The notes beneath the pieces were generated by a model that searched no databases, had not been told where the DNA came from, and saw only the letters and a program-made list of their open reading frames with translations. From an uncultured Gammaproteobacteria bacterium (GTDB lineage Bacteria > Patescibacteriota > Patescibacteriia > Magasanikbacterales > UBA922), in contig CAYUTO010000001.1 in the NCBI GenBank assembly GCA_964447765.1, positions 121,125-185,124 on the forward strand: DNA of 64,000 nt, given 5' to 3'. The translations under genes were made by a program, and so were the position numbers. Positions 1 to 64,000 of this stretch are shown here, piece after piece. How positions within the stretch are numbered: the first letter of the stretch is position 1; every line of letters starts with the position of its first letter.

Positions 1-124
1 TTTTTTGAAATCCTGTATAAAACCCATACCTATATCTTAAGATTGAATACGCTCATTCTAACATTATGTCCTGTAAAAGAAAAGCGCCAATTCTGGCGCC
101 TTCTCTATAAGAAATGTAAACTGT

Positions 125-589
125 TTACTCCACAATGATAGTACCCACCATTCCCATTTCTCGATGTTTTCCTACACTGCAATAATATTCAAATGTTCCT
201 GTTTTGTCAGCAGTGAATTCTACCACTTCCTCCTGACCTGCACCGATCTGTTTTGTTTTTACATTGAATTCGTCGAGTACCCAGTCATGAAATCCTTCTT
301 CATTTTTGAATGTGACTCGAACTTTATCACCTTTCTTCACTCGAATCTCTTTCAAATCAAAAGCCATATTTGTCCCAACCACTGTTACGTCTACTACATC
401 TTGTTCTACTCCCACACCTACATCAACACCAAGTTCCAGTCCGCCTTCATTTGTCTCTTCTGAGCCAGAAGTCGTGTCAGTGTTTGTCTGTGTTTCAGGA
501 GCAGATGGAGTAATAGTAGTATTCGATGTCGTAGAGCAGCCAGCGCCTGCAAGAAGCAAGACAGCAATGAGTACAAAAGCTTTTTTCAT
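125..589 (-). CDS. Cupredoxin-like (blue-copper) lipoprotein
   Basis: N-terminal signal peptide with lipobox-like LLAGAGC. C-terminal H...C...H...M copper-ligand pattern (HDWV...YYCSVGKHREMGM). Thr/Ser-rich linker. Confidence 0.6.
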   Translation of the reverse strand: MKKAFVLIAVLLLAGAGCSTTSNTTITPSAPETQTNTDTTSGSEETNEGGLELGVDVGVGVEQDVVDVTVVGTNMAFDLKEIRVKKGDKVRVTFKNEEGFHDWVLDEFNVKTKQIGAGQEEVVEFTADKTGTFEYYCSVGKHREMGMVGTIIVE

Positions 590-653
590 ATATGTGTATA
601 ATTAAAAATTAGACTCTAAATAGTATACTTCTATTACAACCCGGTCGTCAATA

Positions 654-1838
654 TTATTTCATTGGAACGAGCACAGTGTTTTTTTGAACTGGAATGGTAA
701 AGGAAATCATTCCATTTGTTACTGATTTTCTAAAATTTTCATCTCCCATTGAGGCTTGCCCAACAAGTGAAAGAACTGATTCACGCTCGAGAGTGTCGGC
801 TACAAATGGCTGCGTTTGTTTATTGATATGTACAGGAATCAGACTTATTTGTGTAGTCAAATTCTCGGTATCTTTTTCTAATGCCAATGAAAGCAATAAT
901 CCTTGCATGGTTTCAAGCGAAAAATATTGATCAAATACAAAATTTCCTAGGCTATAAAATATAATCCGATCTTTATATAATTCCACTGGTTGAATCACAT
1001 GAGGGTGAGCTCCAATAATCAAATCAACTCCCGCATCAATCATAGCGTACGCTTCTTCTTTCTGAAGAACAGATGGCGTACTCGTCACATATTCGTGACC
1101 CCAATGTGGGTATGCAATCAGCATATCTACCTCTGGTCGAATTCTTTTGATTTCCTCAATCACATTTTCAAACCCTTGTTCAATCAGCTGATGATGCCCT
1201 ACAAATCCAATTTTGAATCCTTTTTTTTCTACAATCACTGAAAGTTTTTGAGTTGCACGATTATTCGGATCACCAAACCACTCAATCCCCGCTTCATCAA
1301 GGAATTTTTTTGTTTGTTCCAATCCTTCAAAACCGAAATTTGTGGTGTGATTATTCGCAAGACTTACTACATCAAAATTTTCTTTGAGGGTTGTCGTCAC
1401 CTTCGGGGAAAAAGTGAAACTCAGTCCTCGTCCCCCGTTTACAATATTTGCCGTAGATTTATTTGTGGTAATTGGCCCTTCGAGATTTACCACACGGAGA
1501 TCTGCTTGTTGTAACGTAGAAGAAATCATGCGAAATGAGTACCCAAAGTCGTTATGTCTCTGTGCCAACAAAAACATGGTCCGATCAAGCATGATATCCC
1601 CTGCTGCCAGTATGGTTAGTTTATCTATTTCTTGAACTACTAGTTGAGTCTTATTATCCTCTTCAACTACTGTTTCATCTGTATTTGGGTTAGAGTCACT
1701 GAAATCTGGTGGATTAGATGGCCAGAATAACCACGTAATAACAACAGCCACGCAAGTTGCTGCGACACTAATAATTGCGAAGTATTTCCAAAAGTTGGGG
1801 TGCATATAACGACAGATTAACATAAAAACACACGACAT
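654..1838 (-). CDS. CapA/PgsA-family metallophosphatase (poly-gamma-glutamate synthesis-like), N-terminal TM anchor
   Basis: AAGDIMLDR and HPHV...GNFVFDQ motifs typical of the CapA family. N-terminal hydrophobic helix. Confidence 0.65.
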   Translation of the reverse strand: MSCVFMLICRYMHPNFWKYFAIISVAATCVAVVITWLFWPSNPPDFSDSNPNTDETVVEEDNKTQLVVQEIDKLTILAAGDIMLDRTMFLLAQRHNDFGYSFRMISSTLQQADLRVVNLEGPITTNKSTANIVNGGRGLSFTFSPKVTTTLKENFDVVSLANNHTTNFGFEGLEQTKKFLDEAGIEWFGDPNNRATQKLSVIVEKKGFKIGFVGHHQLIEQGFENVIEEIKRIRPEVDMLIAYPHWGHEYVTSTPSVLQKEEAYAMIDAGVDLIIGAHPHVIQPVELYKDRIIFYSLGNFVFDQYFSLETMQGLLLSLALEKDTENLTTQISLIPVHINKQTQPFVADTLERESVLSLVGQASMGDENFRKSVTNGMISFTIPVQKNTVLVPMK

Positions 1839-1861
1839 TCAATCGTGTGTTTTTATTACTT

Positions 1862-3391
1862 TTATCCTCTTGGCTCAGCCACTGGCTCTGCCATTGGTAC
1901 TGGATTAATCACCGCATCTCGGAGCATTGGTTCAAATGGCATGATCTGAATCGGCTCTTGATTTTCAAGCTCAGACAACATTTCACTCGCAAGTGGGATT
2001 ACAATCTTACTCTGCCACAATCCTTCACCTTGTAATCGGTCAAAATCTTTTACTTCTGCAATAATTGCAGGAACAAATATTTCACTTGAATTTCCATTGG
2101 CTTCATTGTACTGCCATCGGCGCATATACCCGAGTGAAGCATTTTCTAATTCACCGTCTACTGTTTTGGTAGGTTCAGCATATACTGCCATTCGAGCTTT
2201 TTCGATAATTGCTCGAAGTCTAGCCTCATCTGTTTCACCCTTATATGATGACCCACTAAAGGTCTTGGTCATGATTCCGTCGACACTCGTTACTTTCATT
2301 TCTTGTGTGTTGATATTCACACGAATTCCCATAGGTTCACCATACTCCTCATACACGGGTTGACCATTAATCATCAGCTGATATACCACGGTATGGACGT
2401 TTGAGATATAGAACGAACTCTTATCTTCTGCAGCAGCGTAGGCTACTCTCCAGCGTGAATCTACCGCTCCTTCGCCATATGAGCTCATATCGATTCCATA
2501 TTCACCAAGAAATGCATCTGCAACACTTTTCAATTGATTATCTTCAGGGACTTCATCAATTGAAAGCATGTTTGGATCAGCACACATTCCATTGACACAA
2601 TCGATTTCTCTTCGAAGTGTGTGCCATTTGGCATAGTTTTCAGAGATTGATACATATCCACCAATCATATCCACGTGTATGATATATCCTTTGTCTCGAT
2701 CTTCAGCAAGCGAAAAATTCTGTACCTGAGCTTGTTGTAATTTTCCGAGATCAAAGATACCCAGTTTTATTTTCTGTAAAATTCCTGCGTATTGTTTTGC
2801 AGCGTCAATTCCTGACTCCCTCTTCAATACTTCAATACTATCACTAAGCTCTGGCAACTCGCCAGTGAAGGTGAAATTGTAATTCGTATATACAGGATTA
2901 TAAATCATTGAAGTTGCACTTATTTTTGCTGAGTCACCGCCCATACCAAGTGCCATATTTCCAACCCCGTCTCGAGCACTCTCAGTATTGTTTGTGCTCA
3001 GTGCTACCGGTGCTAAAGGACCAAAAGCATTTGCTTCTGCTCTTACTACTTGCGTACCTCTCGTAAAGCTATTGTCCATGATTTCTGATCCCAAATTCGG
3101 ACTCATATAGACAATAGGCAATGCAATTGCGGCTGTTGCAAGCGCTCCACCAAGTGTATAGACAAATTTTGATCGGAAGAATGAGAATGTCTGTTTTTCT
3201 TGTACGGTCTCATGAGAAAATTTCTCGAGCACTTTTGTTTTCAGTTCACGAGCAAAATTCTCATCGAATTGTGTGTTTGGTTTATTTTTCATCATAGTAT
3301 CAACTATTTGTGCGATTTCCGCCTGATGATTTTTTAACTCAGGATCAATCTGATAAAGTTCATCGAGAATAAATTGAATATTTTTTTCCAT
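1862..3391 (-). CDS. Single-pass membrane protein with large extracytoplasmic domain; possible anti-sigma factor
   Basis: Lies immediately downstream (same strand) of the ECF sigma at 3446..4012. Short N-terminal cytoplasmic segment, one TM helix, then ~400 aa outside. No recognisable catalytic motif. Confidence 0.35.
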   Translation of the reverse strand: MEKNIQFILDELYQIDPELKNHQAEIAQIVDTMMKNKPNTQFDENFARELKTKVLEKFSHETVQEKQTFSFFRSKFVYTLGGALATAAIALPIVYMSPNLGSEIMDNSFTRGTQVVRAEANAFGPLAPVALSTNNTESARDGVGNMALGMGGDSAKISATSMIYNPVYTNYNFTFTGELPELSDSIEVLKRESGIDAAKQYAGILQKIKLGIFDLGKLQQAQVQNFSLAEDRDKGYIIHVDMIGGYVSISENYAKWHTLRREIDCVNGMCADPNMLSIDEVPEDNQLKSVADAFLGEYGIDMSSYGEGAVDSRWRVAYAAAEDKSSFYISNVHTVVYQLMINGQPVYEEYGEPMGIRVNINTQEMKVTSVDGIMTKTFSGSSYKGETDEARLRAIIEKARMAVYAEPTKTVDGELENASLGYMRRWQYNEANGNSSEIFVPAIIAEVKDFDRLQGEGLWQSKIVIPLASEMLSELENQEPIQIMPFEPMLRDAVINPVPMAEPVAEPRG

Positions 3392-3445
3392 ATATTATTT
3401 ACTACATTAAATATTAACGGGATATCCTTACACCTGTACTACGTA

Positions 3446-4012
3446 TTACTTCATCTGGAGTAACAACGCGATATACACTCCGAGTGGCAAGTGGGTTCGG
3501 AGTTCTTTCAGTGCTCGAGAAGCAGCCATTTTCAAACTCGCTTCACTTTTTCCGAGCACCTCAGCAATTTCCTTGTAGGTAAGCTCATCCCAGACTCGAA
3601 GGATAATAATTTCGCGTTCACGTTCTGATAATTTTTCCAATGCGATTTCTACTTTTTTGAGCATGTCTTTATTTTCTATATGCGTCTTCAAATCAGCTGT
3701 ATCTACCACATCAAAATCTTCAGGGAACCCCGTTGTTTTTTTGTTTACTCGATATTGATCTACCAGGGTATTTCTTGCAATTCGGTATAGCCATGATGCT
3801 GCCGAGCCTTTACTCGGATCAAATGATCCTACATGCTCGAGCGCTTTCATGAATGTATCTGCGACAATATCTTCGGCAGACTGCTTGTCTTTTACCCGAA
3901 AAAAGGCATAATCGTAGAGTTTTTTCACAAACCCATCATACACTTCTCCAAAAGCGGCTCGATCCCCTTTTTGTGCAAGTACAAGCTTATCCTCAAAAAA
4001 ACCTATAGCCAT
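3446..4012 (-). CDS. ECF-type RNA polymerase sigma-70 family factor
   Basis: Sigma region 2 (WLYRIARN) and region 4 HTH (LTYKEIAEVLGKSEASLKMAASRALKELR). 188 aa. Confidence 0.75.
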   Translation of the reverse strand: MAIGFFEDKLVLAQKGDRAAFGEVYDGFVKKLYDYAFFRVKDKQSAEDIVADTFMKALEHVGSFDPSKGSAASWLYRIARNTLVDQYRVNKKTTGFPEDFDVVDTADLKTHIENKDMLKKVEIALEKLSEREREIIILRVWDELTYKEIAEVLGKSEASLKMAASRALKELRTHLPLGVYIALLLQMK

Positions 4013-4196
4013 AATACAAAATTAAAATGTGTATATAGTATACGGTAAAGAACAAAAAAAGTAACATCAGGTCTGTTATACACATCGACGTATTTTCTCA
4101 TACACGAGAACATGTTACGCTATTACCCTCCCAGGGTTTTACGGCATACCCGAGGAGAAGTGCTACCGTCAACAATGCCGTCCAAGGAGTGGCCAC

Positions 4197-4565
4197 ATGG
4201 CCAAAGTGTTTACGATACTGATCGAGGGTGATAAAAATCCGAATGAAGGCGAAGTCTACCTGCGTCTCGCAAAGGCTCGCGACTTCTTCGGTGAATGCGA
4301 GGTGACCTTCTACGGAAGAGATTCAAAGACTAGTGAGCCTGTCCAACACTCCTTCCTTATCTGGGGTGTAGGACGAGTTCCAAAATCGATGAATCGACTG
4401 AAGATCGAAGGCTGCTACCGCATCGCTGATGAGCGTCCCTCGGTCTTGATTGAGGAGTATGACTTCTCGAAAAAGACCGGCACGATGACTTACACTCTCC
4501 CCAAAACAAAACCGGGAGAGGTGATGGAAGATACTAACTTCAACCGCGGGTTGGCTGTTGCCTAA
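4197..4565 (+). CDS. Hypothetical protein
   Basis: Clean 122-aa ORF, divergent from the sigma factor gene. No recognisable motif. Confidence 0.4.
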   Translation: MAKVFTILIEGDKNPNEGEVYLRLAKARDFFGECEVTFYGRDSKTSEPVQHSFLIWGVGRVPKSMNRLKIEGCYRIADERPSVLIEEYDFSKKTGTMTYTLPKTKPGEVMEDTNFNRGLAVA

Positions 4566-4703
4566 CCCTCGATAAACCCAGTGTCGTTATCCGCACCTGC
4601 ATTGTTCAGTCTAACAGATTGTTCAATCAGGTGCGGATGTTTTCTTATTGCAAAGAACGCCGGTATAGCGTATACTGTTTTCTTTATACCTATACCAAAC
4701 TCT

Positions 4704-5390
4704 ATGGAAGAAACAAAGAAAAAAATCGCTGTCTTTGATATTGATGGAACTATTTTCCGTTCGAATTTACATTTTGAATTGTTTAAAGCATTGGTTAAAT
4801 ATGATATTTTTCCTTCAATCGTATTGAAAGAAATCGAGGAATACCACGATGATTGGATCAATCGCCGGGGACAATATCGCGACTTTGAACAATCTCTCAT
4901 TCGTTCATATAAAAATCGTCTAACAAGAAAAGTGGTAGAAGATATTGAAAAAGTAAGTAGATACGTGGTCCAAGAAAAAATGGAGCATGTCTACGTATAT
5001 ACCAGAAACCTCATTGAAAGACTTCGAAAAGATTATGTACTACTTGCAATTTCTGGATCGCCTCGGGAAATTGTAGACGCGTTTACCATTGATTGGAAAT
5101 TTGATAAAGCCTACGGAACTATTTATGGCTCAGAGGATGGTCTATACACCGGTGAAGTTCTCTTCCCTTCGTATGAAGTAAAAGATACGACACTCAAAAA
5201 CTTTTGTGCTGAACATAATCTAAGCCTCGAAGGATCAATCGGTGTAGGTGACACCAGTGGTGATGTGGCATTTCTCAACTTGGTCGAACATCCGATTGCG
5301 TTTAATCCAAGCAAAGAATTATTTGAAACAGCAAAACAGCGTGGATGGAAAACAGTAGTAGAACGAAAAGATGTGATTTACGAAATTTAA
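4704..5390 (+). CDS. HAD-superfamily hydrolase (HAD-IB / phosphoserine phosphatase-like)
   Basis: DIDGTI motif I directly after the internal ATG at 4704; later GDTSGD motif. The track ORF starts upstream at 4581, but the N-terminal 41 aa look non-native. Confidence 0.65.
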   Translation: MEETKKKIAVFDIDGTIFRSNLHFELFKALVKYDIFPSIVLKEIEEYHDDWINRRGQYRDFEQSLIRSYKNRLTRKVVEDIEKVSRYVVQEKMEHVYVYTRNLIERLRKDYVLLAISGSPREIVDAFTIDWKFDKAYGTIYGSEDGLYTGEVLFPSYEVKDTTLKNFCAEHNLSLEGSIGVGDTSGDVAFLNLVEHPIAFNPSKELFETAKQRGWKTVVERKDVIYEI

Positions 5391-5400
5391 GATGAATTAT

Positions 5401-5437
5401 AAAAAAACACCCAGATGTACAGTCCGGGTGTTTTTTT
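5401..5437. terminator. Bidirectional rho-independent terminator
   Basis: A-run, hairpin cacccag...ccgggtg, T-run, between convergent genes. Confidence 0.55.
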
Positions 5438-5446
5438 ATAATTCAA

Positions 5447-5941
5447 CTATGATGTTACTTCTGCTTCCGCGTCATTTTTCTGTTCAAATTTATGCATCAT
5501 TTTACCTTTCATTTTGGGCACATGATTTTTGGTAAATTCAATTCGTTTGTCTGCCTGCTCCTGAGTGATTACCCCACTAGCCACCAGTGTCTGCATCTGC
5601 TCTTTCATTTTTTCTTCATGTTGAGCTTTCATCTTTGTTCTAATTGTTTCTGGATCAATACCTTTCTCCTCAAGCAATTCATTCATCTTTTTTCCCTCTG
5701 CCCACGCATTTTTGATTTCATCAATGCTGAGTCCAGTAAGTTCTGCCTGATTCGCAAACATGTCTGATTGATGGCTCGCGAATTCTTCTGGATCCATGTT
5801 ATTAAAGGCAAAGAAGCCTCCTCCATGTCCACCTACCCTATTTTTTTCACCAGTTCCCATTTCCTTTGCTGATACGACTCCTGCACCTAATAGTGCAAAT
5901 GCTATTGCAGGTATTACCGCATATTTGATACTTTTTTTCAT
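5447..5941 (-). CDS. Secreted hypothetical protein (signal peptide, charged helical C-terminus)
   Basis: N-terminal signal peptide MKKSIKYAVIPAIAFALLGAGVVSA. Lys/Glu-rich remainder. Confidence 0.45.
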   Translation of the reverse strand: MKKSIKYAVIPAIAFALLGAGVVSAKEMGTGEKNRVGGHGGGFFAFNNMDPEEFASHQSDMFANQAELTGLSIDEIKNAWAEGKKMNELLEEKGIDPETIRTKMKAQHEEKMKEQMQTLVASGVITQEQADKRIEFTKNHVPKMKGKMMHKFEQKNDAEAEVTS

Positions 5942-6019
5942 AGTATTATATGTAATTATGATTTAGCATGATGTTTCCCGGGCTACATATATTACTACAC
6001 CTGTTCCCAATTATTTATT

Positions 6020-6718
6020 TCATTCTGATATTTTCCGCACCCCCATTGCCCTAATCTCATTTTCAAACCGAGGACCCATAATCATCACTCGATCTCCCGC
6101 ATGAAATTGCACATCTCTTTTGATTTGTGTCTGTGGCGTAATAATTACCATGAACATCTCATTGCGGGGATTCTGTATATCAAATCCTCTTGGGGTAATC
6201 ACCATTATCCTTCCCATATGCACTTCCTTGAACATTGGATGCCTAATATCAGGGTACCCGCCACCGACGAGTGGTATATTGAATTCTGGTGCATGTCGTA
6301 TCATGACAGTATGTAAGGGAGTACGAGCCACAATCCACCCTCCCACACATGCGATCAACACAATTAATGCTGCTGAATACACTAGTGGAGTCTTATACGC
6401 GAATGAGTATGAGCGCACTAGAATTTCTAAAATAACCAAAAATATTCCTACCAAGAGAATCAAGAGCCATGGCAGTGAGCGCAAAAAGATAATGGTTCCT
6501 CGTACCCCAAATCCTGGTGTAAATATAACCCCCGTTTCACGAAGTCCAAAAATAATCAGACTAATCAGATAAAATAATGACAATGCCAGAATAACCGAGC
6601 CTAAAATGAGTAGCACGGTTTTCAACATAAAATGCCACTTGGGACGCATTTTCAACTCCCCTTTCTTAATGGATTCAAGAATGAGGTCGATATTAATTTT
6701 TTTATTTTCTTCCTGCAT
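6020..6718 (-). CDS. Polytopic membrane protein; possible anti-sigma factor partner
   Basis: Directly follows, and nearly abuts, the ECF sigma at 6721..7275. Multiple TM helices. Confidence 0.35.
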   Translation of the reverse strand: MQEENKKINIDLILESIKKGELKMRPKWHFMLKTVLLILGSVILALSLFYLISLIIFGLRETGVIFTPGFGVRGTIIFLRSLPWLLILLVGIFLVILEILVRSYSFAYKTPLVYSAALIVLIACVGGWIVARTPLHTVMIRHAPEFNIPLVGGGYPDIRHPMFKEVHMGRIMVITPRGFDIQNPRNEMFMVIITPQTQIKRDVQFHAGDRVMIMGPRFENEIRAMGVRKISE

Positions 6719-6720
6719 AC

Positions 6721-7275
6721 TTATGTATTAGAAATCATTTTTTTGAGCATTTCCCTGCCTCTCGTAATTCTGACCCCCACCGTTGAAATCGGTATTTTCA
6801 GAATCTCTGCGATTTCTTTGTATTCCAATTCTTCAAAATAAAATAACACCAGTGCTTCGCGATATTTGGGGGATAATTTTTTCATGACATCTGCTACCGA
6901 TTCAGCGTCTTCAACTTTTAGAAAATCATCTTCAAGAGTTTCGGTGGTTTTGGATGGAATTTTTACCAATGTATCAAAGTCAAAAAATGATACTGGTTCT
7001 CTCCCATTCTTCTTGATTACATTGATAAACGTATTATGCGCAATGCGGTACAGCCAGGTTGAAAATTTCTTGGTAGTATTAAAGCTTTGAATATTTTTAT
7101 AGGTTTTTATAAACACTTCCTGAACTGCATCCTCTAGATCTTCGTAGGTATACAAAAACCGCTTGCCATAACGAAGCATTTTTTGTTCATATCGATTGAA
7201 TAACGCACTAAAGGCTTCGCTGTTTCCCTGTTGTACATCCAATGCTAGTTCCTCATCCGTTCGGAGTGGGTCCAT
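6721..7275 (-). CDS. ECF-type RNA polymerase sigma-70 family factor
   Basis: Region 2 (WLYRIAHN) and region 4 (LEYKEIAEILKIPISTVGVRITRGREMLKK). Confidence 0.75.
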   Translation of the reverse strand: MDPLRTDEELALDVQQGNSEAFSALFNRYEQKMLRYGKRFLYTYEDLEDAVQEVFIKTYKNIQSFNTTKKFSTWLYRIAHNTFINVIKKNGREPVSFFDFDTLVKIPSKTTETLEDDFLKVEDAESVADVMKKLSPKYREALVLFYFEELEYKEIAEILKIPISTVGVRITRGREMLKKMISNT

Positions 7276-7646
7276 AAAATGAAATTCGGGAGCTATACAT
7301 TACTACAATTATATCATATCCTTTATTTCACCTAGTAGTCTATAATACAAAAATAGCCTTATTTAAGGCTATTTTTACACCACTTCTTTATTAATCTTTC
7401 TTCTCTTCCACCTCTTCTGATTTCTCGTGTTTTTTTTCTTTCTCTTCTTTTGCGTCATCTAGCCCTGCTTTAAACCCTTTCATAAAGTTTTTTCCAGTAT
7501 TGTCTGCCATATCATTAGGTGTTACGTACCTACTTAACGAAGGTCTGTTTTTACTATAGTGCTATACGCTAATCCTGTCAACCCTTACTCACACGTTTCT
7601 TATGTATTTTTGTAAAAATAGAGTATAGTTGCTATGATATCATCCT

Positions 7647-8153
7647 ATGCAACTTCCCTACCGAAAACCAGGCAAATACGCCCACACCCCCATGGACCCT
7701 TTTGTTACCCAAGAAAAACTAGATGAGCTCACTCGCAAACTCGAGCGATTGTATGCAGATCGGCCACAGCTAGCAAAAGAAGTAGGACGCCTAGCAGAGC
7801 TCGGAGACTTTTCTGAAAATGTAGAATATCAACTAGCAAAAGGAAAACTACGATCAGTCAATCAGCGAATCCTTATTTTGGAAAACCAACTCAAACATTC
7901 AGAAGTTATCTCTTCCACCTCAAAAGGCACTATGATCGAACTAGGAGACACCGTCACTGTACAGGCCAATGGATCAGAAAAAACATATCAGATATTAGGG
8001 TCAAGCGAGACCAATCCACACAAAGGAATCATTTCACACAATTCCCCTATGGGAGAAGCATTAGTCGGAAAAAAAGTGGGAGACACCGTCACTATCGAAA
8101 TCGGAAAGAAAACAATCGACTATGTAATAATAAAAAAAGAGCGCCCGAGTTAG
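7647..8153 (+). CDS. greA: Transcription elongation factor GreA
   Basis: N-terminal coiled-coil (LDELTRKLERL...GDFSENVEYQ) plus a C-terminal FKBP-like domain. The true start may be the ATG at 7692. Confidence 0.75.
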   Translation: MQLPYRKPGKYAHTPMDPFVTQEKLDELTRKLERLYADRPQLAKEVGRLAELGDFSENVEYQLAKGKLRSVNQRILILENQLKHSEVISSTSKGTMIELGDTVTVQANGSEKTYQILGSSETNPHKGIISHNSPMGEALVGKKVGDTVTIEIGKKTIDYVIIKKERPS

Positions 8154-8164
8154 CGCCTTTTTTA

Positions 8165-9370
8165 TTACTGTTGTTTTTCAATTTCCTCTGCAAGTAATTG
8201 TCGTCCTTTGACTGCCCACATCTCATGCCCACTATGTTCCATCTCTAGCGTATAATCAGTAATCAAGAGCCTTCTTTTTGCTTCATCTTTTTCTACCTCC
8301 ATTTCTAAGTATAATGTTAAAAAATCATACTGGGTTTGCAAGCGTGTTTCTTCGTCTTCCACCTGAAGCCACAAATTATTTTCAAACGCCCATACGACAA
8401 AGTCTTTATCGTTTTTCTTCTCCTCAATCATCGTAAGCAATGTTTCCTGCACTTCATCCGTTGTGGTTCCACTATAATCATTTTGCCCCAGATTATTTTT
8501 GATTCTACCAAGCGTATTATCTAGGTATTCACCCAGTTCATCTGGAATATACGGGATATCCGCGACCATATGCGCCGGACGCATCGCAAGGATAATATCA
8601 TCAGGACGTTCGGAAATTTTCATATTCGATAGCGCACTTACGAGTGCTTCTGCTTCATCAAATGATAAATCGGTTTTTACAATTTTATATACGACATAGT
8701 GAAGTGCCTTATCAATTTTTGATGGCTCATCTGGTACATACCCTACCAACATTTGTTTCAAAAATGTTGAATGATTGTGTGCGCGCTGTGGTTCACCAAT
8801 TTGGTACGCATGTCTCTGTCGAAGCCACTGGAGTGTTTCAGTAGTCGGAAGACGCAAACTTCGGAGTACTCCTAGAGTTTCTGAAAATCCCACAATCACG
8901 AGATAATCGGCTTTCATCCCAAGTATCTTTTCAATTTGATTAATACCATATTCAATTCCACCAAGCCCACATGCATTGGACACGTAATAATCAGATGACG
9001 TTGCGCCTGTACCTGGAGGAAGCGGTGAATACGTTCCACGAGGTACCGCAGTAATTGTCACCTTCTCCTCCTTAGTATCAATAGTAATCATCTGGATCAC
9101 GTCGCAGTGTCCACTGGTCTGCCCTACACGTTTATCAAGCCCAATCAAAAGCACACGCGCAATACCATCTTCACCAAATGGGTCCGCGTTATTATCACTC
9201 TCAACACGAGCGCGACGAGCATCAAGCACGCGATCAATCGCTTCTGTCCGAGCCTTCTCCATAGCCCCACCTGGGTCGCCTGCCCGAAACCACAAAATGT
9301 TCCTCCAGATATACCATCCAGTAAAACCAAGGACTAGGATAAAAATTGTAAATAGTAGTATTTTTTTCAT
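8165..9370 (-). CDS. LytR-CpsA-Psr (LCP) family cell-envelope polymer transferase
   Basis: N-terminal TM helix; LLIGLDKR...DVIQMITID...AVPRGTY motifs characteristic of LCP. Confidence 0.7.
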   Translation of the reverse strand: MKKILLFTIFILVLGFTGWYIWRNILWFRAGDPGGAMEKARTEAIDRVLDARRARVESDNNADPFGEDGIARVLLIGLDKRVGQTSGHCDVIQMITIDTKEEKVTITAVPRGTYSPLPPGTGATSSDYYVSNACGLGGIEYGINQIEKILGMKADYLVIVGFSETLGVLRSLRLPTTETLQWLRQRHAYQIGEPQRAHNHSTFLKQMLVGYVPDEPSKIDKALHYVVYKIVKTDLSFDEAEALVSALSNMKISERPDDIILAMRPAHMVADIPYIPDELGEYLDNTLGRIKNNLGQNDYSGTTTDEVQETLLTMIEEKKNDKDFVVWAFENNLWLQVEDEETRLQTQYDFLTLYLEMEVEKDEAKRRLLITDYTLEMEHSGHEMWAVKGRQLLAEEIEKQQ

Positions 9371-9442
9371 GACGCCTATTGTACTTAGTTATATCAAAAA
9401 ATACAACGCCACCTTGGACACTTATCTTGTTCAGGCTGTGGA

Positions 9443-10126
9443 TTATTTGATAGCAATTGGGTAGAGCGATTGTGCCCCCTTCTGTTCCCTATGGAAAAAT
9501 CCATATATCAATCTATACCCCCAATGGGTCAAAAATACCATACTTCCCGTATAGATAGGCCACAAAACGGTATATCCCCACTTAGGCAAAAATGAGACAC
9601 AGGGAGCAAACACACAATTTACATTCTCACCTACCGGAGTGAATAATACGACCGAGGTATACATAATAGCGCAATATAGGGCTGAATAGGATAATGATAT
9701 CAGACGTGGTTTTTCTTTGCGCAAAAACCACAAGGTACCTATGGGAAGCAACACATGCACCATAAGTGCAATAGTTTTTGCATAATTGAATGACCCTTCA
9801 AACATATAGCTTGTAATAGTCAACGCTTCGAAACCAAGTATATGACTTATAAATCCAATCAACCATAACATCTGAATCACGATTCCTACCTGCAAAATAC
9901 CTATCACCATTTGTTTATGCCCTTTGTAATATGCATATGAATATAGAATTGCCGCATGATTACAAAACCAAAAAATATCAGACCCTTTTTTTGGACTAAA
10001 CAGATATTCCGACAACACAAGGGCTTGGATTAAGATGAAAAACAAGATGTACCAAAAATTCTTTATTTTTTCTCCACCCCTTTCATTCATCGGAACGAGT
10101 ACATTGTCCGCATGAATTGTAAGCAT
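9443..10126 (-). CDS. Polytopic membrane protein, hypothetical
   Basis: Clean 227-aa ORF with around 6 hydrophobic helices. Confidence 0.4.
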   Translation of the reverse strand: MLTIHADNVLVPMNERGGEKIKNFWYILFFILIQALVLSEYLFSPKKGSDIFWFCNHAAILYSYAYYKGHKQMVIGILQVGIVIQMLWLIGFISHILGFEALTITSYMFEGSFNYAKTIALMVHVLLPIGTLWFLRKEKPRLISLSYSALYCAIMYTSVVLFTPVGENVNCVFAPCVSFLPKWGYTVLWPIYTGSMVFLTHWGYRLIYGFFHREQKGAQSLYPIAIK

Positions 10127-10367
10127 AGGTATGGGTTATACCCCTCTATATGTACCCTACACCCATATCTCACATATGTCTACCAGGATAGAGTGTAAAA
10201 CACCTTTACCTCTATATATCTCACACAAAAACTTATTTTATACAAAACATTTTTGTGATTGTATTGTTTTTAATAACTGCATTCGCACCCGCGATACTGA
10301 GAAGTACAACCATAGAAAAACTAGCCGCTGGAGAAAAACACACCCATTATAAAACTATCTAGATAAA

Positions 10368-13253
10368 CTATTCAACACTGCAGGCAATCGCATTTAGTTT
10401 CCCCCTCGTCTGTGGACCAATGTACCCGACACGATCAATGCCATGTTCTGCTTGGAATTTTATTACCGCTTCACGAGTAAGGGGTCCAAAAAAACCAGTT
10501 GGAGCATGCGACAAGTACGATGATTTATTAAGAAGCTCCTGAGCAATCGTAACCCATGTATTCTGCATCCCATACATCAAGGTTGTTGTGGTGTCTAGGC
10601 ATTTTTTTGCAGTATTTTCTAAAAGAGGTGGCGGCACTACCGTTGAAGATGCACATTGCTCCTCATGGATTTTCTTTATTTTTACAAGACTGGTTGTGTA
10701 GACATACCCAGTCCCCTTTGAGATACCCCATGGTGTTAAAATTTCTGCAACATTTTTCTCTTGCCAACGAACCACTGCATCAAAGTCTACCCGGTCGTAA
10801 AATCCATCAACAGATAATTGTGCATGTTCGTACGTATTTAAAAATTTCTCGAGCAATCGCACATCATCTGGATTATTTTGAAACCCAATACGAATAGGAT
10901 TTTTTAGATATAATTCAACCCCACAAGAAAGTCCTTTTTCCATCTGAACAGGGGTGAGTGTAATTGAATCAGAAATGACCAAAGTTCCACCTTCGAATGA
11001 ACGAAGTTTAATATACACCGTTTTCATTCCAGCCCCACTACTCAATCTATACTCAGTAGGATTTGCAAATGAGACAAATAAACCATTGGCAAAATTAGGA
11101 TCTTCGCTGATTACCATCTGCATTGCATTATCTGCATTGATAGTAAGAATCACGTTATTATCTGCCGTTTCTTCTGCACCACCATTTATAAGAAGTGCAC
11201 CAATTGTAGGCGTAACTCCAGGATGTGTGATCGGGACACTCGGAGGAATAAAAGTTCCCCCACCACTCTCCTGCATTTCATGACCAAACAATCCAAAAAT
11301 TGAAAAACTATCTGAAGTACAGCTAATAGTATTTATTGAAGCACTGACCGTGCAATCATCTAGAGCCCTCCATGCACTATTGTGGTAGTGGTACAGTAAC
11401 AAAGATGATTCATCCAGACCTTGAATTTCATCATTTGAATACGTATAGGTAATTGTTACTGGAGTATCAAACGAATCAAGAATAATTGAATCATTGATAA
11501 TCGCTTTTACATCAAACACAATGTCCCCTACTACAGCATCAGGGCCGGTCGGCATACCCGTATTTGGCAGTACAGTACCTTTCTGTAGCGCATGGATTTG
11601 AATGACTAGACTATCAGAGTCTTCGGTCACCCCCGTTGGAACAACAACCTGAATAGTCGATTTTTCTGTAGGAAGCGAAGCTGAACCTCCTGACACAACA
11701 TCCATAGGAGTGGACGTTGCACTTGAGGCACTAACAATTGATTCACCTAAACATCCAGTAGTTATAAATTCTTGCGCAGTAGAGGATACTGTATTACCCG
11801 ACGCATCACGCGACTGTACAGTATAGAAGTACGTCGTACAAGCAAGAAGTGGCGATAGATCTACTTGATGCGAGACTACTCGAGGACTTATATCAGATTC
11901 AGCTGTGCTTACGGTTAAATTTTGTGTTAACCCAAAATACACTCTACTTGATGCAAGCTCATTAGTACTCCATGAGATAGTAGTTGACGTCTGCCCAGGC
12001 GTCGAGGTCACATTAGTAATTACTGGTGCAGTAAAATCACCCGTAGTAAAATTCCATGTAGTACTATTAGAAATACCTGAGTACCCAACTAACGATACAT
12101 TAGTAAAGGCTGTGGACGACACAAGCACATAATATCCGGTTTGTTCGTCAAAAATGACTGAAGGATTTACCGTAATCGTATTAGTTCCACCTCCACTGAC
12201 CTGAGCACTCAAGACCGAAATTTGCTCGACCAAACTACCGTCAGAGCTCTTTCGAACTTCGATATACCCTGTACTTGTAACTACAGTACTACTAAATACC
12301 ATAGTCAAGTTTGGTTCAACCGCAATTCCAGTTGCATTATCTGCAGGTGTCCGAGAATTCAAGACTGGAGCACTCACCGTTGTGATTGATACGTTTTTTC
12401 CAGACACACCAGGCAAATTTCCTGGTTCCCCAAACTCTACCACATATCCTGAAATCGAATAATCACACGGCAAATCATTCCAGGTACCATTAGTCACATA
12501 GAATTGACCACAATCTTCACCTACTCCATGGTCATTTGGTTCTGAACCTGCCCAGTTTTCATAATTTCCGCCCACAGCACTTCCACCTGCAGCGCCTGAC
12601 CAAAACTGTGTCCCATTCTCAGGACCGGTAACCCATTTCCAATTCCCTTCTTGCACTGAGTCGCTTGCACCCATCCATCCATCCCCTTGGAGACGATCGG
12701 CAACAAAATCGTTTTCTTCTTGAGAGAGAATCGTTGCTAGATATCCCGGCACCCCGTACGCAGTCTGATTCTGAGCAGCGGTCACCGCACTGTTCCAGCT
12801 GATTACACCCGAAATAAATTTGTACAAATGTCCATTGTCTGCAAAAAAGACTTCACCCTGCTCTACCAACGAAACCTCAAGTGTGTCCGTGCCAGTGCCA
12901 CCACGTGTATAGGTAAGCGTCTGCAATGCTGCATTGATATTGGCGACTGTTCCACTAAATTGTAATGTGGAGCCAGTCTGCCCTCCCGTAAAGGTCAACC
13001 CGGTCACTGATCCGAAGGCAAGCGTACCATTAGTCACCAGCAACTTTACTGGTGTAGTAGAGGCGCTATTTCCTATCAATTGTATGTCAGTGACCTGAGT
13101 GGCTACCCCAACCGTCGTAGTAGCAGCATCTGGACCTGATATGGTAATTGAACCTGAAGCACTAACTCTATTAACTCCACTAAATAGTAAAATAAAGACA
13201 CTAATTCCAACTATAGTACTCGAAAAGATATACGCAACACGTTTATATAACAT
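10368..13253 (-). CDS. Large secreted surface protein with C-type lectin domain (EPN motif), Ig/FN3-like repeats and C-terminal peptidoglycan-binding domain
   Basis: Signal peptide present. CTLD signature WMGASD...EGNWKWV...NWAGSEPND...GEDCGQF...GTWNDLPC. C-terminal PG_binding_1-like segment (LTREAVIKFQAEHGIDRVGYIGPQTRGKL). Confidence 0.7.
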   Translation of the reverse strand: MLYKRVAYIFSSTIVGISVFILLFSGVNRVSASGSITISGPDAATTTVGVATQVTDIQLIGNSASTTPVKLLVTNGTLAFGSVTGLTFTGGQTGSTLQFSGTVANINAALQTLTYTRGGTGTDTLEVSLVEQGEVFFADNGHLYKFISGVISWNSAVTAAQNQTAYGVPGYLATILSQEENDFVADRLQGDGWMGASDSVQEGNWKWVTGPENGTQFWSGAAGGSAVGGNYENWAGSEPNDHGVGEDCGQFYVTNGTWNDLPCDYSISGYVVEFGEPGNLPGVSGKNVSITTVSAPVLNSRTPADNATGIAVEPNLTMVFSSTVVTSTGYIEVRKSSDGSLVEQISVLSAQVSGGGTNTITVNPSVIFDEQTGYYVLVSSTAFTNVSLVGYSGISNSTTWNFTTGDFTAPVITNVTSTPGQTSTTISWSTNELASSRVYFGLTQNLTVSTAESDISPRVVSHQVDLSPLLACTTYFYTVQSRDASGNTVSSTAQEFITTGCLGESIVSASSATSTPMDVVSGGSASLPTEKSTIQVVVPTGVTEDSDSLVIQIHALQKGTVLPNTGMPTGPDAVVGDIVFDVKAIINDSIILDSFDTPVTITYTYSNDEIQGLDESSLLLYHYHNSAWRALDDCTVSASINTISCTSDSFSIFGLFGHEMQESGGGTFIPPSVPITHPGVTPTIGALLINGGAEETADNNVILTINADNAMQMVISEDPNFANGLFVSFANPTEYRLSSGAGMKTVYIKLRSFEGGTLVISDSITLTPVQMEKGLSCGVELYLKNPIRIGFQNNPDDVRLLEKFLNTYEHAQLSVDGFYDRVDFDAVVRWQEKNVAEILTPWGISKGTGYVYTTSLVKIKKIHEEQCASSTVVPPPLLENTAKKCLDTTTTLMYGMQNTWVTIAQELLNKSSYLSHAPTGFFGPLTREAVIKFQAEHGIDRVGYIGPQTRGKLNAIACSVE

Positions 13254-13374
13254 AAATGAAGATAAAATTTTTTAAAGTATATCAAATTTCTTTTAAAAAA
13301 AATATACTCTTTTGTTTGTAGTAAAAATAAAAAACTCTATTTACTGAATTTTTTATCACAAAATCATTATCTGA

Positions 13375-14478
13375 CTACGCACTTTTAAACTCTCCTACAA
13401 TTGCCTCAAGTATATCGTGGAAGCTAATGATACCCAAGACCTCACCCGTCCCTTTATTATCAGTAATAAGTACAATACTCACCGATGATCTTTTGAGTCT
13501 TTCGATCGCCACAAGAGATGGTACATCTGCATTGATATGCATCACTGGCTGAATGAGCGCCTGCAAGTCAATTCCTCCTTTTTCATTCTTAAACAAATGA
13601 GACAACACGTCTTTGGTCTCTATAGCCCCAAGATTTTTATCGAGCGATCCTTCACACACCGGAAAAACTGATCGATCACTTCCGGTTATTTTGTTTCTAA
13701 TAGTATCGGTCGAATCATTGATATCGAGCCACACCACTTCCTGATCAGGAGTCATAAAATCACTAATCGGTCTATTTCCCAAGTGAAATATACTTTCTAC
13801 CATTTTTTGTTCTGCTCTCTCAAAAATTCCACTTTCAGCTCCTTCGGCAATCAGTAATTTTATTTCCTCCTCACTAACTATTTGTTCAGTAGCAGGCTTG
13901 ATTCGAAGTAACTTGAGAAAAAAATCGGTGGATACACTAAGTAATGCCACCATCGGTGTCGCAATCCGCATGATCATCGTGATAGGTCCTGCAACCTTCA
14001 GTGATATTTTCTCTGGATTAGACAAAGCAATTTGTTTTGGAACCAATTCACCAATCACAAGCGACAGAAATGTAATAATGATAACGACCACAATCACACT
14101 TACGGGCTCTGCATATGCAGCAGTAAGCGCAAATGTTTTCAACCACTGTTCCATATGCTCAGCAACGGTTGCCCCACCAAATGCGCCAGCAAATATTCCA
14201 ATCATCGTAATACCTATCTGAACGGTAGAAAGCATTTCAGGAGATTTGCGAGTCAAAAATAGTGCTTTTTGTGCCTTGATATTCCCCTGTTTGGACAACT
14301 GTCTCAAACGACTTTTTTTTACACTTAACAAAGCTATTTCGGATAACGAAAAATAGCCATTGAGTACAATTAAGGCCACTATTAATAATACTTCGATTAT
14401 AATGTTTGACATATGCAGTAAATGAGTAACGGTTGTGTATTGTAGCACACTTCTATTTGTTTTTACAGTCCTCGACAT
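13375..14478 (-). CDS. CNNM/HlyC/CorC-family transporter (DUF21 TM domain plus CBS pair)
   Basis: Four N-terminal TM helices followed by tandem CBS-like segments. Typical TlyC/CorC architecture. Confidence 0.65.
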   Translation of the reverse strand: MSRTVKTNRSVLQYTTVTHLLHMSNIIIEVLLIVALIVLNGYFSLSEIALLSVKKSRLRQLSKQGNIKAQKALFLTRKSPEMLSTVQIGITMIGIFAGAFGGATVAEHMEQWLKTFALTAAYAEPVSVIVVVIIITFLSLVIGELVPKQIALSNPEKISLKVAGPITMIMRIATPMVALLSVSTDFFLKLLRIKPATEQIVSEEEIKLLIAEGAESGIFERAEQKMVESIFHLGNRPISDFMTPDQEVVWLDINDSTDTIRNKITGSDRSVFPVCEGSLDKNLGAIETKDVLSHLFKNEKGGIDLQALIQPVMHINADVPSLVAIERLKRSSVSIVLITDNKGTGEVLGIISFHDILEAIVGEFKSA

Positions 14479-14552
14479 CAGCCACGTATATACATAAAAA
14501 ACTGTCTAAATAAGCCAGTTTTACTAATACTTAACTGAACCTACAATCAAAC

Positions 14553-15218
14553 TTATTTTATAGAAAATACTTTTTTGATTGACGTCTTCTTTGGTTTTAC
14601 TGAAAAATCAAACCAGCAGATAATCGCGCTTACAATTGCAGCAAAAAAGCACCACACCGAGGTGAAATTGACCATATATAATTTCCACGCAACAAGTGCT
14701 AGCATCCAGAATACAAAATACAAAAATCTAACATTACGATTACTTGAAATAAGACCAGCTACAATAGTCGTGAGGCCATACACTACGATTGCAAGCGTGC
14801 CAAATGGGGTGACGTAATCATAGTAGATACAACTATTCACGACGGTGGCTGATGCAGGGTTCATGATAAACGCCCCATACAGTGCAACACCGAGCATAAT
14901 TCCAGCCCCTGACAATCCCATCAGTATGTGTTTCCGTCGTGGGTTTTCCTCAAGTATATATACACTGAACGGTGCGTAGGCAGGCCACCAGAAAAGTGCA
15001 AAAAAGAGAAATAGATACGTAAAAAGCAAGGTGTATGTTCCACTCCCCTGAATATTCAACCACAACATCCCCTCAATTAATTGTTGTATTGCAAAAATAA
15101 ACGGTATAACCGCAATTGGTAACACTTTTTTTATTCTCTGATTCTTGATCACAGCCGCACCGCCAGCAACTGAAAGAAGTGCTGCAGCAGTAAAACTCGC
15201 TTCTGGAGAAAAACACAT
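14553..15218 (-). CDS. Polytopic membrane protein, hypothetical
   Basis: Hydrophobic 221-aa ORF. Confidence 0.4.
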   Translation of the reverse strand: MCFSPEASFTAAALLSVAGGAAVIKNQRIKKVLPIAVIPFIFAIQQLIEGMLWLNIQGSGTYTLLFTYLFLFFALFWWPAYAPFSVYILEENPRRKHILMGLSGAGIMLGVALYGAFIMNPASATVVNSCIYYDYVTPFGTLAIVVYGLTTIVAGLISSNRNVRFLYFVFWMLALVAWKLYMVNFTSVWCFFAAIVSAIICWFDFSVKPKKTSIKKVFSIK

Positions 15219-15262
15219 AATGTAAAAATGTATGGGACAAGTATAGCATGAAAAGTGTAAAT

Positions 15263-15294
15263 AAAAAATCCTGATACATACTCAGGATTTTTTA
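15263..15294. terminator. Bidirectional rho-independent terminator
   Basis: aaaaaatcctga...tcaggatttttt palindrome. Confidence 0.55.
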
Positions 15295-15313
15295 TTACTC
15301 ACCTATTTGAAAA

Positions 15314-16699
15314 CTACGTATGTCCATTAGTAAAGACTCTCCGCTCAAGTTCATCAAAATCGTAGTTTTGTGGAAAATACTCTTCAAAAAGTTTCATCGC
15401 TGGTTCACCGGAATATTCAAGGCGACGTGACGCATAATGCATCGCAAGAATCATTTCTTCAGGCTCCCCTACGCAATCAAATGGCTTAAATCCTTCGATA
15501 CCAAGGATACGTCTAAAAACGGGTAGGAGGCGCTTTTTGGCATACAGATCAGCACCGAATATATTGACTAGTTCTTTTTTTGGTAGAAATGCAGAGAAGC
15601 AGGCAAAGAGGAATATGCATTTTGGACATCGCTTACACCAATAGTTTGTACGCGACATACGCTGTATCACACGTGGCTCCCAAAAATAGGTATTACAGCT
15701 CGTAAAGTTGTAGAGGTACTGAGGATACTCGACGAATCGCTCCACGATCTCAAGTTCGCTGTATTCCCGCAAGAGCGAGCGCGTGGAAATGTCTGGCGTG
15801 ATATAGGATTGCATGTACTCATTGATCATTTTTTCCGCTGCAGATGATTTGCACCACTGATGATTCACGGGTAAGCCGAGATACTCTAGGTTACCAAAAT
15901 CAGCACTACGTTCGTTCGAGAAAATGATTGAGTTGTAACCGAGAAGTTCTGCGAGTAGTGTCGCTGTAAATGTAAATGTCGAGACCGATGGATACGCACC
16001 CGATAATATTGCATTGAGCCATGGATCACGACGACGAGTGACACTAATAGTCTTTGCACCCACGAGATGTGCAATGCGTTTGTGAGCGGGTGTTGGTGCA
16101 AAAGCAAAAAAGTCGAATGGTGTATCTGATGCTTTTAATATTTCCGCAGAGAGAATAGAATCTTTGCCTGCACCATTCAAAAGCAGTGCTCGCGGGGAAC
16201 ATTCGAGTCGTGCGGGCGTCGGTGCGACAAGAGAATCATCATACGGAAACGCAATGAGATTACGGAAATCAATCTGCATGAGGTAGAAAAATTCTCCAAG
16301 CCCATGTAGATAGAGCGTGTCCCAGAAATGCGCTTGCTCACGCGTGAGCGCAAACCCTTCGATTTTAATGTTCCTGGTTGGGAATGCACTCCAGTAGTTG
16401 ATGCCGATCATGATGAGTAATGCTTGCAGAGTCGGCTCGAGCACTGCTTTTGGTACTTTTTCCCACAATTCTGGCCCTACATCTGAAAATACGAGTTGAT
16501 CTGTAAACGTTTTAGTTATTCCAAATGTAAATTCAACGTGATAGGTAAAAAATATGGTTGAACGCTTTGCGTCAACTTTGTACGCACCAAACGTAAATGA
16601 CGATGCACGTAGTAATTTTACCGGATGCCACATATTTGTATGTTCAATTTTCGTAATGATAGCATAGGGCTTTCTTTGCGAATTGAAAAATAGACGCAA
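15314..16699 (-). CDS. Hypothetical protein with PP-loop-like ATP pyrophosphatase motif (NGAGKDS) and C-terminal Cys cluster
   Basis: LLLNGAGKDSILSAEIL resembles the SGGxDS PP-loop. A CKRCPKC cluster lies near the C-terminus. Last gene of the carotenoid operon strand. Confidence 0.4.
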   Translation of the reverse strand: MRLFFNSQRKPYAIITKIEHTNMWHPVKLLRASSFTFGAYKVDAKRSTIFFTYHVEFTFGITKTFTDQLVFSDVGPELWEKVPKAVLEPTLQALLIMIGINYWSAFPTRNIKIEGFALTREQAHFWDTLYLHGLGEFFYLMQIDFRNLIAFPYDDSLVAPTPARLECSPRALLLNGAGKDSILSAEILKASDTPFDFFAFAPTPAHKRIAHLVGAKTISVTRRRDPWLNAILSGAYPSVSTFTFTATLLAELLGYNSIIFSNERSADFGNLEYLGLPVNHQWCKSSAAEKMINEYMQSYITPDISTRSLLREYSELEIVERFVEYPQYLYNFTSCNTYFWEPRVIQRMSRTNYWCKRCPKCIFLFACFSAFLPKKELVNIFGADLYAKKRLLPVFRRILGIEGFKPFDCVGEPEEMILAMHYASRRLEYSGEPAMKLFEEYFPQNYDFDELERRVFTNGHT

Positions 16700-16712
16700 T
16701 ATAAATCATCGA

Positions 16713-17555
16713 TCAAAATAAAAATACCACGCTTGTAAATAATGCAAAACCCACAATGGTATTTAATAAAGGAAAATACCAGTACGCTTTTTGTACATGA
16801 CCCGGATAAAATAAAAGATATAAAGGAATAAAAAGATAGGCTAAGACCATAAAACCCAAAATAGATATGGGGAAATACAGCCATAAAACGAAAACTGATA
16901 TAAGCCATAACAACAGACACAAAACCAGCGATTGTCGAACACCTAGCACTACTGCGGTAGTAGAAAGACCTGCCTTGGCGTCGCTTGAGATATCAGGAAC
17001 TGCCGAGAATAAATGCATAGCCCAGGTCCAACAGCACACACCGATAATAATAGGCCAAGGAGGCAAATGCCCAACAACTTGTACATAACCAATAAAACCA
17101 GGCAGGCCATATAAAAGGTTTGATACAAAATCAATAAAAGGATGGGCTTTGAACCGTAGAGGTGGAGCACTATAAAAATAGGACAGGAAATAAAATAAGC
17201 ATAATAAGAAAGCTAGCAACACCGAACTCGCCGTAATTAAAACTCCCACATTCACCATAGTAATAACTAGTAGTGTAATGCGTAATTTGACTATTTGCGA
17301 AACCACCAACAACTGTTCCTGTGCACCTTTTTTTTGATTAAACTGGTCTGTATCACTATCATATAAATCATTTACCCCGTATAAAAAAATATTAGCCGGG
17401 ATAAGAAAAAATAATACGTAGACAAAAAATTGGGGGTTTAAAAAATCTTGCAGGCTAGTGATACCAGCCGCATACCCTACTACATAGGTCCCAGCTATAT
17501 ACAACCAAAATCTTGGCCGAGATAGTCTGTATAAGAATAATAGATAATTAATCAT
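16713..17555 (-). CDS. UbiA-family prenyltransferase (candidate lycopene elongase CrtEb/LyeJ-like)
   Basis: Polytopic membrane protein with the Asp-rich NDLYDSDTD motif (NDxxDxxxD). Embedded in the carotenoid cluster. Confidence 0.6.
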   Translation of the reverse strand: MINYLLFLYRLSRPRFWLYIAGTYVVGYAAGITSLQDFLNPQFFVYVLFFLIPANIFLYGVNDLYDSDTDQFNQKKGAQEQLLVVSQIVKLRITLLVITMVNVGVLITASSVLLAFLLCLFYFLSYFYSAPPLRFKAHPFIDFVSNLLYGLPGFIGYVQVVGHLPPWPIIIGVCCWTWAMHLFSAVPDISSDAKAGLSTTAVVLGVRQSLVLCLLLWLISVFVLWLYFPISILGFMVLAYLFIPLYLLFYPGHVQKAYWYFPLLNTIVGFALFTSVVFLF

Positions 17556-18613
17556 GTTGAACGGTTAAGATTAAAAGCGAGAAGGTCGTCCAAAAGCTGT
17601 TTTTGTTTGGAGTCAAATGGAAGCCCCGCAATAATTTTCTTAGCTTCCTTGATTTCTTTTTCTAAAAGAACCTGAATTTTGTCTATAACGCTATACTTAA
17701 CAATCAGTTCACGAACTTGCATTAACTGTTGTTTTCCAGCGGCAGGATTACCAAATATAGTTCCAAGCAATTTTTGCTCAGCTTTGGTAGCATGCTTATA
17801 CAAAAAATAATAATATAACGTCTGCTTACCTTCGCGAATATCTGACCCACATGGCTTACCGATTTTTTCCTGCTCCCCATACATACCTAATTCATCATCT
17901 TTAATCTGGAAAATAATTCCAATATGTTCTCCCAACTTCGCCAAACTGTTCACGGTATCAGATGCCACACCAGCAGCTATGCCGCCTAGCATAAAGGGCA
18001 ACGAGAATGTATAACGCGCCGTCTTATACCTATACAGTCGGAGGATTTCATGTATAGTCACCGATTGAGACACCGATCCAGCCCAGACATCTTGCATTTG
18101 CGCAAAACCAACCTTACATAATTCCTGAGAAAAAATTTGTACCAGCTTCTGACCTAACACTGCTTGTGAAACAGGCAGAGATGCCAACAGATCAAAGCTT
18201 AAAAATATCGCCACATCTCCAACACATACACCGAGAGATTCACCTAGATGATCCGCGTGCTTGCTTTTACTGGCATGTGCCAACATCTGATATTGGCGAT
18301 AAACAGTAGGCTGACCGCGACGTAAACCATCACAATCCATAATATCATCATGTATAACTAGGGCTGTATGGACAATCTCAATTGCGGCCGCCAGTTTCTG
18401 ACATGTTTCATCTGGCTTTTTTTGCGCCAATTCATAAGCCATATACACTAATCCTCCCCGAACCATTTTACCCTGACTGGCTGTGGCACGAAGTCTACGC
18501 AAGGCATCTACACTCCACCGATTTACGGGTTTATACAAAGCAATCTGATGAGTTACATACTCATTTAAAAATGGTGCAATTGACTGTTTGGTCGCGGCGA
18601 AATATTCTTTCAT
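17552..18613 (-). CDS. crtE: Polyprenyl (GGPP-type) diphosphate synthase
   Basis: First Asp-rich motif VIHDDIMDCD and second FQIKDDELG. The stop overlaps the next gene by 4 nt. Confidence 0.7.
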   Translation of the reverse strand: MKEYFAATKQSIAPFLNEYVTHQIALYKPVNRWSVDALRRLRATASQGKMVRGGLVYMAYELAQKKPDETCQKLAAAIEIVHTALVIHDDIMDCDGLRRGQPTVYRQYQMLAHASKSKHADHLGESLGVCVGDVAIFLSFDLLASLPVSQAVLGQKLVQIFSQELCKVGFAQMQDVWAGSVSQSVTIHEILRLYRYKTARYTFSLPFMLGGIAAGVASDTVNSLAKLGEHIGIIFQIKDDELGMYGEQEKIGKPCGSDIREGKQTLYYYFLYKHATKAEQKLLGTIFGNPAAGKQQLMQVRELIVKYSVIDKIQVLLEKEIKEAKKIIAGLPFDSKQKQLLDDLLAFNLNRST

Positions 18614-19428
18614 ACAAGATTACAAATTAACTGCTTCACAATACGAGCTTTAGATGGTTTTACTTTTGTTTTAAAAATAATAAATGGATCACTCTCAATA
18701 ACCTTGGCTGTGTAACGATACATATCGGCCGCGGTTTTTATAGGTAAGAGAGTACGACGAGAAAAATAACTAAAACCAACTTCTCCTTGCTTTTGCCAGT
18801 CACGGTAGCGCTCCAATTCTTGCTGGATTACATTTTTAAATGCTTGCGGATTAGCACGTGCTGTAGCTTCGGTAAGATTCTCGAATCCGAATGGACGAAG
18901 TACTTCCAGGGGAATATATTGTCTCCCCAACCCAATATCTTCGGAAATATCTCGAATAAAATTAATATACTGAAATCCCCGACCCAGTAACTGCGCAGTC
19001 TCGTATGATTCAGCTGGCAGACCAAGCAATTTGGTCATAACAAGACCGATAACTTCAGCTGATCCATAAATATACGTACACAGCTCTTCAAGAGTATGGT
19101 AATTTTTTTTCGAAATATCAGCGGTCATGGCTGCTAGAAATGATTCTATCCAGGAAGCAGGAATCTCGCGACGACGCATTACCTCTACAAACGAATCAAT
19201 AATAATATCGTTTGCAGACGTACCGCTCAAAGCCCGAGCATATTTTTGTTTAAAATCTAAAAATGCTTCTAGGCGAGGTGGAACCACATCCACCATATCA
19301 TCTGCTACGCGCACAAAAGCATAAAACTTAAAAATATCGTCACGTACCTCTGCAGGAAAAAATAAACTGCTCGTAAAAAAAGTCTTACTCCCCTGTTTAA
19401 ATATCTGATAAATCTTTTTATCCACCAT
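18610..19428 (-). CDS. crtB: Phytoene synthase
   Basis: Squalene/phytoene synthase motifs (YIYGSAEVIGLVM, GRGFQYINFIRDISEDIGLGRQYIP). Confidence 0.75.
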   Translation of the reverse strand: MVDKKIYQIFKQGSKTFFTSSLFFPAEVRDDIFKFYAFVRVADDMVDVVPPRLEAFLDFKQKYARALSGTSANDIIIDSFVEVMRRREIPASWIESFLAAMTADISKKNYHTLEELCTYIYGSAEVIGLVMTKLLGLPAESYETAQLLGRGFQYINFIRDISEDIGLGRQYIPLEVLRPFGFENLTEATARANPQAFKNVIQQELERYRDWQKQGEVGFSYFSRRTLLPIKTAADMYRYTAKVIESDPFIIFKTKVKPSKARIVKQLICNLV

Positions 19429-20890
19429 AATTATTTTTGATATTACTAGCTACGAGTTGCGACGAGATAAGACACATTGGCATACCAATACCAGGATGCG
19501 TATACTGACCCGTATAATATAAATTAGCAACCTTTTTACTCTGATGGCGAGGCCGAAAGACTGCGGTTTGCATGAGAGTATGACTTAGGCCTAAAGCCGT
19601 ACCTTTATAGGCATTAAATAACTCTTTAAAATCACGATGAGAAATAATTTTTTGTACTACCGGATTATGCAGGTCTTCCCCCAACAAGCCTCCTAAATGA
19701 GTAAGTATCTTTTCCGCATATCGCGCTCGCAGATCATCTGAATCTTCTAAGCCCGCAGCTACGGGAACTAACACAAACAAAGCTTCGCCTCCCGGTGGCA
19801 CGATCGTCGAATCAGTTTTTGAAGCACAGGAGACGTAATACGAAGGATGCTCTGGCCACGACGGATCTTCAAAAATAGTATCAAAATGCTTCATCCAGTC
19901 ATGATCAAAAAATAAACTATGATGTTCAAGCCCCTTGATTTTACGATCATACCCTAAACACAGGATAAAAGCAGAGGGTGCTACGGTACGCTTCTCCCAA
20001 TATGACTCGCTATATGTTTGAAATTTCTTATCCAACAAAGCAGTTTCGGTGTGATGATAGTCAGAATTAGCAATAACAATATCTGCCTCTACCAAAGTTC
20101 CATTAACGATCACTCCACGCGCGCGACCATCGACTACTTCTATACGCTCAACTGGACTATTATACGTCATACGTGTGCCATATGACTCAGCCAACGTTAC
20201 CAATGCCTGCACGACGCGATTAATACCACCTTCTGGATACCACACACCCAAATTAAAATCTATGTGTGACATAAGCGAATAAATCGCGGGCGTATTTTTG
20301 GGAGCTCCTCCTAAAAATACCATACTATATTCCAAAATCTTTCGCAGCTTATCATTTTTAAAATATCTTTTGGTATATTTGTCCAATGTTTCAAACACAT
20401 GAAGTTTTCTGCCTTCAATAAGCATCTGGCGATTAAAAAAAGATAACAGCGATGTATAATCTTTATACAAAAAATCTTTCATTGATACATCATATTGATA
20501 CTTGGACTGAGCCAGATAACGAGATAGTTGAAGAGCTGCTCCCGGCTCAATGGATTCAAAAAGGTCCATGTTTTTTTGTAGATCTGCGGAAATATCAACA
20601 TAATCGTCTTTTCCATAAAAAATACGATAGGCCGGATCCAAACGTTTAAGGGTAAAAAAATCTTCCGGCTTTTTATCAAATTCCGCAAAAAACTTTTCAA
20701 ATACATCGGGCATTAAGTACCAGGAAGGACCGAGGTCAAATAAAAACCCACTCTCTTGATAGATACTTGCTCTACCCCCGGGCTGACTATTTTTCTCAAA
20801 AACGGTCACCGCAAAACCATCTTTGGCCAGCAGTGCCGCGGACGAAAGACCACCAAATCCAGCGCCAATAATAATTGCTTTTTTAGGCAT
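19418..20890 (-). CDS. crtI: Phytoene desaturase (CrtI family)
   Basis: N-terminal FAD fold IIGAGFGGLSSAALLAKDGFAVTVFEKNSQPGGRA. 490 aa. Confidence 0.75.
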   Translation of the reverse strand: MPKKAIIIGAGFGGLSSAALLAKDGFAVTVFEKNSQPGGRASIYQESGFLFDLGPSWYLMPDVFEKFFAEFDKKPEDFFTLKRLDPAYRIFYGKDDYVDISADLQKNMDLFESIEPGAALQLSRYLAQSKYQYDVSMKDFLYKDYTSLLSFFNRQMLIEGRKLHVFETLDKYTKRYFKNDKLRKILEYSMVFLGGAPKNTPAIYSLMSHIDFNLGVWYPEGGINRVVQALVTLAESYGTRMTYNSPVERIEVVDGRARGVIVNGTLVEADIVIANSDYHHTETALLDKKFQTYSESYWEKRTVAPSAFILCLGYDRKIKGLEHHSLFFDHDWMKHFDTIFEDPSWPEHPSYYVSCASKTDSTIVPPGGEALFVLVPVAAGLEDSDDLRARYAEKILTHLGGLLGEDLHNPVVQKIISHRDFKELFNAYKGTALGLSHTLMQTAVFRPRHQSKKVANLYYTGQYTHPGIGMPMCLISSQLVASNIKNNYGG

Positions 20891-21674
20891 ACATATATTC
20901 TCTTATAGCTTGACTAAATTGCCGTCTGCAGATAAATAACAATACTATGCCGAGCATAAACGGCACATATAATTCTAAAAATAACGCTAGGGATAACCAA
21001 AGAATACATGAAAAATATAAACTAATAGCAAGGCTTACTGGAGGCACCACACCATTGGCAATTTTTTTGACATACATATAAAAAATACATGACCCGACCA
21101 AACTGGAAACTATCCAACCAGCATAGTTTACCACCGGAACGCCATAATACATGCCTGGCTCTACCCACTTCCACAACCCCAATGTCACGGCTACCGGATC
21201 TACCAATAAATCTATCGATACCATAACTAGCGCAGTCAAAACTAATTTAAACAACCATCGTATACGAAATCCGCTCACAATCCCGACACTACCCAGCAAA
21301 ATAGGCACCCACACAAATGGCGTACTTAGCGGGACGGTACTACCAACCATAATACCTGTCTTCGCATTATATACAAAATGTCCATACGGAATACCAAACT
21401 GTATCGCCAAAGCTTCAATAACTATTGCAAGGATACCTAAAATAAACAGTATCAATAGACCTTTTGTCCAGCCTAACCACTTAACTGTTACAAAGGCTGT
21501 TGGGAGAAATAATACCAACGTAAATAACGTTGAAACTATGGCCATACTGTCATCAAACGGGACACGGGCAGTAAAAAAAGCTATCGTAACTAGTACGATA
21601 TGGACCAAGATAATGGTGAAGTGTTTGAGGGTAATATGATTACAAATTAACGTTTCAAGCCTAGGGTCGGGCAT
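20883..21674 (-). CDS. Carotenoid-biosynthesis membrane protein (CruF-like hydratase / PF04240-like)
   Basis: 7-8 TM helices. IEALAIQFGIPYGHFVYN resembles the E..G..G.P.G.Y.Y motif of carotenoid 1,2-hydratase-like proteins. First gene of the crt operon. Confidence 0.45.
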   Translation of the reverse strand: MPDPRLETLICNHITLKHFTIILVHIVLVTIAFFTARVPFDDSMAIVSTLFTLVLFLPTAFVTVKWLGWTKGLLILFILGILAIVIEALAIQFGIPYGHFVYNAKTGIMVGSTVPLSTPFVWVPILLGSVGIVSGFRIRWLFKLVLTALVMVSIDLLVDPVAVTLGLWKWVEPGMYYGVPVVNYAGWIVSSLVGSCIFYMYVKKIANGVVPPVSLAISLYFSCILWLSLALFLELYVPFMLGIVLLFICRRQFSQAIREYMYA

Positions 21675-21816
21675 CTAGTAAAGATAGTCTGGTACGGTGA
21701 GTATTCTCATAAACAAAAACAACTGAAAACTTATAGTAAGTGTACTGCTTTATAGCCCAAGTGTCTATATCGTATTTGAGCTTTAAAAAATAACAAATTC
21801 GATAGCTGCTAATCAC

Positions 21817-21844
21817 AAAAAACCGCTTGGTTAGCGGTTTTTTG
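21817..21844. terminator. Bidirectional rho-independent terminator
   Basis: aaaaaaccgcttggttagcggtttttt. Confidence 0.6.
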
Positions 21845-21850
21845 ATATAT

Positions 21851-21895
21851 GCTCACACACTGGGACGAGTTTCAAACTGTTTTGACTAACTCTAC
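21851..21895. repeat. Conserved ~45-nt 3'-UTR motif, copy 1 (gctcacacACTGGGACGAGTTTCaAACTGTTTTgaCTAAcTCTAC)
   Basis: Near-identical to 29608..29652. Lies between the stop of gene 21960..25016 and its terminator. Confidence 0.6.
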
Positions 21896-21959
21896 TCCAT
21901 TGCTTGGTAATATTTTTCTTGGCTCTGACACGTGGGCAACTCCTGAACCTTAGCAAATG

Positions 21960-24900
21960 CTATCTTTGCAATTCTTGTCGAGTCAGTGGTCCTACATACC
22001 CACTCGCTGGAGAAATTCCTTTCGCAATCTGAAACGCAATCACTGCTTGACGAGTCAATGCTCCAAAATAGGTAGTCTCATTTCCGAGAGATCCATATCC
22101 ACTCGCAACAATAGGAAATCCGTTTGTGTTGAGATAGACTTGTAGCCCTTTGACATCTTCCCCACTCATGCCAAATTCCAAGTCACGCTTCAATAACGTA
22201 GATGTCGGTGACACGCTTGTTGTACCAGAAATACAGCCGAGATATTTTCTTATGGAAACATCAAATAATCCTGTTGCAGCAAATGAGTGTTTGTTTTGAA
22301 ATACCTTCAACGCTTGCTCAGTCAATGACCCAAAATATGCAGTTTCTTGCCCAGGAGATCCGGGACCTACGATCGCTACAGGCGTACCTATATTATTCAA
22401 ATATTGTTGTAACGCCATAGCCGATGGACCATAATATCCTTTTTTCATATCTACCACAAACAGTGGAGACGGACAGTTTTTTGTTTCTTTTTCATTAAGA
22501 GGAACAACTGGTGACGGATTGGACATTTTTTCCTCTTCGTCACTTTGTGTTGCTCGCAACGTTAATTCCACGCGATTATTCCACAACGCAGTAAAAGTAA
22601 CTGATAGATCAGAGACACCATCACTATCGAGATCCATATCTGCCAACGCACCAACCTTCAATACAATTGTACGCGGAGTAGAAGCAACCTGGATTGTCAC
22701 TTCTTTTTGTTCCGACAAATCAAGGTCTGTAATGGTGAGACGATGTTCTCCCAATTTCCCACTTGAACTTTCAACGAGTGAAAATAGCGCAGTAGACTGA
22801 ATATATACAAGTAGATTAACACCTTCACCAGAAATTTCACCAATATGTTTTGTTGCGTACATATCGACAGATTGATCCGATGCACCACTTCCCTCACCAC
22901 CCGGCACAATAAATGTACCTCCTCCACGAGTTGTTGGCGCAGTAGTATCAACAACGACACTGGTCGTTGCCGCACTTGAAATGTTTCCGGTATTATCCAA
23001 TGCAAAAACACTATAATAATATCTACCATCGTCAAGTGATGTCTGAGTAATACCAGTCGTAGTGGTGGCGCTTGTGACCGCAGTCCCACTACTCACTGTT
23101 GCTGGGTATGACGAAGTACTTCTTCGCACGGTAATTGATACAAAGTCACTTGCCGTTGGATTGGTCCAGGAGAGCGTAATATTAGATTCTGCGACAGATC
23201 CTGTAAGTGAGGAAACAGCACTTGGTGCATTGGTATCTGATTGTTCCCATGCCAAAAAAGCATAGCCGGAATTGATTGCCGGATCCATTTCCCACGTACT
23301 TGACGTTCCTCCATCGTCGTATGGTGTGCCCACAAAATCCCATACGGTATCGAGACCACTGGTATCTGTGTCTGTAAACGTTGCCAACACTTTCATTTGT
23401 GCCGTTGTTTTTCCAGTACCTTTGCCGGTATCGCTCTGACCCGAAGTTGTACTATCGTAAAACGAACTATCAACTATTCCTTCTCTATATTCTTCAATCT
23501 CTTCATCATACACTTGGTTCCGACCAACCAATCCACCAACATTGGTTGAACCAGATATTGCACCGGTTGCATACGAATACCGAATCGTACCACCATTGTA
23601 ATTATCCCCCACTAGTCCTCCTACTCGATCGCCTCCGGTTACATCCATGGATGAATAACAGTTGATTACGGTCCCATTGTTGTTTCCGGTAATTCCTGCA
23701 AGATAATAACTTAATCCTACCCCCGTGATCGTACCCTGTGAACTAGCTCGAGTTATTGTTCCTATGTTACTCCCTGCAATACCTCCTATAGCGGCATCTC
23801 CCACCAGTTCTCCTGAAAATGACACATTGCTCATCATACCATTGCTGTGTCCGGCAATTCCTCCGACAATAAAATCTCCGGTAAAATCTGCCTCTGTCAC
23901 GCGCACATTGCTTATTGAGCCACTATCGTCAACATATCCAAAAAGGGAAACATGCTCTTCAGCAGGTCTATCGATATAGAGCCCGGATATCGTATATCCA
24001 TTCCCGTCGAGACTACCGGTAAATGTGTTAGCATTATCACCGATAGGATCAAATCCTGCTCCACCATTCCATCCGGTCGTACCAGACGCATCAATATTAT
24101 TTGAAATTGTATAGTTATCAGTTCTATCTACTGCGATCAATTGCAATTCTGCCAACGTAGTAATAGCTGACCGATGCTCCATTTGCAAATGCGGATACCC
24201 TGCCATAATCCAATCGCCAATTGTGCCATCCCCCGCAACCGTAAAATCCCAGTCCGAGAATGTACTTTGCGTCATCATTTGTGCCGTTGTTTTTGAATTA
24301 CTAAACGACTCTGCACTTGCTGTACTTCGTGTGGCGTCAAAATATGCACCAGTGACGTTGGGCGTGACTCCGCCATCAACACTTCCAATGATTCCATTTG
24401 TATCTGACCCTGAAATGATGCCCGATGCATACACATTTTCAATCGTGCCGGTAGAAAAACGACCAATGATTCCACCCAGATACCCCCCACCTACCAAGTT
24501 AACATTTGAATAGGAGCTCGTAACAATAGCTGTGGCTTCTGGCGTATACCCTGCAAGCCCTCCACAATAGGCGCCCGGCGTACAATCAAGCGACCCGCTT
24601 GCGTAGACGTGCGTAAGCGTTCCTTCAAGATAAGAGGCAAACGCTCCGGAATATGTCGATGCATCATAATCAATATCAACCAGACCAAGGTTTTTTACTA
24701 CACCACCCGCAGCAATACGTAAAAATAAACCCGCATAGGTTGTACTTACATGGATATTGCTCACCTCATATCCCTGTCCATCAAGTGTCCCTGTGAACGG
24801 CGAACCATAACTCCCAATCTGGGTAAAAGTCGGTACTCCCGAACAATCAATATCATTGATAAGCACATAATCTTCGGTCAAATCATCAGCAATATCTTCT

Positions 24901-25016
24901 AGCCCACTACACGTACTGATATTGGTAAGCGCAAACGCCGTACGTGGCACGAAGAACGCAATTGCCATAACAACAACTGCAAGGTACACATATACACGAG
25001 GAAAAATCATACACAA
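21960..25016 (-). CDS. Large secreted surface protein with GLUG-like repeats and two C-terminal peptidoglycan-binding domains
   Basis: Signal peptide. Repeated F.GTLDGQGY.ISNL / GGLVG / GGIAG units. Two PG_binding_1-like segments at the C-terminus. Confidence 0.6.
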   Translation of the reverse strand: MCMIFPRVYVYLAVVVMAIAFFVPRTAFALTNISTCSGLEDIADDLTEDYVLINDIDCSGVPTFTQIGSYGSPFTGTLDGQGYEVSNIHVSTTYAGLFLRIAAGGVVKNLGLVDIDYDASTYSGAFASYLEGTLTHVYASGSLDCTPGAYCGGLAGYTPEATAIVTSSYSNVNLVGGGYLGGIIGRFSTGTIENVYASGIISGSDTNGIIGSVDGGVTPNVTGAYFDATRSTASAESFSNSKTTAQMMTQSTFSDWDFTVAGDGTIGDWIMAGYPHLQMEHRSAITTLAELQLIAVDRTDNYTISNNIDASGTTGWNGGAGFDPIGDNANTFTGSLDGNGYTISGLYIDRPAEEHVSLFGYVDDSGSISNVRVTEADFTGDFIVGGIAGHSNGMMSNVSFSGELVGDAAIGGIAGSNIGTITRASSQGTITGVGLSYYLAGITGNNNGTVINCYSSMDVTGGDRVGGLVGDNYNGGTIRYSYATGAISGSTNVGGLVGRNQVYDEEIEEYREGIVDSSFYDSTTSGQSDTGKGTGKTTAQMKVLATFTDTDTSGLDTVWDFVGTPYDDGGTSSTWEMDPAINSGYAFLAWEQSDTNAPSAVSSLTGSVAESNITLSWTNPTASDFVSITVRRSTSSYPATVSSGTAVTSATTTTGITQTSLDDGRYYYSVFALDNTGNISSAATTSVVVDTTAPTTRGGGTFIVPGGEGSGASDQSVDMYATKHIGEISGEGVNLLVYIQSTALFSLVESSSGKLGEHRLTITDLDLSEQKEVTIQVASTPRTIVLKVGALADMDLDSDGVSDLSVTFTALWNNRVELTLRATQSDEEEKMSNPSPVVPLNEKETKNCPSPLFVVDMKKGYYGPSAMALQQYLNNIGTPVAIVGPGSPGQETAYFGSLTEQALKVFQNKHSFAATGLFDVSIRKYLGCISGTTSVSPTSTLLKRDLEFGMSGEDVKGLQVYLNTNGFPIVASGYGSLGNETTYFGALTRQAVIAFQIAKGISPASGYVGPLTRQELQR

Positions 25017-25084
25017 ATTATAGTTATATATTGATCCCCATTATACCAAAGAAGTAGGTTTGTAACCAACTCAGTTATCTATTT

Positions 25085-25116
25085 AAAAAATATCGTTACA
25101 TCAAACGATATTTTTT
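25085..25116. terminator. Bidirectional rho-independent terminator
   Basis: aaaaaatatcgtt...aacgatatttttt. Confidence 0.55.
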
Positions 25117-25147
25117 CCTCATACACTTGGACAGCTTCCGAACCTGA

Positions 25148-25543
25148 CTATGAAATTAGTATAATCCACTCAGGAGTGCCTGGTAATTTCTTTCTATATC
25201 CTGCACGTATTGGTAATTCTAGATAATTAATCCACGAATCCATCCAACCCTTCTTGGTCTTGAGCAGAAAATGTCCTGCGGGAAACTGTGCTGAATATCC
25301 CACAAATACTATTGTTCCTGTTTTGAAATATTTCTTTCCATACCTTCTCATACTCAGCACCGTTGTATTGACCCCCAGTTTATCAAGCGCTTTTACAATA
25401 TCTCTATTATAGAAACCACCACTTTTTTCTTTTTGCTTTGCATTATCAAAATAACGCTTCATCGTTTTGTACGACAAACCCACACGTGACGCTGTACAGG
25501 CAATCGCGCAACCTAATAGTGCTTCTTGTGGAATTTTTTTCAT
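25148..25543 (-). CDS. Small C39-like (papain-fold) cysteine peptidase domain protein
   Basis: Q...LGCAIACTAS (Gln/Cys) and GHFLL (His) spacing resembles the peptidase C39 catalytic arrangement. Confidence 0.35.
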   Translation of the reverse strand: MKKIPQEALLGCAIACTASRVGLSYKTMKRYFDNAKQKEKSGGFYNRDIVKALDKLGVNTTVLSMRRYGKKYFKTGTIVFVGYSAQFPAGHFLLKTKKGWMDSWINYLELPIRAGYRKKLPGTPEWIILIS

Positions 25544-25873
25544 ATAGCACTATCATAGTTTTTATAATTTTAATGTCAAGAAAAAACAAGCTTTAATAGC
25601 TTGTTTTTTGCTCGCGAGGAGTTCCTTAGTTGGAACACTATAGAGCAAACTGCTAGAAAGTGGATTACCACCTTCAGAAGATATGATTAGGGAATTGCTG
25701 TGGCCTATTCTAGCTGAAATTCTTCGTGTTCACAATACCTCATAGAGACTGGAACACTGCAAATCCTAACACCCATTTTGTTCTAGTGGTCTTTTTTACG
25801 CTCAACTCTGCATAATTTGACACTATTTTTTATTACTGGTAAAATTTTACCAGTAATTTATTACCTACAAAAT

Positions 25874-28800
25874 ATGTCTACCATCGGCTCTCGTATTACC
25901 TCCATTAGAAAAGCGAAGAAAATCACGCAGGAAAAACTGGCAAAATCTGCTGGGGTTGATTATAACACGCTCAGAAAAGTTGAAACAGGAAAAACTAAAA
26001 ATCCTGGTTCAGAATTTATTGAAAAAATTTCTCTTGCCCTGAGTGTGACGACAGATCAGCTAATAGAGCAACCAAAGCCGGAGGTCAAAGGCGGTGACAT
26101 GCTCCCCTTTATGCAATTACCCCACGGTAATTTTGAGAAAATGATACTGACAATCCTTCAGTCTGATAATGGTAGGTATACAGATATAGAGCCGTTTGGA
26201 GGTAGGGGTGATAAAAATAGAGACATACTTGCAGTTGAAATTATCGGACAAAAACCCGCCGCCAGTAAGACTTTATTTCAAGCGAAGCGTCATGAAAAGA
26301 CAACATACACGACTCTTGAAGACGAATTGATTGGTATAAAGACTCACTTTTTTGATCAACCAAATCCTGCAACTCCAATAGAAAAAATTGTTTTTTGTTT
26401 GGCTGATACACCCTCCCCCACCATAAAAGATAAACTAAAACTCTTTGCTCGAGAAAATAATTTGCCCGAGCCAATCTTTTGGGATGCCCGAACAATCGAT
26501 GTCATGTGTAAAAGAAGCAATCAAATTATCAATGAGTTTTTTGGCGGTCATATTGTGGAGGCAATAGAAGGTGTATCACAAGTTATGACAGAAGTCTTAA
26601 ATATAAAAGAAATGGTCCAAAAAAATACTTCCTCTACCAAACCAGATTCTACACTAACATCAGTAAGTTCTAAAGGCGACGCTCAAATGCAAAAAGCTCG
26701 AAGGCTTATTGGTGAAAAAAAGTATTCTGAAGCAAAGGATATACTTTTGACCATTAAAGAAACAGTTGAAAATTCGAGCGACCATGAACGACTAAAAAAA
26801 CTCTACAACAATCTCGGCCTATGTCTCTCCAAAGAAAACAACTCAGAAAGCCTAAAACAGAGTCTAGATTATCTGTACATGGCTATCGATCTCAAGGTTG
26901 CAAAACAAAATCTTATCGAGGTGATAATAAATAAAGAGGTCAAGGATAAGTATGACGATGCGCTCAAATATGCGCAGGAGCTTTTAGCCGAAGAACCAGA
27001 TAATTTGGACTATGCAGCGTTATACATACATGCACTAAATGCGAAGGATAAAATGCCGGATGCTAAAAAATTTATCGAAACTGACAAAAAAATAAAAAAT
27101 CGTATACAAGAAAATGAAGCTCTTTCAGTAGCTGTTTCCTTAGTCTATTTCATACTCCAAGAGGTTGAAAAAGCTAGTCTTTATGTAGACAATGCTTTGG
27201 AAATTTTTCCTGAATCATGGAGATTGAATAGATTTAAGGGTACAGCATTAATGCTTGAAGCTGAAAAAGGAATGCTCTCAAGAGATATTGACATCATGCC
27301 CTTCTTGAAAACAAATTTAGTCGAGAAGGCAGTGGAACATTTCGAAAAATCCCTGGATCTTGCAATAAATGATGGAGCACCCGAGTTTATGCACAACCAA
27401 ATTCGGTTATGTATATACAGCGCCATGATTTCTTTACGTAGAGGTCAATCGAGTAAATTCAAAGATGCTTACTTAAAAACACTCGAAAAAAGCATCGATG
27501 ATGGCCAGCTCAGTGAAACGGAGTCAAAGGCTAAAGTTGTGGCAAAAATATCTCAAATGCTTGAATGCGAAAGAAATTTTGAGACTGCTTACACTATCTT
27601 CAAAGAAGAAATTGTAGAGAAATATAATGCAACTTACAAAACTATTCTGGATATGGCGCACAAATTTTTTCAGCACGGTGCACCGGAATATTCGATTAAA
27701 TTGCTCGAACCACTACATGATGAGGCGAAGGAGAACAACGATTTTGAGTACTGGGCAGTTTTGAGCACATGCCATGCCTTACTTAATGACAAAAACTCAG
27801 CTCTACGGACAATGAACGAAGCACAAAAGCATTTTTCTTCTTTGACAGATATTGAGTTAAAAAGAAGAATACTTTCACACTACAGCGCATTAACTGCTCG
27901 CTATCACGATAACAGCGAAGCTGAGCGCATGTTCAGAAGTATGACTGAATTGCAAAATATCACACCAGAGGAAACAATTGTTCAGCCAATAGAGGCTCTG
28001 ACTTCTGACGGTCACCTTACTCAGGAAATGAAAGACTTTTTTGAGAACAATAAGAAGGATTTTATAAAGAAAAAAGAAAAGTTTGTTAATACTCCAATTC
28101 CAGTATACTTCTTGGAGAGAATTTTCAGTAGAAATTTCCCTGAAGCCCTAGAAATTCCACGGAATAACTATGATTTTGAATTTGTAATACATTACAATGC
28201 CCTAGATAAGGAATTTTTACATAGGCAGGTTGAAATTCTTGAAAAGAATGACACATTTGTCATTGATTATAGTGCCCTGCTAAATTTTTCTCGCACTGGG
28301 CAATTGGGATTATTTAGTGCACTTGGCAAAAAGGTATTAGCCTCTGAATATCTATTATTCCAAGTACAACAAGATCTAATGGTTTCCGAAAATCACACAT
28401 TACGGAACGCATGGAATTTTCTCCGCGGAGGAAATGTACAACTTTTTCCCTACATTGAGATTGAGAAAGGCGCTTTGCCCAAACTGATTAAAGACTTTTT
28501 CAGCGAATGGATGCCTTGGTTTGCACAAGAAATAGTATACTGTTTAAAAAATAAGACCCCTCTTATAACCGACGATCTACGCATGCTCAGTTACTTGAAC
28601 TCAGAAGAAGTTGGACTAGCTTCCATAAATAGCTTTATTTTTTTTCAAACAGGACTCATAACCGGCGCTCTTGATAAAAAACAGTATAGCCTTGTATTAG
28701 GTGATCTTGCAGACATGTTCTATCATTTTATTGCATTCAATGGAGAAGATTTGTTACATATTGTCGCAGACGATACTAACAAAATTAGAAATGGCAGTAC

Positions 28801-29209
28801 CCAAGATTGGATGAGTTTTAAAGAGCATGGTGAAAACTTCAAGGTCTCTAGAAGGGCTTACCATTTATTGAATCAAGTTCACTTACCTGGATCAGAGGTA
28901 ACAAGCTTTTTAGCAGTGTCCTTAGATTTTCTTGAGCGCCTGATTAAGCTCAGCTTTACTGAAGATGAAAAAATGGACTGGGTTCTATTTATGACAAATT
29001 TTTATGGAGGTTTTCTTTCTGAAGAAAATTTTAATACCCAACGAGAGCAGTTCACTGTTCACTTAGAGTTCGTTATTAGAGCGTGGGTTCTGATCTTTCA
29101 ATCTTTACCCAAGAATAGACCTGACATCTTAAAAAAGGCAGGTAAAATCAAGTACGAACATCTACGTTTAGCCATTGAAAATTCTTTAAGAAAAGGAATG
29201 GAACTATAA
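25874..29209 (+). CDS. Multidomain protein: XRE-type HTH, Mrr-like PD-(D/E)xK nuclease domain, TPR-like repeats and a ~450-aa unknown C-terminal domain
   Basis: HTH: ITQEKLAKSAGVDYNTLRKVETGK. Mrr_cat-like: FGGRGDKNRDILAVE...FQAKRH (D-E-K). The track start at 25817 is a TTG; the ATG at 25874 is preferred. Confidence 0.6.
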   Translation: MSTIGSRITSIRKAKKITQEKLAKSAGVDYNTLRKVETGKTKNPGSEFIEKISLALSVTTDQLIEQPKPEVKGGDMLPFMQLPHGNFEKMILTILQSDNGRYTDIEPFGGRGDKNRDILAVEIIGQKPAASKTLFQAKRHEKTTYTTLEDELIGIKTHFFDQPNPATPIEKIVFCLADTPSPTIKDKLKLFARENNLPEPIFWDARTIDVMCKRSNQIINEFFGGHIVEAIEGVSQVMTEVLNIKEMVQKNTSSTKPDSTLTSVSSKGDAQMQKARRLIGEKKYSEAKDILLTIKETVENSSDHERLKKLYNNLGLCLSKENNSESLKQSLDYLYMAIDLKVAKQNLIEVIINKEVKDKYDDALKYAQELLAEEPDNLDYAALYIHALNAKDKMPDAKKFIETDKKIKNRIQENEALSVAVSLVYFILQEVEKASLYVDNALEIFPESWRLNRFKGTALMLEAEKGMLSRDIDIMPFLKTNLVEKAVEHFEKSLDLAINDGAPEFMHNQIRLCIYSAMISLRRGQSSKFKDAYLKTLEKSIDDGQLSETESKAKVVAKISQMLECERNFETAYTIFKEEIVEKYNATYKTILDMAHKFFQHGAPEYSIKLLEPLHDEAKENNDFEYWAVLSTCHALLNDKNSALRTMNEAQKHFSSLTDIELKRRILSHYSALTARYHDNSEAERMFRSMTELQNITPEETIVQPIEALTSDGHLTQEMKDFFENNKKDFIKKKEKFVNTPIPVYFLERIFSRNFPEALEIPRNNYDFEFVIHYNALDKEFLHRQVEILEKNDTFVIDYSALLNFSRTGQLGLFSALGKKVLASEYLLFQVQQDLMVSENHTLRNAWNFLRGGNVQLFPYIEIEKGALPKLIKDFFSEWMPWFAQEIVYCLKNKTPLITDDLRMLSYLNSEEVGLASINSFIFFQTGLITGALDKKQYSLVLGDLADMFYHFIAFNGEDLLHIVADDTNKIRNGSTQDWMSFKEHGENFKVSRRAYHLLNQVHLPGSEVTSFLAVSLDFLERLIKLSFTEDEKMDWVLFMTNFYGGFLSEENFNTQREQFTVHLEFVIRAWVLIFQSLPKNRPDILKKAGKIKYEHLRLAIENSLRKGMEL

Positions 29210-29262
29210 TTCACTAATTTGATTTTTTAACTGATAAATTGTATAGTGTGTGAACAATTAAT

Positions 29263-29553
29263 ATGATCACAAAAAAGCAAAAACTCGAATGGGTAATTAT
29301 AGTGTTATTAACTTTTATCTGTATCGGATGTCTATTCCTTGTTAATAATAGTAAAGGAATGATACAAATCCCTGTTTTTAAAATCATCTACGAAAGCGCG
29401 CTGATTGCTACGCAATTTGTGTATGGATTTTGTAAAATGTTTGCAATACTTATGTGGTATACAATTACTCACAGCTGGATTACCATACTAATAACTTGTG
29501 CATTAATCGCGCTGTTTATCACTAATATTTTTTACCGTCGCACCAAAGATTAA
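29263..29553 (+). CDS. Small membrane protein, hypothetical
   Basis: 96-aa ORF with three hydrophobic helices. Confidence 0.3.
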   Translation: MITKKQKLEWVIIVLLTFICIGCLFLVNNSKGMIQIPVFKIIYESALIATQFVYGFCKMFAILMWYTITHSWITILITCALIALFITNIFYRRTKD

Positions 29554-29572
29554 TGAGGTAGTTTGAATAATA

Positions 29573-29605
29573 AAATAATACGACCTATAGGTCGTATTAT
29601 TTTAT
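29573..29605. terminator. Bidirectional rho-independent terminator
   Basis: aaaataatacgacctataggtcgtattatttt perfect palindrome. Confidence 0.6.
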
Positions 29606-29607
29606 TA

Positions 29608-29652
29608 GCTCCCATACTGGGACGAGTTTCGAACTGTTTTAGCTAATTCTAC
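29608..29652. repeat. Conserved ~45-nt 3'-UTR motif, copy 2
   Basis: 37/41 core identity to copy 1. Lies between the stop of gene 29706..30296 and a terminator hairpin. Confidence 0.6.
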
Positions 29653-29705
29653 ACTACATGTGTTTATCTAACAAGATATTCTTGGGATAAAAAATTTGAA
29701 TTTAA

Positions 29706-30296
29706 CTATAGATATTTTTGTAATTCTACTACAAGTTTTTCCCACTTTCTAAAGTATTCCTCGAGAGTCATTTCTTTTATACCATGCATTTGGTAAAGAA
29801 CATTAGTATCATCTTGATTACTATCAACATGAAATGTGTCAGGTTTTTCAATTCCTCCCAATTCAATATAGGTAAATTGTTTCTTTTCATCTACCTTTTC
29901 AGCTACTCTTTCACCAGCTCGAGGACAAAGATCATCTAAAATAAGTCTTATCTGTTTTGGTAAAAAAATATCAGAGCGTGTGTTAATATGATTGAAAAGC
30001 CCCCAGACACTTTGATCAAAAATGACTTTCTCATGTCTAATCATTGACAACTGTTCTGTATAAAAGTTTTCTCTATTTGCTATTATGTCGTTAATGTAAA
30101 TTTGATGCCATGATTTGCCTTTAGAATGAATTAAAAATCTTATTGTTTGAGTATATTTAAGTAAATCCTTTGCAAAGTTATACCTTTCTTTTCCACGTGT
30201 TTCTTTTTTCCATGAAAACAAAGCAAATCCAGCAATGATAACCATTACAAGTTGAAGTACTATATCAGTTATTTTTAAAATAATATCAGTTTCCAT
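29706..30296 (-). CDS. Small N-terminally membrane-anchored protein; putative partner of the PHP-ABC ATPase
   Basis: Directly downstream of 30378..33167 on the same strand. N-terminal TM helix. Confidence 0.4.
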   Translation of the reverse strand: METDIILKITDIVLQLVMVIIAGFALFSWKKETRGKERYNFAKDLLKYTQTIRFLIHSKGKSWHQIYINDIIANRENFYTEQLSMIRHEKVIFDQSVWGLFNHINTRSDIFLPKQIRLILDDLCPRAGERVAEKVDEKKQFTYIELGGIEKPDTFHVDSNQDDTNVLYQMHGIKEMTLEEYFRKWEKLVVELQKYL

Positions 30297-30377
30297 TGTA
30301 TATTTAGTGAAAAATATATTTATTTGAGCGGATTTACTCGGGCGACTGGGAGACGTTAGAGCTCATTTTATCAAAAA

Positions 30378-33167
30378 TTAAAAATTATATTTTTTCTTTC
30401 TTTGCTCAAAAGCAGTTTTTCCACCCTCAAGAATATCACAAACATGTTCTTGAATCCCTCTTTGCTCCAAGACATAATCAGAAGATTCATTCAAAAAAGT
30501 ATTTTCCAATGCCCCTTGTGCATATTCAAATTTATAGGTTTTATTCTTTGATTTATCGCCACTTTGATTTGCTACAATAACACATTCAGAATCTGCTCCA
30601 ACGACTAAATTTGGGTTATGAGTTGCAATAATTATTTGCCTATCTTTCTTTTTTGTTTTTATAAATTTTACAAGATCGTTATATATTGAACGATTATCTA
30701 AATCATCTTCTGGTTGGTCGAGTAAAATAGGACATCTGCTATTATCAAGTTCAATCAAAAGTTTGAGTAGGACAAAAGATTTTTTTCCTGGTGACATTTC
30801 CGAAATTTCATCTCCATTTTGTTTGATTATGTAGTCAAAGCTAAACCATAATTGAGTGAGTTTTGTAATAGCCTCCTTCTTAGAATAAGAATTTTTCAAA
30901 TTTATTTTTTCATTCAAAATAGCTTGTAAAATTTTCTTTAGATCAGCTTTAAAATTTGTTGTATTTAAAAACTTATAATCCTGTAAAACAACTTCTTCAA
31001 ATTTACTCAGCTTCCTTTGATCAAAAATATCATTTATACAGTGTTCCTGAAAAGATTTGACCTCAAACAGTATATCTATCCCAAATTCTAAATCTTGATC
31101 ATGCGTAATACTTCTTTGTTTCAATATTTCAGTTTTAGCATTAAAAAAATTATCGAAAAACTTAGAGTGGTTTTCAACAATACTTTTAATTAGATTCTCA
31201 TAAGCAGTTTTTAATGTTTCAAGATTCTTTTCTTGATCAATGATCTGCTTGAGTTTCTTTTCCTCTTCTTCGAGTTTTTTTATTTTCTCATCAAGAGATC
31301 TTGATTTTTGAGCTTTCTCTAAGAGAGGATTAAAGATTTTATGTAATTCTTCTAACGTATTTTCATGATCCGTTTTCTGTTTTTCTATTTTTTTGTTTTC
31401 CATTTCAATTGTTTCATGCCATTTTGCTTCCGCCTCTTCTAATGTTGTATTTAGACTATTTTGAAGATTCTTTTTAATACCAACCTCAAGAGAATCTAAA
31501 TATTCTTGGGTCGAAGAAAAAACACCAAAGTTTTTTTGAGATTTTAGAGCAGTGAGAGAATTTAAATCTTTCCCAACCTTTTCTTGGATTACTTTTAGAT
31601 TGGTAATTTTTTCTAAAGTATCATTATAATCTTTTATTTCATCATCGCTCATCCCTGCTTTTTTCTTGAGTTCCGAAACTTCTTTTTTCAGTTTTTCAAT
31701 TTCAGATTCGATTCCCTTTTTATCTCCAATCTCTTTAATACTTTCACTTTGATTTTTTATATCATTTTCTTTATAAAAAAGGTCTTCGATATTTTGTGTT
31801 ATGGTTTTTTCTACTTCTCTATTTTGATTTTGCAACTGAGTAAAAACATTCTTTACATCCTCCTCTTGTTCTAAGACATTTTTGATAATATCATCAATTG
31901 AAGTTTTCCCTTCTTTTTTATCAACGAGTCTATTAAGATATGATTGTGGAATATAAATAATTTTTTTATTTACCCCTGTATCTTCATCTTTTTTATTTAT
32001 TTGCTCGTCTCTCCAAACAACATGAAAATTTGCAACTTCATTTGGATATGGATCAATATTTACCTCACTAAGTCTTTTTGTTACCTCTTTAGGGTCAATC
32101 GTTTGTGCAATATTTCTTAATAAAATAGACTTTCCTGTAGATTTTCCTCCAATTATCGCTGTTAAATTTTGATTTATAAAAATCTCATTCGGAGTAAATG
32201 AATCATCAACAAATTTTACTATATCAATTGTTTCATACACATTTTTTTCTTCTGGTTTTAATTCTTGTATTTTAACTCTATCCTCTGGTTCACAAACTAT
32301 TTGGGTCAATCCCTCAAATGTTGTATCTGCTTTTATCCATGTAATTTCTGCGTAGTCTCCAATTTGCCCGTCTTTCCTTACTTCTTCAAACGATTTACCT
32401 AACTTATTATCTAATGTCTCAAATGAGTGAGAATCAGAACCAAAAACCACAGGTTTAGGAGCCAAGTTATAATCATTTCTCTTTCCTTCTTTATTAAGAT
32501 AAAAATCTACATTTTTTGAATTGCCAAAAAATACTTTACATTTTTTATCTAATTCTTTAGCATACTCAGATCCTCTCCCGTCATTTGATCCATTTGGTCT
32601 TAAGGAGCCGTATCCATTCGAAACACCAACAATTAAATATTCATTACTAATAAAATCTTTTTTTAATTTATTCTCCAATTCATCAATTTTAATCATTGCT
32701 TTATCGTATCCAATTTCATTCAAATCGGTCTCGATACAATACTTGTTAGTTAAATTTTCATCGTCAGTGGAGATGAGTTCTAATCTTGTAAAAAAATTAT
32801 TGATTTTATCTAAAGTAGACTGTGCATTGGAAAAAATTATATGAAATTGAATATGTTCCTCTTGGCTATTTTTTGATTCTGTTCTAAACTCAATATTTGG
32901 AAAAAAAACTTTTTTTGAATCTGGATACTTCTTTTTAAATTTTTCAACAAAAACAAAAAAATTTTGAATAGAAAAATAATCTGTTATTCCCACAACGGAA
33001 ACGTCAGAATTTTCTATTTTCTCACAAAAAATATCCCAGATATCCTGCTCACCAGTAGCGAGATATTGGTTATTTAATTTTGTTTCAGGTGGGTGGACAT
33101 GTAAATCCCACTTTCTCCATTCTGAGCCTCTTAAATAAGAGGCATTCGTTTTATTTGTTTCAGACAT
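30378..33167 (-). CDS. PHP-domain phosphoesterase fused to SMC/RecF-like ABC ATPase with long coiled coil (candidate defense protein)
   Basis: N-terminal WRKWDLHVHP and GSDSH PHP motifs. Walker A IIGGKSTGKS. ~300-aa Lys/Glu coiled coil. Signature-like EMSPGKKS. Walker B ILLDQPEDDLD. H-loop IIATHNP. Confidence 0.65.
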   Translation of the reverse strand: MSETNKTNASYLRGSEWRKWDLHVHPPETKLNNQYLATGEQDIWDIFCEKIENSDVSVVGITDYFSIQNFFVFVEKFKKKYPDSKKVFFPNIEFRTESKNSQEEHIQFHIIFSNAQSTLDKINNFFTRLELISTDDENLTNKYCIETDLNEIGYDKAMIKIDELENKLKKDFISNEYLIVGVSNGYGSLRPNGSNDGRGSEYAKELDKKCKVFFGNSKNVDFYLNKEGKRNDYNLAPKPVVFGSDSHSFETLDNKLGKSFEEVRKDGQIGDYAEITWIKADTTFEGLTQIVCEPEDRVKIQELKPEEKNVYETIDIVKFVDDSFTPNEIFINQNLTAIIGGKSTGKSILLRNIAQTIDPKEVTKRLSEVNIDPYPNEVANFHVVWRDEQINKKDEDTGVNKKIIYIPQSYLNRLVDKKEGKTSIDDIIKNVLEQEEDVKNVFTQLQNQNREVEKTITQNIEDLFYKENDIKNQSESIKEIGDKKGIESEIEKLKKEVSELKKKAGMSDDEIKDYNDTLEKITNLKVIQEKVGKDLNSLTALKSQKNFGVFSSTQEYLDSLEVGIKKNLQNSLNTTLEEAEAKWHETIEMENKKIEKQKTDHENTLEELHKIFNPLLEKAQKSRSLDEKIKKLEEEEKKLKQIIDQEKNLETLKTAYENLIKSIVENHSKFFDNFFNAKTEILKQRSITHDQDLEFGIDILFEVKSFQEHCINDIFDQRKLSKFEEVVLQDYKFLNTTNFKADLKKILQAILNEKINLKNSYSKKEAITKLTQLWFSFDYIIKQNGDEISEMSPGKKSFVLLKLLIELDNSRCPILLDQPEDDLDNRSIYNDLVKFIKTKKKDRQIIIATHNPNLVVGADSECVIVANQSGDKSKNKTYKFEYAQGALENTFLNESSDYVLEQRGIQEHVCDILEGGKTAFEQRKKKYNF

Positions 33168-33176
33168 AGTATTCTA

Positions 33177-34667
33177 TTAACAAGAGTGCTTTACCAAAAA
33201 CTCCCAAATTCGAACCATCGCCATCGTATCAAGTTTACAATACTCAAGGAGGTCTTCTTTGATGGTTTGTTTTTCTTCTTTCGTAGCCTTGTCTCCAATC
33301 ATGTATTCCCATCGTTCACTGGCTTGATCACCTTTTTGGATATTCAAGCTCTTATACGTCAAATCAGGCACCAATACAGGCAATATTTTTTTGATACTGG
33401 CACTTCCCACGAACTTTGCGTCTACATAGTATTGATTCGAGAATATCTCCATGAGGTCAAAGATATTGTCTACCAAACTCATAAGAAAATCAGCATGTTC
33501 AGGATGAAGCTCTATAAGTTTTTCAATACGTTGTTTCTCGTAATTTTTGTACCACACGATGAGTGTTCCATTCGGGTCGAGATCCTCACGCATTCTGTCG
33601 ACGAGTGCTTTAGTCATATCACGACTAGACTCGGTAATCAAGAACTCTTTATGCTCTGTTGTGCCGTCTTCCTGAACGATATGGAGTGAGTATTGAAACG
33701 GAATCTGTTCGTATGCACCAAACCCATTTGCAAGGGGGATAACGCTCGTATAGCCCTCAAAATCAAAGAATTGGAGGGGGTATTGAAGCCCACCAAGTAA
33801 CTCTCGTATCTTGTCATGGTCTATAGATGTTTTTCCTGTAATGTACGCCTCGTATTGAGCTTTTTTTGCACCTTTCAGGGATTCAGGATTGTCTATGTCT
33901 TCCAAAGCGTAGATACCCCGATCAATCCAATCTTCCAATAATTTTTTGCTTCCACCGATACGGTTTATATCGTGTACAGAATACTCGGGTACTTGTGGGT
34001 TTGAGTGAGCAAAGGTAGTACATTGATTGCTTCGCCCTTGATAGATACAGAGACAGCCCTTTTCTTCGGGCATAGTGAGATACTGCTTCATGTCTTCCAT
34101 TTGTTTTCTCACCTCATCGTCAAGAGTGGTTACTTCTCCTGAAACATCTTCGGTCACAAATAATTCGTAATAATTGATTGCGCCGTTTCGTCTATACTCT
34201 CTATTGAGATGAATAACACCCGTTTTCACAATCTTGATACCACTTTTTTCAATAACAATCTTCTGAAAAGCAAGATCCTTGATATAGTGCATTGGTTCTT
34301 TTCGTTTTATTTCATTCGCCGCCTTTACCTCATAGAGTTCATAGCCACCAAGCTCGTTATTTTTTACCAATACATCGGCTCGGATAAAGAATACATCTTC
34401 TTGAAAGGTGGCCTGAAATAGTATCTGTGTACCAACTTCAATATATTGCTTTGTGTCATTTACGGCGTCCGCACCCTGACTATCTACGAAAACGCCACCG
34501 TTAAATAGGTGACGTGCTTCGGTATCTGCAAGGTTTCCTTCTTCGATAATCTTACGCTCAAATTCCGACAACTCGACACCTTCAAAAAGCTCGGGCTTGT
34601 GTTTTTTTAGCCAAAGATTTTTTCTACAAAAGGTATATTCGAGATAGTCGGTTTTGGTTAAGATCAT
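33177..34667 (-). CDS. DUF2779-like domain protein (predicted nuclease-related)
   Basis: N-terminal ILTKTDYLEYTFCRKNLWLKKHKPELF matches the LSKS.F..G.QC.K.LWL..H.PEL pattern of DUF2779 proteins. Confidence 0.5.
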   Translation of the reverse strand: MILTKTDYLEYTFCRKNLWLKKHKPELFEGVELSEFERKIIEEGNLADTEARHLFNGGVFVDSQGADAVNDTKQYIEVGTQILFQATFQEDVFFIRADVLVKNNELGGYELYEVKAANEIKRKEPMHYIKDLAFQKIVIEKSGIKIVKTGVIHLNREYRRNGAINYYELFVTEDVSGEVTTLDDEVRKQMEDMKQYLTMPEEKGCLCIYQGRSNQCTTFAHSNPQVPEYSVHDINRIGGSKKLLEDWIDRGIYALEDIDNPESLKGAKKAQYEAYITGKTSIDHDKIRELLGGLQYPLQFFDFEGYTSVIPLANGFGAYEQIPFQYSLHIVQEDGTTEHKEFLITESSRDMTKALVDRMREDLDPNGTLIVWYKNYEKQRIEKLIELHPEHADFLMSLVDNIFDLMEIFSNQYYVDAKFVGSASIKKILPVLVPDLTYKSLNIQKGDQASERWEYMIGDKATKEEKQTIKEDLLEYCKLDTMAMVRIWEFLVKHSC

Positions 34668-36979
34668 ACAATAATCAAACTTTGCCAGCCTTTCATTGCG
34701 TTTGTATAAGAGTATTCTTTGTTTGAGTTAATCTTCCAGCCATTTTCATCTTTGACGACAATTCCACCTACAAAGCCCTTCTTATTCTTTAGCCATTCTT
34801 GTAATGCTTCGGCTTTGTATTTTGTGTCATTTGATTCTGCTGTAAAACCAGCTTTGGTATCAACGATCCAAATCTTGTTTTTGGTTTTGATTATCCAGTC
34901 GGGATAAAATAGTTTTTCTTTGTTCTCATCAGGATTGTAGTATGAGATAGAAAAAAATTCACTACCAGAATCTCCATTTTTATACCACCACTCAATAGCA
35001 TTTTCTTTTTCTTCTAAAAATTTGATAAATCCTTTTTCATTATCGACAACTTCTTTGGAAATATAAAATGGTTCCAAAGCGGATTTCTTTACTTTCATCT
35101 CTTCGTAGTTATCTGTAAAGAAGAGAGACGCTCTAGGCACTTCAATAATTTCCGTTCTTTTTGAGCGAACGGATTTTTTGTTTACCTCTTGATCACGAAT
35201 AGGACGATATGAGAATAGTGCTTCGCCGATGATTGGTCTCAAAACACCACTTTCTCTCAACAGATCATTGAGAATAACTTTGTATGCGTGAGTTCGGTCG
35301 TCCCCAAGTATTGGAAGAAGCCACACATTAAGAGCTGTTTTGAGTTTTCCCCATGAACGTTCAGGGGCAAACTTTTTATCTTCATCTGTTTGTTTACTGA
35401 CAATGTTAAAACAAACCAAATTATAGAGTCTTTCAATATCATGTTGAGACATGTCTTGATCGTGACTATCACCCTCGGCGAGCAATTCTTTGGTAAAATT
35501 GTCATAATCATCAATCTCCACACCAACGATAATGCCGTTTGTCACTTGAGGTTTTAGTTCAAGACCTTTTGCGGACAGTTTCTTTTTTGCTTCGCTATCA
35601 TTATCTTTTAAAGAGAATGTCTTGTTTGCTATCTTTTTGAAAGTGGTTTGAAATGAATCACCAAGGTCATTATAGTCTGTACGGCTCATGAAGATGGATT
35701 CAATCTGAATTGGTTCAATACCTTCTTTGCGATAACTACCGTAAATAGCTGGTTTATTTTCTGATTTGTTCTTATCGTATTCACTAATAACCTCGTTTCT
35801 TTTGTAGTTTGTATAGAGATACCCAAGATTCAATTCAGGCTTACCGAAATGAGTGCCGTGAGGCATACGAAGAATACGACCAACCGTTTGAATAGCAAAG
35901 GTAGGATTCTTAATTTCACGGAACATCACAAGCACGCCTGCACGTGGACAATCCCACCCAGTAGCAACAGCTTGCTTGAACAAAAGAAATGAGATAGATG
36001 AATTATTTCTTTCTACATCTTCGAGGTTAATTTTATCTTCCGAAAGCCAAACGGCAATATCATTTTCTGAAACACCTTTTTTCTTGAGATAGTTTATGAC
36101 AATTTCTTGTTTGTTGATATTACTCGTTTCACTCGTTGCCTTGTCATCATTGGGGAGCTGTATCAACACAAGAGGATTTATCTCAATACCAAGTGCCTGA
36201 TAGTATGAGAGTAGTTCTTTTCTTTTTTGATAGGCAAGTTCAAGAAGAATTTCATCTTGATCCATTCCTTTGAATTGCTTTTGATTCAAGTCTTCTTCTG
36301 TTTGAAATATAATTTTTTCTTTAATCAAACCTTCTTTGACCACATCTTCACGTCTGACACGAACAAAACCAGCTATTTTATCTTCGAGATCACTTACCGT
36401 AGGCTCAAATTTAGGAGTAGCAGACGCACGGATAATTATCTTTGGCTTGATAAGACCATCAATAAGTTCTAGGGCTTTTTCCGTATCAGCACCGAGGTGT
36501 TCTTCGTCGATAATAACAACAATTTTTCTATTTTCTTCATGAGTCGATTCTATCATCCCATCAAAAGAAATATCCTGTTCGTTGTCTTTACGAATTTTGA
36601 GCACTTCTTTTGATTGTCCTTTGAGTTTTTCCCAGTTTATAAAAAACACGCTATTACGAGTCATGATTTTACGATTCAAATCATTGATATCCAAAAGCTC
36701 TAACTCCGAAGCACCCCCGTAGTATTGAAAGAGTTTGTTTTTACTTTGTTCAACAAGAGTGGGACCTTTTGACATCCATAAAAAAGCCACATCATTACCT
36801 ATAAAACGAGGGTCGGCAATAATATCTCGCAAAAATTGAGCAAGCATGACAGTTTTCCCTGATCCTGTCGGAGATTTGAATACTAAAGGAAGTTGATTAT
36901 TAGATGATTTCCAAAGGTCAAGAAATTGATCCTTTAGTTTTGCAATAGCAATTTCTTGAAAAGGTTTTAGTGGAAACAT
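34664..36979 (-). CDS. Type III restriction enzyme Res subunit (SF2 helicase plus nuclease)
   Basis: Walker A SPTGSGKT, DEEH box, helicase motif VI QTVGRILR. Translationally coupled to mod. Confidence 0.7.
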   Translation of the reverse strand: MFPLKPFQEIAIAKLKDQFLDLWKSSNNQLPLVFKSPTGSGKTVMLAQFLRDIIADPRFIGNDVAFLWMSKGPTLVEQSKNKLFQYYGGASELELLDINDLNRKIMTRNSVFFINWEKLKGQSKEVLKIRKDNEQDISFDGMIESTHEENRKIVVIIDEEHLGADTEKALELIDGLIKPKIIIRASATPKFEPTVSDLEDKIAGFVRVRREDVVKEGLIKEKIIFQTEEDLNQKQFKGMDQDEILLELAYQKRKELLSYYQALGIEINPLVLIQLPNDDKATSETSNINKQEIVINYLKKKGVSENDIAVWLSEDKINLEDVERNNSSISFLLFKQAVATGWDCPRAGVLVMFREIKNPTFAIQTVGRILRMPHGTHFGKPELNLGYLYTNYKRNEVISEYDKNKSENKPAIYGSYRKEGIEPIQIESIFMSRTDYNDLGDSFQTTFKKIANKTFSLKDNDSEAKKKLSAKGLELKPQVTNGIIVGVEIDDYDNFTKELLAEGDSHDQDMSQHDIERLYNLVCFNIVSKQTDEDKKFAPERSWGKLKTALNVWLLPILGDDRTHAYKVILNDLLRESGVLRPIIGEALFSYRPIRDQEVNKKSVRSKRTEIIEVPRASLFFTDNYEEMKVKKSALEPFYISKEVVDNEKGFIKFLEEKENAIEWWYKNGDSGSEFFSISYYNPDENKEKLFYPDWIIKTKNKIWIVDTKAGFTAESNDTKYKAEALQEWLKNKKGFVGGIVVKDENGWKINSNKEYSYTNAMKGWQSLIIV

Positions 36980-36981
36980 AA

Positions 36982-38736
36982 TTATAGACGGTTAATCTCT
37001 TTGTATACCTCAAGAATTGGTTCAGGGATATCTTCGACACGGACATTTGCTGAACTATATTCACTCTTATATTCATTTTTACCCCAGCTAAAAATATAGA
37101 GCACTGCTGGTTGTTTTTTCTTTTCTAACTTTTCTACCAAATCGTGCAATTTCTCTTTGTCTTCTTTAAAGTAGATAGCTGTGGATTTGCCGTGTCCTTC
37201 AAATATCTGCCACCACTCATTTTTTTCTGTCTCATTGAGAGTATTTTCACGTAGACCAATCATTTCTCCTGCTTGATATGTGAGTTTTACCTTTGCTTGG
37301 TCGGGGGTGTGATGAAGTTTTTCAATATCGACAAGATCAGTTTTGTAGTAACGAAGATTACCTCCGAGACCTTCTACTTTTTCTCCTTTTTTACTCTTAT
37401 ATCCTTTGATAACTTTGTTTAATCTGGTAAATGTTATATTTTCGCAAATACCGTTCTCATTATTGGTACAAAGAATAAAGTTACGATTACCGCCATCTAA
37501 ACTATTAAGCTCAAGGACAGAGTGTCCAGTTGTGCCTGATCCAGCAAAAAAATCTAATACCAATATATTTTTATCTTTGTTAGTTATATTCAACAAATGA
37601 CTAACAAGCTCTTTAGGTTTAGAAAAAGAAAAGTCTATGTCCATCTGTATTAAAACTTTTGAACCTAAGGAATTTGGTAAATCAATAAAAGTAAGAGGTT
37701 TGAGTCCTTTTTCTTGTCTTTCGTGAAGATAAATTTTTGTATATACATTCCACTTTGATTGCTTGCCGTTCTCGTCAATAAGCGGTGATGTTTTACTTTG
37801 TATAAAAACAACACGATCATCTTTTAGATTTCTCTCAAAGGTAGATGGAATCCATCTAAACATTTTATCTTTTTCAGGGGTAGTGACTTTTGATCCATCA
37901 GGGCATTCTATAAAATACCTCTGATTTGGTCGGGGATCTAGACTCGGCATGTACAATGAAACGATATTATATTTACCTCTTTTATCTTCGTATTTAAATA
38001 ACTTGAGATAACCATCATCAGTTTGTGCAGCCGCGTCATTAAACTCTCCTAGCTCATCAATATCCTTGGCATAACAAAGAATATAATCTGTCGACGGTGA
38101 AAAATATTTTCCTTTATTACTCGTCTCTTTTGACTTACGAACAATGTTTGCTAAAAAATTTTTTTCACCAAAAACACCATCACATAACAACTTAAGTTGA
38201 GCCATTTCATCATCACCGATACTGACAAAAAATACACCGCTCTTTTTAAGTAAATCTCTAGAAAGAAGCAGTCTTTTTTCAATAAAAGAAGTCCACTTGC
38301 TATGTCGAAAGGCATCATCCTTGTCCACGAATTTATCATTATAAGAAAAATCATTATTACCTGTATTATATGGAGGGTCGATATAGATAACATCAATTTT
38401 CCCTTTATGGGTATAATTCAAAACAGATAAAGCATGATAGTTATCTCCTTCGATCAAAATATTTTCCGTCTTTGTTTCATCAGTAATAACAACAGGTTCT
38501 ACTCCTTTCTGTTTTTCTTTTAAACGTAAAATAGGAACATTGCGTTTACAATCTTCCACAATTTGCTCTGGCTTCTCTTCCCAAACCAAACCATATTTTT
38601 TTTGCTTTTTTATTTTCCTCAATTCCTTTTCAAGATCTTCTATTTTTTTAGAAAGTATTTTTTCATTTGAATTCATAGCAAACTCCTTAATCCATATAAA
38701 ATATGATTGATTCCATTTTATACTTTTTTCAAGCAT
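36982..38736 (-). CDS. Type III R-M DNA adenine methyltransferase Mod
   Basis: DPPY motif IV in VIYIDPPYNTGNDF. AdoMet motif FFAGSGTTGHSV. Confidence 0.75.
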   Translation of the reverse strand: MLEKSIKWNQSYFIWIKEFAMNSNEKILSKKIEDLEKELRKIKKQKKYGLVWEEKPEQIVEDCKRNVPILRLKEKQKGVEPVVITDETKTENILIEGDNYHALSVLNYTHKGKIDVIYIDPPYNTGNNDFSYNDKFVDKDDAFRHSKWTSFIEKRLLLSRDLLKKSGVFFVSIGDDEMAQLKLLCDGVFGEKNFLANIVRKSKETSNKGKYFSPSTDYILCYAKDIDELGEFNDAAAQTDDGYLKLFKYEDKRGKYNIVSLYMPSLDPRPNQRYFIECPDGSKVTTPEKDKMFRWIPSTFERNLKDDRVVFIQSKTSPLIDENGKQSKWNVYTKIYLHERQEKGLKPLTFIDLPNSLGSKVLIQMDIDFSFSKPKELVSHLLNITNKDKNILVLDFFAGSGTTGHSVLELNSLDGGNRNFILCTNNENGICENITFTRLNKVIKGYKSKKGEKVEGLGGNLRYYKTDLVDIEKLHHTPDQAKVKLTYQAGEMIGLRENTLNETEKNEWWQIFEGHGKSTAIYFKEDKEKLHDLVEKLEKKKQPAVLYIFSWGKNEYKSEYSSANVRVEDIPEPILEVYKEINRL

Positions 38737-38793
38737 TTGTCCACACTTTCAGATATTTGTTCTTCGGGTTAAGTTCGGGTATACTGATCATAT

Positions 38794-39393
38794 ATGAACA
38801 GATTGACCAAACGACAAAAGGAAATATTCGACTACATCTGCACATATCTTGAAGAAAACGAGGTTTCCCCCTCGTTAGAGGAAATAAAAGAGAAGTTCGG
38901 TCTTTCCGCCCTCTCTACCGTTCATGAGCATATTACCGAGCTCGTAGACAAAGGGTATTTGCGCCGAGATGAGCGAAAAGAACGAGGGCTGTACTTGCCA
39001 GCAAAACGCCAGCAGTACATAGAAGTACCTCTCCTTGGGACGATTGCTTGCGGTGAACCACTGGAAGCAATTGAAACCCCCGATGAATTTATCAGAGTAG
39101 TCCGAGAAGAACCCTTGCGAGGCACGATATATGCCCTCAAAGCAAAGGGTGATTCAATGATACAAGAAGGTATTTTTGACGGTGATTTTATTATCGTCAA
39201 AAAGCAACAAACAGCAGAAAATGGCGATACCGTTGTCGCAATCATAGACGATAACGAGGCGACGCTTAAAAAATACTATCAAGAAAAGGATAGGATTCGA
39301 TTACAGCCAGCAAATCCGACGTTTAGCCCAACGTATAGACAAGAGGTAGAAATTCGAGGCGTTGTGGTGAAGATTATTCGGAATTTAAAATAA
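38794..39393 (+). CDS. lexA: LexA-like repressor (wHTH plus S24 peptidase)
   Basis: N-terminal LexA DNA-binding domain. A CG at the expected AG cleavage position. Ser/Lys dyad GDSM ... IIVKK. Confidence 0.7.
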   Translation: MNRLTKRQKEIFDYICTYLEENEVSPSLEEIKEKFGLSALSTVHEHITELVDKGYLRRDERKERGLYLPAKRQQYIEVPLLGTIACGEPLEAIETPDEFIRVVREEPLRGTIYALKAKGDSMIQEGIFDGDFIIVKKQQTAENGDTVVAIIDDNEATLKKYYQEKDRIRLQPANPTFSPTYRQEVEIRGVVVKIIRNLK

Positions 39394-39447
39394 ATATGAG
39401 CGATTATCTTTCGTATTCACTATTCGCTATTCAGTTTCTTAACCCAC

Positions 39448-40257
39448 ATGAAACTCTCCGCCGACACCATCAAGAAGCGCATGCTCGAGTTCACGCAACT
39501 CTTCTCGATAGAGCGGAATGTTTTTCAGCGTTTCGTGATTGTATATAAATACATCTACTTCCTCAACACCGACCCAGTAGCAAAAAGCGTTCTCCAAAAG
39601 ATATTCGACGAGACCTCCAAAGTCATGGGCGAACACAGCGAAGACTGCCTCGACGAGGATCAGTTCCTCGACGTCAAAGGACAAGCTATTTTTTCACGCC
39701 AATTTTGGATATATTATAGCAATCTTGAGATTATCTACGGCAAGATGAAAAAGCTCAAGAAGTGTGGCGTTGACGATAAACTCGAGTTTGAGACTCTGTG
39801 TCAGCTGTTCTCAAAGCCCTACTCTCGAGACATGTTGTCCCTTTCGTTCAAGGTAGTGAACAGCGAGATATTCAATCAACTCGATAAAGAATCGTTTTTT
39901 GAAGCGGAGAAAGAAGAAACATGGTTTGATGACAAATTGAGTGTCCTCTACGTACGGAGTAAGAAAGTGCTTATCAATAAGCAAGACAAGATCACGAACG
40001 CTCACAAGCTCCTGCACCATATTTTCATCACCAACAAGAATAATATCGAAGACGAGTTTTTCTACTCGGAAATAGCCGATGATGAGTTTGGGGATATGGA
40101 CTACACCAAAGATCAGGAAGCATGGAAACGCTATCACCGTGCGAGTGAGTATGTGAACGAGAAAATCTGCGAACAGACAGATAATGAAATACGAGATTTC
40201 CTTGTGTATAACACAGGTAAACAAGGTAGAGTGAAAATCAACAAAGCATACCTCTAG
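39448..40257 (+). CDS. Hypothetical protein (first prophage-side gene)
   Basis: Clean 269-aa ORF followed by a hairpin and T-run terminator near 40282-40305. Confidence 0.4.
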   Translation: MKLSADTIKKRMLEFTQLFSIERNVFQRFVIVYKYIYFLNTDPVAKSVLQKIFDETSKVMGEHSEDCLDEDQFLDVKGQAIFSRQFWIYYSNLEIIYGKMKKLKKCGVDDKLEFETLCQLFSKPYSRDMLSLSFKVVNSEIFNQLDKESFFEAEKEETWFDDKLSVLYVRSKKVLINKQDKITNAHKLLHHIFITNKNNIEDEFFYSEIADDEFGDMDYTKDQEAWKRYHRASEYVNEKICEQTDNEIRDFLVYNTGKQGRVKINKAYL

Positions 40258-40430
40258 TTCCGCAAAATTCTATACAAAACAGCTCTCAACCGAGGGCTTT
40301 TTTGTTATTCCCGTAAATCTTCTCCAAAACTTTTGGGAACAGTGAAATTCTATTATGCCTACATCGCAAAAACAAAGGTCGATTGCGAACACATGTAACT
40401 CATATTTTATGAAAGAAACAATACAAGTCT

Positions 40431-40694
40431 ATGTTCAAATTAACAGGAGTTCTCAAAAAAGAAGAAGTTCGGGAGTTCACACGCAAGGACGGGAGTCAGG
40501 GACAAAGCCGAACACTCTTCATCGAACCAGAAGGAAGCGTGTACCCAGTAAAAGTAAATGTGTCCGACATGGATCTCAAAGTCGGCAAACAGGGAGAAAA
40601 AGTAACAGTCGACGTGGCAATATTTCCGTACTTTATCGAGGGCGGTAAACGCAAACGAGCGTTCACGGATTACTACATCCCTAACAAGAAATAA
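40431..40694 (+). CDS. Filamentous-phage ssDNA-binding protein (g5p-like), putative
   Basis: 87 aa, beta-rich and basic. Sits directly upstream of the small hydrophobic and coat genes, as in the inovirus order gV-gVII-gIX-gVIII. Confidence 0.45.
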   Translation: MFKLTGVLKKEEVREFTRKDGSQGQSRTLFIEPEGSVYPVKVNVSDMDLKVGKQGEKVTVDVAIFPYFIEGGKRKRAFTDYYIPNKK

Positions 40695-40696
40695 GT

Positions 40697-40849
40697 ATGG
40701 ATTTCTTTACCGTAACAACCACCACCATGAGCTTGACCGACGGCGCATTGGATCTGATTAACTTTTTCAGCCAACTCTTTACCGTGTCGTTCGCGCTGGT
40801 ATTTGGTCTGCTTGCGGTGATCATCCTTTTACTCATCTTTAAAACATAG
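40697..40849 (+). CDS. Small hydrophobic protein (inovirus minor coat g7p/g9p-like), putative
   Basis: 50 aa with one TM helix. The ATG immediately follows the g5p-like stop. Confidence 0.35.
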   Translation: MDFFTVTTTTMSLTDGALDLINFFSQLFTVSFALVFGLLAVIILLLIFKT

Positions 40850-40852
40850 GCT

Positions 40853-40963
40853 ATGGCTGGTCTCATAAACAATCTATTCGAGGGATTCGGCCTAAGCCTT
40901 ATGTTTCCTCTCGTTCTATTCATAGTCGTCAGTGTCTTCTTGGCGATAACTTCGGGCAAATAG
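40853..40963 (+). CDS. Small hydrophobic protein (inovirus minor coat-like), putative
   Basis: 36 aa with a single TM helix, tightly packed with its neighbours. Confidence 0.3.
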   Translation: MAGLINNLFEGFGLSLMFPLVLFIVVSVFLAITSGK

Positions 40964-40964
40964 T

Positions 40965-41117
40965 ATGTGTTCCGCATATATCTTACTAAACAACTCGTGC
41001 TACGTAGATGATTTCCTCATGATAGGACAGGTCTACGCTAAAGCGATTGTTCTCGGTTTGGTACTTGGAACAGTGGTCGGCTTACTATTGTTATTCATAA
41101 GACACATAAAAGACTAA
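40965..41117 (+). CDS. Small hydrophobic protein, putative
   Basis: 50 aa with a TM helix. Its stop overlaps the coat gene ATG (taATG). Confidence 0.3.
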   Translation: MCSAYILLNNSCYVDDFLMIGQVYAKAIVLGLVLGTVVGLLLLFIRHIKD

Positions 41118-41392
41118 TGGCTATGACTGAGAAAATCAAAAGCCTTGTCCTTGGTACCAAAGCAAAAGTAACCGCATTCGGGCTCGCGCTCGCTGGTGGA
41201 CTTTTGGCTGGAACAAGTGCGTTCGCTGCCGTGGACGCTGATGTCGCCTCTACGACCGCAAGTGTGGTCGACACGATGAAAGAAAATGTGGTCGGTGTAA
41301 TTACCGCCAACATCTCAAATATCGTGATTGTAGGTGTGATCATCTTCTCCATCGGCTTCGTTTGGCGCCTTGCTCGTCGGTTCATGCGATAG
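41117..41392 (+). CDS. Inovirus major coat protein (g8p-like)
   Basis: Signal peptide. Acidic/amphipathic N-terminus, a hydrophobic helix IVIVGVIIFSIGFVW, and a basic C-terminus RLARRFMR. Confidence 0.6.
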   Translation: MAMTEKIKSLVLGTKAKVTAFGLALAGGLLAGTSAFAAVDADVASTTASVVDTMKENVVGVITANISNIVIVGVIIFSIGFVWRLARRFMR

Positions 41393-41473
41393 GCTTCGGC
41401 ACTGCGGGGGCTTGCTCTCAATAAGCAAAAGCCCCCGCAACGGTGCCTCATGACATACAGATAAAATATCCAT

Positions 41474-43183
41474 ATGAATATAGCATTAACAAAACACAAA
41501 GCGACGCTCATGATTGCGATAGTGATAGGCATAGGAGTGTCGTTTTTCATTTCAGGACAAGCAAAAGCGGATAGCCCTGTGGGTGACGTCGTGGAGTTTT
41601 CACCGTCCTCAAATTGGTATACCTGGTTTATTCGTACCAGCAATGAAACAGGACATGGACAATCATTCATCACACAAGCCGACACCGAAGCAATCAGCAC
41701 CGTTGCATTCAAACTTTGCCGTCTCGGTACGATTACCAAACCAAAAACATTAACACTTTGTTCGTCCGCAACAAATGGCTGGTACGGCGGATGTGCAAGC
41801 CCACTTGCAACAAAACAATTCACCGCCGACGAGCTTAATGAAATGATTAACTACGACGCAAGTTGCAATTCAAATGCGGAGGGTGGAGCAAACGACGGAA
41901 CATATTATCACTGGTCATATTTTACCTTTGATGAGCCCGTCACGGTAAGTGGAAACACCTCGTACTTTGTACTTCTAAACAGTGCCTCAAGTGCAGACAA
42001 TGAATCGGGTTCACTGCTTCGTACCATGTACAACAATGAAAACTATCTTGGTACCAGTGAGAACTACCCGAACGGACAAGAGTATTACTATAAAGGAGCG
42101 ACACGCTATACCTACGGTGCATCAACAGATATTTTCTTCAAAGTATTTAGTGCCGACCCGATAACTGTTCCGTTTGAAATTACACATCCCTTGCAAGATC
42201 AAGAAATTATCAATGACACATGGGTCACGGTATCAGGAACATGCCCCTACGTCGGAGAAAATAGAATCGGATTTACCGATGACTGTCTCGGGTTTGAAGA
42301 AATTGAATACACGGCGGCGTGTACCGAAGATCACACATTCTCGGCACAATTTTATCACACGAGTTTATCCGACAGAGTGATTGCGAGAGAAGTAGATAGT
42401 ATATCGGGCGATTGCGTTGATTACGATAATTTAATGGATTTCGTAACAGTCGACGGTATTGAGTTTGTCGACGGCTATCCCGAAGATTGGTATTTCAATT
42501 TCGGGATATATGACGATTATGATATTACGATTAAAAGCCCCGTGTTTGATGTCGCACTCACGCTTCCACGAGGCTCTACCTCAAAAGAATTTACATTCTC
42601 ATTCACATATCCCGAAGAAGCACTCGAAGACCTCACATTCGTGATTGCACAGTACGACCACGAGGGAAACTTGATAACGGATAATTTTCACACACGAACA
42701 CTCGAAAGCATGGCAGACACGAGCGATTATCAGGTAACGCTCTCCGCAACCACGACAGCATATCACTATGTTGTACAACTCATAGAAGACGCAACACTCA
42801 AGCGACAGTACCCATTTGGCATCTTTGTTTCCGACCTCGACTTTGTAGCAAATCCCGATGAAACAAATTATTTCTTTCCTCGCATTGTGACGGAACTACG
42901 AAAAAAGATTGTCTTCAATTACTACTTTGCGTTTCATGACGGCTTTTACAATATGTTCAACGGACAATATTCAAGCCCATCTTCAAACGCACTCGACATT
43001 ACATTCAAAAGTATGTCAGGAGACGGACAATACAATCTCGATGTAAAAGTATTTTCAGCAAGCGACCCGAGAGTAAAATCATTCACCAGTGCCATGCGTC
43101 CCTATATCGTCGCACTCCTGTGGCTATCGTTCGCCTTGTATGTGGTCTTTCGCATAACGCATCTATTTAGTGATAACGAATAG
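41474..43183 (+). CDS. Phage adsorption/minor coat protein (g3p-like), putative
   Basis: Signal peptide, large ectodomain, C-terminal TM anchor. Sits in the gIII position. Confidence 0.45.
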   Translation: MNIALTKHKATLMIAIVIGIGVSFFISGQAKADSPVGDVVEFSPSSNWYTWFIRTSNETGHGQSFITQADTEAISTVAFKLCRLGTITKPKTLTLCSSATNGWYGGCASPLATKQFTADELNEMINYDASCNSNAEGGANDGTYYHWSYFTFDEPVTVSGNTSYFVLLNSASSADNESGSLLRTMYNNENYLGTSENYPNGQEYYYKGATRYTYGASTDIFFKVFSADPITVPFEITHPLQDQEIINDTWVTVSGTCPYVGENRIGFTDDCLGFEEIEYTAACTEDHTFSAQFYHTSLSDRVIAREVDSISGDCVDYDNLMDFVTVDGIEFVDGYPEDWYFNFGIYDDYDITIKSPVFDVALTLPRGSTSKEFTFSFTYPEEALEDLTFVIAQYDHEGNLITDNFHTRTLESMADTSDYQVTLSATTTAYHYVVQLIEDATLKRQYPFGIFVSDLDFVANPDETNYFFPRIVTELRKKIVFNYYFAFHDGFYNMFNGQYSSPSSNALDITFKSMSGDGQYNLDVKVFSASDPRVKSFTSAMRPYIVALLWLSFALYVVFRITHLFSDNE

Positions 43184-43186
43184 CGT

Positions 43187-43432
43187 ATGTTTACTTTCAT
43201 TGAATCAATTCTTGTAAAAATTATCTCACTCTTACCCGACGCTGATCCGAATAATTCAGTTATTACGGCCGTCACAAACGCATTTGCCACTATGGCACCG
43301 ACATTCTCGCAAATTGACCTTGTCTTTCCGATATTCGTATTGTTCAAAGTATTACTCCTCGTGATGTTCGTGGAAATGACAATCTTCTTGTTTACGTTCA
43401 TTTTGCAGATTGCAACATTCTTTAAACCATAA
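43187..43432 (+). CDS. Small hydrophobic protein (g6p-like), putative
   Basis: 81 aa with two hydrophobic helices, between the g3p-like gene and the Zot-like gene. Confidence 0.4.
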   Translation: MFTFIESILVKIISLLPDADPNNSVITAVTNAFATMAPTFSQIDLVFPIFVLFKVLLLVMFVEMTIFLFTFILQIATFFKP

Positions 43433-43437
43433 CCTCT

Positions 43438-44154
43438 ATGATTACCATTGTCACAGGAAAACCAGGAGCCGGAAAAACACTCTTCATGACCTACAAAGCA
43501 CTTGAAATGTTTCTCAAAGGCTACGATGTGTATGCAAATTGGAAACTTGATTTCACAAGATACGTTCTCCGAAAACAGATTGATCTCAAAACCGTCGGGC
43601 GTGTCTACTTTTGGTCTGAAATACCTGAACTCTTACACATTAAAGGCGGACAGATATTTATTGACGAAGCACAAGGATACTTTGATAGCCGTGAGTGGCT
43701 CGACATGCCACCGTCGGCAAAACAAAAATTCTCCGCTCACAGACATGATGTAAAAACAGATGAAGACGGAAACATTATTCCACTCGATATTTGGGCGGGT
43801 GTGCAACACACAGGAAATATCGACAAACGTATTCGAGACTTGGGACAGCATTATTTGGAGGTACGAAATATCTTTCGTCTTGTATTCATGGCGTCATACT
43901 TCGAACTTCACGACCTCAAAGACGACATTGTAAAACGTCGAGCAGTAAAACGAACATTCTTTGTGATGAACAAAATGAAAGCAGATTGCTACAACACACA
44001 CGAAGCCGTGAACTTTATTGAGTACCCCGAGTTTCCATACCACCGAGAATATCCAAACACACTCTCAAACGACAATACAGGGCTTATTCCCGACACACCT
44101 GACACTCCACCATATTCGAAACAGCAACGCAAAAAAGGGAGTGGATCCTTTTAG
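43438..44154 (+). CDS. Zot/pI-family filamentous phage assembly ATPase
   Basis: N-terminal P-loop IVTGKPGAGKTLFMTYKA. Length and motif match the Zot N-terminal domain. Confidence 0.7.
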   Translation: MITIVTGKPGAGKTLFMTYKALEMFLKGYDVYANWKLDFTRYVLRKQIDLKTVGRVYFWSEIPELLHIKGGQIFIDEAQGYFDSREWLDMPPSAKQKFSAHRHDVKTDEDGNIIPLDIWAGVQHTGNIDKRIRDLGQHYLEVRNIFRLVFMASYFELHDLKDDIVKRRAVKRTFFVMNKMKADCYNTHEAVNFIEYPEFPYHREYPNTLSNDNTGLIPDTPDTPPYSKQQRKKGSGSF

Positions 44155-44492
44155 GAACCACTCCCGACCTGTTCTACTTGTTTGATGTAGAACAGGTGTA
44201 CCCGTTTCGGGTACTTTCGGACGGTCGTACCGTCCTTATCTTTCTTCTCAATGATAATGAAAGACTGAAGAGCTTTTTCACCCTTCTTTACTTGGTAGCC
44301 CATCTCGAGCCACCGATTATACGTCAAACAATTACTTTTTGGATCGTAATTGTTCGCGTCCTCTTCGCCGAAGCGAGCGAGAATCTGCTTGCGTACAAGG
44401 TCGGAAGTAATTTCCGAACCTTTCCATGTGGAAACGATTGCGTTTTCCATAGAAATAAAAAATACAGCCGAATTGATAACATCCGAAGACAA
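44151..44492 (-). CDS. Hypothetical protein (prophage-encoded, opposite strand)
   Basis: Clean 113-aa ORF convergent with the Zot-like gene. Confidence 0.35.
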   Translation of the reverse strand: MSSDVINSAVFFISMENAIVSTWKGSEITSDLVRKQILARFGEEDANNYDPKSNCLTYNRWLEMGYQVKKGEKALQSFIIIEKKDKDGTTVRKYPKRVHLFYIKQVEQVGSGS

Positions 44493-44635
44493 GGCTGTTT
44501 ATTGCCGTATCGGACAAGACAGAAACAAGCGTCTGATAGCTTGCTTTAGTCAAGGTGGAGACTTGTTACTACCTTTACCAAAGAAAAGCTGACGCTATAC
44601 TGCCTCGCCCTGATACGGAATATGAGCATTGATTT

Positions 44636-44721
44636 ACGGTATCCCGTACCGAATGGATACCGTCCCTCTGACAAACAATCTTTTTTTGGCGGCTGCCCGA
44701 CGACAAAAAAAGATTGTTTGT
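44636..44721 (+). promoter_or_regulatory. Hairpin cluster upstream of Rep; candidate phage origin / packaging signal
   Basis: Perfect 17-bp inverted repeat acaaacaatcttttttt / aaaaaaagattgtttgt (44671-44721) and cggtatcc/ggataccg (44638-44662), in the Rep 5' intergenic region. Confidence 0.4.
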
Positions 44722-44759
44722 GAGCGGTTTGTTGGTACGAACGAAATCGCTCTCTTAAC

Positions 44760-45569
44760 TTGATTATATCCACACATCTAACGAAAACTATGGCACATTC
44801 CTACACACTCAAAGTAGTGGTGTCGGGAAAGCAGGTTGAAGTGTACAAGTACACGAAAGAAGTTTGGCGGGATTTTGAATCAAAACCACAAAGTGACAAA
44901 CCTCACAAAGAGCCGAAGCAACTAAACATGTTTGAACAAGAAGAGTTAAGAAAAAAGAAAGTGCAGTATTCCATAAACAGAACCAAAACCGAGATACGCC
45001 GTCTCGTAAACTCGAACCCCCACCTCAACAAATTTATGACCCTGACTTTCGCCGACAACGTAACCGACCTCAAAACTGCGAACTACTTGTTCAATCAGTT
45101 TGTTAAACGTATCTCATACCGATACAAGAATTTTGAATACTTCGCTGTCCCTGAATTTCAAAAGCGTGGAGCCGTCCACTACCACGTGCTTTGTAACCTC
45201 CCATACGTTGAAATGGACGCACTTGAATACACATGGGGACATGGAATGGTAAATATCCGCAAAGTCGACGAAGTAAACAATCTCGGGGCGTATATGAGCA
45301 AGTACCTCGGCAAAGAATTATTCTCTGGTCGTATGTTTGGTAAGAAAAAATTCTTTCGCTCACAAACACTCAAGGAACCTGTTGAACTTATCTCATGGTG
45401 GGCGATGAAATTTATTGATAAGTTTCTTTCGCTTCTCAAGCCCGTGTTTGAAAAGAAGTTTGAAAGTGAATATATCGGCGAGGTGGAATACACGGCGTAT
45501 ACGCTTGATCGTATTGTATTCAAGGACGGCATACTCAATCCTGCCGTGTTAATGGGAACAGTATGGTAA
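44760..45569 (+). CDS. HUH rolling-circle replication initiator (Rep)
   Basis: Motif 2 HUH in AVHYHVLCN. Motif 3 with two Tyr, GAYMSKYLGKE. Confidence 0.65.
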   Translation: MIISTHLTKTMAHSYTLKVVVSGKQVEVYKYTKEVWRDFESKPQSDKPHKEPKQLNMFEQEELRKKKVQYSINRTKTEIRRLVNSNPHLNKFMTLTFADNVTDLKTANYLFNQFVKRISYRYKNFEYFAVPEFQKRGAVHYHVLCNLPYVEMDALEYTWGHGMVNIRKVDEVNNLGAYMSKYLGKELFSGRMFGKKKFFRSQTLKEPVELISWWAMKFIDKFLSLLKPVFEKKFESEYIGEVEYTAYTLDRIVFKDGILNPAVLMGTVW

Positions 45570-45727
45570 GCGAAGCACGTATAAAAGAGCTACAACTTAT
45601 CATAAAGGAAGAATACGGCGAGGATATAAGCTACGAAGAAACAAGCATTTTAGCGAATATACTTGTTCGATATTTTAGCAATCTTGAGAAGGCATATTTA
45701 TCTTGCAAAAAGAAAGAAATGTGGTAA
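45563..45727 (+). CDS. Small protein, paralog of 45871..46059
   Basis: 54 aa. Shares an EEYGE...S.EE pattern with the next small ORF. Confidence 0.3.
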   Translation: MVSEARIKELQLIIKEEYGEDISYEETSILANILVRYFSNLEKAYLSCKKKEMW

Positions 45728-45870
45728 AATATCCGTGCTACCCAATATACATTTTAGACAAAAGCTTTTTATATTTGTCCCCAGTAAGGGGCGGTTCTTG
45801 CCGATAAATATAGGCTTTTGTCTTGTTTATTGGGTAGCCAAGACCGTCCCTTTTTGTTTACAAAAAATAT

Positions 45871-46059
45871 ATGCAATTTACAAAAGAACAAGTTGAATCA
45901 TTCAAGGCATTATATAAAAAAGAATTTGGCGAGGAATTAACAGATGAGCAAGCTCAAATAGAGGCTAGTGATTTAATAGACATGCTCAAAGTCGTGTGTA
46001 AACCCGCAAAACGATCCATCTATGAAAAATTCGCAGCAGAAAAAAGAGCACTTAAATAG
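45871..46059 (+). CDS. Small protein, paralog of 45563..45727
   Basis: 62 aa with a KEFGEELTDEQAQIEASDLIDML segment. Overlaps the recombinase start. Confidence 0.35.
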   Translation: MQFTKEQVESFKALYKKEFGEELTDEQAQIEASDLIDMLKVVCKPAKRSIYEKFAAEKRALK

Positions 46060-47662
46060 TGGTACCAGACAATCTATTATTTTTTGTCGTGTATCCAGTA
46101 AAGAACAAGAAGAAACTGGATACTCTTTGCCTGCTCAAGAAAAATATTTGAAAGATTATTGTGGCAGAAATTCAATTCGCATTGAAAAAATATTCAAGAT
46201 ATCCGAAAGTGCGAGTGGCGAAAAGCAACGAAGTAAGTTTGCTGAAATGATGGGATTTGTCGAAAAGCAAGATATTAAGATTATTGTATGTGAAAAAGCC
46301 GACCGTCTCACGAGAAACTTCAAAGACATGGTAGCGATAGATCAATGGCTTGAGCATGATGAAAAACGAGAAGTCCATTTGGTAAAGGATAGTCTTATTA
46401 TGCACCGTGGATCAAAATCCCAAGAAAAACTTAATTGGGGTATTCGTATTTTGTTTGCAAAAAACTATATCGACAATTTAAGCGAGGAAGTAAAGAAAGG
46501 TCAGAAAGCAAAAGTTGAAGAAGGGTGGTTGCCAGTACGCCCACCACTAGGATATGCCACGATTGGCGAAAAGGGACACAAAACGCACGTTATCGATACC
46601 ACAGAGGCTCCACATATCAAAAAGATGTTTGAACTGTATTCTACGGGCAATTACTCGCTCAAAAAACTATCTGATGATTTGTACAATAATGGCTTTCGTT
46701 CGAAAAGCGGGAAAAAGGTCGGTAAAAGCACACTGCACCGACTTTTGGGCGATCCATTCTATTATGGACGCTTCCGCTGGAAAGGTAAGGAATATGCTGG
46801 CAAGCACGAGCCTATCATCACGAAAGACGTATATAACAAAGTACAGGATATTATGGTACGACCAATAAAGTCTCCAAGATACAGAAAACATTTACCTCTA
46901 TTTAAAGGTAAAATAAAATGTGGCGAGTGTGGTGGCACAATTACATGGGAACAGCAAAAAGGCTCATGGTATGGACATTGCAACAAGTACAAGCCTTGTT
47001 CACAAAAGAAATACATAAAACAAGAAGACGTAGAGGAAATGCTTGTACCCCTTATTATTAAAATTTCACCCAAGACCGAGCGTGTATTGGATTGGCTGGC
47101 AGATTCGCTCAAAGATACGCATGAGGATCAAAAAGAATACTCCGAAACAAAAAATACAGACCTAAATATCGAACTTGAAAAAATAAACAAACGGCTAAGC
47201 ACAATCTATGATGATAAGGTGGACGGCGTAATTTCCATTGATTTTTACAATCAGAAATTTGAAGAATACGTAGAAAAGAAAGAAAAAATACTTGAACAAA
47301 TAAATAAGCTCGAAGACAGTACAAATGACTTTTACAAGAAAGCTGTCGCAATCCACGAACTTGCATATCGAGCACGCCATCTACTTTTAAGCCCAAATAC
47401 ACAGGTAGAAGTAAAGCGAGATATATTAAGTGATATTTTTTCGAACTTTGAACTAAAAGACGGTAAGATAAGCGAAAAATATACTCCTGAATTTGAATTT
47501 TTGGAAAAATGGATGCCGAAGCTCAATGAAACTTTCGAACTGCAAGAAAATGGCTCAACAAAAGAAAAAACAGGCTCTTGCGAACCTGCTCGTTCTGTAT
47601 TGCTCGGGGACAGGGATTCGAACCCCGATAAAAGGCTTCAAAGGCCTCTGTCCTACCATTAG
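46022..47662 (+). CDS. Large serine recombinase (phage integrase type)
   Basis: Resolvase catalytic domain IIFCRVSSKEQ (Ser nucleophile). Recombinase domain, zinc-ribbon CGECGG...C, C-terminal coiled coil. The 3' end reads into tRNA-Gln. Confidence 0.75.
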   Translation: MKNSQQKKEHLNSGTRQSIIFCRVSSKEQEETGYSLPAQEKYLKDYCGRNSIRIEKIFKISESASGEKQRSKFAEMMGFVEKQDIKIIVCEKADRLTRNFKDMVAIDQWLEHDEKREVHLVKDSLIMHRGSKSQEKLNWGIRILFAKNYIDNLSEEVKKGQKAKVEEGWLPVRPPLGYATIGEKGHKTHVIDTTEAPHIKKMFELYSTGNYSLKKLSDDLYNNGFRSKSGKKVGKSTLHRLLGDPFYYGRFRWKGKEYAGKHEPIITKDVYNKVQDIMVRPIKSPRYRKHLPLFKGKIKCGECGGTITWEQQKGSWYGHCNKYKPCSQKKYIKQEDVEEMLVPLIIKISPKTERVLDWLADSLKDTHEDQKEYSETKNTDLNIELEKINKRLSTIYDDKVDGVISIDFYNQKFEEYVEKKEKILEQINKLEDSTNDFYKKAVAIHELAYRARHLLLSPNTQVEVKRDILSDIFSNFELKDGKISEKYTPEFEFLEKWMPKLNETFELQENGSTKEKTGSCEPARSVLLGDRDSNPDKRLQRPLSYH

Positions 47663-47673
47663 ACGATCCCCGA
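47603..47673 (-). tRNA. tRNA-Gln (anticodon UUG)
   Basis: Manual fold: acceptor TCGGGGA/TCCCCGA, anticodon stem-loop GAGGC-CTTTGAA-GCCTT, T-arm CGGGG-TTCGAAT-CCCTG, discriminator G. CCA is not encoded. Confidence 0.8.
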
Positions 47674-47761
47674 ATAAATTAAGTCGAAAGTGTAAAGTCT
47701 AAAAGTCTGTAAAGTCACATACAAAATACGTTATGACTTTATAGACTTTGAGGACGTTCGA

Positions 47762-48679
47762 CTAAGTCCGCAGATACCGTCTCATGGCAAGCATGCTCGA
47801 GAAGAGCGTGAGAAGAAATACTGCTCCGAATTGAATTCCAATCAGGAAGAGTATATGTGACGTGAAGTAATTTGTCAAGATTGCCTCTGACTCAAAAATG
47901 ACGCTTACATAGGGGTCGAGGAACTTGAGCGTGAACCATGCAATGACACTGGTAATGAAGACACTTATGACGGTAAAAATAAATGACTCCACGAGATACG
48001 GCCCACTGATAAACCAGTTGGTAGCACCCACCAATCGCTTGATTCCAATCTCGGTGCGCTGCGTATAGATAGCCACACGAATAGTATTGAAAATAATCAC
48101 AAATGCGATAATTGCAAATAGTGCGGTGAGCGCATACGTGAAGCGCTCGACCTGCACCGTTATTGTCTGGATTCGATCTATTGCAGTTTCAGTATCCCCA
48201 AATGTCTTTGCTTCAATAATACTTTCGTACTCAGGAACTGAAAGTGCAGTAATGATCTTCTGATAATCCTTTGGCTCTCTCGTTTTTACAATGAGAGTCG
48301 AGCCGAGTGGATTCCCTCCCAGTTCATCGAGGGACTCGATAATCTCGGTATTGCCGGAATAGGTATTTTTGAATTCTTCAAGTACTTCTTCTTTGGTCAA
48401 ATACCGCTCATCAGTAACTTCGGGAAGAGAAGAAACAAATGCTCGCACTTCTGCAATATTTTCATCAGTTGCTGTCGGGTCAAAATAGATACTCACATCA
48501 ATCTGGTCTTTCACCGACTGAATTGATTGATCAGTGAGTACGCGGACGATAATCAGTGTATTGATCGAGAGTAACATGAGAATCAAAATGAGTACGGTCA
48601 TAAATGACAAACTCATGTTTCTCACAATGTCTTGAAATGAAAATTTGATAATGCGACCAAGTGACATAAAAAAATTCAA
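47762..48679 (-). CDS. ftsX: Cell division permease-like protein FtsX
   Basis: Four-TM FtsX topology with a large periplasmic loop. Directly downstream of ftsE. Confidence 0.7.
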   Translation of the reverse strand: MNFFMSLGRIIKFSFQDIVRNMSLSFMTVLILILMLLSINTLIIVRVLTDQSIQSVKDQIDVSIYFDPTATDENIAEVRAFVSSLPEVTDERYLTKEEVLEEFKNTYSGNTEIIESLDELGGNPLGSTLIVKTREPKDYQKIITALSVPEYESIIEAKTFGDTETAIDRIQTITVQVERFTYALTALFAIIAFVIIFNTIRVAIYTQRTEIGIKRLVGATNWFISGPYLVESFIFTVISVFITSVIAWFTLKFLDPYVSVIFESEAILTNYFTSHILFLIGIQFGAVFLLTLFSSMLAMRRYLRT

Positions 48680-48695
48680 AACTTAAATCTCAAGA

Positions 48696-49376
48696 CTAAA
48701 TTCGATATCTTCCCTCACGCTCATCAGACACTACTCGTCCATCATGTAATACTACTACTCGTCGTTTGAGCTGATTTACGATTTCACGATTGTGGGTCAC
48801 GAGCATGATCGTGGTTCCAAATTCATTTATTTTTTTCAAAATTTCAATAATTTCCTGTGTATTAATGGAATCCAAATTTCCCGTAGGCTCATCTGCTACC
48901 AAAATTTTTGGTCGATGTACGAGTGAACGAGCAATTGCTACACGCTGCTGTTCCCCACCTGAGAGCTGATGTGGATAGCGCTCTACCTTGTGAGCAAGTC
49001 CTACAATTTCGAGTACCCGAGGAACAATTTGCTTGATTCGTTTTCTTTTTTCTCCTGCTACTTCAAGCGCGAATGATACGTTTTCTAATACCGTTCGTTT
49101 TGGTAATAATTTGAAATCCTGAAAGATAACTCCGATCTGGCGACGAAGCAATGGAATATCATGGAGTGAAATTTTGGTAATGTCCCATCCTCCAATTTCA
49201 ATAAATCCTGCAGTCGGACGTTCTTCTGCGATCAGCATTTTCACGAGTGTTGTTTTTCCGGTTCCACTTTGTCCTACGATTGATACAAATTCACCTGGTT
49301 CGATATGAAGACTTACTTCATGCAAACCAATGCTGTCGTGAGAGTAATGTTTGCTTACGTTTTTGAGCGTAATCAT
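48696..49376 (-). CDS. ftsE: Cell division ABC ATPase FtsE
   Basis: Walker A GQSGTGKTT, signature LSGGEQQRVAIAR, Walker B ILVADEPTGNLD. Confidence 0.8.
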   Translation of the reverse strand: MITLKNVSKHYSHDSIGLHEVSLHIEPGEFVSIVGQSGTGKTTLVKMLIAEERPTAGFIEIGGWDITKISLHDIPLLRRQIGVIFQDFKLLPKRTVLENVSFALEVAGEKRKRIKQIVPRVLEIVGLAHKVERYPHQLSGGEQQRVAIARSLVHRPKILVADEPTGNLDSINTQEIIEILKKINEFGTTIMLVTHNREIVNQLKRRVVVLHDGRVVSDEREGRYRI

Positions 49377-49591
49377 AAATAATTATACAAGTGAAATATA
49401 GTATAACATATTTGAGAATAGCGATACAACATGAAGAAGAATTGAAGAATAAAGATTGAAGATTGTGTAATCCTTTAGTCTTTATTCTTCAGTCTTTCCC
49501 CTATTTCACACCTCAATCGGCTCTACCCCAGTAAAAACGATAATTAGTGTGTCGGATCAAGCAGTACTCCCGCTTGATCCGACATTTCTCT

Positions 49592-50248
49592 TCACACGCT
49601 CGCTTGAGCTTCCTGCTCCTTCAGGAACGCTGCTCCGTGACCCACACTCGTGTTGATCGGAACACCTTCCTTGCAGGGCCCATACTCCTTGCACTCCTCC
49701 CACGTCCAGCTCTCGGTGGGGAGCTCGAGCAGGCAGGTGAGGCTGGGAGCCTGGAGACGCTCTGCATCCACGCCACCACGATTCACGACCGCGGTGACAG
49801 CGAACACGTAGCCTTTGCACTCTTTTACGAGCGCGACCGTGTTTGCGACCGACTCTCCAGTCGACAGTACATCTTCGACGACGAGGACATTCTTGCCCTC
49901 CACCTGCGAAGGATCTTCGAAGTAGAAGAACTTCAGCTCGCTCAGATGCTTCTTCGCGGGGATGCCGAGAATCTCTCTTCCTTTGAGGATCGAGAGTTCG
50001 TGTGCGACAGCGATTGCGAGCTTGGTACCTCCAGTCTCAGGCCCGGTCACCACGTCGATCGGTGCGTCTACATACTCCCGAGCAATCATGCTCGTGAAGA
50101 CCTGTAGCGCCCCTTCGGACTTGAGAACTGCCTTGATGTTGATGTAGACCCTGGTGTGCCTACGTGACGCCATGATCATATGGCTCCCGGTGATGATTGC
50201 CCCGCTCTCTTCGAGCAGCTGGGACACTACTATCTCGTCACTTGTCAT
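49592..50248 (-). CDS. pyrE: Type I phosphoribosyltransferase, orotate phosphoribosyltransferase-like
   Basis: PRPP-binding motif VLVVEDVLSTGES. Adjacent to pyrF. Confidence 0.55.
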   Translation of the reverse strand: MTSDEIVVSQLLEESGAIITGSHMIMASRRHTRVYINIKAVLKSEGALQVFTSMIAREYVDAPIDVVTGPETGGTKLAIAVAHELSILKGREILGIPAKKHLSELKFFYFEDPSQVEGKNVLVVEDVLSTGESVANTVALVKECKGYVFAVTAVVNRGGVDAERLQAPSLTCLLELPTESWTWEECKEYGPCKEGVPINTSVGHGAAFLKEQEAQASV

Positions 50249-50266
50249 GAGTACTCCTTAGTTGTT

Positions 50267-51076
50267 CTAGACCGTTCTAGCCATGCGGAGTTGATCCGCG
50301 TACCACCGAGCACGCTCGCCAGGCGACTCAGCGAAGATGATGTCTCTTGCCACATTGAAGATGGCATTCTTGCCAGCTACCTTCACCGTTGCACTGAGAT
50401 CACCTTCTTGCGTACCGAGCCCTGGCACGAGCTTGAAGATTCCATCTCCCAAGACGTTACGCGCGAGCTGAATGTCATCGGGGAAGGTAGCACCAAGGAC
50501 CAGTCCGCAGTTATGATTCTCATTCCACTCGGTCTCCACTGCTTTCGCAATGTGCAACCACAGCGGAAGACCGCTCGGCTGAACCAGATCCTGAAACTCT
50601 CCAGCACCAGGATTTGAAGTCTTTGCCAGGAAGATGCAGCCCTTATTCTTGAGGTCGAGGAAGGGTTGCATGGCTTCACGCCCGAGATACGGGTGCAACG
50701 TCACTGCATCCGCTCTCATGGTATCGAAAAGTCCCCAGATGTAGGCGAGGTTGGTGTTGCCGATGTCACCCCGTTTTGCATCGACGATCACCGGCACCTC
50801 GGGTACGGTCGCGTGGATATGAGCGATGACGCGCTTCAGCGCATCGAAGCCTTCGCCACCATAAGCCTCGAAGAATGCGATGTTCGGCTTGAATGTTGCT
50901 ACGTACTCGGACGTCTCATCGACGATCGAGCAGCAGAATCGAACGAGTGCCGCCATGATACCGAGTCCTTGAATGGACTTGGGCATCTTGTCGAGTACCG
51001 GATCCAGGCCTACGCAGAGCGAACGTCCTGTAGCCAACCGTGCATGTTGCAGGTCTTTGAAAACTCTTTTTTTCAT
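50267..51076 (-). CDS. pyrF: Orotidine 5'-phosphate decarboxylase, type 2
   Basis: LCVGLDP motif and ~270-aa length typical of the type-2 (actinobacterial-type) PyrF. Confidence 0.7.
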   Translation of the reverse strand: MKKRVFKDLQHARLATGRSLCVGLDPVLDKMPKSIQGLGIMAALVRFCCSIVDETSEYVATFKPNIAFFEAYGGEGFDALKRVIAHIHATVPEVPVIVDAKRGDIGNTNLAYIWGLFDTMRADAVTLHPYLGREAMQPFLDLKNKGCIFLAKTSNPGAGEFQDLVQPSGLPLWLHIAKAVETEWNENHNCGLVLGATFPDDIQLARNVLGDGIFKLVPGLGTQEGDLSATVKVAGKNAIFNVARDIIFAESPGERARWYADQLRMARTV

Positions 51077-51167
51077 CTAAGTCCCCTCACTATTGGAATG
51101 ACCAACCAGCCACTGTAGCATGGTTTTCCACGCACTAACGTACGTGAAAATGTATACAAAGTCAATC

Positions 51168-51198
51168 AAAAAAAACCGCCCTATTCGGACGGTTTTTA
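51168..51198 (-). terminator. Rho-independent terminator after gpsA
   Basis: ccgcc...ggacgg hairpin followed by a T-run on the minus strand. Confidence 0.5.
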
Positions 51199-51208
51199 CA
51201 GTTATTAT

Positions 51209-52108
51209 TTACTTCACAATCTCGCTCAGTAGTTCATGTTTTCCTTGCAAAATATGATGAATCGTATGGAGTAGTGGGTACGAACTCACATCACCCAACA
51301 ATTCTACCACGATTGGAGTTGAGACTACTCCTTCACACTCACTCGGCTTTGCCCCTGCGGCAATACGACGACCTTCTCCTCGATGTCTCGAATCTTCACT
51401 CATACCTGTTGCAATAAAATCTCCCATTCCCGCAAGCGTATACGCAGTTTCTTTCTTTCCTCCCAACGCTTCAATTTCTCTACCCATTTCTTCAATCACT
51501 TTCGTTGCATACCACCCACGAGCATTACTCCCCATCCCCTGCTCATCAAGCATTCCCAATCCCATGGCATACACATTTTTCAAAACACCTGCAAGAACTG
51601 TCCCATGCACATCGTCACTATAGTTCAGTAGTATCCGACTACCGTGGAACATAGCGACGATGCGAGTATACGTCTCGGATGACTCGCTTGCTACTGCCCC
51701 GAATGCATATTTCCCTGCATCAATTTCTGGAGCAACCATAGGTCCACCAAAAAATGCAAATGGTTGTAGTGGTACGACATCCTTCACGATTTGATCCGCA
51801 GTTTTCATGGTATTTTTTTCAAAACCTTTTGCAACTGAAATAATCAAGGTGTCAGGTTTCAGATATGACTTGATTCTCTCGAGGGTTTCTCGTATCACCC
51901 ATGAATGTATACACAAAAATACCACCTCAGCTGTAGACACTTGCTCTTCAAGCGTTCCTTCACCGGTACACTTTGTAGGATCAATATCCCACCACACCAC
52001 GTCGTTTCCACCCCCTTGCACTATCTTTCCGATTGCACTTCCAATTTTTCCTCCTCCAATTACTAGGACTTTGTTCATACTATTATCTATACTATATATT
52101 CTATTCAC
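51209..52108 (-). CDS. gpsA: NAD(P)H-dependent glycerol-3-phosphate dehydrogenase-like
   Basis: N-terminal Rossmann motif VLVIGGGKIGSAIG. The C-terminal domain resembles GpsA. Confidence 0.65.
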   Translation of the reverse strand: MNRIYSIDNSMNKVLVIGGGKIGSAIGKIVQGGGNDVVWWDIDPTKCTGEGTLEEQVSTAEVVFLCIHSWVIRETLERIKSYLKPDTLIISVAKGFEKNTMKTADQIVKDVVPLQPFAFFGGPMVAPEIDAGKYAFGAVASESSETYTRIVAMFHGSRILLNYSDDVHGTVLAGVLKNVYAMGLGMLDEQGMGSNARGWYATKVIEEMGREIEALGGKKETAYTLAGMGDFIATGMSEDSRHRGEGRRIAAGAKPSECEGVVSTPIVVELLGDVSSYPLLHTIHHILQGKHELLSEIVK

Positions 52109-52153
52109 CTAAATTTATCACAATATGATACTATTAATCAATAATACTATCCT

Positions 52154-52666
52154 ATGCTTTCACTCGAAAATATTTACTCCCAAGCTGCAGACAAAATAAT
52201 CCTATTTAACGACTTTGTACATACGCATGCACTACACAATACTCTGATTGCAGACCACATCGGATATAAATGTTCATCGACTAAACATTTTGAAATGCTC
52301 CGCGCACTTCTGGAAGCCCACTCAGAATACGTCTACCAATCAATTATTTCAGAACGGCGTATCGCAGTTATAAAACTCAAAAAATCTATTTTAACCACCT
52401 GTGGCCCAATTTATTTTTTGGAATTATCAGACCAAAAACCAGATCATAGTCAAAAGGACGGATTTGATCATCTTGAATGTTACCCAACAAGTGAAACAGT
52501 TGAAATGCTCGCCACCTATTTAACCGAGAAACAAATTACTATAGACAAAGTTGTCCGCCCTCATCACACTACATATGATAGTTCTCTTTCAGATAATTTT
52601 AAACTCCGCTTGGAAGCTGAACCTTTGATTAATAAAATTGTTCGTGAAGAGATCAAGTCGGTATAA
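52154..52666 (+). CDS. Hypothetical protein
   Basis: Clean 170-aa ORF with no confident motif. Confidence 0.35.
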   Translation: MLSLENIYSQAADKIILFNDFVHTHALHNTLIADHIGYKCSSTKHFEMLRALLEAHSEYVYQSIISERRIAVIKLKKSILTTCGPIYFLELSDQKPDHSQKDGFDHLECYPTSETVEMLATYLTEKQITIDKVVRPHHTTYDSSLSDNFKLRLEAEPLINKIVREEIKSV

Positions 52667-52707
52667 GCCACATACATAAAATAACCCAAAATGGGTTATT
52701 TTATTAT

Positions 52708-52783
52708 TGGAGCCGATGTCGGGGATCGAACCCGAGACCTACAGTTTACGATACTGCCGCTCTACCAGCTGAGCTACATCGGC
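52708..52783 (-). tRNA. tRNA-Thr (anticodon CGU)
   Basis: Manual cloverleaf: acceptor GCCGATG/CATCGGC, D-arm GCTC-AGCTGGTA-GAGC, anticodon loop ATCGTAA, T-arm TCGGG-TTCGATC-CCCGA, CCA encoded. Confidence 0.85.
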
Positions 52784-52882
52784 GTTTGCAATGTCAAAAA
52801 GAAAAGCGAAAAAGTCAAAAGATAATACACATACAACTCTATAAGCAGCCGTAATTTTAGCTAAAATAGGTCGCATTGTCAA

Positions 52883-54001
52883 TCATGTTCGGTGATAAGC
52901 GCCTACCGCATCAGCAATCGTCGTATATCCATCACACTTGAGTAAATGCACTAGTTCATAATTAATTGATCCGATAAGCTGAGGACCTTCATAAATCATC
53001 CCGGTAATCAATTGTACGAAAGACGCTCCCCGCTTTATCTTCTCATATGCATCCTCAGCGGAAAATACACCCCCTGTACCAATGATTACCATCTTATCGC
53101 CACAATATGCATACGTCTTTGAAATAAGCTCATTTGAGAGCTCCCAGGTAGGCTTCCCACTAATAGATCCTCGAATATTCTCAGGAATTTGTTCTTTGAT
53201 TGAGGCATCAGATCTATCTTTATTGAGATTACCAATATTCACTGCTTGTACACCAAAGTGTAACGCCACGTCCAACAATGAACGAAATTCTTCCCATGGT
53301 AAATTGATAGGCATCTTGAGAATAATCGGTTTGTTTAGTTTCTCGACACTCAATGCTTCGAGCAGTTTTTGTAATCTATCGCGTGTAGTAAAAGGTTCGC
53401 CCCCAAATGTATTGGGGCACGAAATATTCAGTTCATATATATCGCCCTCGTCATGATCTCGAAATACCTGCACACAATTTCTATAATCATCGATACCACT
53501 TTCTTCATCTGATGTTCTACTGCAATTAGTCTTACCTATTGATATTACCCGAGGAATCGTTTTTTTCTCTGTTTTCAGATGAGCTACAATATTTTCTGCT
53601 CCACTATTTTTGAGTCCATAATAGACTACGAGTCCCTGTGAATGCGGCAGACGGTACAACCGAGGCTGTGGATTACCCTCATACGCACCAAAAGTCACTG
53701 TACCTACTTCTGAAAAACCAAACCCCATGTCACCAGCTATCGTACAAAGTTTTCCTTCTTTATCAAATCCAGCAGCAAGCCCCACTGGATTACCAAAATA
53801 GATTCCCCACTTACTCTGCCCAAGCGAAGGGTGAGCAAAATTAAAACTCATCTGAATCAGCTTTCTACCCAATCTATTTCTACCCAATCTAGCACCTATC
53901 GCAACCATTCGATCATGCACCACTTCAGGATCCTGCGCAAAAAAAATCGGTTTAAGAATCCCGCGATACAACAAACGAAACACCACACTTCTATATCGCA
54001 T
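52883..54001 (-). CDS. pyrD: Dihydroorotate dehydrogenase (quinone), class 2
   Basis: N-terminal membrane-association segment. Motifs GNPVGLAAGFDK and ELNISCPNT, plus GTGGV near the C-terminus. Confidence 0.75.
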   Translation of the reverse strand: MRYRSVVFRLLYRGILKPIFFAQDPEVVHDRMVAIGARLGRNRLGRKLIQMSFNFAHPSLGQSKWGIYFGNPVGLAAGFDKEGKLCTIAGDMGFGFSEVGTVTFGAYEGNPQPRLYRLPHSQGLVVYYGLKNSGAENIVAHLKTEKKTIPRVISIGKTNCSRTSDEESGIDDYRNCVQVFRDHDEGDIYELNISCPNTFGGEPFTTRDRLQKLLEALSVEKLNKPIILKMPINLPWEEFRSLLDVALHFGVQAVNIGNLNKDRSDASIKEQIPENIRGSISGKPTWELSNELISKTYAYCGDKMVIIGTGGVFSAEDAYEKIKRGASFVQLITGMIYEGPQLIGSINYELVHLLKCDGYTTIADAVGAYHRT

Positions 54002-54146
54002 ACGATTGAACTTTACTGAGAGCGGGATACGAGAATCGGACTCGCTTCTCTGGCTTGGGAAGCCAGCATAATACCATTATACTAATCCCGCATAAAAAAG
54101 TCCCACCGTTCGTGAAGGGTGGGACTTTGATATTACTCTTCGACGA

Positions 54147-55223
54147 TTATTCCATTGTCGTTGTCGCAGGCACCTCTTCTACTTCCGGTGTTTCAGGTAC
54201 ATTGTTTCCCAATTCTTCAAACGGATTTCGAAGACCTTTTGACACTTTGATTTCTGATGAAAGCAAACGTTCGTTCATATAGGCTCCAAATTTCGAAGCA
54301 TCTTCCTCTGCAGTTTTAAACAAGATATGACGTGCTTTTACTTCTTCTACTTCGACACCTTCCTGATCCTTCACCATACGTCGATCATCAAGTCTTACAA
54401 TATGGTATCCGAATTCAGTCTCTACAAGATTCTCGGCAAGCTTGCCCTTTTCTAGGCCAAATACTGCTGTCTCAAATGCAGGAACCATTACTCCTTTTGC
54501 AAACCATCCCAAATCACCACCAGACTCAGCACTACTGTCTGATCCAAATTCTTTGGCAAGTGTTTCAAATGATTCACCACCTTTGATTCGATCAAGCACA
54601 CTCTGCGCAGTAGCTTTCACTGCTTCTTTTTCCGAAGGATCTTTTACTGACTCGAGGTATGCCACACTTAATTTCTGTTCGAGTTCAGTTGGTACGACAA
54701 TATTTTGTACGAATTCATCCAATGTCCAACCATAGCGTTTCATGATTTCCTCTTCTGCTTTTTCTCTACTTTCAAAACTGGTTAGTAATTTTGTATCAAT
54801 AATCGTATCAATATCTGACTGTGCCAATGATACGTTATATTCTTCTGCCACTTGTGCCACCAATTGATTCACCAACAGGCGACTCAAGATATAATCAGAC
54901 ATTTCAGCTTCACTTGGACGTGTTGTTGCTTCGGCTTCGGTATCGTAAAACATTTGCATAGCCTGAAGGTTATCCACATATTCGGTATATGGGATTTTTT
55001 CACCATTCACCTCAGCTACAGGGATATTGAATACACTTGCTGTCGTAAGAGCAAATGATGATTCAGAGAGTCCTCTGACACTTCTGATACCAACGACATA
55101 CCATATAATTCCTCCAACAACCAAAGCCACTCCTAAGCCTGCAAGCAATAGAGGTCCGGCTTTTACTGATTTTTTTGACCCTTGCTCTTGTGCAGAAGTC
55201 TCGATTACTTTATCTTCTTCCAT
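54147..55223 (-). CDS. Parvulin-type peptidyl-prolyl isomerase (PrsA/SurA-like), membrane-anchored
   Basis: N-terminal TM helix. PpiC domain motifs ESGGDLGWF and FGYHIV. Confidence 0.7.
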   Translation of the reverse strand: MEEDKVIETSAQEQGSKKSVKAGPLLLAGLGVALVVGGIIWYVVGIRSVRGLSESSFALTTASVFNIPVAEVNGEKIPYTEYVDNLQAMQMFYDTEAEATTRPSEAEMSDYILSRLLVNQLVAQVAEEYNVSLAQSDIDTIIDTKLLTSFESREKAEEEIMKRYGWTLDEFVQNIVVPTELEQKLSVAYLESVKDPSEKEAVKATAQSVLDRIKGGESFETLAKEFGSDSSAESGGDLGWFAKGVMVPAFETAVFGLEKGKLAENLVETEFGYHIVRLDDRRMVKDQEGVEVEEVKARHILFKTAEEDASKFGAYMNERLLSSEIKVSKGLRNPFEELGNNVPETPEVEEVPATTTME

Positions 55224-55242
55224 ATAGACTAAATTTACATTA

Positions 55243-55659
55243 CTACCCTGAATTGGGCGATCGATGAATAAAATAATACCACCATTTTAACGGATTTGAA
55301 ATCTCTTGTCCATCAGGTGTTATTTTTACCTCCCTTGACCCACCCATCCCCTCCTCTGGATCAACTTGGTCTATAAATAATACACGTTCTCCAGGTTTTT
55401 TCAAATTCAGGTCAACTCTCGCTGTGTCTTCTAGATATGCAGTGCTCGAGACGTATTTCAAAAGTTCGAGAGATTCAAGTTTTTTCTTTTCAAGCTTACT
55501 AATCTCACTTTCTAGACGTTTTACTTCTTCACGAAATGCATAATCTTTGAAATATGCACGCGCAAATCCAAATGCAAAAGCGAACGTAAGTAAAAACGCA
55601 CAAGTGAGAAAAATTTTTGACCCAAAAAACGTACGCACGCGTGAGGATTCCCGGCTCAT
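55243..55659 (-). CDS. FtsB/DivIC-like septum formation initiator, putative
   Basis: N-terminal TM helix followed by a coiled coil (EVKRLESEISKLEKKKLESLELL). Confidence 0.45.
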   Translation of the reverse strand: MSRESSRVRTFFGSKIFLTCAFLLTFAFAFGFARAYFKDYAFREEVKRLESEISKLEKKKLESLELLKYVSSTAYLEDTARVDLNLKKPGERVLFIDQVDPEEGMGGSREVKITPDGQEISNPLKWWYYFIHRSPNSG

Positions 55660-55687
55660 AGTACTCAGTAGTATAGCACGATTTAGT

Positions 55688-56299
55688 TTATCCTCTCAAT
55701 TGTTTGAGTCGAGCTTCGATAATTTTTCGTAAGTAAAGCAGATCTTCAGTATCAAGTCCGGTAATACCTTTGTGCATATCCTCGACTGAAAATCTGGGTC
55801 CAGACCCACTACCAATACCATTGGTTTGTTTTTTGAGTTCATTGATTAGACGCTGTACTCCTTGCGGACGTCTCACATACTCCACATCAATTCGTATTTT
55901 TGAATCCCGTACTCTAATTTCGACTGTCCCATAATTAAGCATCATTCGCCAGATTCCACGCTGTCTCACGACCACATCTTCCACATCTCCTAATTCTGCT
56001 TCGGAAATAGTCCTACCCGTGATACCATCTTTTGCAATATCGATAATTCGATAATTAGTGAGAATGAGCACCGTACCTCGAAATCGTACGTAGTTTGAAA
56101 CACACCCCGCAATTCCTATGATAATGAGTAGTGCAAAACCAATATTACCAATAGTGCCCTGACGAAAAAGCCAAAACATGTAGATACCTGCAACGACAAA
56201 TGGAATAATCGCTCCCACCCAGCGCCACAAATAAGTAACACCAAAGCGTCTAATTTCCGCAACAATTTGTTCATCAACTCGGAGTGGTAAAGATTTCAT
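55688..56299 (-). CDS. Membrane protein with bacterial PH (bPH_2/YdbT-like) domain
   Basis: Two TM helices followed by a PH-like beta segment. Confidence 0.45.
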   Translation of the reverse strand: MKSLPLRVDEQIVAEIRRFGVTYLWRWVGAIIPFVVAGIYMFWLFRQGTIGNIGFALLIIIGIAGCVSNYVRFRGTVLILTNYRIIDIAKDGITGRTISEAELGDVEDVVVRQRGIWRMMLNYGTVEIRVRDSKIRIDVEYVRRPQGVQRLINELKKQTNGIGSGSGPRFSVEDMHKGITGLDTEDLLYLRKIIEARLKQLRG

Positions 56300-56306
56300 A
56301 TACTAA

Positions 56307-57443
56307 TTACTCTAACCAAGGTTTTAATTTTTCAAGCTGAATACCCCAATCAAATACACCTTCAATACGACGCTTACCAGCAGATCCAAGCATATCCCGC
56401 TTTTCTTTGTCTCCCAATAATTCGGTAATAGTATCAACCACTTTACCCGCCTCATGATATACATCGAATACTCGGCCCGTCTCATGGTCAATTACTGCTT
56501 CTTCTACGCCACCGCTTTTTCCAGCAACAATCGCACGCGCAGCTGATGCAGCTTCGAGAAATACGAGACCCAGCCCTTCTTCGCGCTCACCTGCAGTATG
56601 TGTTAATAATACGAATAGGTCAGCAAGATGGTAATATGCACCCAAATCTTCATGAGGGACTGACCCAATAAATCGGACCACGTTTTGAAGCGATAGTTTT
56701 TGTACTGCTTCAAAAATTTCTTCACGCTTGGGCCCATCACCGACTATCACCCACACGGTATGTGGTTCTCGTGCCAAAATTTCAGGCATCGCATGTACGA
56801 GATGCTGAAACCCCTTACCAATATCCATGCGTGATACCGAAAGAATTACTTTTTTTCCCTGTAATGCAAGCGATCTTCTGAGTTTTTCCACTTTTTCAGT
56901 ATCCACCGCACGGAAAATTGCTTTATCTGGACACGGATAGACAACCAGTGATTTGTGCTCAAATTCAGGTAATCGCTCGAGGAATCTTCGCTTGATTGAC
57001 TCGCTATTGAAAACTATTTGCTCTGCCCCCTCAACCACTCGCTTGAGCATTTTCTTTTTCCATGGATGCGCGGTCGCATAGAGCACATCCGTTCCATGAG
57101 AAATAATAATATACGGAATTTTTTTAAACTTTTTCAAAATGAGTGCCGCATACCCGAGCGGAAGTACATGATTTACCAAAACCATTTCTATTTTTTCTTT
57201 TTTTGCAATTGAAAAAAAATGAAATATGGTAGGAATCCACTGTGGCCAAAAAAAATGAAGCAATTGTTTTTTTCTAAAAATCTTATATGATTCACCCTCA
57301 TCAAATGTCTTATCACCTGCTGTACGCGGCGCATACACGCATACATGCTCAGGATCAATTGAACGCGCAAATTGCGTGACATATGTTGCAATACCTCCAA
57401 TGGTCGGAGGAAATTCAAGTGTTGCTACTAATATTTTTTTCAT
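56307..57443 (-). CDS. Glycosyltransferase family 4 (GT-B)
   Basis: EGLGLVFLEAASAARAIVAGKSGG motif typical of GT4. Confidence 0.75.
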   Translation of the reverse strand: MKKILVATLEFPPTIGGIATYVTQFARSIDPEHVCVYAPRTAGDKTFDEGESYKIFRKKQLLHFFWPQWIPTIFHFFSIAKKEKIEMVLVNHVLPLGYAALILKKFKKIPYIIISHGTDVLYATAHPWKKKMLKRVVEGAEQIVFNSESIKRRFLERLPEFEHKSLVVYPCPDKAIFRAVDTEKVEKLRRSLALQGKKVILSVSRMDIGKGFQHLVHAMPEILAREPHTVWVIVGDGPKREEIFEAVQKLSLQNVVRFIGSVPHEDLGAYYHLADLFVLLTHTAGEREEGLGLVFLEAASAARAIVAGKSGGVEEAVIDHETGRVFDVYHEAGKVVDTITELLGDKEKRDMLGSAGKRRIEGVFDWGIQLEKLKPWLE

Positions 57444-57449
57444 ACAGAA

Positions 57450-58886
57450 TTACGTTTTTGATCGAATTGATTTGAAATATCTAACATCCTCAGCACTAAG
57501 ACCTTTCATAAGAGCAAATAATACTCCGAAGACTAATCCTCCAATTATTGCCGCGATAAGTACCTGCACATGCATCGAAGTATACCATACTGCAACAGCC
57601 ATTACGGCACTTGCGAGCACCAGTTTCATACTTAATACTGCAAGTTCTCGATATGGGATGATGATATTTTTTGATACCGTAATCCATGAGATGGTAAAAA
57701 GCAATATATTACCAAGAGTTGCAGCAATAGCCGCACCCTGAATATTCATTTTTGGAATCAGAATAAAATTCAACATAATATTTGCAAGCATGGTAATTCC
57801 TACATAGGTTGTTTGGGTTTTTTGTTTTCCTGTGGCATTGAGTAATGCACCTAATAATACATTCACAAATCCAGCCACTACCCCCACCATGAGGATCTGC
57901 AGCGGCACCACTGATGGATCATATTTACTGCCAAAAAATGTCGTAATTATTCTTGGCGCTAATACAATAATCCCTACAGACATAGGTACTGATACAATAA
58001 GCAGATACCGCAAGCCTTGAGAAAATACTTCTCCCAAACGTTTCTCATCATGGGCAAAATACTCGCTCATTCGAGGATAGAGCCCTGCAATAAGCGCAAA
58101 AGGGATAAATTGAAATGCGTACGCAATTTTGTATGGCACACTATACCATCCCACAGCCGCGTCCCCTGCGATTTTTGATAACATTACTGAATCTGCATAC
58201 GCAAATACACGCCCGAATATCATTGCGAGCGCAAACGGTACTGCAATCGGCAACAGATAGAATATAATTTCTCGAGAATAGCGGGGGCGAATTTTGAGGC
58301 GATACTTTATCGTAACTATACCCCACGCAAACATCGTATTCAAAAAACTAGGCACGAGAAATGCGATCATGAGGAAAAATAATGGTAGTTTGAGGTATAA
58401 AAACGTAGTACCCAGTACCAGGGTCAAAAACTGGCTACCCATAATCCCATATGCCTCATATTTGATATTACCGAGTGCTCGAAGTGTTCCATACAGACTC
58501 AATTGCAGTGAATCTGAAAGCATGGTAATCCCAGATATGAATACTAAAATTTGAGTATCAATATGATATCCAAGAGCCTTCAGTACGACTACCATAATCG
58601 TGTACGTAGTCAATCCTAAAAACAATTTTAAGAAAATGATTGATGATAAAAATTCAGATACACGATTCTTTGCCTTTGCTCCTTCCCGAACCATTACATT
58701 GGTCAGTCCAAGATCGATAAAAACAACAAAAATGGTAGTAAAGGATATTGCAAAAAAATATTTTCCCGTGTCTCCTGGTTCGAGAATACGTGCAATTATA
58801 GCAAAATACACAAACGAAATAAGCTTTTGTGCAATTGATGCTCCTGTCATGTAGAGAGTACTTTGTCCGAGACTAATTTGCTTCAT
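57450..58886 (-). CDS. Wzx-type oligosaccharide flippase (MOP superfamily)
   Basis: ~12-14 TM helices, 478 aa. Adjacent to the glycosyltransferase. Confidence 0.7.
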   Translation of the reverse strand: MKQISLGQSTLYMTGASIAQKLISFVYFAIIARILEPGDTGKYFFAISFTTIFVVFIDLGLTNVMVREGAKAKNRVSEFLSSIIFLKLFLGLTTYTIMVVVLKALGYHIDTQILVFISGITMLSDSLQLSLYGTLRALGNIKYEAYGIMGSQFLTLVLGTTFLYLKLPLFFLMIAFLVPSFLNTMFAWGIVTIKYRLKIRPRYSREIIFYLLPIAVPFALAMIFGRVFAYADSVMLSKIAGDAAVGWYSVPYKIAYAFQFIPFALIAGLYPRMSEYFAHDEKRLGEVFSQGLRYLLIVSVPMSVGIIVLAPRIITTFFGSKYDPSVVPLQILMVGVVAGFVNVLLGALLNATGKQKTQTTYVGITMLANIMLNFILIPKMNIQGAAIAATLGNILLFTISWITVSKNIIIPYRELAVLSMKLVLASAVMAVAVWYTSMHVQVLIAAIIGGLVFGVLFALMKGLSAEDVRYFKSIRSKT

Positions 58887-58958
58887 ATTGCTCTTAATCT
58901 TAGCTTAACCATGCAAAAAATACAACACACTACCTTATTTATTAAACGTTGGGGAATA

Positions 58959-58988
58959 AAAAAATCTCCTGCCGAAGCAAGAGATTTT
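58959..58988 (-). terminator. Rho-independent terminator after rpsI
   Basis: atctcctgccgaagcaagagat hairpin with a T-run on the minus strand. Confidence 0.45.
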
Positions 58989-58998
58989 GAGTGAGATG

Positions 58999-59415
58999 TT
59001 AACGTTTTCTCCATTGATGTCCACGACGAGCTTTGGTCAAACCCGGCTTCTTTCGTTCTTTTGAACGTGAATCACGAGTGAGGTATCCTTCTGCTTTGAG
59101 CACTGGTCGAAGTTCTGGATCCAATTTAATCAGCGCTCGAGCAATACCGTGTCGTACTGCATGAGCCTGACCGGTAACTCCGCCTCCGACTACACGTACA
59201 CTTACATCAAGTTTTGCCTCTCTCTGAACTGCCACCAAAGAAGCCAACACTACCTGCTGAAGAATTTTGGTAGGAAAATATTCTCTAAATTCACGACCAT
59301 TCACGGTGATAGCACCTTTTCCTGGCATGATTCGTACGCGCGCAGCAGCTTCCTTGCGTCTTCCCAAGGCTTTTGTCATGCTATCGTCCGTATTTGTAGC
59401 TCTTTTTGCTGTCAT
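58999..59415 (-). CDS. rpsI: 30S ribosomal protein S9
   Basis: C-terminal RKKPGLTKARRGHQWRKR signature. Confidence 0.9.
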   Translation of the reverse strand: MTAKRATNTDDSMTKALGRRKEAAARVRIMPGKGAITVNGREFREYFPTKILQQVVLASLVAVQREAKLDVSVRVVGGGVTGQAHAVRHGIARALIKLDPELRPVLKAEGYLTRDSRSKERKKPGLTKARRGHQWRKR

Positions 59416-59426
59416 ACATTCTAAAT

Positions 59427-59789
59427 TTAAGCCTTAATAGTTAGACGCTTCATCATCTCAACTCGATGTTTATTTTTTGGAAGCATCCCATTCACCGCGC
59501 GTTTGATAACTGACGTTGGATCATCTTCAAACACGGTCTTCAATGAAGCAGTCTTCAATCCACCTGGATACATCGTATGTCTCTTATAATCTTTCTGCAC
59601 AAATTTTTTACCCGTAAATTTTACTTTTGAAGCATTGGTAACGAGTACTTTTGCACCACCATCAATATGACGTTCAAACGAAGGCTCATCTTTCCCCATG
59701 AGTGCCATCGCTACTTGTGTTGCTACGCGTCCGACTGCTCGACCGGTTGCATCAATTTCAATAGTTTTTCTTTTATTCATAGAAGTCAT
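59427..59789 (-). CDS. rplM: 50S ribosomal protein L13
   Basis: L13 core sequence. The start is trimmed to the internal Met so it does not overlap rplQ. Confidence 0.85.
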   Translation of the reverse strand: MTSMNKRKTIEIDATGRAVGRVATQVAMALMGKDEPSFERHIDGGAKVLVTNASKVKFTGKKFVQKDYKRHTMYPGGLKTASLKTVFEDDPTSVIKRAVNGMLPKNKHRVEMMKRLTIKA

Positions 59790-59790
59790 A

Positions 59791-60141
59791 TTATACAAAT
59801 TCGATTTTCGCAGTTTCCGCGCTATCATTCTCGCGATATCCTAATTTTGTAATTCGGGTATATCCACCTTTTCTTTCAGCATATCGTGGAGCGATATCTT
59901 TGAAGAGCTTACTTACCGCTCTGCCGGTGAAGAGTACTCCCATCGCCATATCACGATCGAGCTGAGTGTTTCCCTTTGCTCGAGTGATCAAGGGTTCTAC
60001 TACAGTTCGAAGAGCTTTTGCTTTTGCAAGAGTAGTTGTTACTGCACCATGCAATACCAAACTTTCCGCCAAACTGCGCAATAGCGCTTTGCGTTGTCCT
60101 CGTTCACGTCCTAGCTTTACGCCTTTTTTCTTATGTCTCAT
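59791..60141 (-). CDS. rplQ: 50S ribosomal protein L17
   Basis: MRHKKKGVKLGRERGQRKAL N-terminus typical of L17. Confidence 0.9.
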   Translation of the reverse strand: MRHKKKGVKLGRERGQRKALLRSLAESLVLHGAVTTTLAKAKALRTVVEPLITRAKGNTQLDRDMAMGVLFTGRAVSKLFKDIAPRYAERKGGYTRITKLGYRENDSAETAKIEFV

Positions 60142-60161
60142 ACAATTATCAATAACAAATA

Positions 60162-60887
60162 TTATTCTTGTCCAGTAGAACCTGTACCCACTGCGGTACC
60201 GGCCGCATCAAGTACAAGGCTATAGTGGTCCATAAGAATCTTGGTTGCTCGCTCTACTGCAATACGAGGAGAGATCGTTCCATTGGTTTCAATTCTGATC
60301 GTCAACTTTTCGTAATCAGTTACATCTCCTACACGAGTGTTTTCAACTGAGTAACCAACATCCTTGATTGGTGAATAGAATGAATCCATTACAATCGTGC
60401 CCAAATCAAGATGCTTACTCTCTTTTTCTGCAGCAGGGATATATCCCAATCCTTTGCCAATAATCACTTCAAGTGTAAGCTCTTTCTTGTCAGAGGTAAT
60501 GGTTGCAATTTTTAATTCAGGATTTACAATTTCGATATCAGCATTTTTTTCAAAGTCAGCCGCAGTCACATCGCCGATGCCTTTTTTCTTTAAAGTCAAA
60601 ACAACAGGTGTATCGCTGTGAGAAATTACTGCAAGCTGTTTCAAATTGAGGGTAACTTCAATCACATCTTCCTGCACTCCTTCGATTGCAGCAAATTCGT
60701 GTTGAACTCCATCAATTTTCACTGCTTCTACAGAAGAACCTTCAATTGAAGAAAGAAGTACTCGTCTCAAAGAATTACCAAGAGTGGTACCATATCCCTG
60801 ATGACAAGGAGTAACTACGAGCTCACCAATGTTTTTATCACCGGTTTCTCGGAATTCGATTGTCGAAGGTAGTAAAATATAATCCAT
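60162..60887 (-). CDS. rpoA: DNA-directed RNA polymerase alpha subunit, N-terminal domain only (241 aa)
   Basis: Clear alpha-NTD sequence. Stops 20 nt before rplQ, so there is no room for an alpha-CTD. Confidence 0.85.
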   Translation of the reverse strand: MDYILLPSTIEFRETGDKNIGELVVTPCHQGYGTTLGNSLRRVLLSSIEGSSVEAVKIDGVQHEFAAIEGVQEDVIEVTLNLKQLAVISHSDTPVVLTLKKKGIGDVTAADFEKNADIEIVNPELKIATITSDKKELTLEVIIGKGLGYIPAAEKESKHLDLGTIVMDSFYSPIKDVGYSVENTRVGDVTDYEKLTIRIETNGTISPRIAVERATKILMDHYSLVLDAAGTAVGTGSTGQE

Positions 60888-60934
60888 AGACCTAGATTAT
60901 TGAAGGGTGGGGCTAAAGCCGCACTCCCTCATGA

Positions 60935-61558
60935 TTAACGAGTTGAGTAATACTCAACAATAAGTTTAACGTCAAATACACGTTCAAAATCAGTTTCGAC
61001 TGGCTTTCCAATCACGGTACCGCCTTTTGCAGCAGTAGCAACGGTCAACCATGAAGGAAGCGTGTGCTTACTTAATTTTTCGTCAATTCCTTCAAAAATC
61101 TTTTTGTTTGCTTTATTTGGTTTGAGGGCAAGTACATCACCTACACTTACAATGTGTGAAGGGATGTTCATCTTTTTACCATTCAAGGTAAACATACTGT
61201 GACTTACCAATTGACGAGCCTGTGCACGAGTGGTTGCAAAACCAAGGCGATAAACCACATTGTCCATACGCATTTCAAGAATCTGATTGAGGTTCACTCC
61301 TGAATCCCCTTTCATACCACTTGCAACTTCCACATAGCGTCGGAATTGGCGTTCACGAAGTCCGTATACAAATTTTGCTTTCTGTTTTTCATCAAGCTGA
61401 CGACCATATGAAGACGCATTACTTCTGCGCTTGGTTGGTCCATGCTGTCCTGGAGATTGCATCAATCGGCGAGCCACTTTGGCCGCATTTGTCTTCAATC
61501 CCAAGTTTACATGAAATCGGCGTGCTATTTTATTTTTTGGTCCAATATTTCTACCCAT
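60935..61558 (-). CDS. rpsD: 30S ribosomal protein S4
   Basis: S4 N-terminal motif and S4 RNA-binding domain. Confidence 0.9.
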   Translation of the reverse strand: MGRNIGPKNKIARRFHVNLGLKTNAAKVARRLMQSPGQHGPTKRRSNASSYGRQLDEKQKAKFVYGLRERQFRRYVEVASGMKGDSGVNLNQILEMRMDNVVYRLGFATTRAQARQLVSHSMFTLNGKKMNIPSHIVSVGDVLALKPNKANKKIFEGIDEKLSKHTLPSWLTVATAAKGGTVIGKPVETDFERVFDVKLIVEYYSTR

Positions 61559-61584
61559 AGTATTTCAAATTCGAATAAGTTACG

Positions 61585-61983
61585 TTATACGCGGCGACGC
61601 TTTGGTGGGCGGCAACCGTTATGTGCGATTGGAGTGATATCTTTTACTCCGAGCACGTTGACTCCGTTGGTATTAAATGCTCGAATTGCAGCTTCACGTC
61701 CACCTCCCACACCTTTGACAAATACGGTTACTTCTTTTACACCATACGCCTTGATTGCTTCAAGCACGTTTTTTACAACCATACCTGCAGCATAAGGGGT
61801 CGCTTTCTTTGGACCTTTGAATCCAGCACCACCCGCTGATCCCCAGCCGAGTACGTCTCCATTCTGGTCAGCCACCGTAACAATCGTATTGTTAAAAGAA
61901 GCCTGAACATACGCTCTGCCGTGAGAAACCGAACGAATCGCTTTTTTCTTTTTAGTAACTTTTTTAGTAGTTGCTTGTGCCAT
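61585..61983 (-). CDS. rpsK: 30S ribosomal protein S11
   Basis: S11 signature; C-terminal PPKRRRV. Confidence 0.9.
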   Translation of the reverse strand: MAQATTKKVTKKKKAIRSVSHGRAYVQASFNNTIVTVADQNGDVLGWGSAGGAGFKGPKKATPYAAGMVVKNVLEAIKAYGVKEVTVFVKGVGGGREAAIRAFNTNGVNVLGVKDITPIAHNGCRPPKRRRV

Positions 61984-62020
61984 ACGGTAATTTAGGAAAA
62001 TAAAGGATACACCCTAGCTA

Positions 62021-62422
62021 TTAGGTCTTCTGTGCAGATGGTTTCTTGCCACTTGGTGCAACATTTCGTTTGTTGCCTCGGGTTGTTCTACTATTGGTTT
62101 TTGTTCGCTGTCCTCGAAGCGGCAATCGTTTTGTATGTCTCGTACCACGATAGGATTTAATATCCTTCAAACGTTTGATATTTGAAGAAATTTCACGTCT
62201 CAAGTTTCCTTCAGTCGTTTCTTGTTTTTCAATAATATTGCGGATTACGTCTTCTTGCTCCTGGGTCAACGCTTTAACACGAGTGGTTTCAGGTACTTTT
62301 GCAGAAGCCAAAATTTTCTTTGCTTTAGTACTTCCAATACCGTAAATATACGTAAGCGCAATTACGATTCTTTTTTCGCGAGGAATAGTTACGCCGGATA
62401 CTCTCATAGATGAATGATTCAA
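62021..62422 (-). CDS. rpsM: 30S ribosomal protein S13
   Basis: S13 sequence; C-terminal RTKTNSRTTRG. Confidence 0.9.
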   Translation of the reverse strand: MNHSSMRVSGVTIPREKRIVIALTYIYGIGSTKAKKILASAKVPETTRVKALTQEQEDVIRNIIEKQETTEGNLRREISSNIKRLKDIKSYRGTRHTKRLPLRGQRTKTNSRTTRGNKRNVAPSGKKPSAQKT

Positions 62423-62448
62423 GATTATTCTAAAAAATTTAACTACCT

Positions 62449-62589
62449 GCTTTGGTTCTCTGCTTTCGTCCCTGTCGTTGTTTGTGGCGAGGGTTTTTGC
62501 AGATTACAAACCGTACTCCTCGTCTGATGACGATTTTACAGTCTTTGCAGCGTACTTTCACTGATGGGTGTACTTTCATATTCTGTGCT
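62449..62589 (-). CDS. rpmJ: 50S ribosomal protein L36 (with 9-aa C-terminal extension)
   Basis: Hand-translated: [37 protein letters not shown] plus RKQRTKAGS. Below the 60-aa track cutoff. Confidence 0.75.
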
Positions 62590-62677
62590 TTTTAAACAAA
62601 AATCATCAACTACTAAGCGATATCGACGTCAGCCTGTGGCCGACTACACCGCACTAGTTGAGACTTCCTATATTAAT

Positions 62678-62896
62678 TTAGAACCGGTAGGTAATACGCC
62701 CCTTTGAGAGGTCATACGGTGTCATTTCGACTTTTACTTCATCACCGACATTGAGTCGGATATTGAACATCCGCATTTTCCCTGAAAGATGAGCAATTAC
62801 TTCGTGTTCGTTTTCAAGTATCACTCGAAATTTAGCGCCGGGCAACAGTTCATCAACCGTACCTCGGACTTCTAAAAAATCATTTTGCTTTCCCAT
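62678..62896 (-). CDS. infA: Translation initiation factor IF-1
   Basis: 72-aa S1-like OB fold with the typical IF-1 sequence. Confidence 0.9.
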
Positions 62897-63039
62897 GTAA
62901 ATATGTTTAACGCCAGTATTGTAGCGTAAATGAATAACATTGTCAAGGTTTTTTAGTATGCCTCAGAAAATCTATATTTAGGCTTATTTTAGCACAGTAT
63001 TCCATGATTGACAAACTATGCACAATTTACTAATCTTTC

Positions 63040-63320
63040 CCCGTGGGTCAGAGTTCTTGTGCCAATTTCCACTGTGTAGAGTCATAGGCGGGAGACTCTG
63101 AGGTCGTATAACCGTGAGACTAGCCATGACTAAGGACAGGATACTCGGGTATAACTACGAGATACCTGGCACGAATGCGTGGCCGCGACGTTTCAGCTGT
63201 GTGCGACGGATATGTTCGACGTTGAAATACCGCCCTCTGGAATGACAGAGGGGCTCTGCACCCACCCCCCTACTTACCCCGCCGACACTTGTGTCCGCGG
63301 GGTTTCTACTTTTTATTTGT
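63040..63320 (+). ncRNA. Candidate structured non-coding RNA (unidentified)
   Basis: ~270 nt of GC-rich, ORF-poor sequence between two minus-strand genes. TTGACA -35-like hexamer at 63008. Several hairpins. Terminal GC hairpin ccccgc...gcgggg plus T-run on the + strand. Confidence 0.25.
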
Positions 63321-63347
63321 ATTTTCGTATCTACTGCCTTTTTCGTT

Positions 63348-63791
63348 TTAACTTTTTACCTCCACCCTCTCCCGATATACCCAAAATCTAAATAATGCAA
63401 AGTTCCAGAGCACCATACAAGCAATAGAGGCAAGACGGACCAATAGATATGGTAGGCCCCACACTTCGTTTCCCAGATACATCGCACCCACAGAGAAGGC
63501 ATAATTCCATGCCGCAAGGATGAGATACCGTACTAATTCCTTGTGTGATGCCCCTGTGCTTCCAAATGACCATTTTTTATTAAGTGTGAAATTGAATGCC
63601 ATGACAAATGCAGCATTAATCACGACTGATGTCGTCGGATCAAGATGCAACCATTCTACAAATAGAGTAAGAAGCGCTACATCAATTGCAACGCTCGAAA
63701 CACCAACAATCACATATTTGGCGAATTTCACGCGCTCAGCCCAGACCTGTGCAAATGTACTGAGAATTTTTTGTTTCATAGATATGGACAA
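63348..63791 (-). CDS. GtrA-family membrane protein
   Basis: Four-TM, 147-aa GtrA-like protein. Confidence 0.65.
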   Translation of the reverse strand: MSISMKQKILSTFAQVWAERVKFAKYVIVGVSSVAIDVALLTLFVEWLHLDPTTSVVINAAFVMAFNFTLNKKWSFGSTGASHKELVRYLILAAWNYAFSVGAMYLGNEVWGLPYLLVRLASIACMVLWNFALFRFWVYRERVEVKS

Positions 63792-64000
63792 GTATACGCG
63801 ATACCTTATTTTTGTTCAAATAAAAAAAATACTGCAGCTTATATGCTGCAGTATTTTGATTCGATACATATTTAGGCATTTTTGACTGCGAGCATTCTCA
63901 CTCTTTTTGTCTTGATCACTGAATATGTAAATGCCGCGAGGAACACACAACCTTGGAATAATACAATCGCCCCACCAGTTGATACATCAAGATAATAACT

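Follow-up and report, generated by a model that had tools for sequence, protein, structure and literature searches.

A secreted, peptidoglycan-binding C-type lectin protein predicted in a Candidatus Magasanikbacteria genome, a candidate for partner-cell adhesion

Among the central open questions about ultrasmall bacteria of the CPR/Patescibacteria is how they recognize and grip their partner cells, and experiments on cultivated Saccharibacteria have implicated glycan recognition together with several adhesins (PMC11623550, PMC10633639). A first-pass annotation of the DNA analyzed here (a stretch of 64 kb, hereafter the window) had read one open reading frame as a peptidoglycan-anchored surface protein with a C-type lectin domain (CTLD), which could mediate attachment to a host cell or to glycans. 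The locus raises the question of whether this protein is a plausible adhesin and what its lectin domain would bind. The 961-aa open reading frame and all of the CTLD motifs quoted for it were present on the minus strand (WMGASD, aa193–198; EGNWKWV, aa202–208; NWAGSEPND, aa233–241; GEDCGQFY, aa245–252; GTWNDLPC, aa256–263).

Source organism, family and domain layout

The encoded protein was identical to one in public data (P0001), located on a 290-kb contig. Its named relatives were mostly from Patescibacteria, and the FtsX encoded in the window was 95% identical to a protein of Candidatus Magasanikbacteria, which agreed with the CPR origin proposed earlier. The source is a tiny, probably symbiotic member of Candidatus Magasanikbacteria (CPR/Patescibacteria). 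The lectin family in Patescibacteria is large, with 606 representatives at E ≤ 1e-30. Its core consisted of a signal peptide, a cadherin-like domain, the CTLD, a Big_5 domain and an FN3-like domain; a ZU5/GAIN-like domain was also present in about two thirds of the wider species set, and the tail was swappable, being either PG_binding_1 or LysM. The features of the protein are listed in Table 1.

Table 1. Features of the lectin gene and protein, with positions in the window (all on the minus strand).
Feature	Residues (aa)	Position	Strand	Basis or remarks
Whole gene, secreted modular surface lectin	961 + stop	10368..13253	−	ORF list
Predicted Sec signal peptide	1–32	13158..13253	−	K4, R5, hydrophobic core aa6–24, VSA↓SG
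N-terminal conserved domain	36–133	12855..13148	−	Probably cadherin-like/Ig-like beta-sandwich; motif GTVANINAALQTLTY...GTDTLEV
C-type lectin domain (CTLD/CRD)	134–280	12414..12854	−	Pfam Lectin_C, MBP-A match, AF2, Foldseek
Ca2+ site-1 residues D198, E202 (WMGASDSVQEG)	198, 202	12648..12662	−	Align with MBP-A D161/E165
EPNDHGVGEDC	238–248	12510..12542	−	Nearly the same sequence and the same spacing as MBP-A EPNDHGSGEDC
EPN triplet	238–240	12534..12542	−
WNDLPC	258–263	12465..12482	−	Aligns with MBP-A WNDISC
WND triplet	258–260	12474..12482	−
Big_5 bacterial Ig-like domain	294–404	12042..12374	−	PF13205 (Pfam) at 33.1 bits, above its cut-off of 23.6
FN3-like domain	414–492	11778..12014	−	Sub-threshold Pfam matches, conserved family-wide
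ZU5/GAIN-like beta-sandwich	506–658	11280..11738	−	AF2 and Foldseek; closes the conserved core of the family
F650–S651, candidate autoproteolysis site (DSF↓SIF)	650–651	11301..11306	−	Turn between last two beta-strands
Variable linker and beta-rich insert	660–781	10911..11276	−	GGG-rich linker, then INGGAEET...KTVYIKLRS module
Two PG_binding_1 domains	~782–961 (best stretch 901–953)	10371..10910	−	Pfam PF01471

In the family alignment, the N-terminal domain (aa36–133) was as conserved as the CTLD. It gave no direct Pfam match at E ≤ 10, and a search of PDB sequences with the family profile was also empty. With phmmer, it matched 28–31 repeats arranged in tandem in P0124 and P0142, two giant proteins. 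These repeats are Cadherin_4/Cadherin_5/Big_9 according to Pfam, and through this indirect link the domain is probably cadherin-like. Together with the CTLD it forms a head (aa36–285) that was matched end to end, at 37–57% identity, in giant bacterial repeat adhesins (such as P0124, P0142, P0125, and P0219). Those proteins differ in their length of 2,000–6,000 aa and their tens of repeats, whereas the compact lectin described here has a single head and ends in peptidoglycan-binding modules; Patescibacteria are the center of its family. The FN3/Ig-like repeats and the C-terminal PG_binding_1 module mentioned in the first-pass annotation were recovered: Big_5 and both PG_binding_1 domains passed their Pfam cut-offs, and the FN3-like domain stayed just below (Pur_ac_phosph_N, 29.3 vs. 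30 bits; fn3, 13.8 vs. 25 bits). A promoter and terminator scan around the gene was uninformative, since matches were rarer than in shuffled sequences.

The C-type lectin domain and its calcium sites

Pfam Lectin_C (PF00059) matched aa169–266 with 47.3 bits (E = 4e-12), compared to a gathering cut-off of 22.6 bits, and rat mannose-binding protein A (MBP-A) was the best phmmer match among PDB sequences (E = 1e-11). The AF2 model of the domain (pLDDT 94.4, pTM 0.89) showed two helices and the expected strands. When this model was compared with the PDB by Foldseek, C-type lectin CRDs accounted for 50 of 50 among the matches listed, with E-values of ~1e-9 to 5e-8 and target-normalised TM scores (TMt) of 0.68–0.85. 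Given the Lectin_C score, the MBP-A E-value, the AF2 model and the Foldseek result, the CTLD match is far beyond chance. The structural model, proposed earlier as the check on this assignment, therefore adopted the CTLD fold, and by alignment all Ca-coordinating residues were there, family-invariant except for D241. The domain had been placed at 12410–12820 (aa145–282), where it indeed lies, but it starts at approximately aa134 (Table 1).

Two of the terms used for the domain in the first-pass annotation hold in part. "Canonical" suits the fold and the ligand sites but not the disulfides, of which there is one instead of two: the only cysteines of the CTLD were C248 and C263 (the C2–C3 pair). 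The C1 position aligned to A160, which was invariant, and the C4 position to V272 in a manual alignment with the VVCEF segment of MBP-A, with V in 92 and A in 25 family members. "Long-form" suits the β0–β1 hairpin predicted by AF2 (model strands 2–5 and 10–20), but the C0/C0' cysteines of long-form CTLDs were missing at the hairpin of the 961-aa protein; judged from the model, the domain appears long-form-like in topology only. Relative to MBP-A, insertions of 5 residues after helix 1 and of ~16 residues (GPE..FW.G..GGS) in the long-loop region were found. This longer insertion and the absent C1–C4 disulfide could alter or block an extended binding site.

The similarity to MBP-A was closest around the calcium sites, where EPNDHGxGEDC...NGxWNDxxC was nearly identical and equally spaced. 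The five site-2 ligands (E238, N240, E246, N259, and D260) aligned one to one with E185, N187, E193, N205, and D206 of MBP-A, and the site-1 residues D198, E202, D241, and D247 aligned with D161, E165, D188, and D194. Within aa238–248, E238, N240, and E246 are thereby assigned to site 2, P239 to the EPN triplet and D241 and D247 to site 1, the segment ending in C248; within aa258–263, N259 and D260 would be ligands of both the site-2 Ca2+ and the sugar hydroxyls, and C263 is the predicted disulfide partner of C248. Residues E238, P239, N240, E246, D247, C248, W258, N259, D260, C263, D198, and E202 were invariant in all 120 relatives compared, which share only ~45–65% overall identity; position 241 was occupied by D in 72, Q in 36, N in 9 and E in 3 of them. 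The CTLD thus appears to carry two intact Ca2+ sites, with the ligand geometry taken from the alignment. A large family of bacterial proteins thus keeps, under strict conservation, the complete sugar site known from metazoan C-type lectins.

In its fold (Foldseek) and Pfam family, the domain resembled animal mannose-type CRDs, including rat MBP-A (1msb/2msb), CD23, DC-SIGN/SIGNR, and CEL-I, with which it also shares the WxGxxD ("WIGL") block and the C2–C3 disulfide pair. Unlike these it is bacterial, lacks the C1–C4 disulfide and carries the 5- and ~16-residue insertions; and the protein has no collagen or coiled-coil neck, the CTLD being set between cadherin-like and Ig-like stalk domains. 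Calcium dependence and the sugar class are predicted from these residues. With its EPN...E...WND site the domain would bind mannose, glucose, GlcNAc, and fucose, sugars whose 3- and 4-OH groups are adjacent and equatorial, by coordinating them directly through Ca2+ in the manner of collectins and DC-SIGN. EPN/EDC/WND was present in 66 of 69 species-representative loci and the classical galactose-type QPD switch in two of the 69; such rare natural variants are expected for a working sugar site with tuned specificity.

Most members of the CTLD superfamily do not bind sugar, and a type II antifreeze protein was among the sequence matches, as might be expected if the domain, like many CTLDs, recognized protein, ice or a mineral instead. 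Domains of that kind typically lose their site-2 ligands, however, whereas here five of five were kept in 120/120 relatives at the spacing of MBP-A, and EPN-to-QPD variants exist. A non-sugar binder is for these reasons very improbable. CLec-fold targets of diversity-generating retroelements (DGRs) have been described in CPR/Patescibacteria (PMC11661182, PMC8144416), which would allow the CTLD to be read as the variable protein of such an element. This identity was dropped when blastn with the CTLD and with the whole gene found no second copy of the CTLD DNA (template repeat) within the 64-kb window. No reverse transcriptase was present among the 30 larger ORFs scanned in the window, and the ligand-site residues were invariant rather than hypervariable. 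Moreover, DGR targets use another CLec family (FGE-sulfatase-like) and the domain is of the Lectin_C (PF00059) type, leaving this reading a negligible probability.

Predicted export and wall binding, and proposed role

The segment aa6–24 was the sole strongly hydrophobic stretch of the 961-aa protein, and signal peptide cleavage (Table 1) would be expected by the AxA rule. Signal-peptide-like N-termini of the Sec type were found in 113 of the 120 family members. At the other end, PF01471 matched two stretches of the tail with 54–60 bits (cut-off 23). A C-terminal PG_binding_1 domain occurred in at least 94/120 members and LysM took its place in 10/120, an exchange to be expected if the job of the tail is wall binding; the earlier description of the protein as cell-wall-tethered fits these counts and those of the signal peptides. 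Sortase anchoring was ruled out, as LPXTG with a hydrophobic tail was found in none of the 120 members, and the sole LPNTG of the lectin protein (aa562) was internal and unconserved. Of the claim that the protein is peptidoglycan-anchored, the wall-binding tail can thus be kept but not a covalent anchor: the link to the wall would be non-covalent, through the two PG_binding_1 domains.

From these features we propose, with a probability of about 0.6, a Sec-exported, wall-bound adhesin of Candidatus Magasanikbacteria whose CTLD binds glycans of a partner or host cell or of a matrix in a Ca2+-dependent manner, with Man/Glc/GlcNAc/Fuc-type specificity. The analysis established the CTLD fold, the presence and invariance of its ligand residues, the domain architecture, how the family is distributed and which organism carries the gene; the orientation on the wall and the role in host attachment we infer from them. 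Sec export would place the protein on the cell surface, where the C-terminal PG_binding_1 pair would grip the cell's own peptidoglycan non-covalently. A stalk of beta-sandwich domains (ZU5/GAIN-like, FN3-like, and Big_5) would push the two-domain head, made up of the cadherin-like domain and the CTLD, outward. Against an adhesin role, the CTLD comes second in the chain, behind the N-terminal domain, and does not form the outermost tip. The likeliest role of such a protein would be adhesion to glycans on the envelope of the partner or host cell or on its matrix.

In principle, the wall held by PG_binding_1 could be that of the partner instead of the producer, because PG_binding_1 and LysM bind peptidoglycan of any source. 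The protein would then be bivalent or released, a secreted bridge or effector with its tail on host peptidoglycan and its CTLD on a host wall glycan. The protein has neither a covalent anchor nor a transmembrane segment, and the possibly self-cleaving joint described below could free the head, both of which would suit this reading. On the other hand, CPR cells own a peptidoglycan wall, and the PG_binding_1 module (39% identity) also ends an unrelated neighboring surface protein of 1018 aa (21960..25016), as expected for a generic module for retention on the own wall. We consider a bridge or effector improbable.

A more serious alternative to partner adhesion, though still an unlikely one, is that the CTLD binds glycans of the cell's own envelope (S-layer glycoprotein or wall polysaccharide) or the community matrix/EPS, serving in envelope organization, self-aggregation or biofilm retention. 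The specificity of EPN-type sites for Man/Glc/GlcNAc/Fuc is broad, and the invariance of the site over very diverse classes of Patescibacteria would suit a common, generic ligand more than host glycans particular to each lineage. The window also contains an LCP wall-polymer ligase gene and glycosyltransferase/flippase genes, but in other genomes they were not linked to the lectin gene: synteny with envelope-glycan genes was not found in 69 genomes. The 5–6-domain stalk, which would project the head off the wall, is more typical of outward-reaching adhesins, and the natural QPD variants suggest some tuning of specificity. None of the window neighbors considered (LCP, a membrane protein, CNNM/CBS, DUF6629, carotenoid genes, and GreA) recurred beside the gene in the 69 other genomes, while an ECF sigma factor did so in only 2/69 and a PG_binding_1/GLUG giant in 6/69. 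The commonest neighbors elsewhere were an ABC ATPase and a two-component system (11–16 of 69 loci, at a median distance of ~3–5 kb). The locus therefore shows no operon logic, and no conserved neighbors indicating a pathway were found among the 69 loci.

The adhesin reading can be compared with epibiotic Saccharibacteria, which belong to the same superphylum and whose adhesins (PilX1/PilX2 of TM7x and the envelope proteins of Southlakia) presumably recognize partner glycans as well. TM7x has the lectin-like minor pilins PilX1/PilX2, and its host binding is halved by mannose or glucose and nearly abolished by rhamnose; the lectins behind this inhibition were left unidentified (PMC11623550). Epibiotic growth of Southlakia requires several adhesins, and its essential envelope proteins include some with glycan-binding domains (VCBS/FN3/dockerin; PMC10633639). 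The Saccharibacteria adhesins differ in having L-type/PLL-type lectin-like and VCBS folds and display on type IV pili, with no C-type lectins among them. That surface lectins recur in CPR, as had been suggested, has general support (PMC5220378, PMC10633639, PMC11623550), from papers that treat concanavalin-like, VCBS and pilin-borne lectin-like domains and not C-type lectins. Among the papers searched, nothing relevant was found on a PF00059-type lectin in CPR/Parcubacteria or on a characterized bacterial Lectin_C adhesin. Judged by its sequence features, the lectin is a good candidate for the molecule with which such bacteria hold their partners. The family offers a concrete, widespread and easily testable one, with a compact domain, a textbook Ca2+/mannose-type site and natural EPN/QPD variants, and labeled head domains could act as probes for the partners of uncultivated lineages.

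The ZU5/GAIN-like domain and a candidate cleavage site

The AF2 model of aa506–658 reached a pLDDT of 93.7. Its best Foldseek match was the ZU5 domain of ankyrin (3f59, E = 1.3e-4), and other top matches included UNC5b (3g5b), the GAIN domains of BAI3, latrophilin and GPR110, and an NLRP1 complex (7crw). These fold matches were moderate (E-values of 1e-4 to 8e-2, query-normalised TM scores (TMq) of 0.45–0.60). There was no sequence-level Pfam match at E ≤ 10, the family profile found no ZU5/GAIN chains among PDB sequences, and a mid-domain profile search of a set of 5.8 billion proteins gave only 9 fragments.

In the model, F650–S651 (model residues 153–154) lies between strands 145–152 and 155–162. 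Both residues were kept in 120/120 family members, and among the species-representative loci, the 47 with a protein matching the FS-strand motif had FS without exception; position −2 was S in 68, H in 21, N in 20 and G in 11 members. H622 was present in 118/120 and E615 in 119/120. In eukaryotes, cleavage occurs in the same turn, at SF↓S in NLRP1/CARD8, HF↓S in PIDD and HL↓T in GAIN domains. The likeness to the ZU5, GAIN(GPS) and FIIND domains of ankyrin, UNC5, PIDD, NLRP1/CARD8 and adhesion GPCRs thus comprises the best fold matches and the invariant F–S turn; unlike in those proteins, there was no sequence similarity and no UPA or 7TM following the domain. Zhang et al. (2012; PMC3482391) predicted ZU5 autopeptidase domains in surface proteins of bacteria; the CxH motif that they give for the superfamily was not evident in aa506–658. 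We tentatively suggest that this domain may be a bacterial ZU5/GAIN-like autoprotease cutting between F650 and S651, a possibility that we consider less likely than not. After the cut, a single embedded strand (SIFGLFG) would be all that holds the head and stalk (aa33–650) to the wall-binding tail, an arrangement known from adhesion GPCRs and NLRP1/CARD8. A self-cleaving joint would add a mechanically interesting feature to the lectin, making the adhesin a two-piece, force-separable ("breakaway" or shedding) tether that links an ultrasmall episymbiont to its partner. The GAIN/FIIND mechanism would then have an extracellular counterpart in prokaryotes, in a family with hundreds of members.

Directly past the FS strand, the tails of the family members differed. 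The linker and insert at aa660–781, for which there was no Pfam match, were found in part of the family only (gap fraction 0.25–0.88 in the alignment). A GGGTFI-P motif common to this region and the neighboring 1018-aa protein proved to be linker only, with a GGG run at that place in 22 of 118 members.

The lectin domain and its sugar site

The first-pass annotation had described a canonical, long-form C-type lectin domain (CTLD) with FN3/Ig-like repeats in a peptidoglycan-anchored surface protein of 961 aa. All peptide motifs quoted for it were present in the ORF, and the Pfam matches showed that both the sequence features and the architecture of this lectin protein were real and far beyond chance. 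The span originally proposed for the domain, 12410–12820 (aa145–282), lies on the CTLD, with the true start at ~aa134 (window ~12854, minus strand).

Features of the lectin protein, of the surrounding window and of two relatives' loci
Feature	Residues (aa)	Nucleotides	Strand	Remark
Lectin protein ORF		10368..13253	-	961 aa
WMGASD	193-198		-	peptide motif
EGNWKWV	202-208		-	peptide motif
NWAGSEPND	233-241		-	peptide motif
GEDCGQFY	245-252		-	peptide motif
GTWNDLPC	256-263		-	peptide motif
EPN		12534-12542	-	CTLD motif
WND		12474-12482	-	CTLD motif
Lectin_C	169-266		-	Pfam, E=4e-12, 47.3 bits vs. cut-off 22.6
Big_5	294-404		-	Pfam, exceeds cut-off
FN3-like stretch	414-492		-	Pfam, slightly under cut-off
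Stalk domain	506-658	11280-11738	-	ZU5/GAIN-like
F650-S651	650-651	11301-11306	-	turn between last two model strands (model residues 153-154)
PG_binding_1 x2	C-terminus		-	Pfam
Carotenoid-type operon		16713-21674	-	
Second large surface protein		21960..25016	-	1018 aa
HTH_3/TPR protein		25817-29209	+	1130 aa
Low-GC island		~28000-38800		GC 0.28-0.38 vs. ~0.40 elsewhere
Large serine recombinase		46022-47673		546 aa
tRNA-Gln		47602-47673		strand opposite to recombinase
Dihydroorotate dehydrogenase		52883-54001		quinone-dependent
Family gene, locus L066		9605-12079		QPD instead of EPN in CTLD
Family gene, locus L074		9275-11140		QPD instead of EPN in CTLD

The closest PDB chain by sequence was rat mannose-binding protein A (MBP-A; E=1e-11), and the two share an almost identical stretch with equal spacing (EPNDHGVGEDC...NGTWNDLPC vs. 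EPNDHGSGEDC...NGLWNDISC in MBP-A). In the alignment, the Ca2+-site-2/sugar ligands of MBP-A (E185, N187, E193, N205, and D206) correspond to E238, N240, E246, N259, and D260, and the site-1 residues (D161, E165, D188, and D194) to D198, E202, D241, and D247. This full set of Ca2+ ligands speaks against a CTLD that binds something other than sugar, which we consider unlikely. An AlphaFold2 model of aa133–284, built from an alignment of 120 family sequences, reached a mean pLDDT of 94.4 and a pTM of 0.89. Among the Foldseek matches listed from the PDB, 50 of 50 were C-type lectin CRDs, including CEL-I, CD23, MGL, aggrecan, SRCL, a snake-venom lectin, and CL-K1 (E about 1e-9 to 5e-8; target-normalised TM 0.68–0.85). 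The earlier claim thus withstood the refutation proposed for it: the domain was modelled with the CTLD fold, and its Ca-coordinating residues aligned with those of MBP-A.

The term canonical holds for the fold and the ligand motifs. It does not cover the disulfide pattern, since C248 and C263 (the C2–C3 pair) are the only cysteines of the domain, the C1 position aligning to an invariant alanine (A160) and the C4 position, by manual alignment with 'VVCEF' of MBP-A, to V272. Similarly, the N-terminal β0–β1 hairpin of long-form domains was predicted, while the C0/C0' cysteines were absent. Compared with animal CRDs, the domain has two insertions, one of 5 residues following helix 1 and one of ~16 residues (GPE..FW.G..GGS) in the long-loop region.

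A conserved family in Patescibacteria

The CTLD is an ordinary Pfam Lectin_C member, found by standard annotation pipelines, and the protein is assembled from known modules. What lies above routine is the strict conservation of a complete metazoan-style sugar site across a large and so far uncharacterised family of surface proteins of Patescibacteria (CPR), which bears directly on the question of how episymbionts recognise their partners. A search of 5.8 billion proteins returned more than 531 matches, of which the best 120 all had E<1e-187 and the same architecture; the named ones derive from Patescibacteria/Paceibacteria MAGs and are annotated as 'peptidoglycan-binding protein' or 'Ig-like domain-containing protein'. 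Overall identity across these 120 aligned relatives was only ~45–65%, with E238, P239, N240, E246, D247, C248, W258, N259, D260, C263, D198, E202, and the WxG block invariant in all of them. The conserved core extends from aa~40 to 658 and ends exactly after the strand ...FSIFGLFG, beyond which the tails diverge.

In the literature searched, 'C-type lectin' and CPR co-occurred only for variable proteins of diversity-generating retroelements. The CTLD was rejected as a target of such an element, there being no template repeat in the window and the site residues being invariant.

When the two-domain head (aa36–285) was used for an exhaustive HMMER search, 606 representatives were retrieved at E<=1e-30; at E<=1e-10 the number rose to 3,623, including giant proteins of 2,000–6,000 aa bearing the same cassette. 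The N-terminal domain of the head had no direct Pfam match; it is named cadherin-like, by indirect sequence comparison, solely because the repeats of the two giants scanned (P0124 and P0142) belong to Cadherin_4/Cadherin_5/Big_9.

Of the 85 relatives found by scanning a single genome from each GTDB species, 80 were retained. The majority were labelled Paceibacteria, Saccharimonadia, Roizman-, Zambryskii-, Kaiser-, Gracilibacteria, or Minisyncoccia, and a few weaker ones Arcobacteraceae, Actinomycetota, and similar. Several MAG records with close relatives (L001, L002, L008, L029, L038, L042, and others) are titled 'uncultured Gammaproteobacteria', among them a 1.6-Mb 'chromosome' and a 1.3-Mb contig. 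Labels in this series look unreliable, and therefore those of Arcobacteraceae, Actinomycetota, Limnocylindria, Kapaibacterium, and Bifidobacteriaceae are not yet evidence of spread outside CPR.

A motif filter picked the family gene in 69 species-representative loci, with EPN/EDC/WND in 66 and EPN with ENC in one. The other two, both labelled Saccharimonadia, had QPD for EPN, one with EDC and one with ENC. The exchange of EPN for QPD is the classical mannose-to-galactose specificity switch of C-type lectins, here arising naturally inside the family.

Export, stalk and wall-binding tail

N-termini resembling Sec signal peptides were present in 113 of 120 relatives; no further hydrophobic segment and no sortase signal were present. 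The PG_binding_1 tail was precomputed in 94 relatives and replaced by LysM in 10; neither was recorded for the remaining 16, some of whose tails nevertheless resemble PG_binding_1. The second large surface protein of the window is also exported, contains GLUG motifs and Big_13, and ends in a PG_binding_1 pair with 39% identity to the lectin tail. As the two proteins have nothing else in common, their sequences suggest that this pair is a generic surface-retention tail of the genome. Many relatives (e.g., P0008, P0010, P0012, and P0022) have a small two-cysteine module (FGC-D-x-A-x-NYN...C-x-Y) without a Pfam match between the ZU5-like domain and PG_binding_1; the lectin protein lacks this module, its place being taken by an Ig-like insert ('INGGA...KTVYIK').

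The lectin protein thus combines a predicted export signal, an intact and strictly conserved two-Ca2+ mannose-type site, a beta-sandwich stalk, and a swappable PG-binding tail. The tail would bind the cell's own wall, the stalk would push the head outward (~20 nm if extended), and the CTLD would use Ca2+ coordination to bind terminal sugars of the Man/Glc/GlcNAc/Fuc type on a partner cell or matrix. A rival, less likely arrangement would be a released bridge or effector with its tail on the partner's wall. Binding of partner glycans by a wall-retained CTLD is plausible because surface proteins that bear lectin and FN3 domains are common in CPR genomes (PMC5220378), because Tn-seq in Southlakia found multiple adhesins required for epibiotic growth and glycan-binding domains in essential envelope proteins (PMC10633639), and because host binding by TM7x, the lectins of which are still to be identified according to the authors, was halved by soluble mannose and glucose and nearly abolished by rhamnose (PMC11623550). 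C-type lectins do not appear in any of these three papers. A second rival, again less likely, is that the CTLD binds glycans of the cell itself, of the matrix, or of the environment instead of those of a specific host; invariance of the sugar site throughout the family slightly favours a generic ligand.

The stalk domain at aa506–658 was modelled with a pLDDT of 93.7. Its best fold matches in the PDB were ZU5 domains (ankyrin 3f59, E=1.3e-4; UNC5b), followed by adhesion-GPCR GAIN domains (BAI3, latrophilin, GPR110) and the NLRP1 complex 7crw, with moderate query-normalised TM values of 0.45–0.60; Pfam and PDB sequence searches found no sequence-level link to ZU5/GAIN. Several such proteins cleave themselves, at SF|S in NLRP1/CARD8, HF|S in PIDD/Nup98, and HL|T in GAIN, after which a beta-strand keeps both fragments together. 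We take F650–S651 to be the same position and motif type. This dipeptide is invariant across the family (position -2 being S68/H21/N20/G11), and H622 upstream of it is found in 118 of 120 relatives. In the wider species set, the FS-strand motif was matched by 47 of 69 members, with F-S every time; a detectable aa506–658 domain was absent from all 21 members re-tested by blastp among the 22 without the motif. Since autopeptidases of the ZU5 superfamily have already been predicted in large surface proteins of bacteria, alongside adhesion modules (Zhang et al., 2012; PMC3482391), the idea of self-cleavage has precedent. The moderate fold scores and the missing sequence-level link weigh against it. 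On the modelled fold, F650–S651 is a candidate site at which cleavage is conceivable, though we consider it rather doubtful; the domain may be a self-cleaving joint between lectin stalk and wall anchor, a possibility that also lifts the protein above routine.

Genomic surroundings of the lectin gene

No rRNA was present in the window, which has three tRNAs. The FtsX encoded there shares 95% identity with a Candidatus Magasanikbacteria protein, in agreement with the CPR origin assigned at first pass; lower named matches were overwhelmingly Magasanikbacteria or 'Patescibacteria group', with one 'uncultured bacterium'. The lectin gene is neighboured by unrelated genes for an LCP-family protein, a membrane protein, a CNNM/CBS protein, and DUF6629, and by the carotenoid-type operon, none of which stood beside the family gene in any of 69 other genomes. 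An ECF sigma factor was near it in two and the PG_binding_1/GLUG giant in six; no other neighbour was consistently linked, and gene order across genomes thus points to no operon. Scans for promoters and terminators around the gene were uninformative.

The carotenoid-type operon encodes a UbiA prenyltransferase, a polyprenyl synthetase, a phytoene/squalene synthase, a phytoene-desaturase-like amine oxidase, and Caroten_synth (PF04240). For a reduced CPR genome it seems unusual to encode isoprenoid pigment functions of this kind, or quinone-linked ones such as the quinone-dependent dihydroorotate dehydrogenase. Genes for an AAA_21/AbiEii-like protein of 929 aa, a ResIII helicase, an N6/N4 DNA methylase, and a DUF2779/RNase_H-like protein lie in the low-GC island, which probably serves defence/restriction and was gained by horizontal transfer. 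The serine recombinase has XisF/Ccr-like matches, and the overlap of its 3' end with tRNA-Gln could be the point at which a mobile element integrated, and perhaps the edge of a region that includes the island. Adjoining the island, the HTH_3/TPR protein, with its N-terminal Xre-type domain and TPR repeats, is a putative, unusually large regulator.

Follow-up and report, generated by a model that had tools for sequence, protein, structure and literature searches.

Five contiguous genes on the minus strand of the window (the whole stretch of 64,000 nucleotides analysed here) probably encode a bacterioruberin-type pathway; we infer from sequence its enzymatic steps, its chain lengths and its product, predicted to be bacterioruberin or a similar C50 carotenoid, with a probability of about 0.72. 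Bacterioruberin is a red 50-carbon pigment best known from salt-loving archaea. Read from 21674 down to 16713, the genes stand in the order cruF-crtI(D)-crtB-ids-lyeJ and successively overlap by 8, 11, 4 and 4 nt. The family membership of the five enzymes and the synteny of their genes are matters of observation, as is the integrity of the catalytic motifs in all five, including every Asp-rich and FAD motif. The arrangement is best explained as a self-contained and apparently translationally coupled operon in a Candidatus Magasanikbacteria-like (CPR/Patescibacteria) genome. The minus-strand run of six open reading frames described in the initial annotation, which includes a further gene downstream, was recovered where it had been placed, and profile matches confirmed the family assignments. 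The features are as follows:

21816..21844, minus strand: terminator-like hairpin AAAAAACCGCT-N5-AGCGGTTTTTT, a perfect 12-nt inverted repeat
21739..21767, minus strand: candidate sigma-70-like promoter TAGACA-17-TACACT, 9/12 match, 65 nt 5' of the cruF start
20883..21674, minus strand: cruF-like membrane protein, 263 aa (PF04240 Caroten_synth, 1.9e-35), predicted C50-carotenoid 2'',3''-hydratase (bisanhydrobacterioruberin hydratase)
19418..20890, minus strand: crtI/crtD ('CrtID'), 490 aa (NF058655 CrtID), predicted bifunctional phytoene desaturase and carotenoid 3,4-desaturase
18610..19428, minus strand: crtB, phytoene-synthase-family head-to-head prenyl condensing enzyme, 272 aa (PF00494 SQS_PSY, 2.7e-53)
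17552..18613, minus strand: short-chain trans-polyprenyl diphosphate synthase (ids), 353 aa (PF00348, 3.3e-53)
16713..17555, minus strand: lyeJ-like UbiA-family prenyltransferase, 280 aa (PF01040, 8.9e-25), predicted lycopene elongase/1,2-hydratase
15314..16633, minus strand: MurL homologue (peptidoglycan glutamate epimerase; NF041275, MurL_N and MurL_epimerase_C)

Elongase, desaturase and hydratase families

The UbiA-family protein carries the two Asp-rich motifs, NDxxDxxxD (NDLYDSDTD, residues 62-70) and DxxxD (DISSD, residue 188), whose residues do not vary among 26 homologues. It scores 298.7 bits on the NCBIfam model NF009516 (PRK12875; cut-off 205), which is also the best-matching model for haloarchaeal LyeJ orthologues recognised through crtD-lyeJ-cruF synteny (427-441 bits); the model is tied to LyeJ by a Halovenus locus (L073), in which the neighbouring CruF reaches 413 bits on CruF_Halo (cut-off 300). 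The protein stays below the cut-offs of the sister models PRK13595 and PRK13105 and at or below 40 bits on the quinone and chlorophyll models MqnP, UbiA, MenA and ChlG, and none of the haem O synthase models reached E = 0.01 with it. In a neighbour-joining tree whose references were the haloarchaeal LyeJ family and E. coli UbiA, MenA and CyoE, it falls within the LyeJ clade, with the three E. coli enzymes as distant outgroups. Its identity to these three is 13-21%, and to the haloarchaeal proteins about 38-39% in the trimmed tree alignment, or 41-42% in the best tblastn segments. The gene is moreover linked to a CrtI-family desaturase and a CruF gene within one operon.

The desaturase, with the dinucleotide-binding (FAD) motif GAGFGG at residue 9, reaches 695.2 bits on NF058655 (cut-off 640); a Methanobacterium homologue scores equally, and a haloarchaeal homologue scores 767. 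Among enzymes of this bifunctional type, both desaturations have been shown only for C0507 and D1086 of Haloarcula japonica (PMC11946383).

The CruF-like protein scores 123 bits on PF04240 (cut-off 25) and keeps all 23 residues conserved across the family (that is, shared by at least 90% of 43 CruF-family sequences, haloarchaeal CruF included), among them E87, PYGxF at 96-100, D155 and DPxAV at 159-163. It reaches neither of the CruF equivalog cut-offs (114.4 against 154.7 for TIGR03460, 80.6 against 300 for NF041333) and is therefore filed as a CruF-family member of predicted function rather than as an equivalog; its score on the cyanobacterial-type CruF model is 39.5. Of two homologues, one from Methanobacterium clears the TIGR03460 cut-off with 168 bits and a haloarchaeal one clears both.

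Two observations had been named in the initial annotation as grounds for abandoning an elongated, hydroxylated carotenoid, namely a UbiA protein clustering with quinone or haem O enzymes and a 263-aa protein devoid of the conserved CruF residues. Since the PRK12875 score and the tree place the former with LyeJ, and the latter retains 23 of 23 residues, the proposal that this organism may make such a C50 carotenoid is supported and is the best reading of the locus.

Chain length and predicted product

The CrtB-family protein contains both Asp-rich motifs and reaches none of the NCBIfam equivalog cut-offs (HpnD, 124.9 against 278.6; best CrtB model, 102.8 against 500). Its closest solved relatives are CrtM-type enzymes, and in an alignment with two C30 synthase structures its Ser21 falls on the Phe of their 'AF' motif; in CrtM engineering work, a small residue at this chain-length-limiting Phe position reportedly allows C40 synthesis. 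We infer a C40 (phytoene synthase) assignment from the gene context and from Ser21 at the CrtM-Phe position. The polyprenyl synthase carries the motifs DDIMD and DDELG, and its closest solved relatives are the GGPP synthases 3lk5 and 1wy0 and the FPP synthase 8f8f, a GGPP synthase being the best match; it is probably a GGPP synthase, equivalent to CrtE. The CruF-like, CrtB-like and polyprenyl synthase proteins all lie below NCBIfam equivalog cut-offs; their exact reactions and the C20 and C40 chain lengths are assigned from context.

In the predicted pathway, the polyprenyl synthase would supply GGPP, two molecules of which would be joined by CrtB into phytoene. A single CrtI-family enzyme would convert phytoene into lycopene and later introduce the 3,4 double bonds, as does C0507 of Haloarcula. 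The LyeJ-type UbiA protein would add a DMAPP-derived C5 unit at C-2 and hydrate the C-1,2 bond at both ends of the molecule (C40 to C45 to C50), and CruF would hydrate both of the isopentenyl groups thus introduced. The resulting bacterioruberin, or closely related acyclic and polyhydroxylated C50 carotenoid, would be located in the membrane.

Several other readings of the same genes have to be weighed. A carotenoid may be made whose end product is not bacterioruberin, the specificity of the LyeJ-like or CruF-like enzyme having diverged, so that the pathway may stop at C45, involve hydratase action only, or yield bisanhydro- or partly hydrated C50 forms. We regard this as unlikely while giving it appreciable weight: the CruF-like protein misses its equivalog cut-offs, identity to haloarchaeal LyeJ is limited to the values given above, and cruF is missing within 10 kb in many related clusters, including most of those from CPR; on the other side stand the complete set of conserved CruF residues, the translational coupling of cruF to crtI, and the scores of the UbiA and CrtI proteins, each above the curated cut-off of its haloarchaeal model. 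A C30 (diapocarotenoid) pathway is quite improbable; in it, an FPP synthase would provide the substrate, the SQS_PSY protein would act as a dehydrosqualene synthase of the CrtM kind, and the UbiA protein would elongate a C30 chain. The failure of the SQS_PSY protein at every CrtB equivalog cut-off, its nearest solved relatives of CrtM type and the resemblance of the polyprenyl synthase to 8f8f would suit it, but the desaturase passes a CrtID (C40/C50) cut-off, a Ser occupies the position of the limiting Phe, the best solved match of the polyprenyl synthase is a GGPP synthase, and the synteny is common to haloarchaeal C50 clusters. That the UbiA gene adjoins carotenoid genes by accident and encodes a common prenyltransferase of quinone, haem O or chlorophyll synthesis has a negligible probability: the protein does fall in the general UbiA superfamily, but its scores on the models of those enzymes, set against 298.7 bits on PRK12875, the position of CyoE, UbiA and MenA outside its clade, the 4-nt overlap with the upstream gene, the conserved synteny and an existing CrtB-UbiA fusion (SQS_PSY and UbiA domains in one Doudnabacteria (CPR) protein) all contradict it.

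Operon borders, neighbours and related loci

Upstream, the hairpin at 21816..21844 lies between a surface-protein gene and cruF and is the upstream boundary of the carotenoid operon; it was not listed by a generic terminator scan, which overall did not rise above chance. The promoter scan likewise did not exceed shuffled expectation overall, so that the element at 21739..21767 is a candidate by virtue of its position only. No C50 cyclase genes were found in the operon, which has no room for any. Downstream, stops had been described as overlapping starts throughout; this holds for the first four junctions, the stop of ubiA and the sixth gene being instead separated by a gap. If the gene begins at the ATG at 16633, as annotated in a near-identical public contig and in agreement with the family alignment, this gap measures 79 nt; the mechanical TTG start at 16699 (open reading frame 15314-16699) would reduce it to 13 nt.

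This sixth gene, which carries a PP-loop-like motif (LNGAGKDS) and was left unassigned in the initial annotation, turns out to encode a MurL homologue. Its product matches NF041275 over nearly its full length (8.3e-71, 238.8 bits, residues 34-441 aligned to positions 9-411 of the 447 in the model), below the cut-off of 700 of a model that is specific to Xanthomonadales, and the Pfam domains MurL_N and MurL_epimerase_C are recorded (precomputed) on a relative with 93% identity. For a MurD2 partner, 36 of the window ORFs with 150 aa or more were scanned against Pfam (a set to which 41095-41823 and 60935-61558, for example, do not belong), and none matched a Mur-ligase family. The MurL-like gene belongs to the conserved peptidoglycan genes of CPR and is a neighbour of the carotenoid operon, not a member of it.

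Gene neighbourhoods were counted in the best-matching 80 related loci, within 10 kb of ubiA. In this set, crtI is present in 73 loci, crtB in 71 and cruF in 42, and the colinear order crtI-crtB-ubiA recurs in 53. A polyprenyl synthase homologue (phmmer, at least 100 bits) occurs in 14 of the 80, which are bacterial/CPR and Woesearchaeota clusters and include no other archaeal locus. CPR labels are borne by 11 of the 80; most related CPR clusters, and many others, are without cruF within 10 kb. Strict anaerobes, namely methanogens, Asgard archaea and Bathyarchaeia, also commonly carry the LyeJ-CrtI-CrtB(-CruF) cluster, and because these archaea are not known as pigmented, the products of such clusters may extend beyond bacterioruberin. 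This survey suggests that the LyeJ cluster has a much broader distribution, in CPR as well as in anaerobic archaea, than is apparent from the literature searched. The contig itself was independently assembled at 100% (L001) and 95% (L002) identity, and the carotenoid cluster is seen in three independent assemblies; together with a gene order recurring in dozens of genomes, these assemblies indicate that the arrangement is not due to chance. In a Ca. Magasanikbacteria MAG (L003), the operon is 94.8% identical at the nucleotide level as against 75-79% for its flanks, which points to recent exchange, and in the window it borders on, and forms the margin of, a variable region of about 31 kb. This MAG is the best match (92% identity) and, with the CPR-typical MurL, provides the basis for the Magasanikbacteria-like label of the genome.

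Do these borders leave room for a larger unit, or for a defunct one? A single functional unit of six genes, in which an ATP-using PP-loop-like protein would modify the carotenoid, is barely credible. The sixth gene shares the strand of the operon, ubiA is only 79 nt away, and read-through transcription is possible as no hairpin was found between the two; but the protein is a MurL homologue, it is 73-93% identical to proteins across many CPR lineages with or without carotenoid genes, and a MurL-like gene was found in none of the 80 best-matching carotenoid loci. In L003 (92% identical), the operon is directly followed by a DUF6629 gene, and the stretch of high nucleotide identity ends 27 nt past the ubiA stop. 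Little more probable is a silent or decaying remnant of horizontal acquisition, or an assembly chimera, without product in its host, for which the adjoining variable region and the signs of recent exchange with L003 could be invoked; five intact open reading frames with conserved catalytic motifs and coupled starts, a GC content (0.396) matching that of the window (0.398) and an identical junction in the independently assembled L001 speak against it.

Significance and comparison with known systems

The membrane lipids of CPR bacteria are generally regarded as supplied by hosts. Quite tentatively, and with more doubt than confidence, the operon may be read as a mobile accessory module among Magasanikbacteria, through which CPR would reinforce their membranes with a self-made, membrane-spanning C50 tetrahydroxy-carotenoid. 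If this were true, the presence of the cluster in so many strict anaerobes would imply that bacterioruberin-type carotenoids and oxygen-independent desaturation reach far beyond the picture of haloarchaea plus a few actinobacteria, and that such carotenoids serve membrane mechanics more than photoprotection. Should the predicted pathway hold, the 5-kb operon would allow the question of whether ultra-small CPR bacteria synthesise a membrane-active isoprenoid themselves to be tested directly. It would also represent a compact, self-sufficient route from IPP/DMAPP to a C50 pigment with a single desaturase, and hence a convenient unit for the heterologous production of a valued antioxidant.

The closest parallel is the haloarchaeal cluster crtD(c0507)-lyeJ(c0506)-cruF(c0505) of Haloarcula japonica and Halobacterium salinarum (Yang et al. 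2015, cited in PMC9258230; PMC11946383). All three of its enzyme families recur in the window operon, whose UbiA and CrtI proteins pass the same NCBIfam cut-offs as their haloarchaeal counterparts and whose CruF shares the conserved residues; as in haloarchaea, the single CrtI-type enzyme is plausibly bifunctional. In contrast, the gene order in the window is cruF-crtI-crtB-ids-lyeJ, and crtB and a dedicated polyprenyl synthase lie inside the operon, whereas haloarchaea carry crtB on the opposite strand and use a housekeeping GGPP synthase; the host is here a bacterium with a reduced genome, and its CruF falls under the equivalog cut-offs.

In Corynebacterium glutamicum, decaprenoxanthin is made by CrtEb and a CrtYe/Yf cyclase, not CruF; the statement that a UbiA elongase and CruF build both bacterioruberin and decaprenoxanthin needs correction for the latter. 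This pathway and the actinobacterial bacterioruberin pathway of Arthrobacter (PMC9122864) resemble the window in their UbiA-type elongase acting on lycopene and their crtE-crtB-crtI-type operon. From their descriptions, they are set apart by the lack of C50 cyclase genes and the presence of CruF in the window, which suggest the acyclic bacterioruberin branch.

Among Patescibacteria, lyeJ, crtD and cruF were reported in 2023 in Ca. Patescibacteria from Lake Baikal, with an argument for a membrane role of C50 carotenoids (PMC9948471); no carotenoid report on Magasanikbacteria was found in the literature searched. With this report and the CPR labels among the related loci, such a pathway appears less unexpected for a reduced-genome bacterium than had been supposed. 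As the same genes are already reported in other CPR, the locus is a clean new example and not a new kind of system. The predicted pathway and the superphylum are the same, but the Baikal genes are scattered, with cruF far from lyeJ and crtD or on different reads, whereas the window unites them with the precursor steps in one overlapping five-gene operon, a clustered and complete example to set beside the one previous genome-based record from Patescibacteria.

A compact operon with a lycopene elongase-type UbiA protein

All six minus-strand open reading frames (ORFs) read from the sequence in the initial annotation were recovered at exactly the same positions, and Pfam and NCBIfam profile searches assigned them to families, the five carotenoid genes being the following:

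20883-21674, minus strand: CruF family, PF04240 'carotenoid biosynthesis protein' (Pfam, 1.9e-35)
19418-20890, minus strand: CrtI family, NF058655 'CrtID' bifunctional phytoene/3,4-desaturase (695 bits, cut-off 640)
18610-19428, minus strand: squalene/phytoene synthase, PF00494 (2.7e-53)
17552-18613, minus strand: polyprenyl synthase, PF00348 (3.3e-53)
16713-17555, minus strand: UbiA, PF01040 (8.9e-25)

The expected catalytic motifs are intact across the carotenoid enzymes, including GAGFGG in CrtI, DDMVD and DISED in CrtB, DDIMD and DDELG in the polyprenyl synthase, and NDLYDSDTD and DISSD in UbiA. Stops had been described as overlapping starts throughout: this holds for the first four junctions (8, 11, 4 and 4 nt), but not for the sixth gene, which is separated from ubiA by 13 nt if the mechanical TTG start at 16699 is used, or by 79 nt with the ATG at 16633, the start annotated in a public contig that is nearly identical. 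An assembly artefact is ruled out by a matching Logan contig (100% identity across 15530-24302) and an NCBI MAG contig (95% across 14550-21854). Promoter and terminator scans of the 13-22.5 kb region gave counts not above shuffled expectation, and the sole convincing regulatory signal is a perfect hairpin, AAAAAACCGCT-N5-AGCGGTTTTTT, located by repeat search at 21816-21844, 3' of the gene for a 1018-aa surface protein and on the upstream side of the operon; a promoter-like site also lies upstream of the operon (21767-21739), in a scan that overall did not exceed chance.

The UbiA protein scores 298.7 bits (cut-off 205) on PRK12875 (NF009516), the NCBIfam model matched best by haloarchaeal lycopene elongases (LyeJ), at most 40 bits on the MqnP, UbiA, ChlG and MenA models, and nothing at E = 0.01 on the NCBIfam haem O synthase models. 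The meaning of PRK12875 was gauged with UbiA genes from Halovenus and Natronomonas genomes that are flanked by a crtD-type desaturase gene and by cruF: the proteins found in this published bacterioruberin gene order reach 427-441 bits, and the adjoining CruF of the Halovenus locus passes the haloarchaeal CruF equivalog (413 vs 300). In a neighbour-joining tree without bootstrap, comprising 81 family members and E. coli UbiA, MenA and CyoE, the protein falls inside the LyeJ-type family, adjoining other CPR sequences, while the three E. coli proteins (13-21% identity) form long outgroup branches. CrtEb and actinobacterial LyeJ sequences were sought in PLSDB plasmids in protein mode, with only five haloarchaeal 'prenyltransferase' matches returned. 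Clustering with quinone or haem prenyltransferases, which would have spoken against the lycopene elongase reading of the initial annotation, does not occur, and such a function is rejected on model scores and tree. The gene context agrees with these, and the lycopene elongase reading is supported.

The 263-aa protein had likewise been read as CruF-like, and when aligned with 42 homologues from related loci, including haloarchaeal CruF, it keeps each of the 23 positions that are at least 90% conserved across the sequences (P58, E87, G94, P96, Y97, F100, Y102, G107, P115, P124, D155, D159, P160, W168, G174, Y177, G178, P180, N183, G186, W187, W226 and P238). It scores 114 bits on an archaeal CruF model vs 39.5 on the cyanobacterial gamma-carotene hydratase model. 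Because it lies below both archaeal CruF equivalog cut-offs of NCBIfam, it is filed as a CruF-family member whose reaction we infer from gene context.

Related loci and predicted pathway

Scanning the UbiA alignment against one genome per species gave at least 581 relatives, with taxon labels as in public records, the closest being a Candidatus Magasanikbacteria MAG (locus L003, 92% protein identity). This match and the CPR labels of relatives of the sixth gene place the window in a CPR/Patescibacteria genome, most likely Magasanikbacteria, in agreement with the reduced-genome host initially supposed; several 'Gammaproteobacteria' MAG labels among CPR-like sequences look doubtful. Gene context was counted in the best 80 of these relatives, at distances of up to 10 kb from ubiA: homologues of CrtI occur in 73, of CrtB in 71 and of CruF in 42, and 53 share the colinear order crtI-crtB-ubiA. 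A synthase gene (at least 100 bits) accompanies ubiA in 14 of the 80, all bacterial/CPR or Woesearchaeota with no other archaeal locus, a distribution consistent with a CrtE-like function where hosts lack the GGPP supply of archaeal lipids. In a Candidatus Doudnabacteria MAG (L056:9107-10819, plus strand), residues 24-275 of one 571-aa ORF form an SQS_PSY/phytoene-synthase domain and residues 324-538 a LyeJ-type UbiA domain, a fusion that ties both enzymes to one pathway.

Clusters of the crtI-crtB-lyeJ(-cruF) type are also common in strictly anaerobic archaea (L008, L012, L021, L023, L024, L027, L030, L051 and about 45 further archaeal loci), among them methanogens (Methanobacteriaceae, including the isolate Methanobacterium sp. 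ACI-7, Methanosarcinaceae and Methanomassiliicoccales), Thor-, Heimdall- and Hermodarchaeota, Bathyarchaeia and Woesearchaeota. A single methanogen locus was checked, that of ACI-7 (L024, with crtI-crtB-lyeJ-cruF), and its proteins pass the cut-offs for PRK12875, CrtID and TIGR03460. Methanogen carotenoids are described as unstudied in a review (PMC9410494), and a literature search yielded no paper on bacterioruberin genes for either methanogens or Asgard archaea.

The operon holds one member of each enzyme family required downstream of IPP/DMAPP, and its predicted pathway follows the established bacterioruberin synthesis of Haloarcula japonica, as cited in PMC9258230 and PMC9410494; CrtI/CrtD bifunctionality has been described in the same species (PMC11946383). 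The polyprenyl synthase would supply GGPP, which CrtB would convert into phytoene, and a single CrtI-type enzyme would produce lycopene and afterwards carry out the 3,4-desaturations. At either end LyeJ would add a C5 unit and hydrate C-1,2, taking C40 via C45 to C50, and CruF would hydrate both added units, giving bacterioruberin. A cyclic C50 product of the decaprenoxanthin type is unlikely, since a cyclase ORF cannot fit between the overlapping genes.

The chain lengths are predictions as well. The best solved relatives of the synthase are the GGPP synthases 3lk5 and 1wy0 and an FPP synthase, and the SQS_PSY protein reaches no NCBIfam equivalog cut-off. Its Ser21 aligns with the 'AF'-motif Phe of two C30 synthase structures, a site at which small residues reportedly permitted C40 synthesis in CrtM engineering studies, and is a lead towards C40 synthesis. 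Elsewhere in the window, a 154-aa plastocyanin/azurin-type cupredoxin (125-589, minus strand) in this CPR genome hints at an interaction with oxygen or copper redox chemistry, and could bear on electron disposal by CrtI.

The MurL-like gene and the surrounding variable region

The sixth gene (15314-16633, minus strand), left in the initial annotation as an unassigned PP-loop gene, proved to encode a MurL homologue: it matches NF041275 (MurL) at 8.3e-71 over nearly its full length and carries precomputed Pfam matches to MurL_N and MurL_epimerase_C. Its identity comes from these two sources, the Pfam profile search having given no match, and no related solved structures were found. The motif LNGAGKDS, on which the earlier reading was based, shows no variation among the 120 closest homologues, and this adenylating P-loop-like motif fits the chemistry of MurL, which consumes ATP and releases AMP (PMC8788868). 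Conservation across CPR lineages is extraordinarily high. Homologues number 2,296 at E <=0.001; the best 120 (73-93% identity) all carry MurL_N and MurL_epimerase_C, and the few named by organism are Azambacteria, Staskawiczbacteria, Nomurabacteria and Parcubacteria. In the MurL literature (PMC8788868), Xanthomonadales, rare actinomycetes and a few of the Alphaproteobacteria are the only groups listed with the MurD2/MurL route to D-Glu, and none of the top-ranked results of a loosely matched literature search contained MurL, let alone MurL together with a CPR term; a MurL-type alternative peptidoglycan step may be general among CPR bacteria.

Does the MurL-like gene belong to the operon? Read-through co-transcription is possible, as a repeat search found no terminator in the 79-nt spacer. 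Membership in the carotenoid module is nevertheless rejected, the gene being absent from all 80 best-matching carotenoid loci. In other CPR genomes it lies in unrelated neighbourhoods, or beside DUF6629 without carotenoid genes nearby; in L003, DUF6629 directly follows the operon, and the high-identity segment shared with the window stops 27 nt past the ubiA stop. The DUF6629 membrane protein (14553-15218, minus strand) follows the MurL-like gene in the window and in the 95%-identical NCBI contig, and adjoins MurL in loci L089 and L090; it was not found in the remaining carotenoid loci.

The carotenoid genes themselves appear to have moved. Positions 16686-18971 share 94.8% nucleotide identity with L003, whereas flanking genes share 75-79%. 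In the related genome L089, FtsE/FtsX, DUF6629, MurL and CNNM are near neighbours, and no carotenoid genes are interspersed. In the window, about 31 kb separates FtsX (47.7 kb) from MurL (16.6 kb), and this interval contains the operon, an integrated element, a type III restriction-modification pair, a stretch of low GC and two giant surface proteins. This identity contrast and gene order place the operon at the edge of a variable region of about 31 kb, and it is apparently a recently exchanged, accessory, mobile module. Composition gives no evidence of foreign origin (GC 0.396 in the operon, 0.398 in the window); any donor was therefore compositionally similar, probably another CPR bacterium.

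Other features of this part of the window are:

10368-13253 and 21960-25016, both minus strand: giant proteins of 961 and 1018 aa, both secreted, that flank the carotenoid region and end in peptidoglycan-binding PG_binding_1 domains, one with a C-type lectin domain and the other with Ig-like domains and GLUG motifs; they may serve an episymbiont in host attachment
28000-38736: low-GC stretch (28-34% vs about 40%) that looks like a defence island, with a type III restriction enzyme (ResIII) and N6/N4 DNA methylase, a DUF2779/RNase H-like protein, and proteins of 929 aa (weak AbiEii-type AAA match) and 1130 aa (HTH-TPR)
38794-47673: probable integrated mobile element, with a LexA/S24-like repressor, a Zot-like ATPase, an inovirus-like Rep ORF2/G2P replication protein and a large serine recombinase whose ORF ends within tRNA-Gln (47602-47673)

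Comparison with known systems

Literature searches found no report of carotenoids in Magasanikbacteria, and no chemical evidence of carotenoids in any CPR bacterium. Side observations raise further possibilities: cells that scavenge lipids may make the product themselves as a membrane rivet, the operon may be a mobile module, and the wide anaerobic distribution may imply oxygen-independent desaturation. The genes lyeJ, crtD and cruF have been found in Lake Baikal Patescibacteria, with a proposed membrane role (Haro-Moreno et al., PMC9948471), where they are dispersed, in contrast with the single compact operon described here. Among characterised systems, the haloarchaeal crtD-lyeJ-cruF cluster is the nearest; the window operon differs from it by its gene order, by the additional presence of crtB and a dedicated synthase, by a UbiA protein about 38-39% identical to the haloarchaeal ones in the trimmed tree alignment (41-42% in the best tblastn segments), and by a CruF below the equivalog cut-offs. 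The pathway type is already known, and the operon is an unusually complete and compact new example of it, whose main interest is as a ready-made test construct.

Follow-up and report, generated by a model that had tools for sequence, protein, structure and literature searches.

What does a single gene encode when it joins a DNA-binding domain to two nuclease folds and lies next to a defence island? The window (the whole 64-kb stretch of DNA analysed here) contains one such gene, a single long open reading frame on the plus strand (25874..29209, including the stop codon) that starts with an ATG at 25874, where the N-termini of its homologs align, and whose stop codon ends at 29209. An identical protein is already on record (P0001). 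It has 1,111 residues, correcting the approximately 1,090 given in the earlier note, and computation with Pfam, PADLOC and NCBIfam scans and a full-length AlphaFold model (pLDDT 81) shows its domain order: XRE-type HTH, Mrr-type DNase, about ten TPR repeats, a 95-aa linker, a PIN nuclease, and a helical tail. The host looks like a CPR bacterium, near Candidatus Magasanikbacteria, and we know of no phages of this uncultured CPR lineage. We conclude that the protein is a rare, divergent member of the described TPR-GreA/B-C-PIN (TGP) family and not a new kind of system. That the gene encodes a standalone, self-regulated TGP-family defence protein of the REase-effector class is the reading we prefer, with a probability of roughly two in three.

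The N-terminal XRE/Cro-C1-type HTH that had been noticed by eye (residues 4-66; 25883..26071, plus strand) is borne out by a Pfam HTH_3 (PF01381) match at residues 10-63, scoring 37.9 bits against a curated cut-off of 23, and by PDB matches to SinR and 434 Cro. Its predicted recognition helix, VDYNTLRK-E, is invariant in the homolog alignment, and the domain also matches the PADLOC 'Control_protein' models of restriction-modification (R-M) systems. Upstream of the gene lies the top promoter-like site in 25000-29800, a sigma-70-type promoter (25817..25845, plus strand) with TTGACA, a 17-nt spacer and a TG-extended TAAAAT, matching at 11 of 12 positions with the TG before the -10 box; homolog upstream regions show the same -35/-10 layout. 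Overlapping the -10 box is a predicted operator for the protein's own HTH (25832..25865, unstranded). It includes a perfect 26-bp palindrome at 25832-25857 with fully complementary arms, which contains a first site, O1 (GGTAAAATTTTACC, 25838-25851); an adjacent copy with one mismatch, O2 (AGTAATTTATTACC, 25852-25865), follows directly. O1 is the only exact GGTAANNNNTTACC site within the 64-kb window, and each of 11 loci has a single copy of GGTAWNNNNWTACC, placed 36-45 nt upstream of the homolog ATG in every case. In an alignment of promoters from 10 loci, conservation is highest in the operator block, and the tandem palindrome GGTAA-N4-TTACC (x2) overlapping the -10 box is conserved in nine lineages; the L015/L016 subclade carries a symmetric operator change to GGTAT-N4-ATACC. 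Conservation of the TGGTAAAAT part of the upstream block would be expected in any case, since it forms an extended -10 element. A conserved tandem palindrome placed over the -10 box in this way implies autorepression. The protein had been proposed to sense DNA; its HTH looks instead like an autoregulator acting at a predicted operator in its own promoter, and not like a sensor of invaders.

An N-terminal XRE HTH, a TPR array and a specific predicted operator also make up the layout of RNPP regulators (PlcR/NprR/AimR-type), in which case the protein would be a peptide-sensing regulator of its neighbours and its nuclease-like domains would be inert. We regard this as highly unlikely. Each locus has a single operator, at the promoter of the gene itself and nowhere else; the neighbouring genes are not conserved, with no conserved small neighbour among them; and RNPP structures are absent among the sequence and fold matches. 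Between the HTH and the TPRs lies a nuclease domain of 165 aa, a PIN domain follows the TPRs, and both nucleases keep their catalytic residues almost without exception. The protein thus lacks the RNPP combination of an HTH joined directly to TPRs, no enzymatic domains, and an adjacent propeptide gene.

The first of the two nucleases is a predicted Mrr-type PD-(D/E)xK domain (residues 76-222; 26099..26539, plus strand) with the catalytic motif GDKxRD...FQxKR at 26210-26287 (plus strand), the D...(E/Q)xK pattern of Mrr_cat. The motif had been recognized from the sequence, and its key residues proved invariant in the 14 full-length homologs (D113, K114, R116, D117, Q136, K138 and R139). Pfam Mrr_cat (PF04471) matches 11 of these 14, with a best E of 2.1e-7, and its cut-off is exceeded in relative P0043; the window protein itself has no Mrr_cat match at E <= 1. 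A weak PADLOC match to the LmuA (Cap4-like) nuclease covers residues 82-186, and the AlphaFold model of this region has an alpha-beta-beta-beta-alpha-beta core. A PDB search found no close sequence relative of the domain. The Mrr-type assignment is therefore a predicted one, resting on homologs (through which the profile match is made), motif conservation and modelled structure.

Might the protein simply be a modification-dependent (type IV, Mrr-like) restriction enzyme whose DNase acts directly on modified foreign DNA, with the HTH as a C-protein-like controller and the TPR and PIN regions as accessories? The conserved Mrr_cat motif, the 'Control_protein' matches of the HTH and the R-M genes nearby would all suit such an enzyme. 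Mrr-type enzymes, however, pair with an Mrr_N or SRA-like reader of modified DNA, which is absent here, and relatives keep the TPR-linker-PIN region but drop or replace Mrr. Because of this loss and replacement, the DNase is not the conserved core of the family, and we consider this explanation improbable.

Between the two nucleases, the TPR-like repeats that had been suspected are supported by Pfam TPR_19 and TPR_2 matches and by a modelled solenoid (residues 266-696; 26669..27961, plus strand). AlphaFold predicts it as an uninterrupted helical array of about 20 helices, mostly at pLDDT 80-94, and its Foldseek neighbours are the TPR superhelices of Ski3, Ctr9, SPINDLY, OGT and IFIT5. As had been stated earlier, there is no P-loop: no Walker A motif was found in the protein, and no NTPase family appeared in Pfam, PADLOC or NCBIfam scans of it. 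A P-loop or STAND NTPase was rejected for want of the Walker A motif, and none of the P-loop NTPases that STAND/Avs proteins carry lies between the effector and the TPRs.

The solenoid is followed by a 95-aa linker domain (residues 697-790; 27962..28243, plus strand), which the wider family also conserves. In canonical members the corresponding position between TPR and PIN reportedly holds GreA/B-C. The linker is modelled largely as helix, the pLDDT falling under 50 at residues 756-773. PF01272 (GreA_GreB) is absent from the Pfam matches listed for the window protein and eight relatives, and for the 14 homologs as a group it is absent among the matches listed (25 of 31 families). A search of the PDB with the linker profile returned no GreA or Gfh1 chain. 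When the linker was compared by hhalign with a 121-sequence GreA alignment for which the GreA encoded in the window was the seed, the probability was 0.1%, the alignments being shallow. The AlphaFold model has no strand of at least three residues between 266 and 790, with the model poor at 756-773. On the PDB profile search, hhalign (also with more canonical-looking relatives) and the modelled secondary structure, we rejected the linker as a GreA/B-C domain, and none was detected between TPR and PIN in either sequence or model. The idea of GreA had come from a likeness seen by eye, between NPxPxYFL...GR...E...DFxFxI in the linker and SPIARGLIGK...EFEVI in GreA.

The C-terminal region had been described as about 450 residues with no recognisable motif; it is about 415 residues long (697-1111) and consists of the linker, a PIN fold and a helical tail. 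It is not featureless, and the second nuclease that had been overlooked is the feature that identifies the family. The predicted PIN-fold nuclease domain (residues 791-960; 28244..28753, plus strand) resembles the PIN domains of PAE0151, AF0591, VapC and SMG6, with Foldseek probabilities of 1.0 and target TM-scores of 0.55-0.66, despite weak E-values (0.02-0.5). Its acidic residues are D798, E839, D901, D934 and D959. PF20698, the Pfam entry for the PIN domain of the TPR-GreAB-C-PIN system, matches five of 12 homolog C-termini. Its gathering score of 27.8 is exceeded by P0043 (30.2 bits), P0054 (35.7) and P0076 (38.5), all retrieved with the C-terminal profile of the window protein; the window protein alone has no PF20698 match at E <= 10. 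This assignment, too, is predicted, from homologs, conserved motifs and the model. The helical C-terminal extension (residues 961-1111; 28754..29206, plus strand) is confidently modelled and conserved together with the PIN domain across relatives, as part of the constant module.

Computed alignments show that the predicted active sites of both nucleases are conserved. In the Mrr-type domain, none of 39 relatives departs from D113, D117 or K138, and 36 of the 39 have Q136; in the PIN domain, D798 is kept in 82 of 82, D901 in 89 of 90, E839 in 79 of 90 and D934 in 77 of 90. The earlier note had offered, as an alternative, a transcription factor with a degenerate nuclease fold; the conservation of both nuclease motifs speaks against it. 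It had also named the finding that would count against its nuclease proposal, namely a ubiquitous core protein with an unconserved catalytic triad; the triad residues are kept and the family is rare.

Indeed, only 14 full-length homologs were found among 5.8 billion clusters, and the profile of the C-terminal module retrieved only 90 representatives among 1.84 billion proteins. The family is rare and patchy, and it is not core. A further homolog search, seeded with P0076, gave only seven proteins because TPR words saturated its candidate list. Among relatives, the TPR-linker-PIN-tail module is constant and the N-terminus varies: it may be XRE-HTH plus Mrr, Mrr alone, MerR-HTH plus Mrr, a metallophosphatase, or nothing. 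The relatives stand alone, within defence islands or on mobile elements, and their neighbours differ at every locus, many being defence or mobile-element genes (type I R-M with SIR2_2; RT with a KAP NTPase; an integrase/AlpA element; serine recombinases). The 131-aa, 96-aa, 196-aa and PG_binding neighbours in the window have no counterparts near the homologs, which led us to reject a conserved partner gene; the first three have no Pfam or PADLOC match. Carriage by phages was likewise rejected, as a search of IMG/VR viral contigs turned up no relatives.

The window locus itself fits this pattern. The defence island reported next to the gene was recovered on its right-hand side, as a Ppl-like gene, DUF2779 and type III Res and Mod. 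A repeat of 45 nt had been said to bracket a 7.7-kb block; the repeat is real and its length is 59 nt, with two copies of 80% identity, 7,757 nt apart, whose 25-nt core is found nowhere else in the window; chance alone would give 0 occurrences. Read on the minus strand, both copies follow the stop codon of a gene on that strand and precede an intrinsic terminator hairpin, the left (21837..21895) behind the PG_binding gene and the right (29594..29652) behind the 196-aa gene. These positions, together with the mixed composition of the block between them, disfavour the copies as ends of a mobile element. A tRNA-derived att origin was rejected since no tRNA and no Rfam family was found at the repeat, and the motif had no match in metagenome contigs.

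The homologs that adjoin integrases and recombinases would also suit a rival reading, in which the protein is a fused, toxin-antitoxin-like addiction module that mainly stabilises its carrier island or element and does not chiefly sense phage, with the XRE HTH as an antitoxin-type autorepressor and the PIN domain as a VapC-like toxin. The HTH does resemble antitoxin DNA-binding domains (HipB, MqsA, PezA and HigA matches), the nearest counterparts of the PIN fold are VapC-type, and the predicted operator over the promoter recalls toxin-antitoxin autoregulation. Yet everything is on one polypeptide, with no separate labile antitoxin, and about 430 residues of TPR and a second nuclease would be left without a role. 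Relatives swap N-terminal effectors as immune proteins do, and a family member gives phage protection. We think it unlikely that addiction is the main function of this gene.

Our preferred reading remains a self-regulated TGP-family defence protein. The single-protein, restriction-like or abortive-infection-like system envisaged in the earlier note fits the evidence, given the TGP-family membership, the precedent of Agp against T5 (see below) and the defence and mobile contexts of homologs. An HTH dimer would bind GGTAA-N4-TTACC and repress its own gene, keeping a potentially toxic double nuclease scarce. The TPR solenoid may hold the nucleases inactive and act as a sensor or scaffold for an infection cue, whether a protein of the phage or a host complex that has been altered. 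Once triggered, the protein would cut DNA with its Mrr-type domain and RNA with its PIN domain, stopping phage replication, and the infected cell would probably be sacrificed when the nucleases fire.

In the mechanism proposed for TGP proteins, GreA/B-C docks on RNA polymerase and PIN then cleaves transcripts. As no GreA/B-C was detected here, that docking step is not simply transferable to the window protein. A tentative extension, to which we would give somewhat less than even odds, is that the clade is a GreA/B-C-less branch of TGP without RNA polymerase docking, combining HTH self-repression with TPR-triggered DNase and RNase activities in a compact, self-contained single-polypeptide immune module of CPR bacteria (Patescibacteria). 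The CPR hosts include lineages reading UGA as Gly. If such a branch exists, the TGP mechanism could dispense with RNA polymerase docking, and autoregulation fused in cis would offer another kind of safety catch.

To our knowledge, TGP is a large family of predicted immune proteins of which a single member has been studied experimentally. A variant with a TPR-linker-PIN core, two intact predicted nuclease sites and no detectable GreA/B-C is a probe of what the core module needs, and the fused repressor with its conserved predicted operator provides a concrete safety-catch model for a toxic single-gene system. The anti-phage repertoire of CPR bacteria is poorly known, with few defence systems characterised there, and this protein adds a defence candidate to them. 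These findings refine a known family and would not overturn current ideas.

How, then, does the protein compare with known systems? TGP was described as a family of predicted conflict proteins with variable N-terminal effectors (REase, HNH, TIR, SIR2, PNPase and others) on a constant TPR...PIN region, encoded mostly by standalone genes (Kaur, Iyer, Burroughs and Aravind, eLife 2021; PMC8195603). Like the canonical REase class, the window protein has an N-terminal REase-fold effector (here Mrr-type), a long TPR array preceding a C-terminal PF20698-type PIN (by Foldseek fold, and by PF20698 in relatives), and a similar size, about 1,100 aa against 1,113 aa for ABA73572.1 of Pseudomonas fluorescens Pf0-1. 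It likewise stands alone in a conflict context, with no conserved neighbours and a varying N-terminus. Unlike canonical members, it has no detectable GreA/B-C, an XRE HTH upstream of the nuclease with a predicted operator in the promoter, and a very divergent C-terminal module. In the published table, about 450 proteins are entered as REase+TPR+GreAB-C+PIN, about 180 as TPR+PIN with no GreAB-C, and one as HTH+REase+PIN (PMC8195603). The last, MBI5207389.1 (808 aa, Candidatus Firestonebacteria), shares the HTH, REase and PIN with no GreAB-C annotated, a likeness drawn from the published architecture string alone, and differs in being shorter with no TPR annotated.

The only TGP member with experimental anti-phage activity is Agp, of the Bab/Agp pair in E. 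coli ECOR25, which protects E. coli from phage T5 and loses defence when its PIN active site is mutated (bioRxiv 10.1101/2024.11.07.622273). Agp shares the TGP architecture and a length of about 1,100 aa, but it carries an amyloid motif at its N-terminus, needs its GreA/B-C and passes its signal to Bab, a separate partner that targets the membrane, whereas the window protein has no detectable GreA/B-C, no partner gene and its own predicted DNase effector. Avs and other STAND sensors with Mrr- or Cap4-type nucleases similarly place an N-terminal PD-(D/E)xK effector and C-terminal TPRs on one polypeptide; the window protein differs from them in having no STAND NTPase or Walker A and in adding PIN and HTH domains. 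Finally, an XRE-type HTH and a palindromic operator over the promoter of a toxic defence gene recall C-protein R-M systems and CapH/BrxR-type regulators, but in the window protein the regulator is fused in cis to its effector instead of being a separate small gene.

One long open reading frame on the plus strand runs from the first ATG at 25874 to the end of the stop codon at 29209 and encodes 1,111 amino acids, not the 1,090 first counted. A longer reading from a TTG at 25817 is unlikely, since the homologs all share an N-terminus, MS(T/x)IG, at the ATG and no other stretch of the region looks as much like a promoter as 25817–25845. The XRE-type helix-turn-helix (HTH) that the earlier note placed at the N-terminus was confirmed: Pfam HTH_3 matches residues 10–63 at 37.9 bits (cut-off 23), and a PDB sequence search matched SinR and 434 Cro/repressor. 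The TPR-like repeats and the lack of a P-loop that it described held up as well, as Pfam TPR models match the protein and no Walker A motif was found in it. A full-length AlphaFold model (pLDDT 81) supplies the domain map: HTH (residues 4–63), alpha/beta nuclease core (84–222), an uninterrupted helical solenoid of ~20 helices (266–696), a mostly helical linker (697–790, with pLDDT below 50 at 756–773), PIN (793 to ~960), and a helical tail (961–1111). Structural neighbours of the solenoid are TPR superhelices such as Ski3, Ctr9, SPINDLY, OGT, and IFIT5.

Full-length homologs are few. Only 14 (one identical record included) turned up when 5.8 billion protein clusters were searched by word index, all of ~1,100 aa, with a shared architecture and 32–53% identity. 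In Pfam scans the window protein itself matches neither Mrr_cat nor PF20698, the PIN domain of the TPR–GreA/B-C–PIN (TGP) family of putative conflict systems, so both nuclease assignments are based on homologs, conserved motifs, and structure. Mrr_cat matches 11 of the 14 homologs scanned singly (best E = 2.1e-7), and the Mrr-like motif quoted in the earlier note is present, its residues D113, K114, R116, D117, Q136, K138, and R139 being invariant among all 14. PF20698 is matched by 3 of the 14 and by 5 of 12 C-terminal fragments. When an AlphaFold model of residues 725–1111 (pLDDT 82.6) was compared with the PDB by Foldseek, the best matches were all PIN domains (PAE0151, AF0591, PAE2754, VapC, SMG6, and Fcf1/Utp24), at probability 1.0 and target TM-scores of 0.55–0.66, with weak E-values of 0.02–0.5. 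Judged by its modelled fold, the C-terminus is a PIN nuclease domain, which had been overlooked when this region was described as free of recognisable motifs.

When a profile was built from the last 387 residues and run against 1.84 billion representative proteins, it reached a wider family of 90 proteins at E ≤ 1e-3, 59 of them at E ≤ 1e-30. Dissection by local segment HMMs showed a constant TPR–linker–PIN–tail module behind a variable N-terminus, which may be XRE-HTH plus Mrr, Mrr alone, a MerR-type HTH plus Mrr (P0043), a metallophosphatase (P0047, with extra BNR and PNP_UDP domains beyond the tail), or nothing recognisable. Three relatives exceed the PF20698 gathering score of 27.8 bits (P0043, 30.2; P0054, 35.7; P0076, 38.5), and P0043 is also above the Mrr_cat cut-off. 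A type IV restriction enzyme of the Mrr type, with its HTH serving as controller, would account for the N-terminal part of the window protein; it is the rest that stays constant across relatives, and we consider this reading unlikely. The earlier note had named D-E-K residues not conserved in homologs among the things that would refute its reading; instead, D113, D117, and K138 are kept in 39 of 39 relatives and Q136 in 36 of 39. In the PIN domain, D798 is kept in 82 of 82 aligned relatives and, out of 90, D901 in 89, E839 in 79, D934 in 77, and D959 in 69. Given this conservation, both nuclease sites look functional. The HTH and TPR solenoid might also suit an RNPP-like regulator with dead nucleases, which the same residues make very improbable.

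Homologs also occur in metagenome-assembled genomes labelled Peribacteria. One with this label (locus L005, 10001–13345) has 28 in-frame TGA codons and a single terminal TAA, and its TGA positions align most often with glycine of standard-code homologs (11 of 28). P0013 and P0014 have tryptophan at conserved-glycine columns, the proteins of their host lineages apparently having been translated with code 4. Together, these alignments indicate that the family is also present in lineages reading UGA as glycine (genetic code 25). In a further Peribacteria genome (locus L003), the homolog (8644–11917) is broken up into a 794-aa and a 326-aa ORF that overlap, which indicates a frameshift, pseudogene, or assembly error.

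The predicted promoter at 25817–25845 (TTGACA, 17 nt, TG-TAAAAT) matches at 11 of 12 positions and is overlain by a perfect 26-bp palindrome (25832–25857). The same block, (T/C)GGTAA-N4-TTACC(A/G)GTAA-N4-TTACC, recurs upstream of homologs from nine independent lineages, with the -10 box inside its first palindrome. Exactly one GGTAWNNNNWTACC is found per locus in 11 loci of 5–22 kb, always 36–45 nt 5' of the homolog ATG, and the only exact GGTAANNNNTTACC site in the 64-kb window lies at 25838–25851, with a one-mismatch copy directly adjoining. In the P0010/P0011 subclade the site becomes GGTAT-N4-ATACC, both half-sites having changed in mirror fashion, as a dimeric operator should show. Across the homologs, the predicted recognition helix (VDYNTLRK-E) does not vary. 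The simplest reading of these sequence patterns is that the fused HTH negatively autoregulates its own gene through the predicted operator. Such self-control could also belong to a fused TA-like addiction module, an explanation to which we give little weight.

On the upstream side, the gene is adjoined by two minus-strand genes, a divergent 131-aa ORF with no family match (25148–25543) and a probably secreted 1,018-aa GLUG, Big_13, PG_binding_1 protein (21960–25016). Two ORFs downstream, one hydrophobic and 96 aa long, the other of 196 aa, are followed by a minus-strand defence island (30378–38736). It encodes a Ppl-like protein of 929 aa (PADLOC Ppl, 1.7e-16), a DUF2779 protein that weakly matches Cas4/RecB-like sequences, and Res and Mod of a type III restriction system; GC content dips to 0.28–0.31 over 29–33 kb. 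None of the window's small neighbours, nor the PG_binding protein or 131-aa ORF, recurs near the homologs examined. Homolog contexts all differ, yet they are repeatedly defence- or mobility-related: a type I R-M operon just upstream (L013, L014), a reverse transcriptase and KAP NTPase (L015), an integrase/AlpA/AAA_25 element (L016), and serine recombinases (L012, L003), with housekeeping genes at L004. In the subclade of L013 and L014, a SIR2_2 gene (9338–10333 and 9336–10331, respectively) begins 12–14 nt 3' of the homolog and may be either a partner peculiar to that lineage or a system of its own. The repeat said to bracket a 7.7-kb block is real, though 59 nt long rather than 45 (80% identity; 21837–21895 and 29594–29652). 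Each copy sits, on the minus strand, between a gene stop codon and a strong intrinsic terminator hairpin, and we do not take the pair as a sign that the block moves as a single unit. Neither tRNA nor Rfam searches matched the repeat, nor did metagenome contigs contain a match, and it is possibly a shared 3'-UTR or terminator-proximal element. Elsewhere in the window, a GreA (7647–8153, plus strand) shares 93% identity with a protein whose named source is Candidatus Magasanikbacteria bacterium, which points to a CPR (Patescibacteria) host, and a minus-strand carotenoid/isoprenoid cluster (17552–21674; polyprenyl synthase, SQS_PSY, amine-oxidase-type desaturase, and Caroten_synth, with MurL and UbiA nearby) is unusual for a CPR genome.

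The conflict system set out by Kaur, Iyer, Burroughs, and Aravind (eLife 2021, PMC8195603, section 7) has a constant region, though a rapidly evolving one, made up of TPR, GreA/B-C, and a PIN version not detected before. It is preceded by one of ~13 variable effector domains (among them DNases of the REase and HNH types, TIR, SIR2, PNPase, and peptidases) and is encoded mostly by standalone genes. Their source table holds ~450 "REase+TPR+GreAB-C+PIN" entries (for example ABA73572.1, P. fluorescens Pf0-1, 1,113 aa), ~180 "TPR+PIN" entries without GreAB-C, and one "HTH+REase+PIN" entry (MBI5207389.1, 808 aa, Firestonebacteria), and includes members from Candidatus Magasanikbacteria and Moranbacteria. 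A 2024 preprint (10.1101/2024.11.07.622273) calls the architecture TGP and reports that E. coli ECOR25 Agp and its partner Bab protect against T5, and that GreA/B-C or PIN-site mutations abolish this protection.

Our computed evidence comprises the architecture, the conserved catalytic residues of both nucleases, the family relationship, the genomic context, and the conserved predicted operator over the -10 box. We favour, with a probability of roughly two-thirds, a TGP-family defence protein acting broadly in three steps. HTH dimers would repress their own promoter and keep the double nuclease scarce; the TPR solenoid would hold the nucleases back and sense an infection cue; and activation would free the Mrr-type domain to cut DNA and the PIN domain to cut RNA, which would block the phage, probably by abortive infection. 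The earlier proposal of a single-protein restriction- or abortive-infection-like system was right in spirit and missed both the PIN domain and the known TGP family.

Canonical TGP proteins carry a GreA/B-C domain between TPR and PIN, whereas we detected none in the window protein. The Pfam results listed for the protein, its homologs, and its relatives include no GreA_GreB match, a 58-sequence linker profile matched neither GreA nor Gfh1 among PDB chains, and comparing the linker by hhalign with aligned GreA sequences (the window's own GreA plus 120 homologs) gave a probability of 0.1%; the test was negative too for more canonical-looking relatives, and the AlphaFold model has no beta-rich domain between residue 266 and PIN. 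Because the alignments have little depth and 756–773 is modelled poorly, we regard the domain as sought and not encountered rather than proven absent. The docking to RNA polymerase that has been proposed for canonical TGP proteins should not be taken for granted in this one. The window protein agrees with the REase-effector class of TGP in its layout, size, and PIN type, in being a standalone gene product, and in the variable N-termini of its relatives; it departs from the canonical form in its XRE HTH, with a predicted target site, ahead of the nuclease. Both the apparent loss of GreA/B-C and this cis-fused autorepressor with a conserved predicted operator are worth pursuing.
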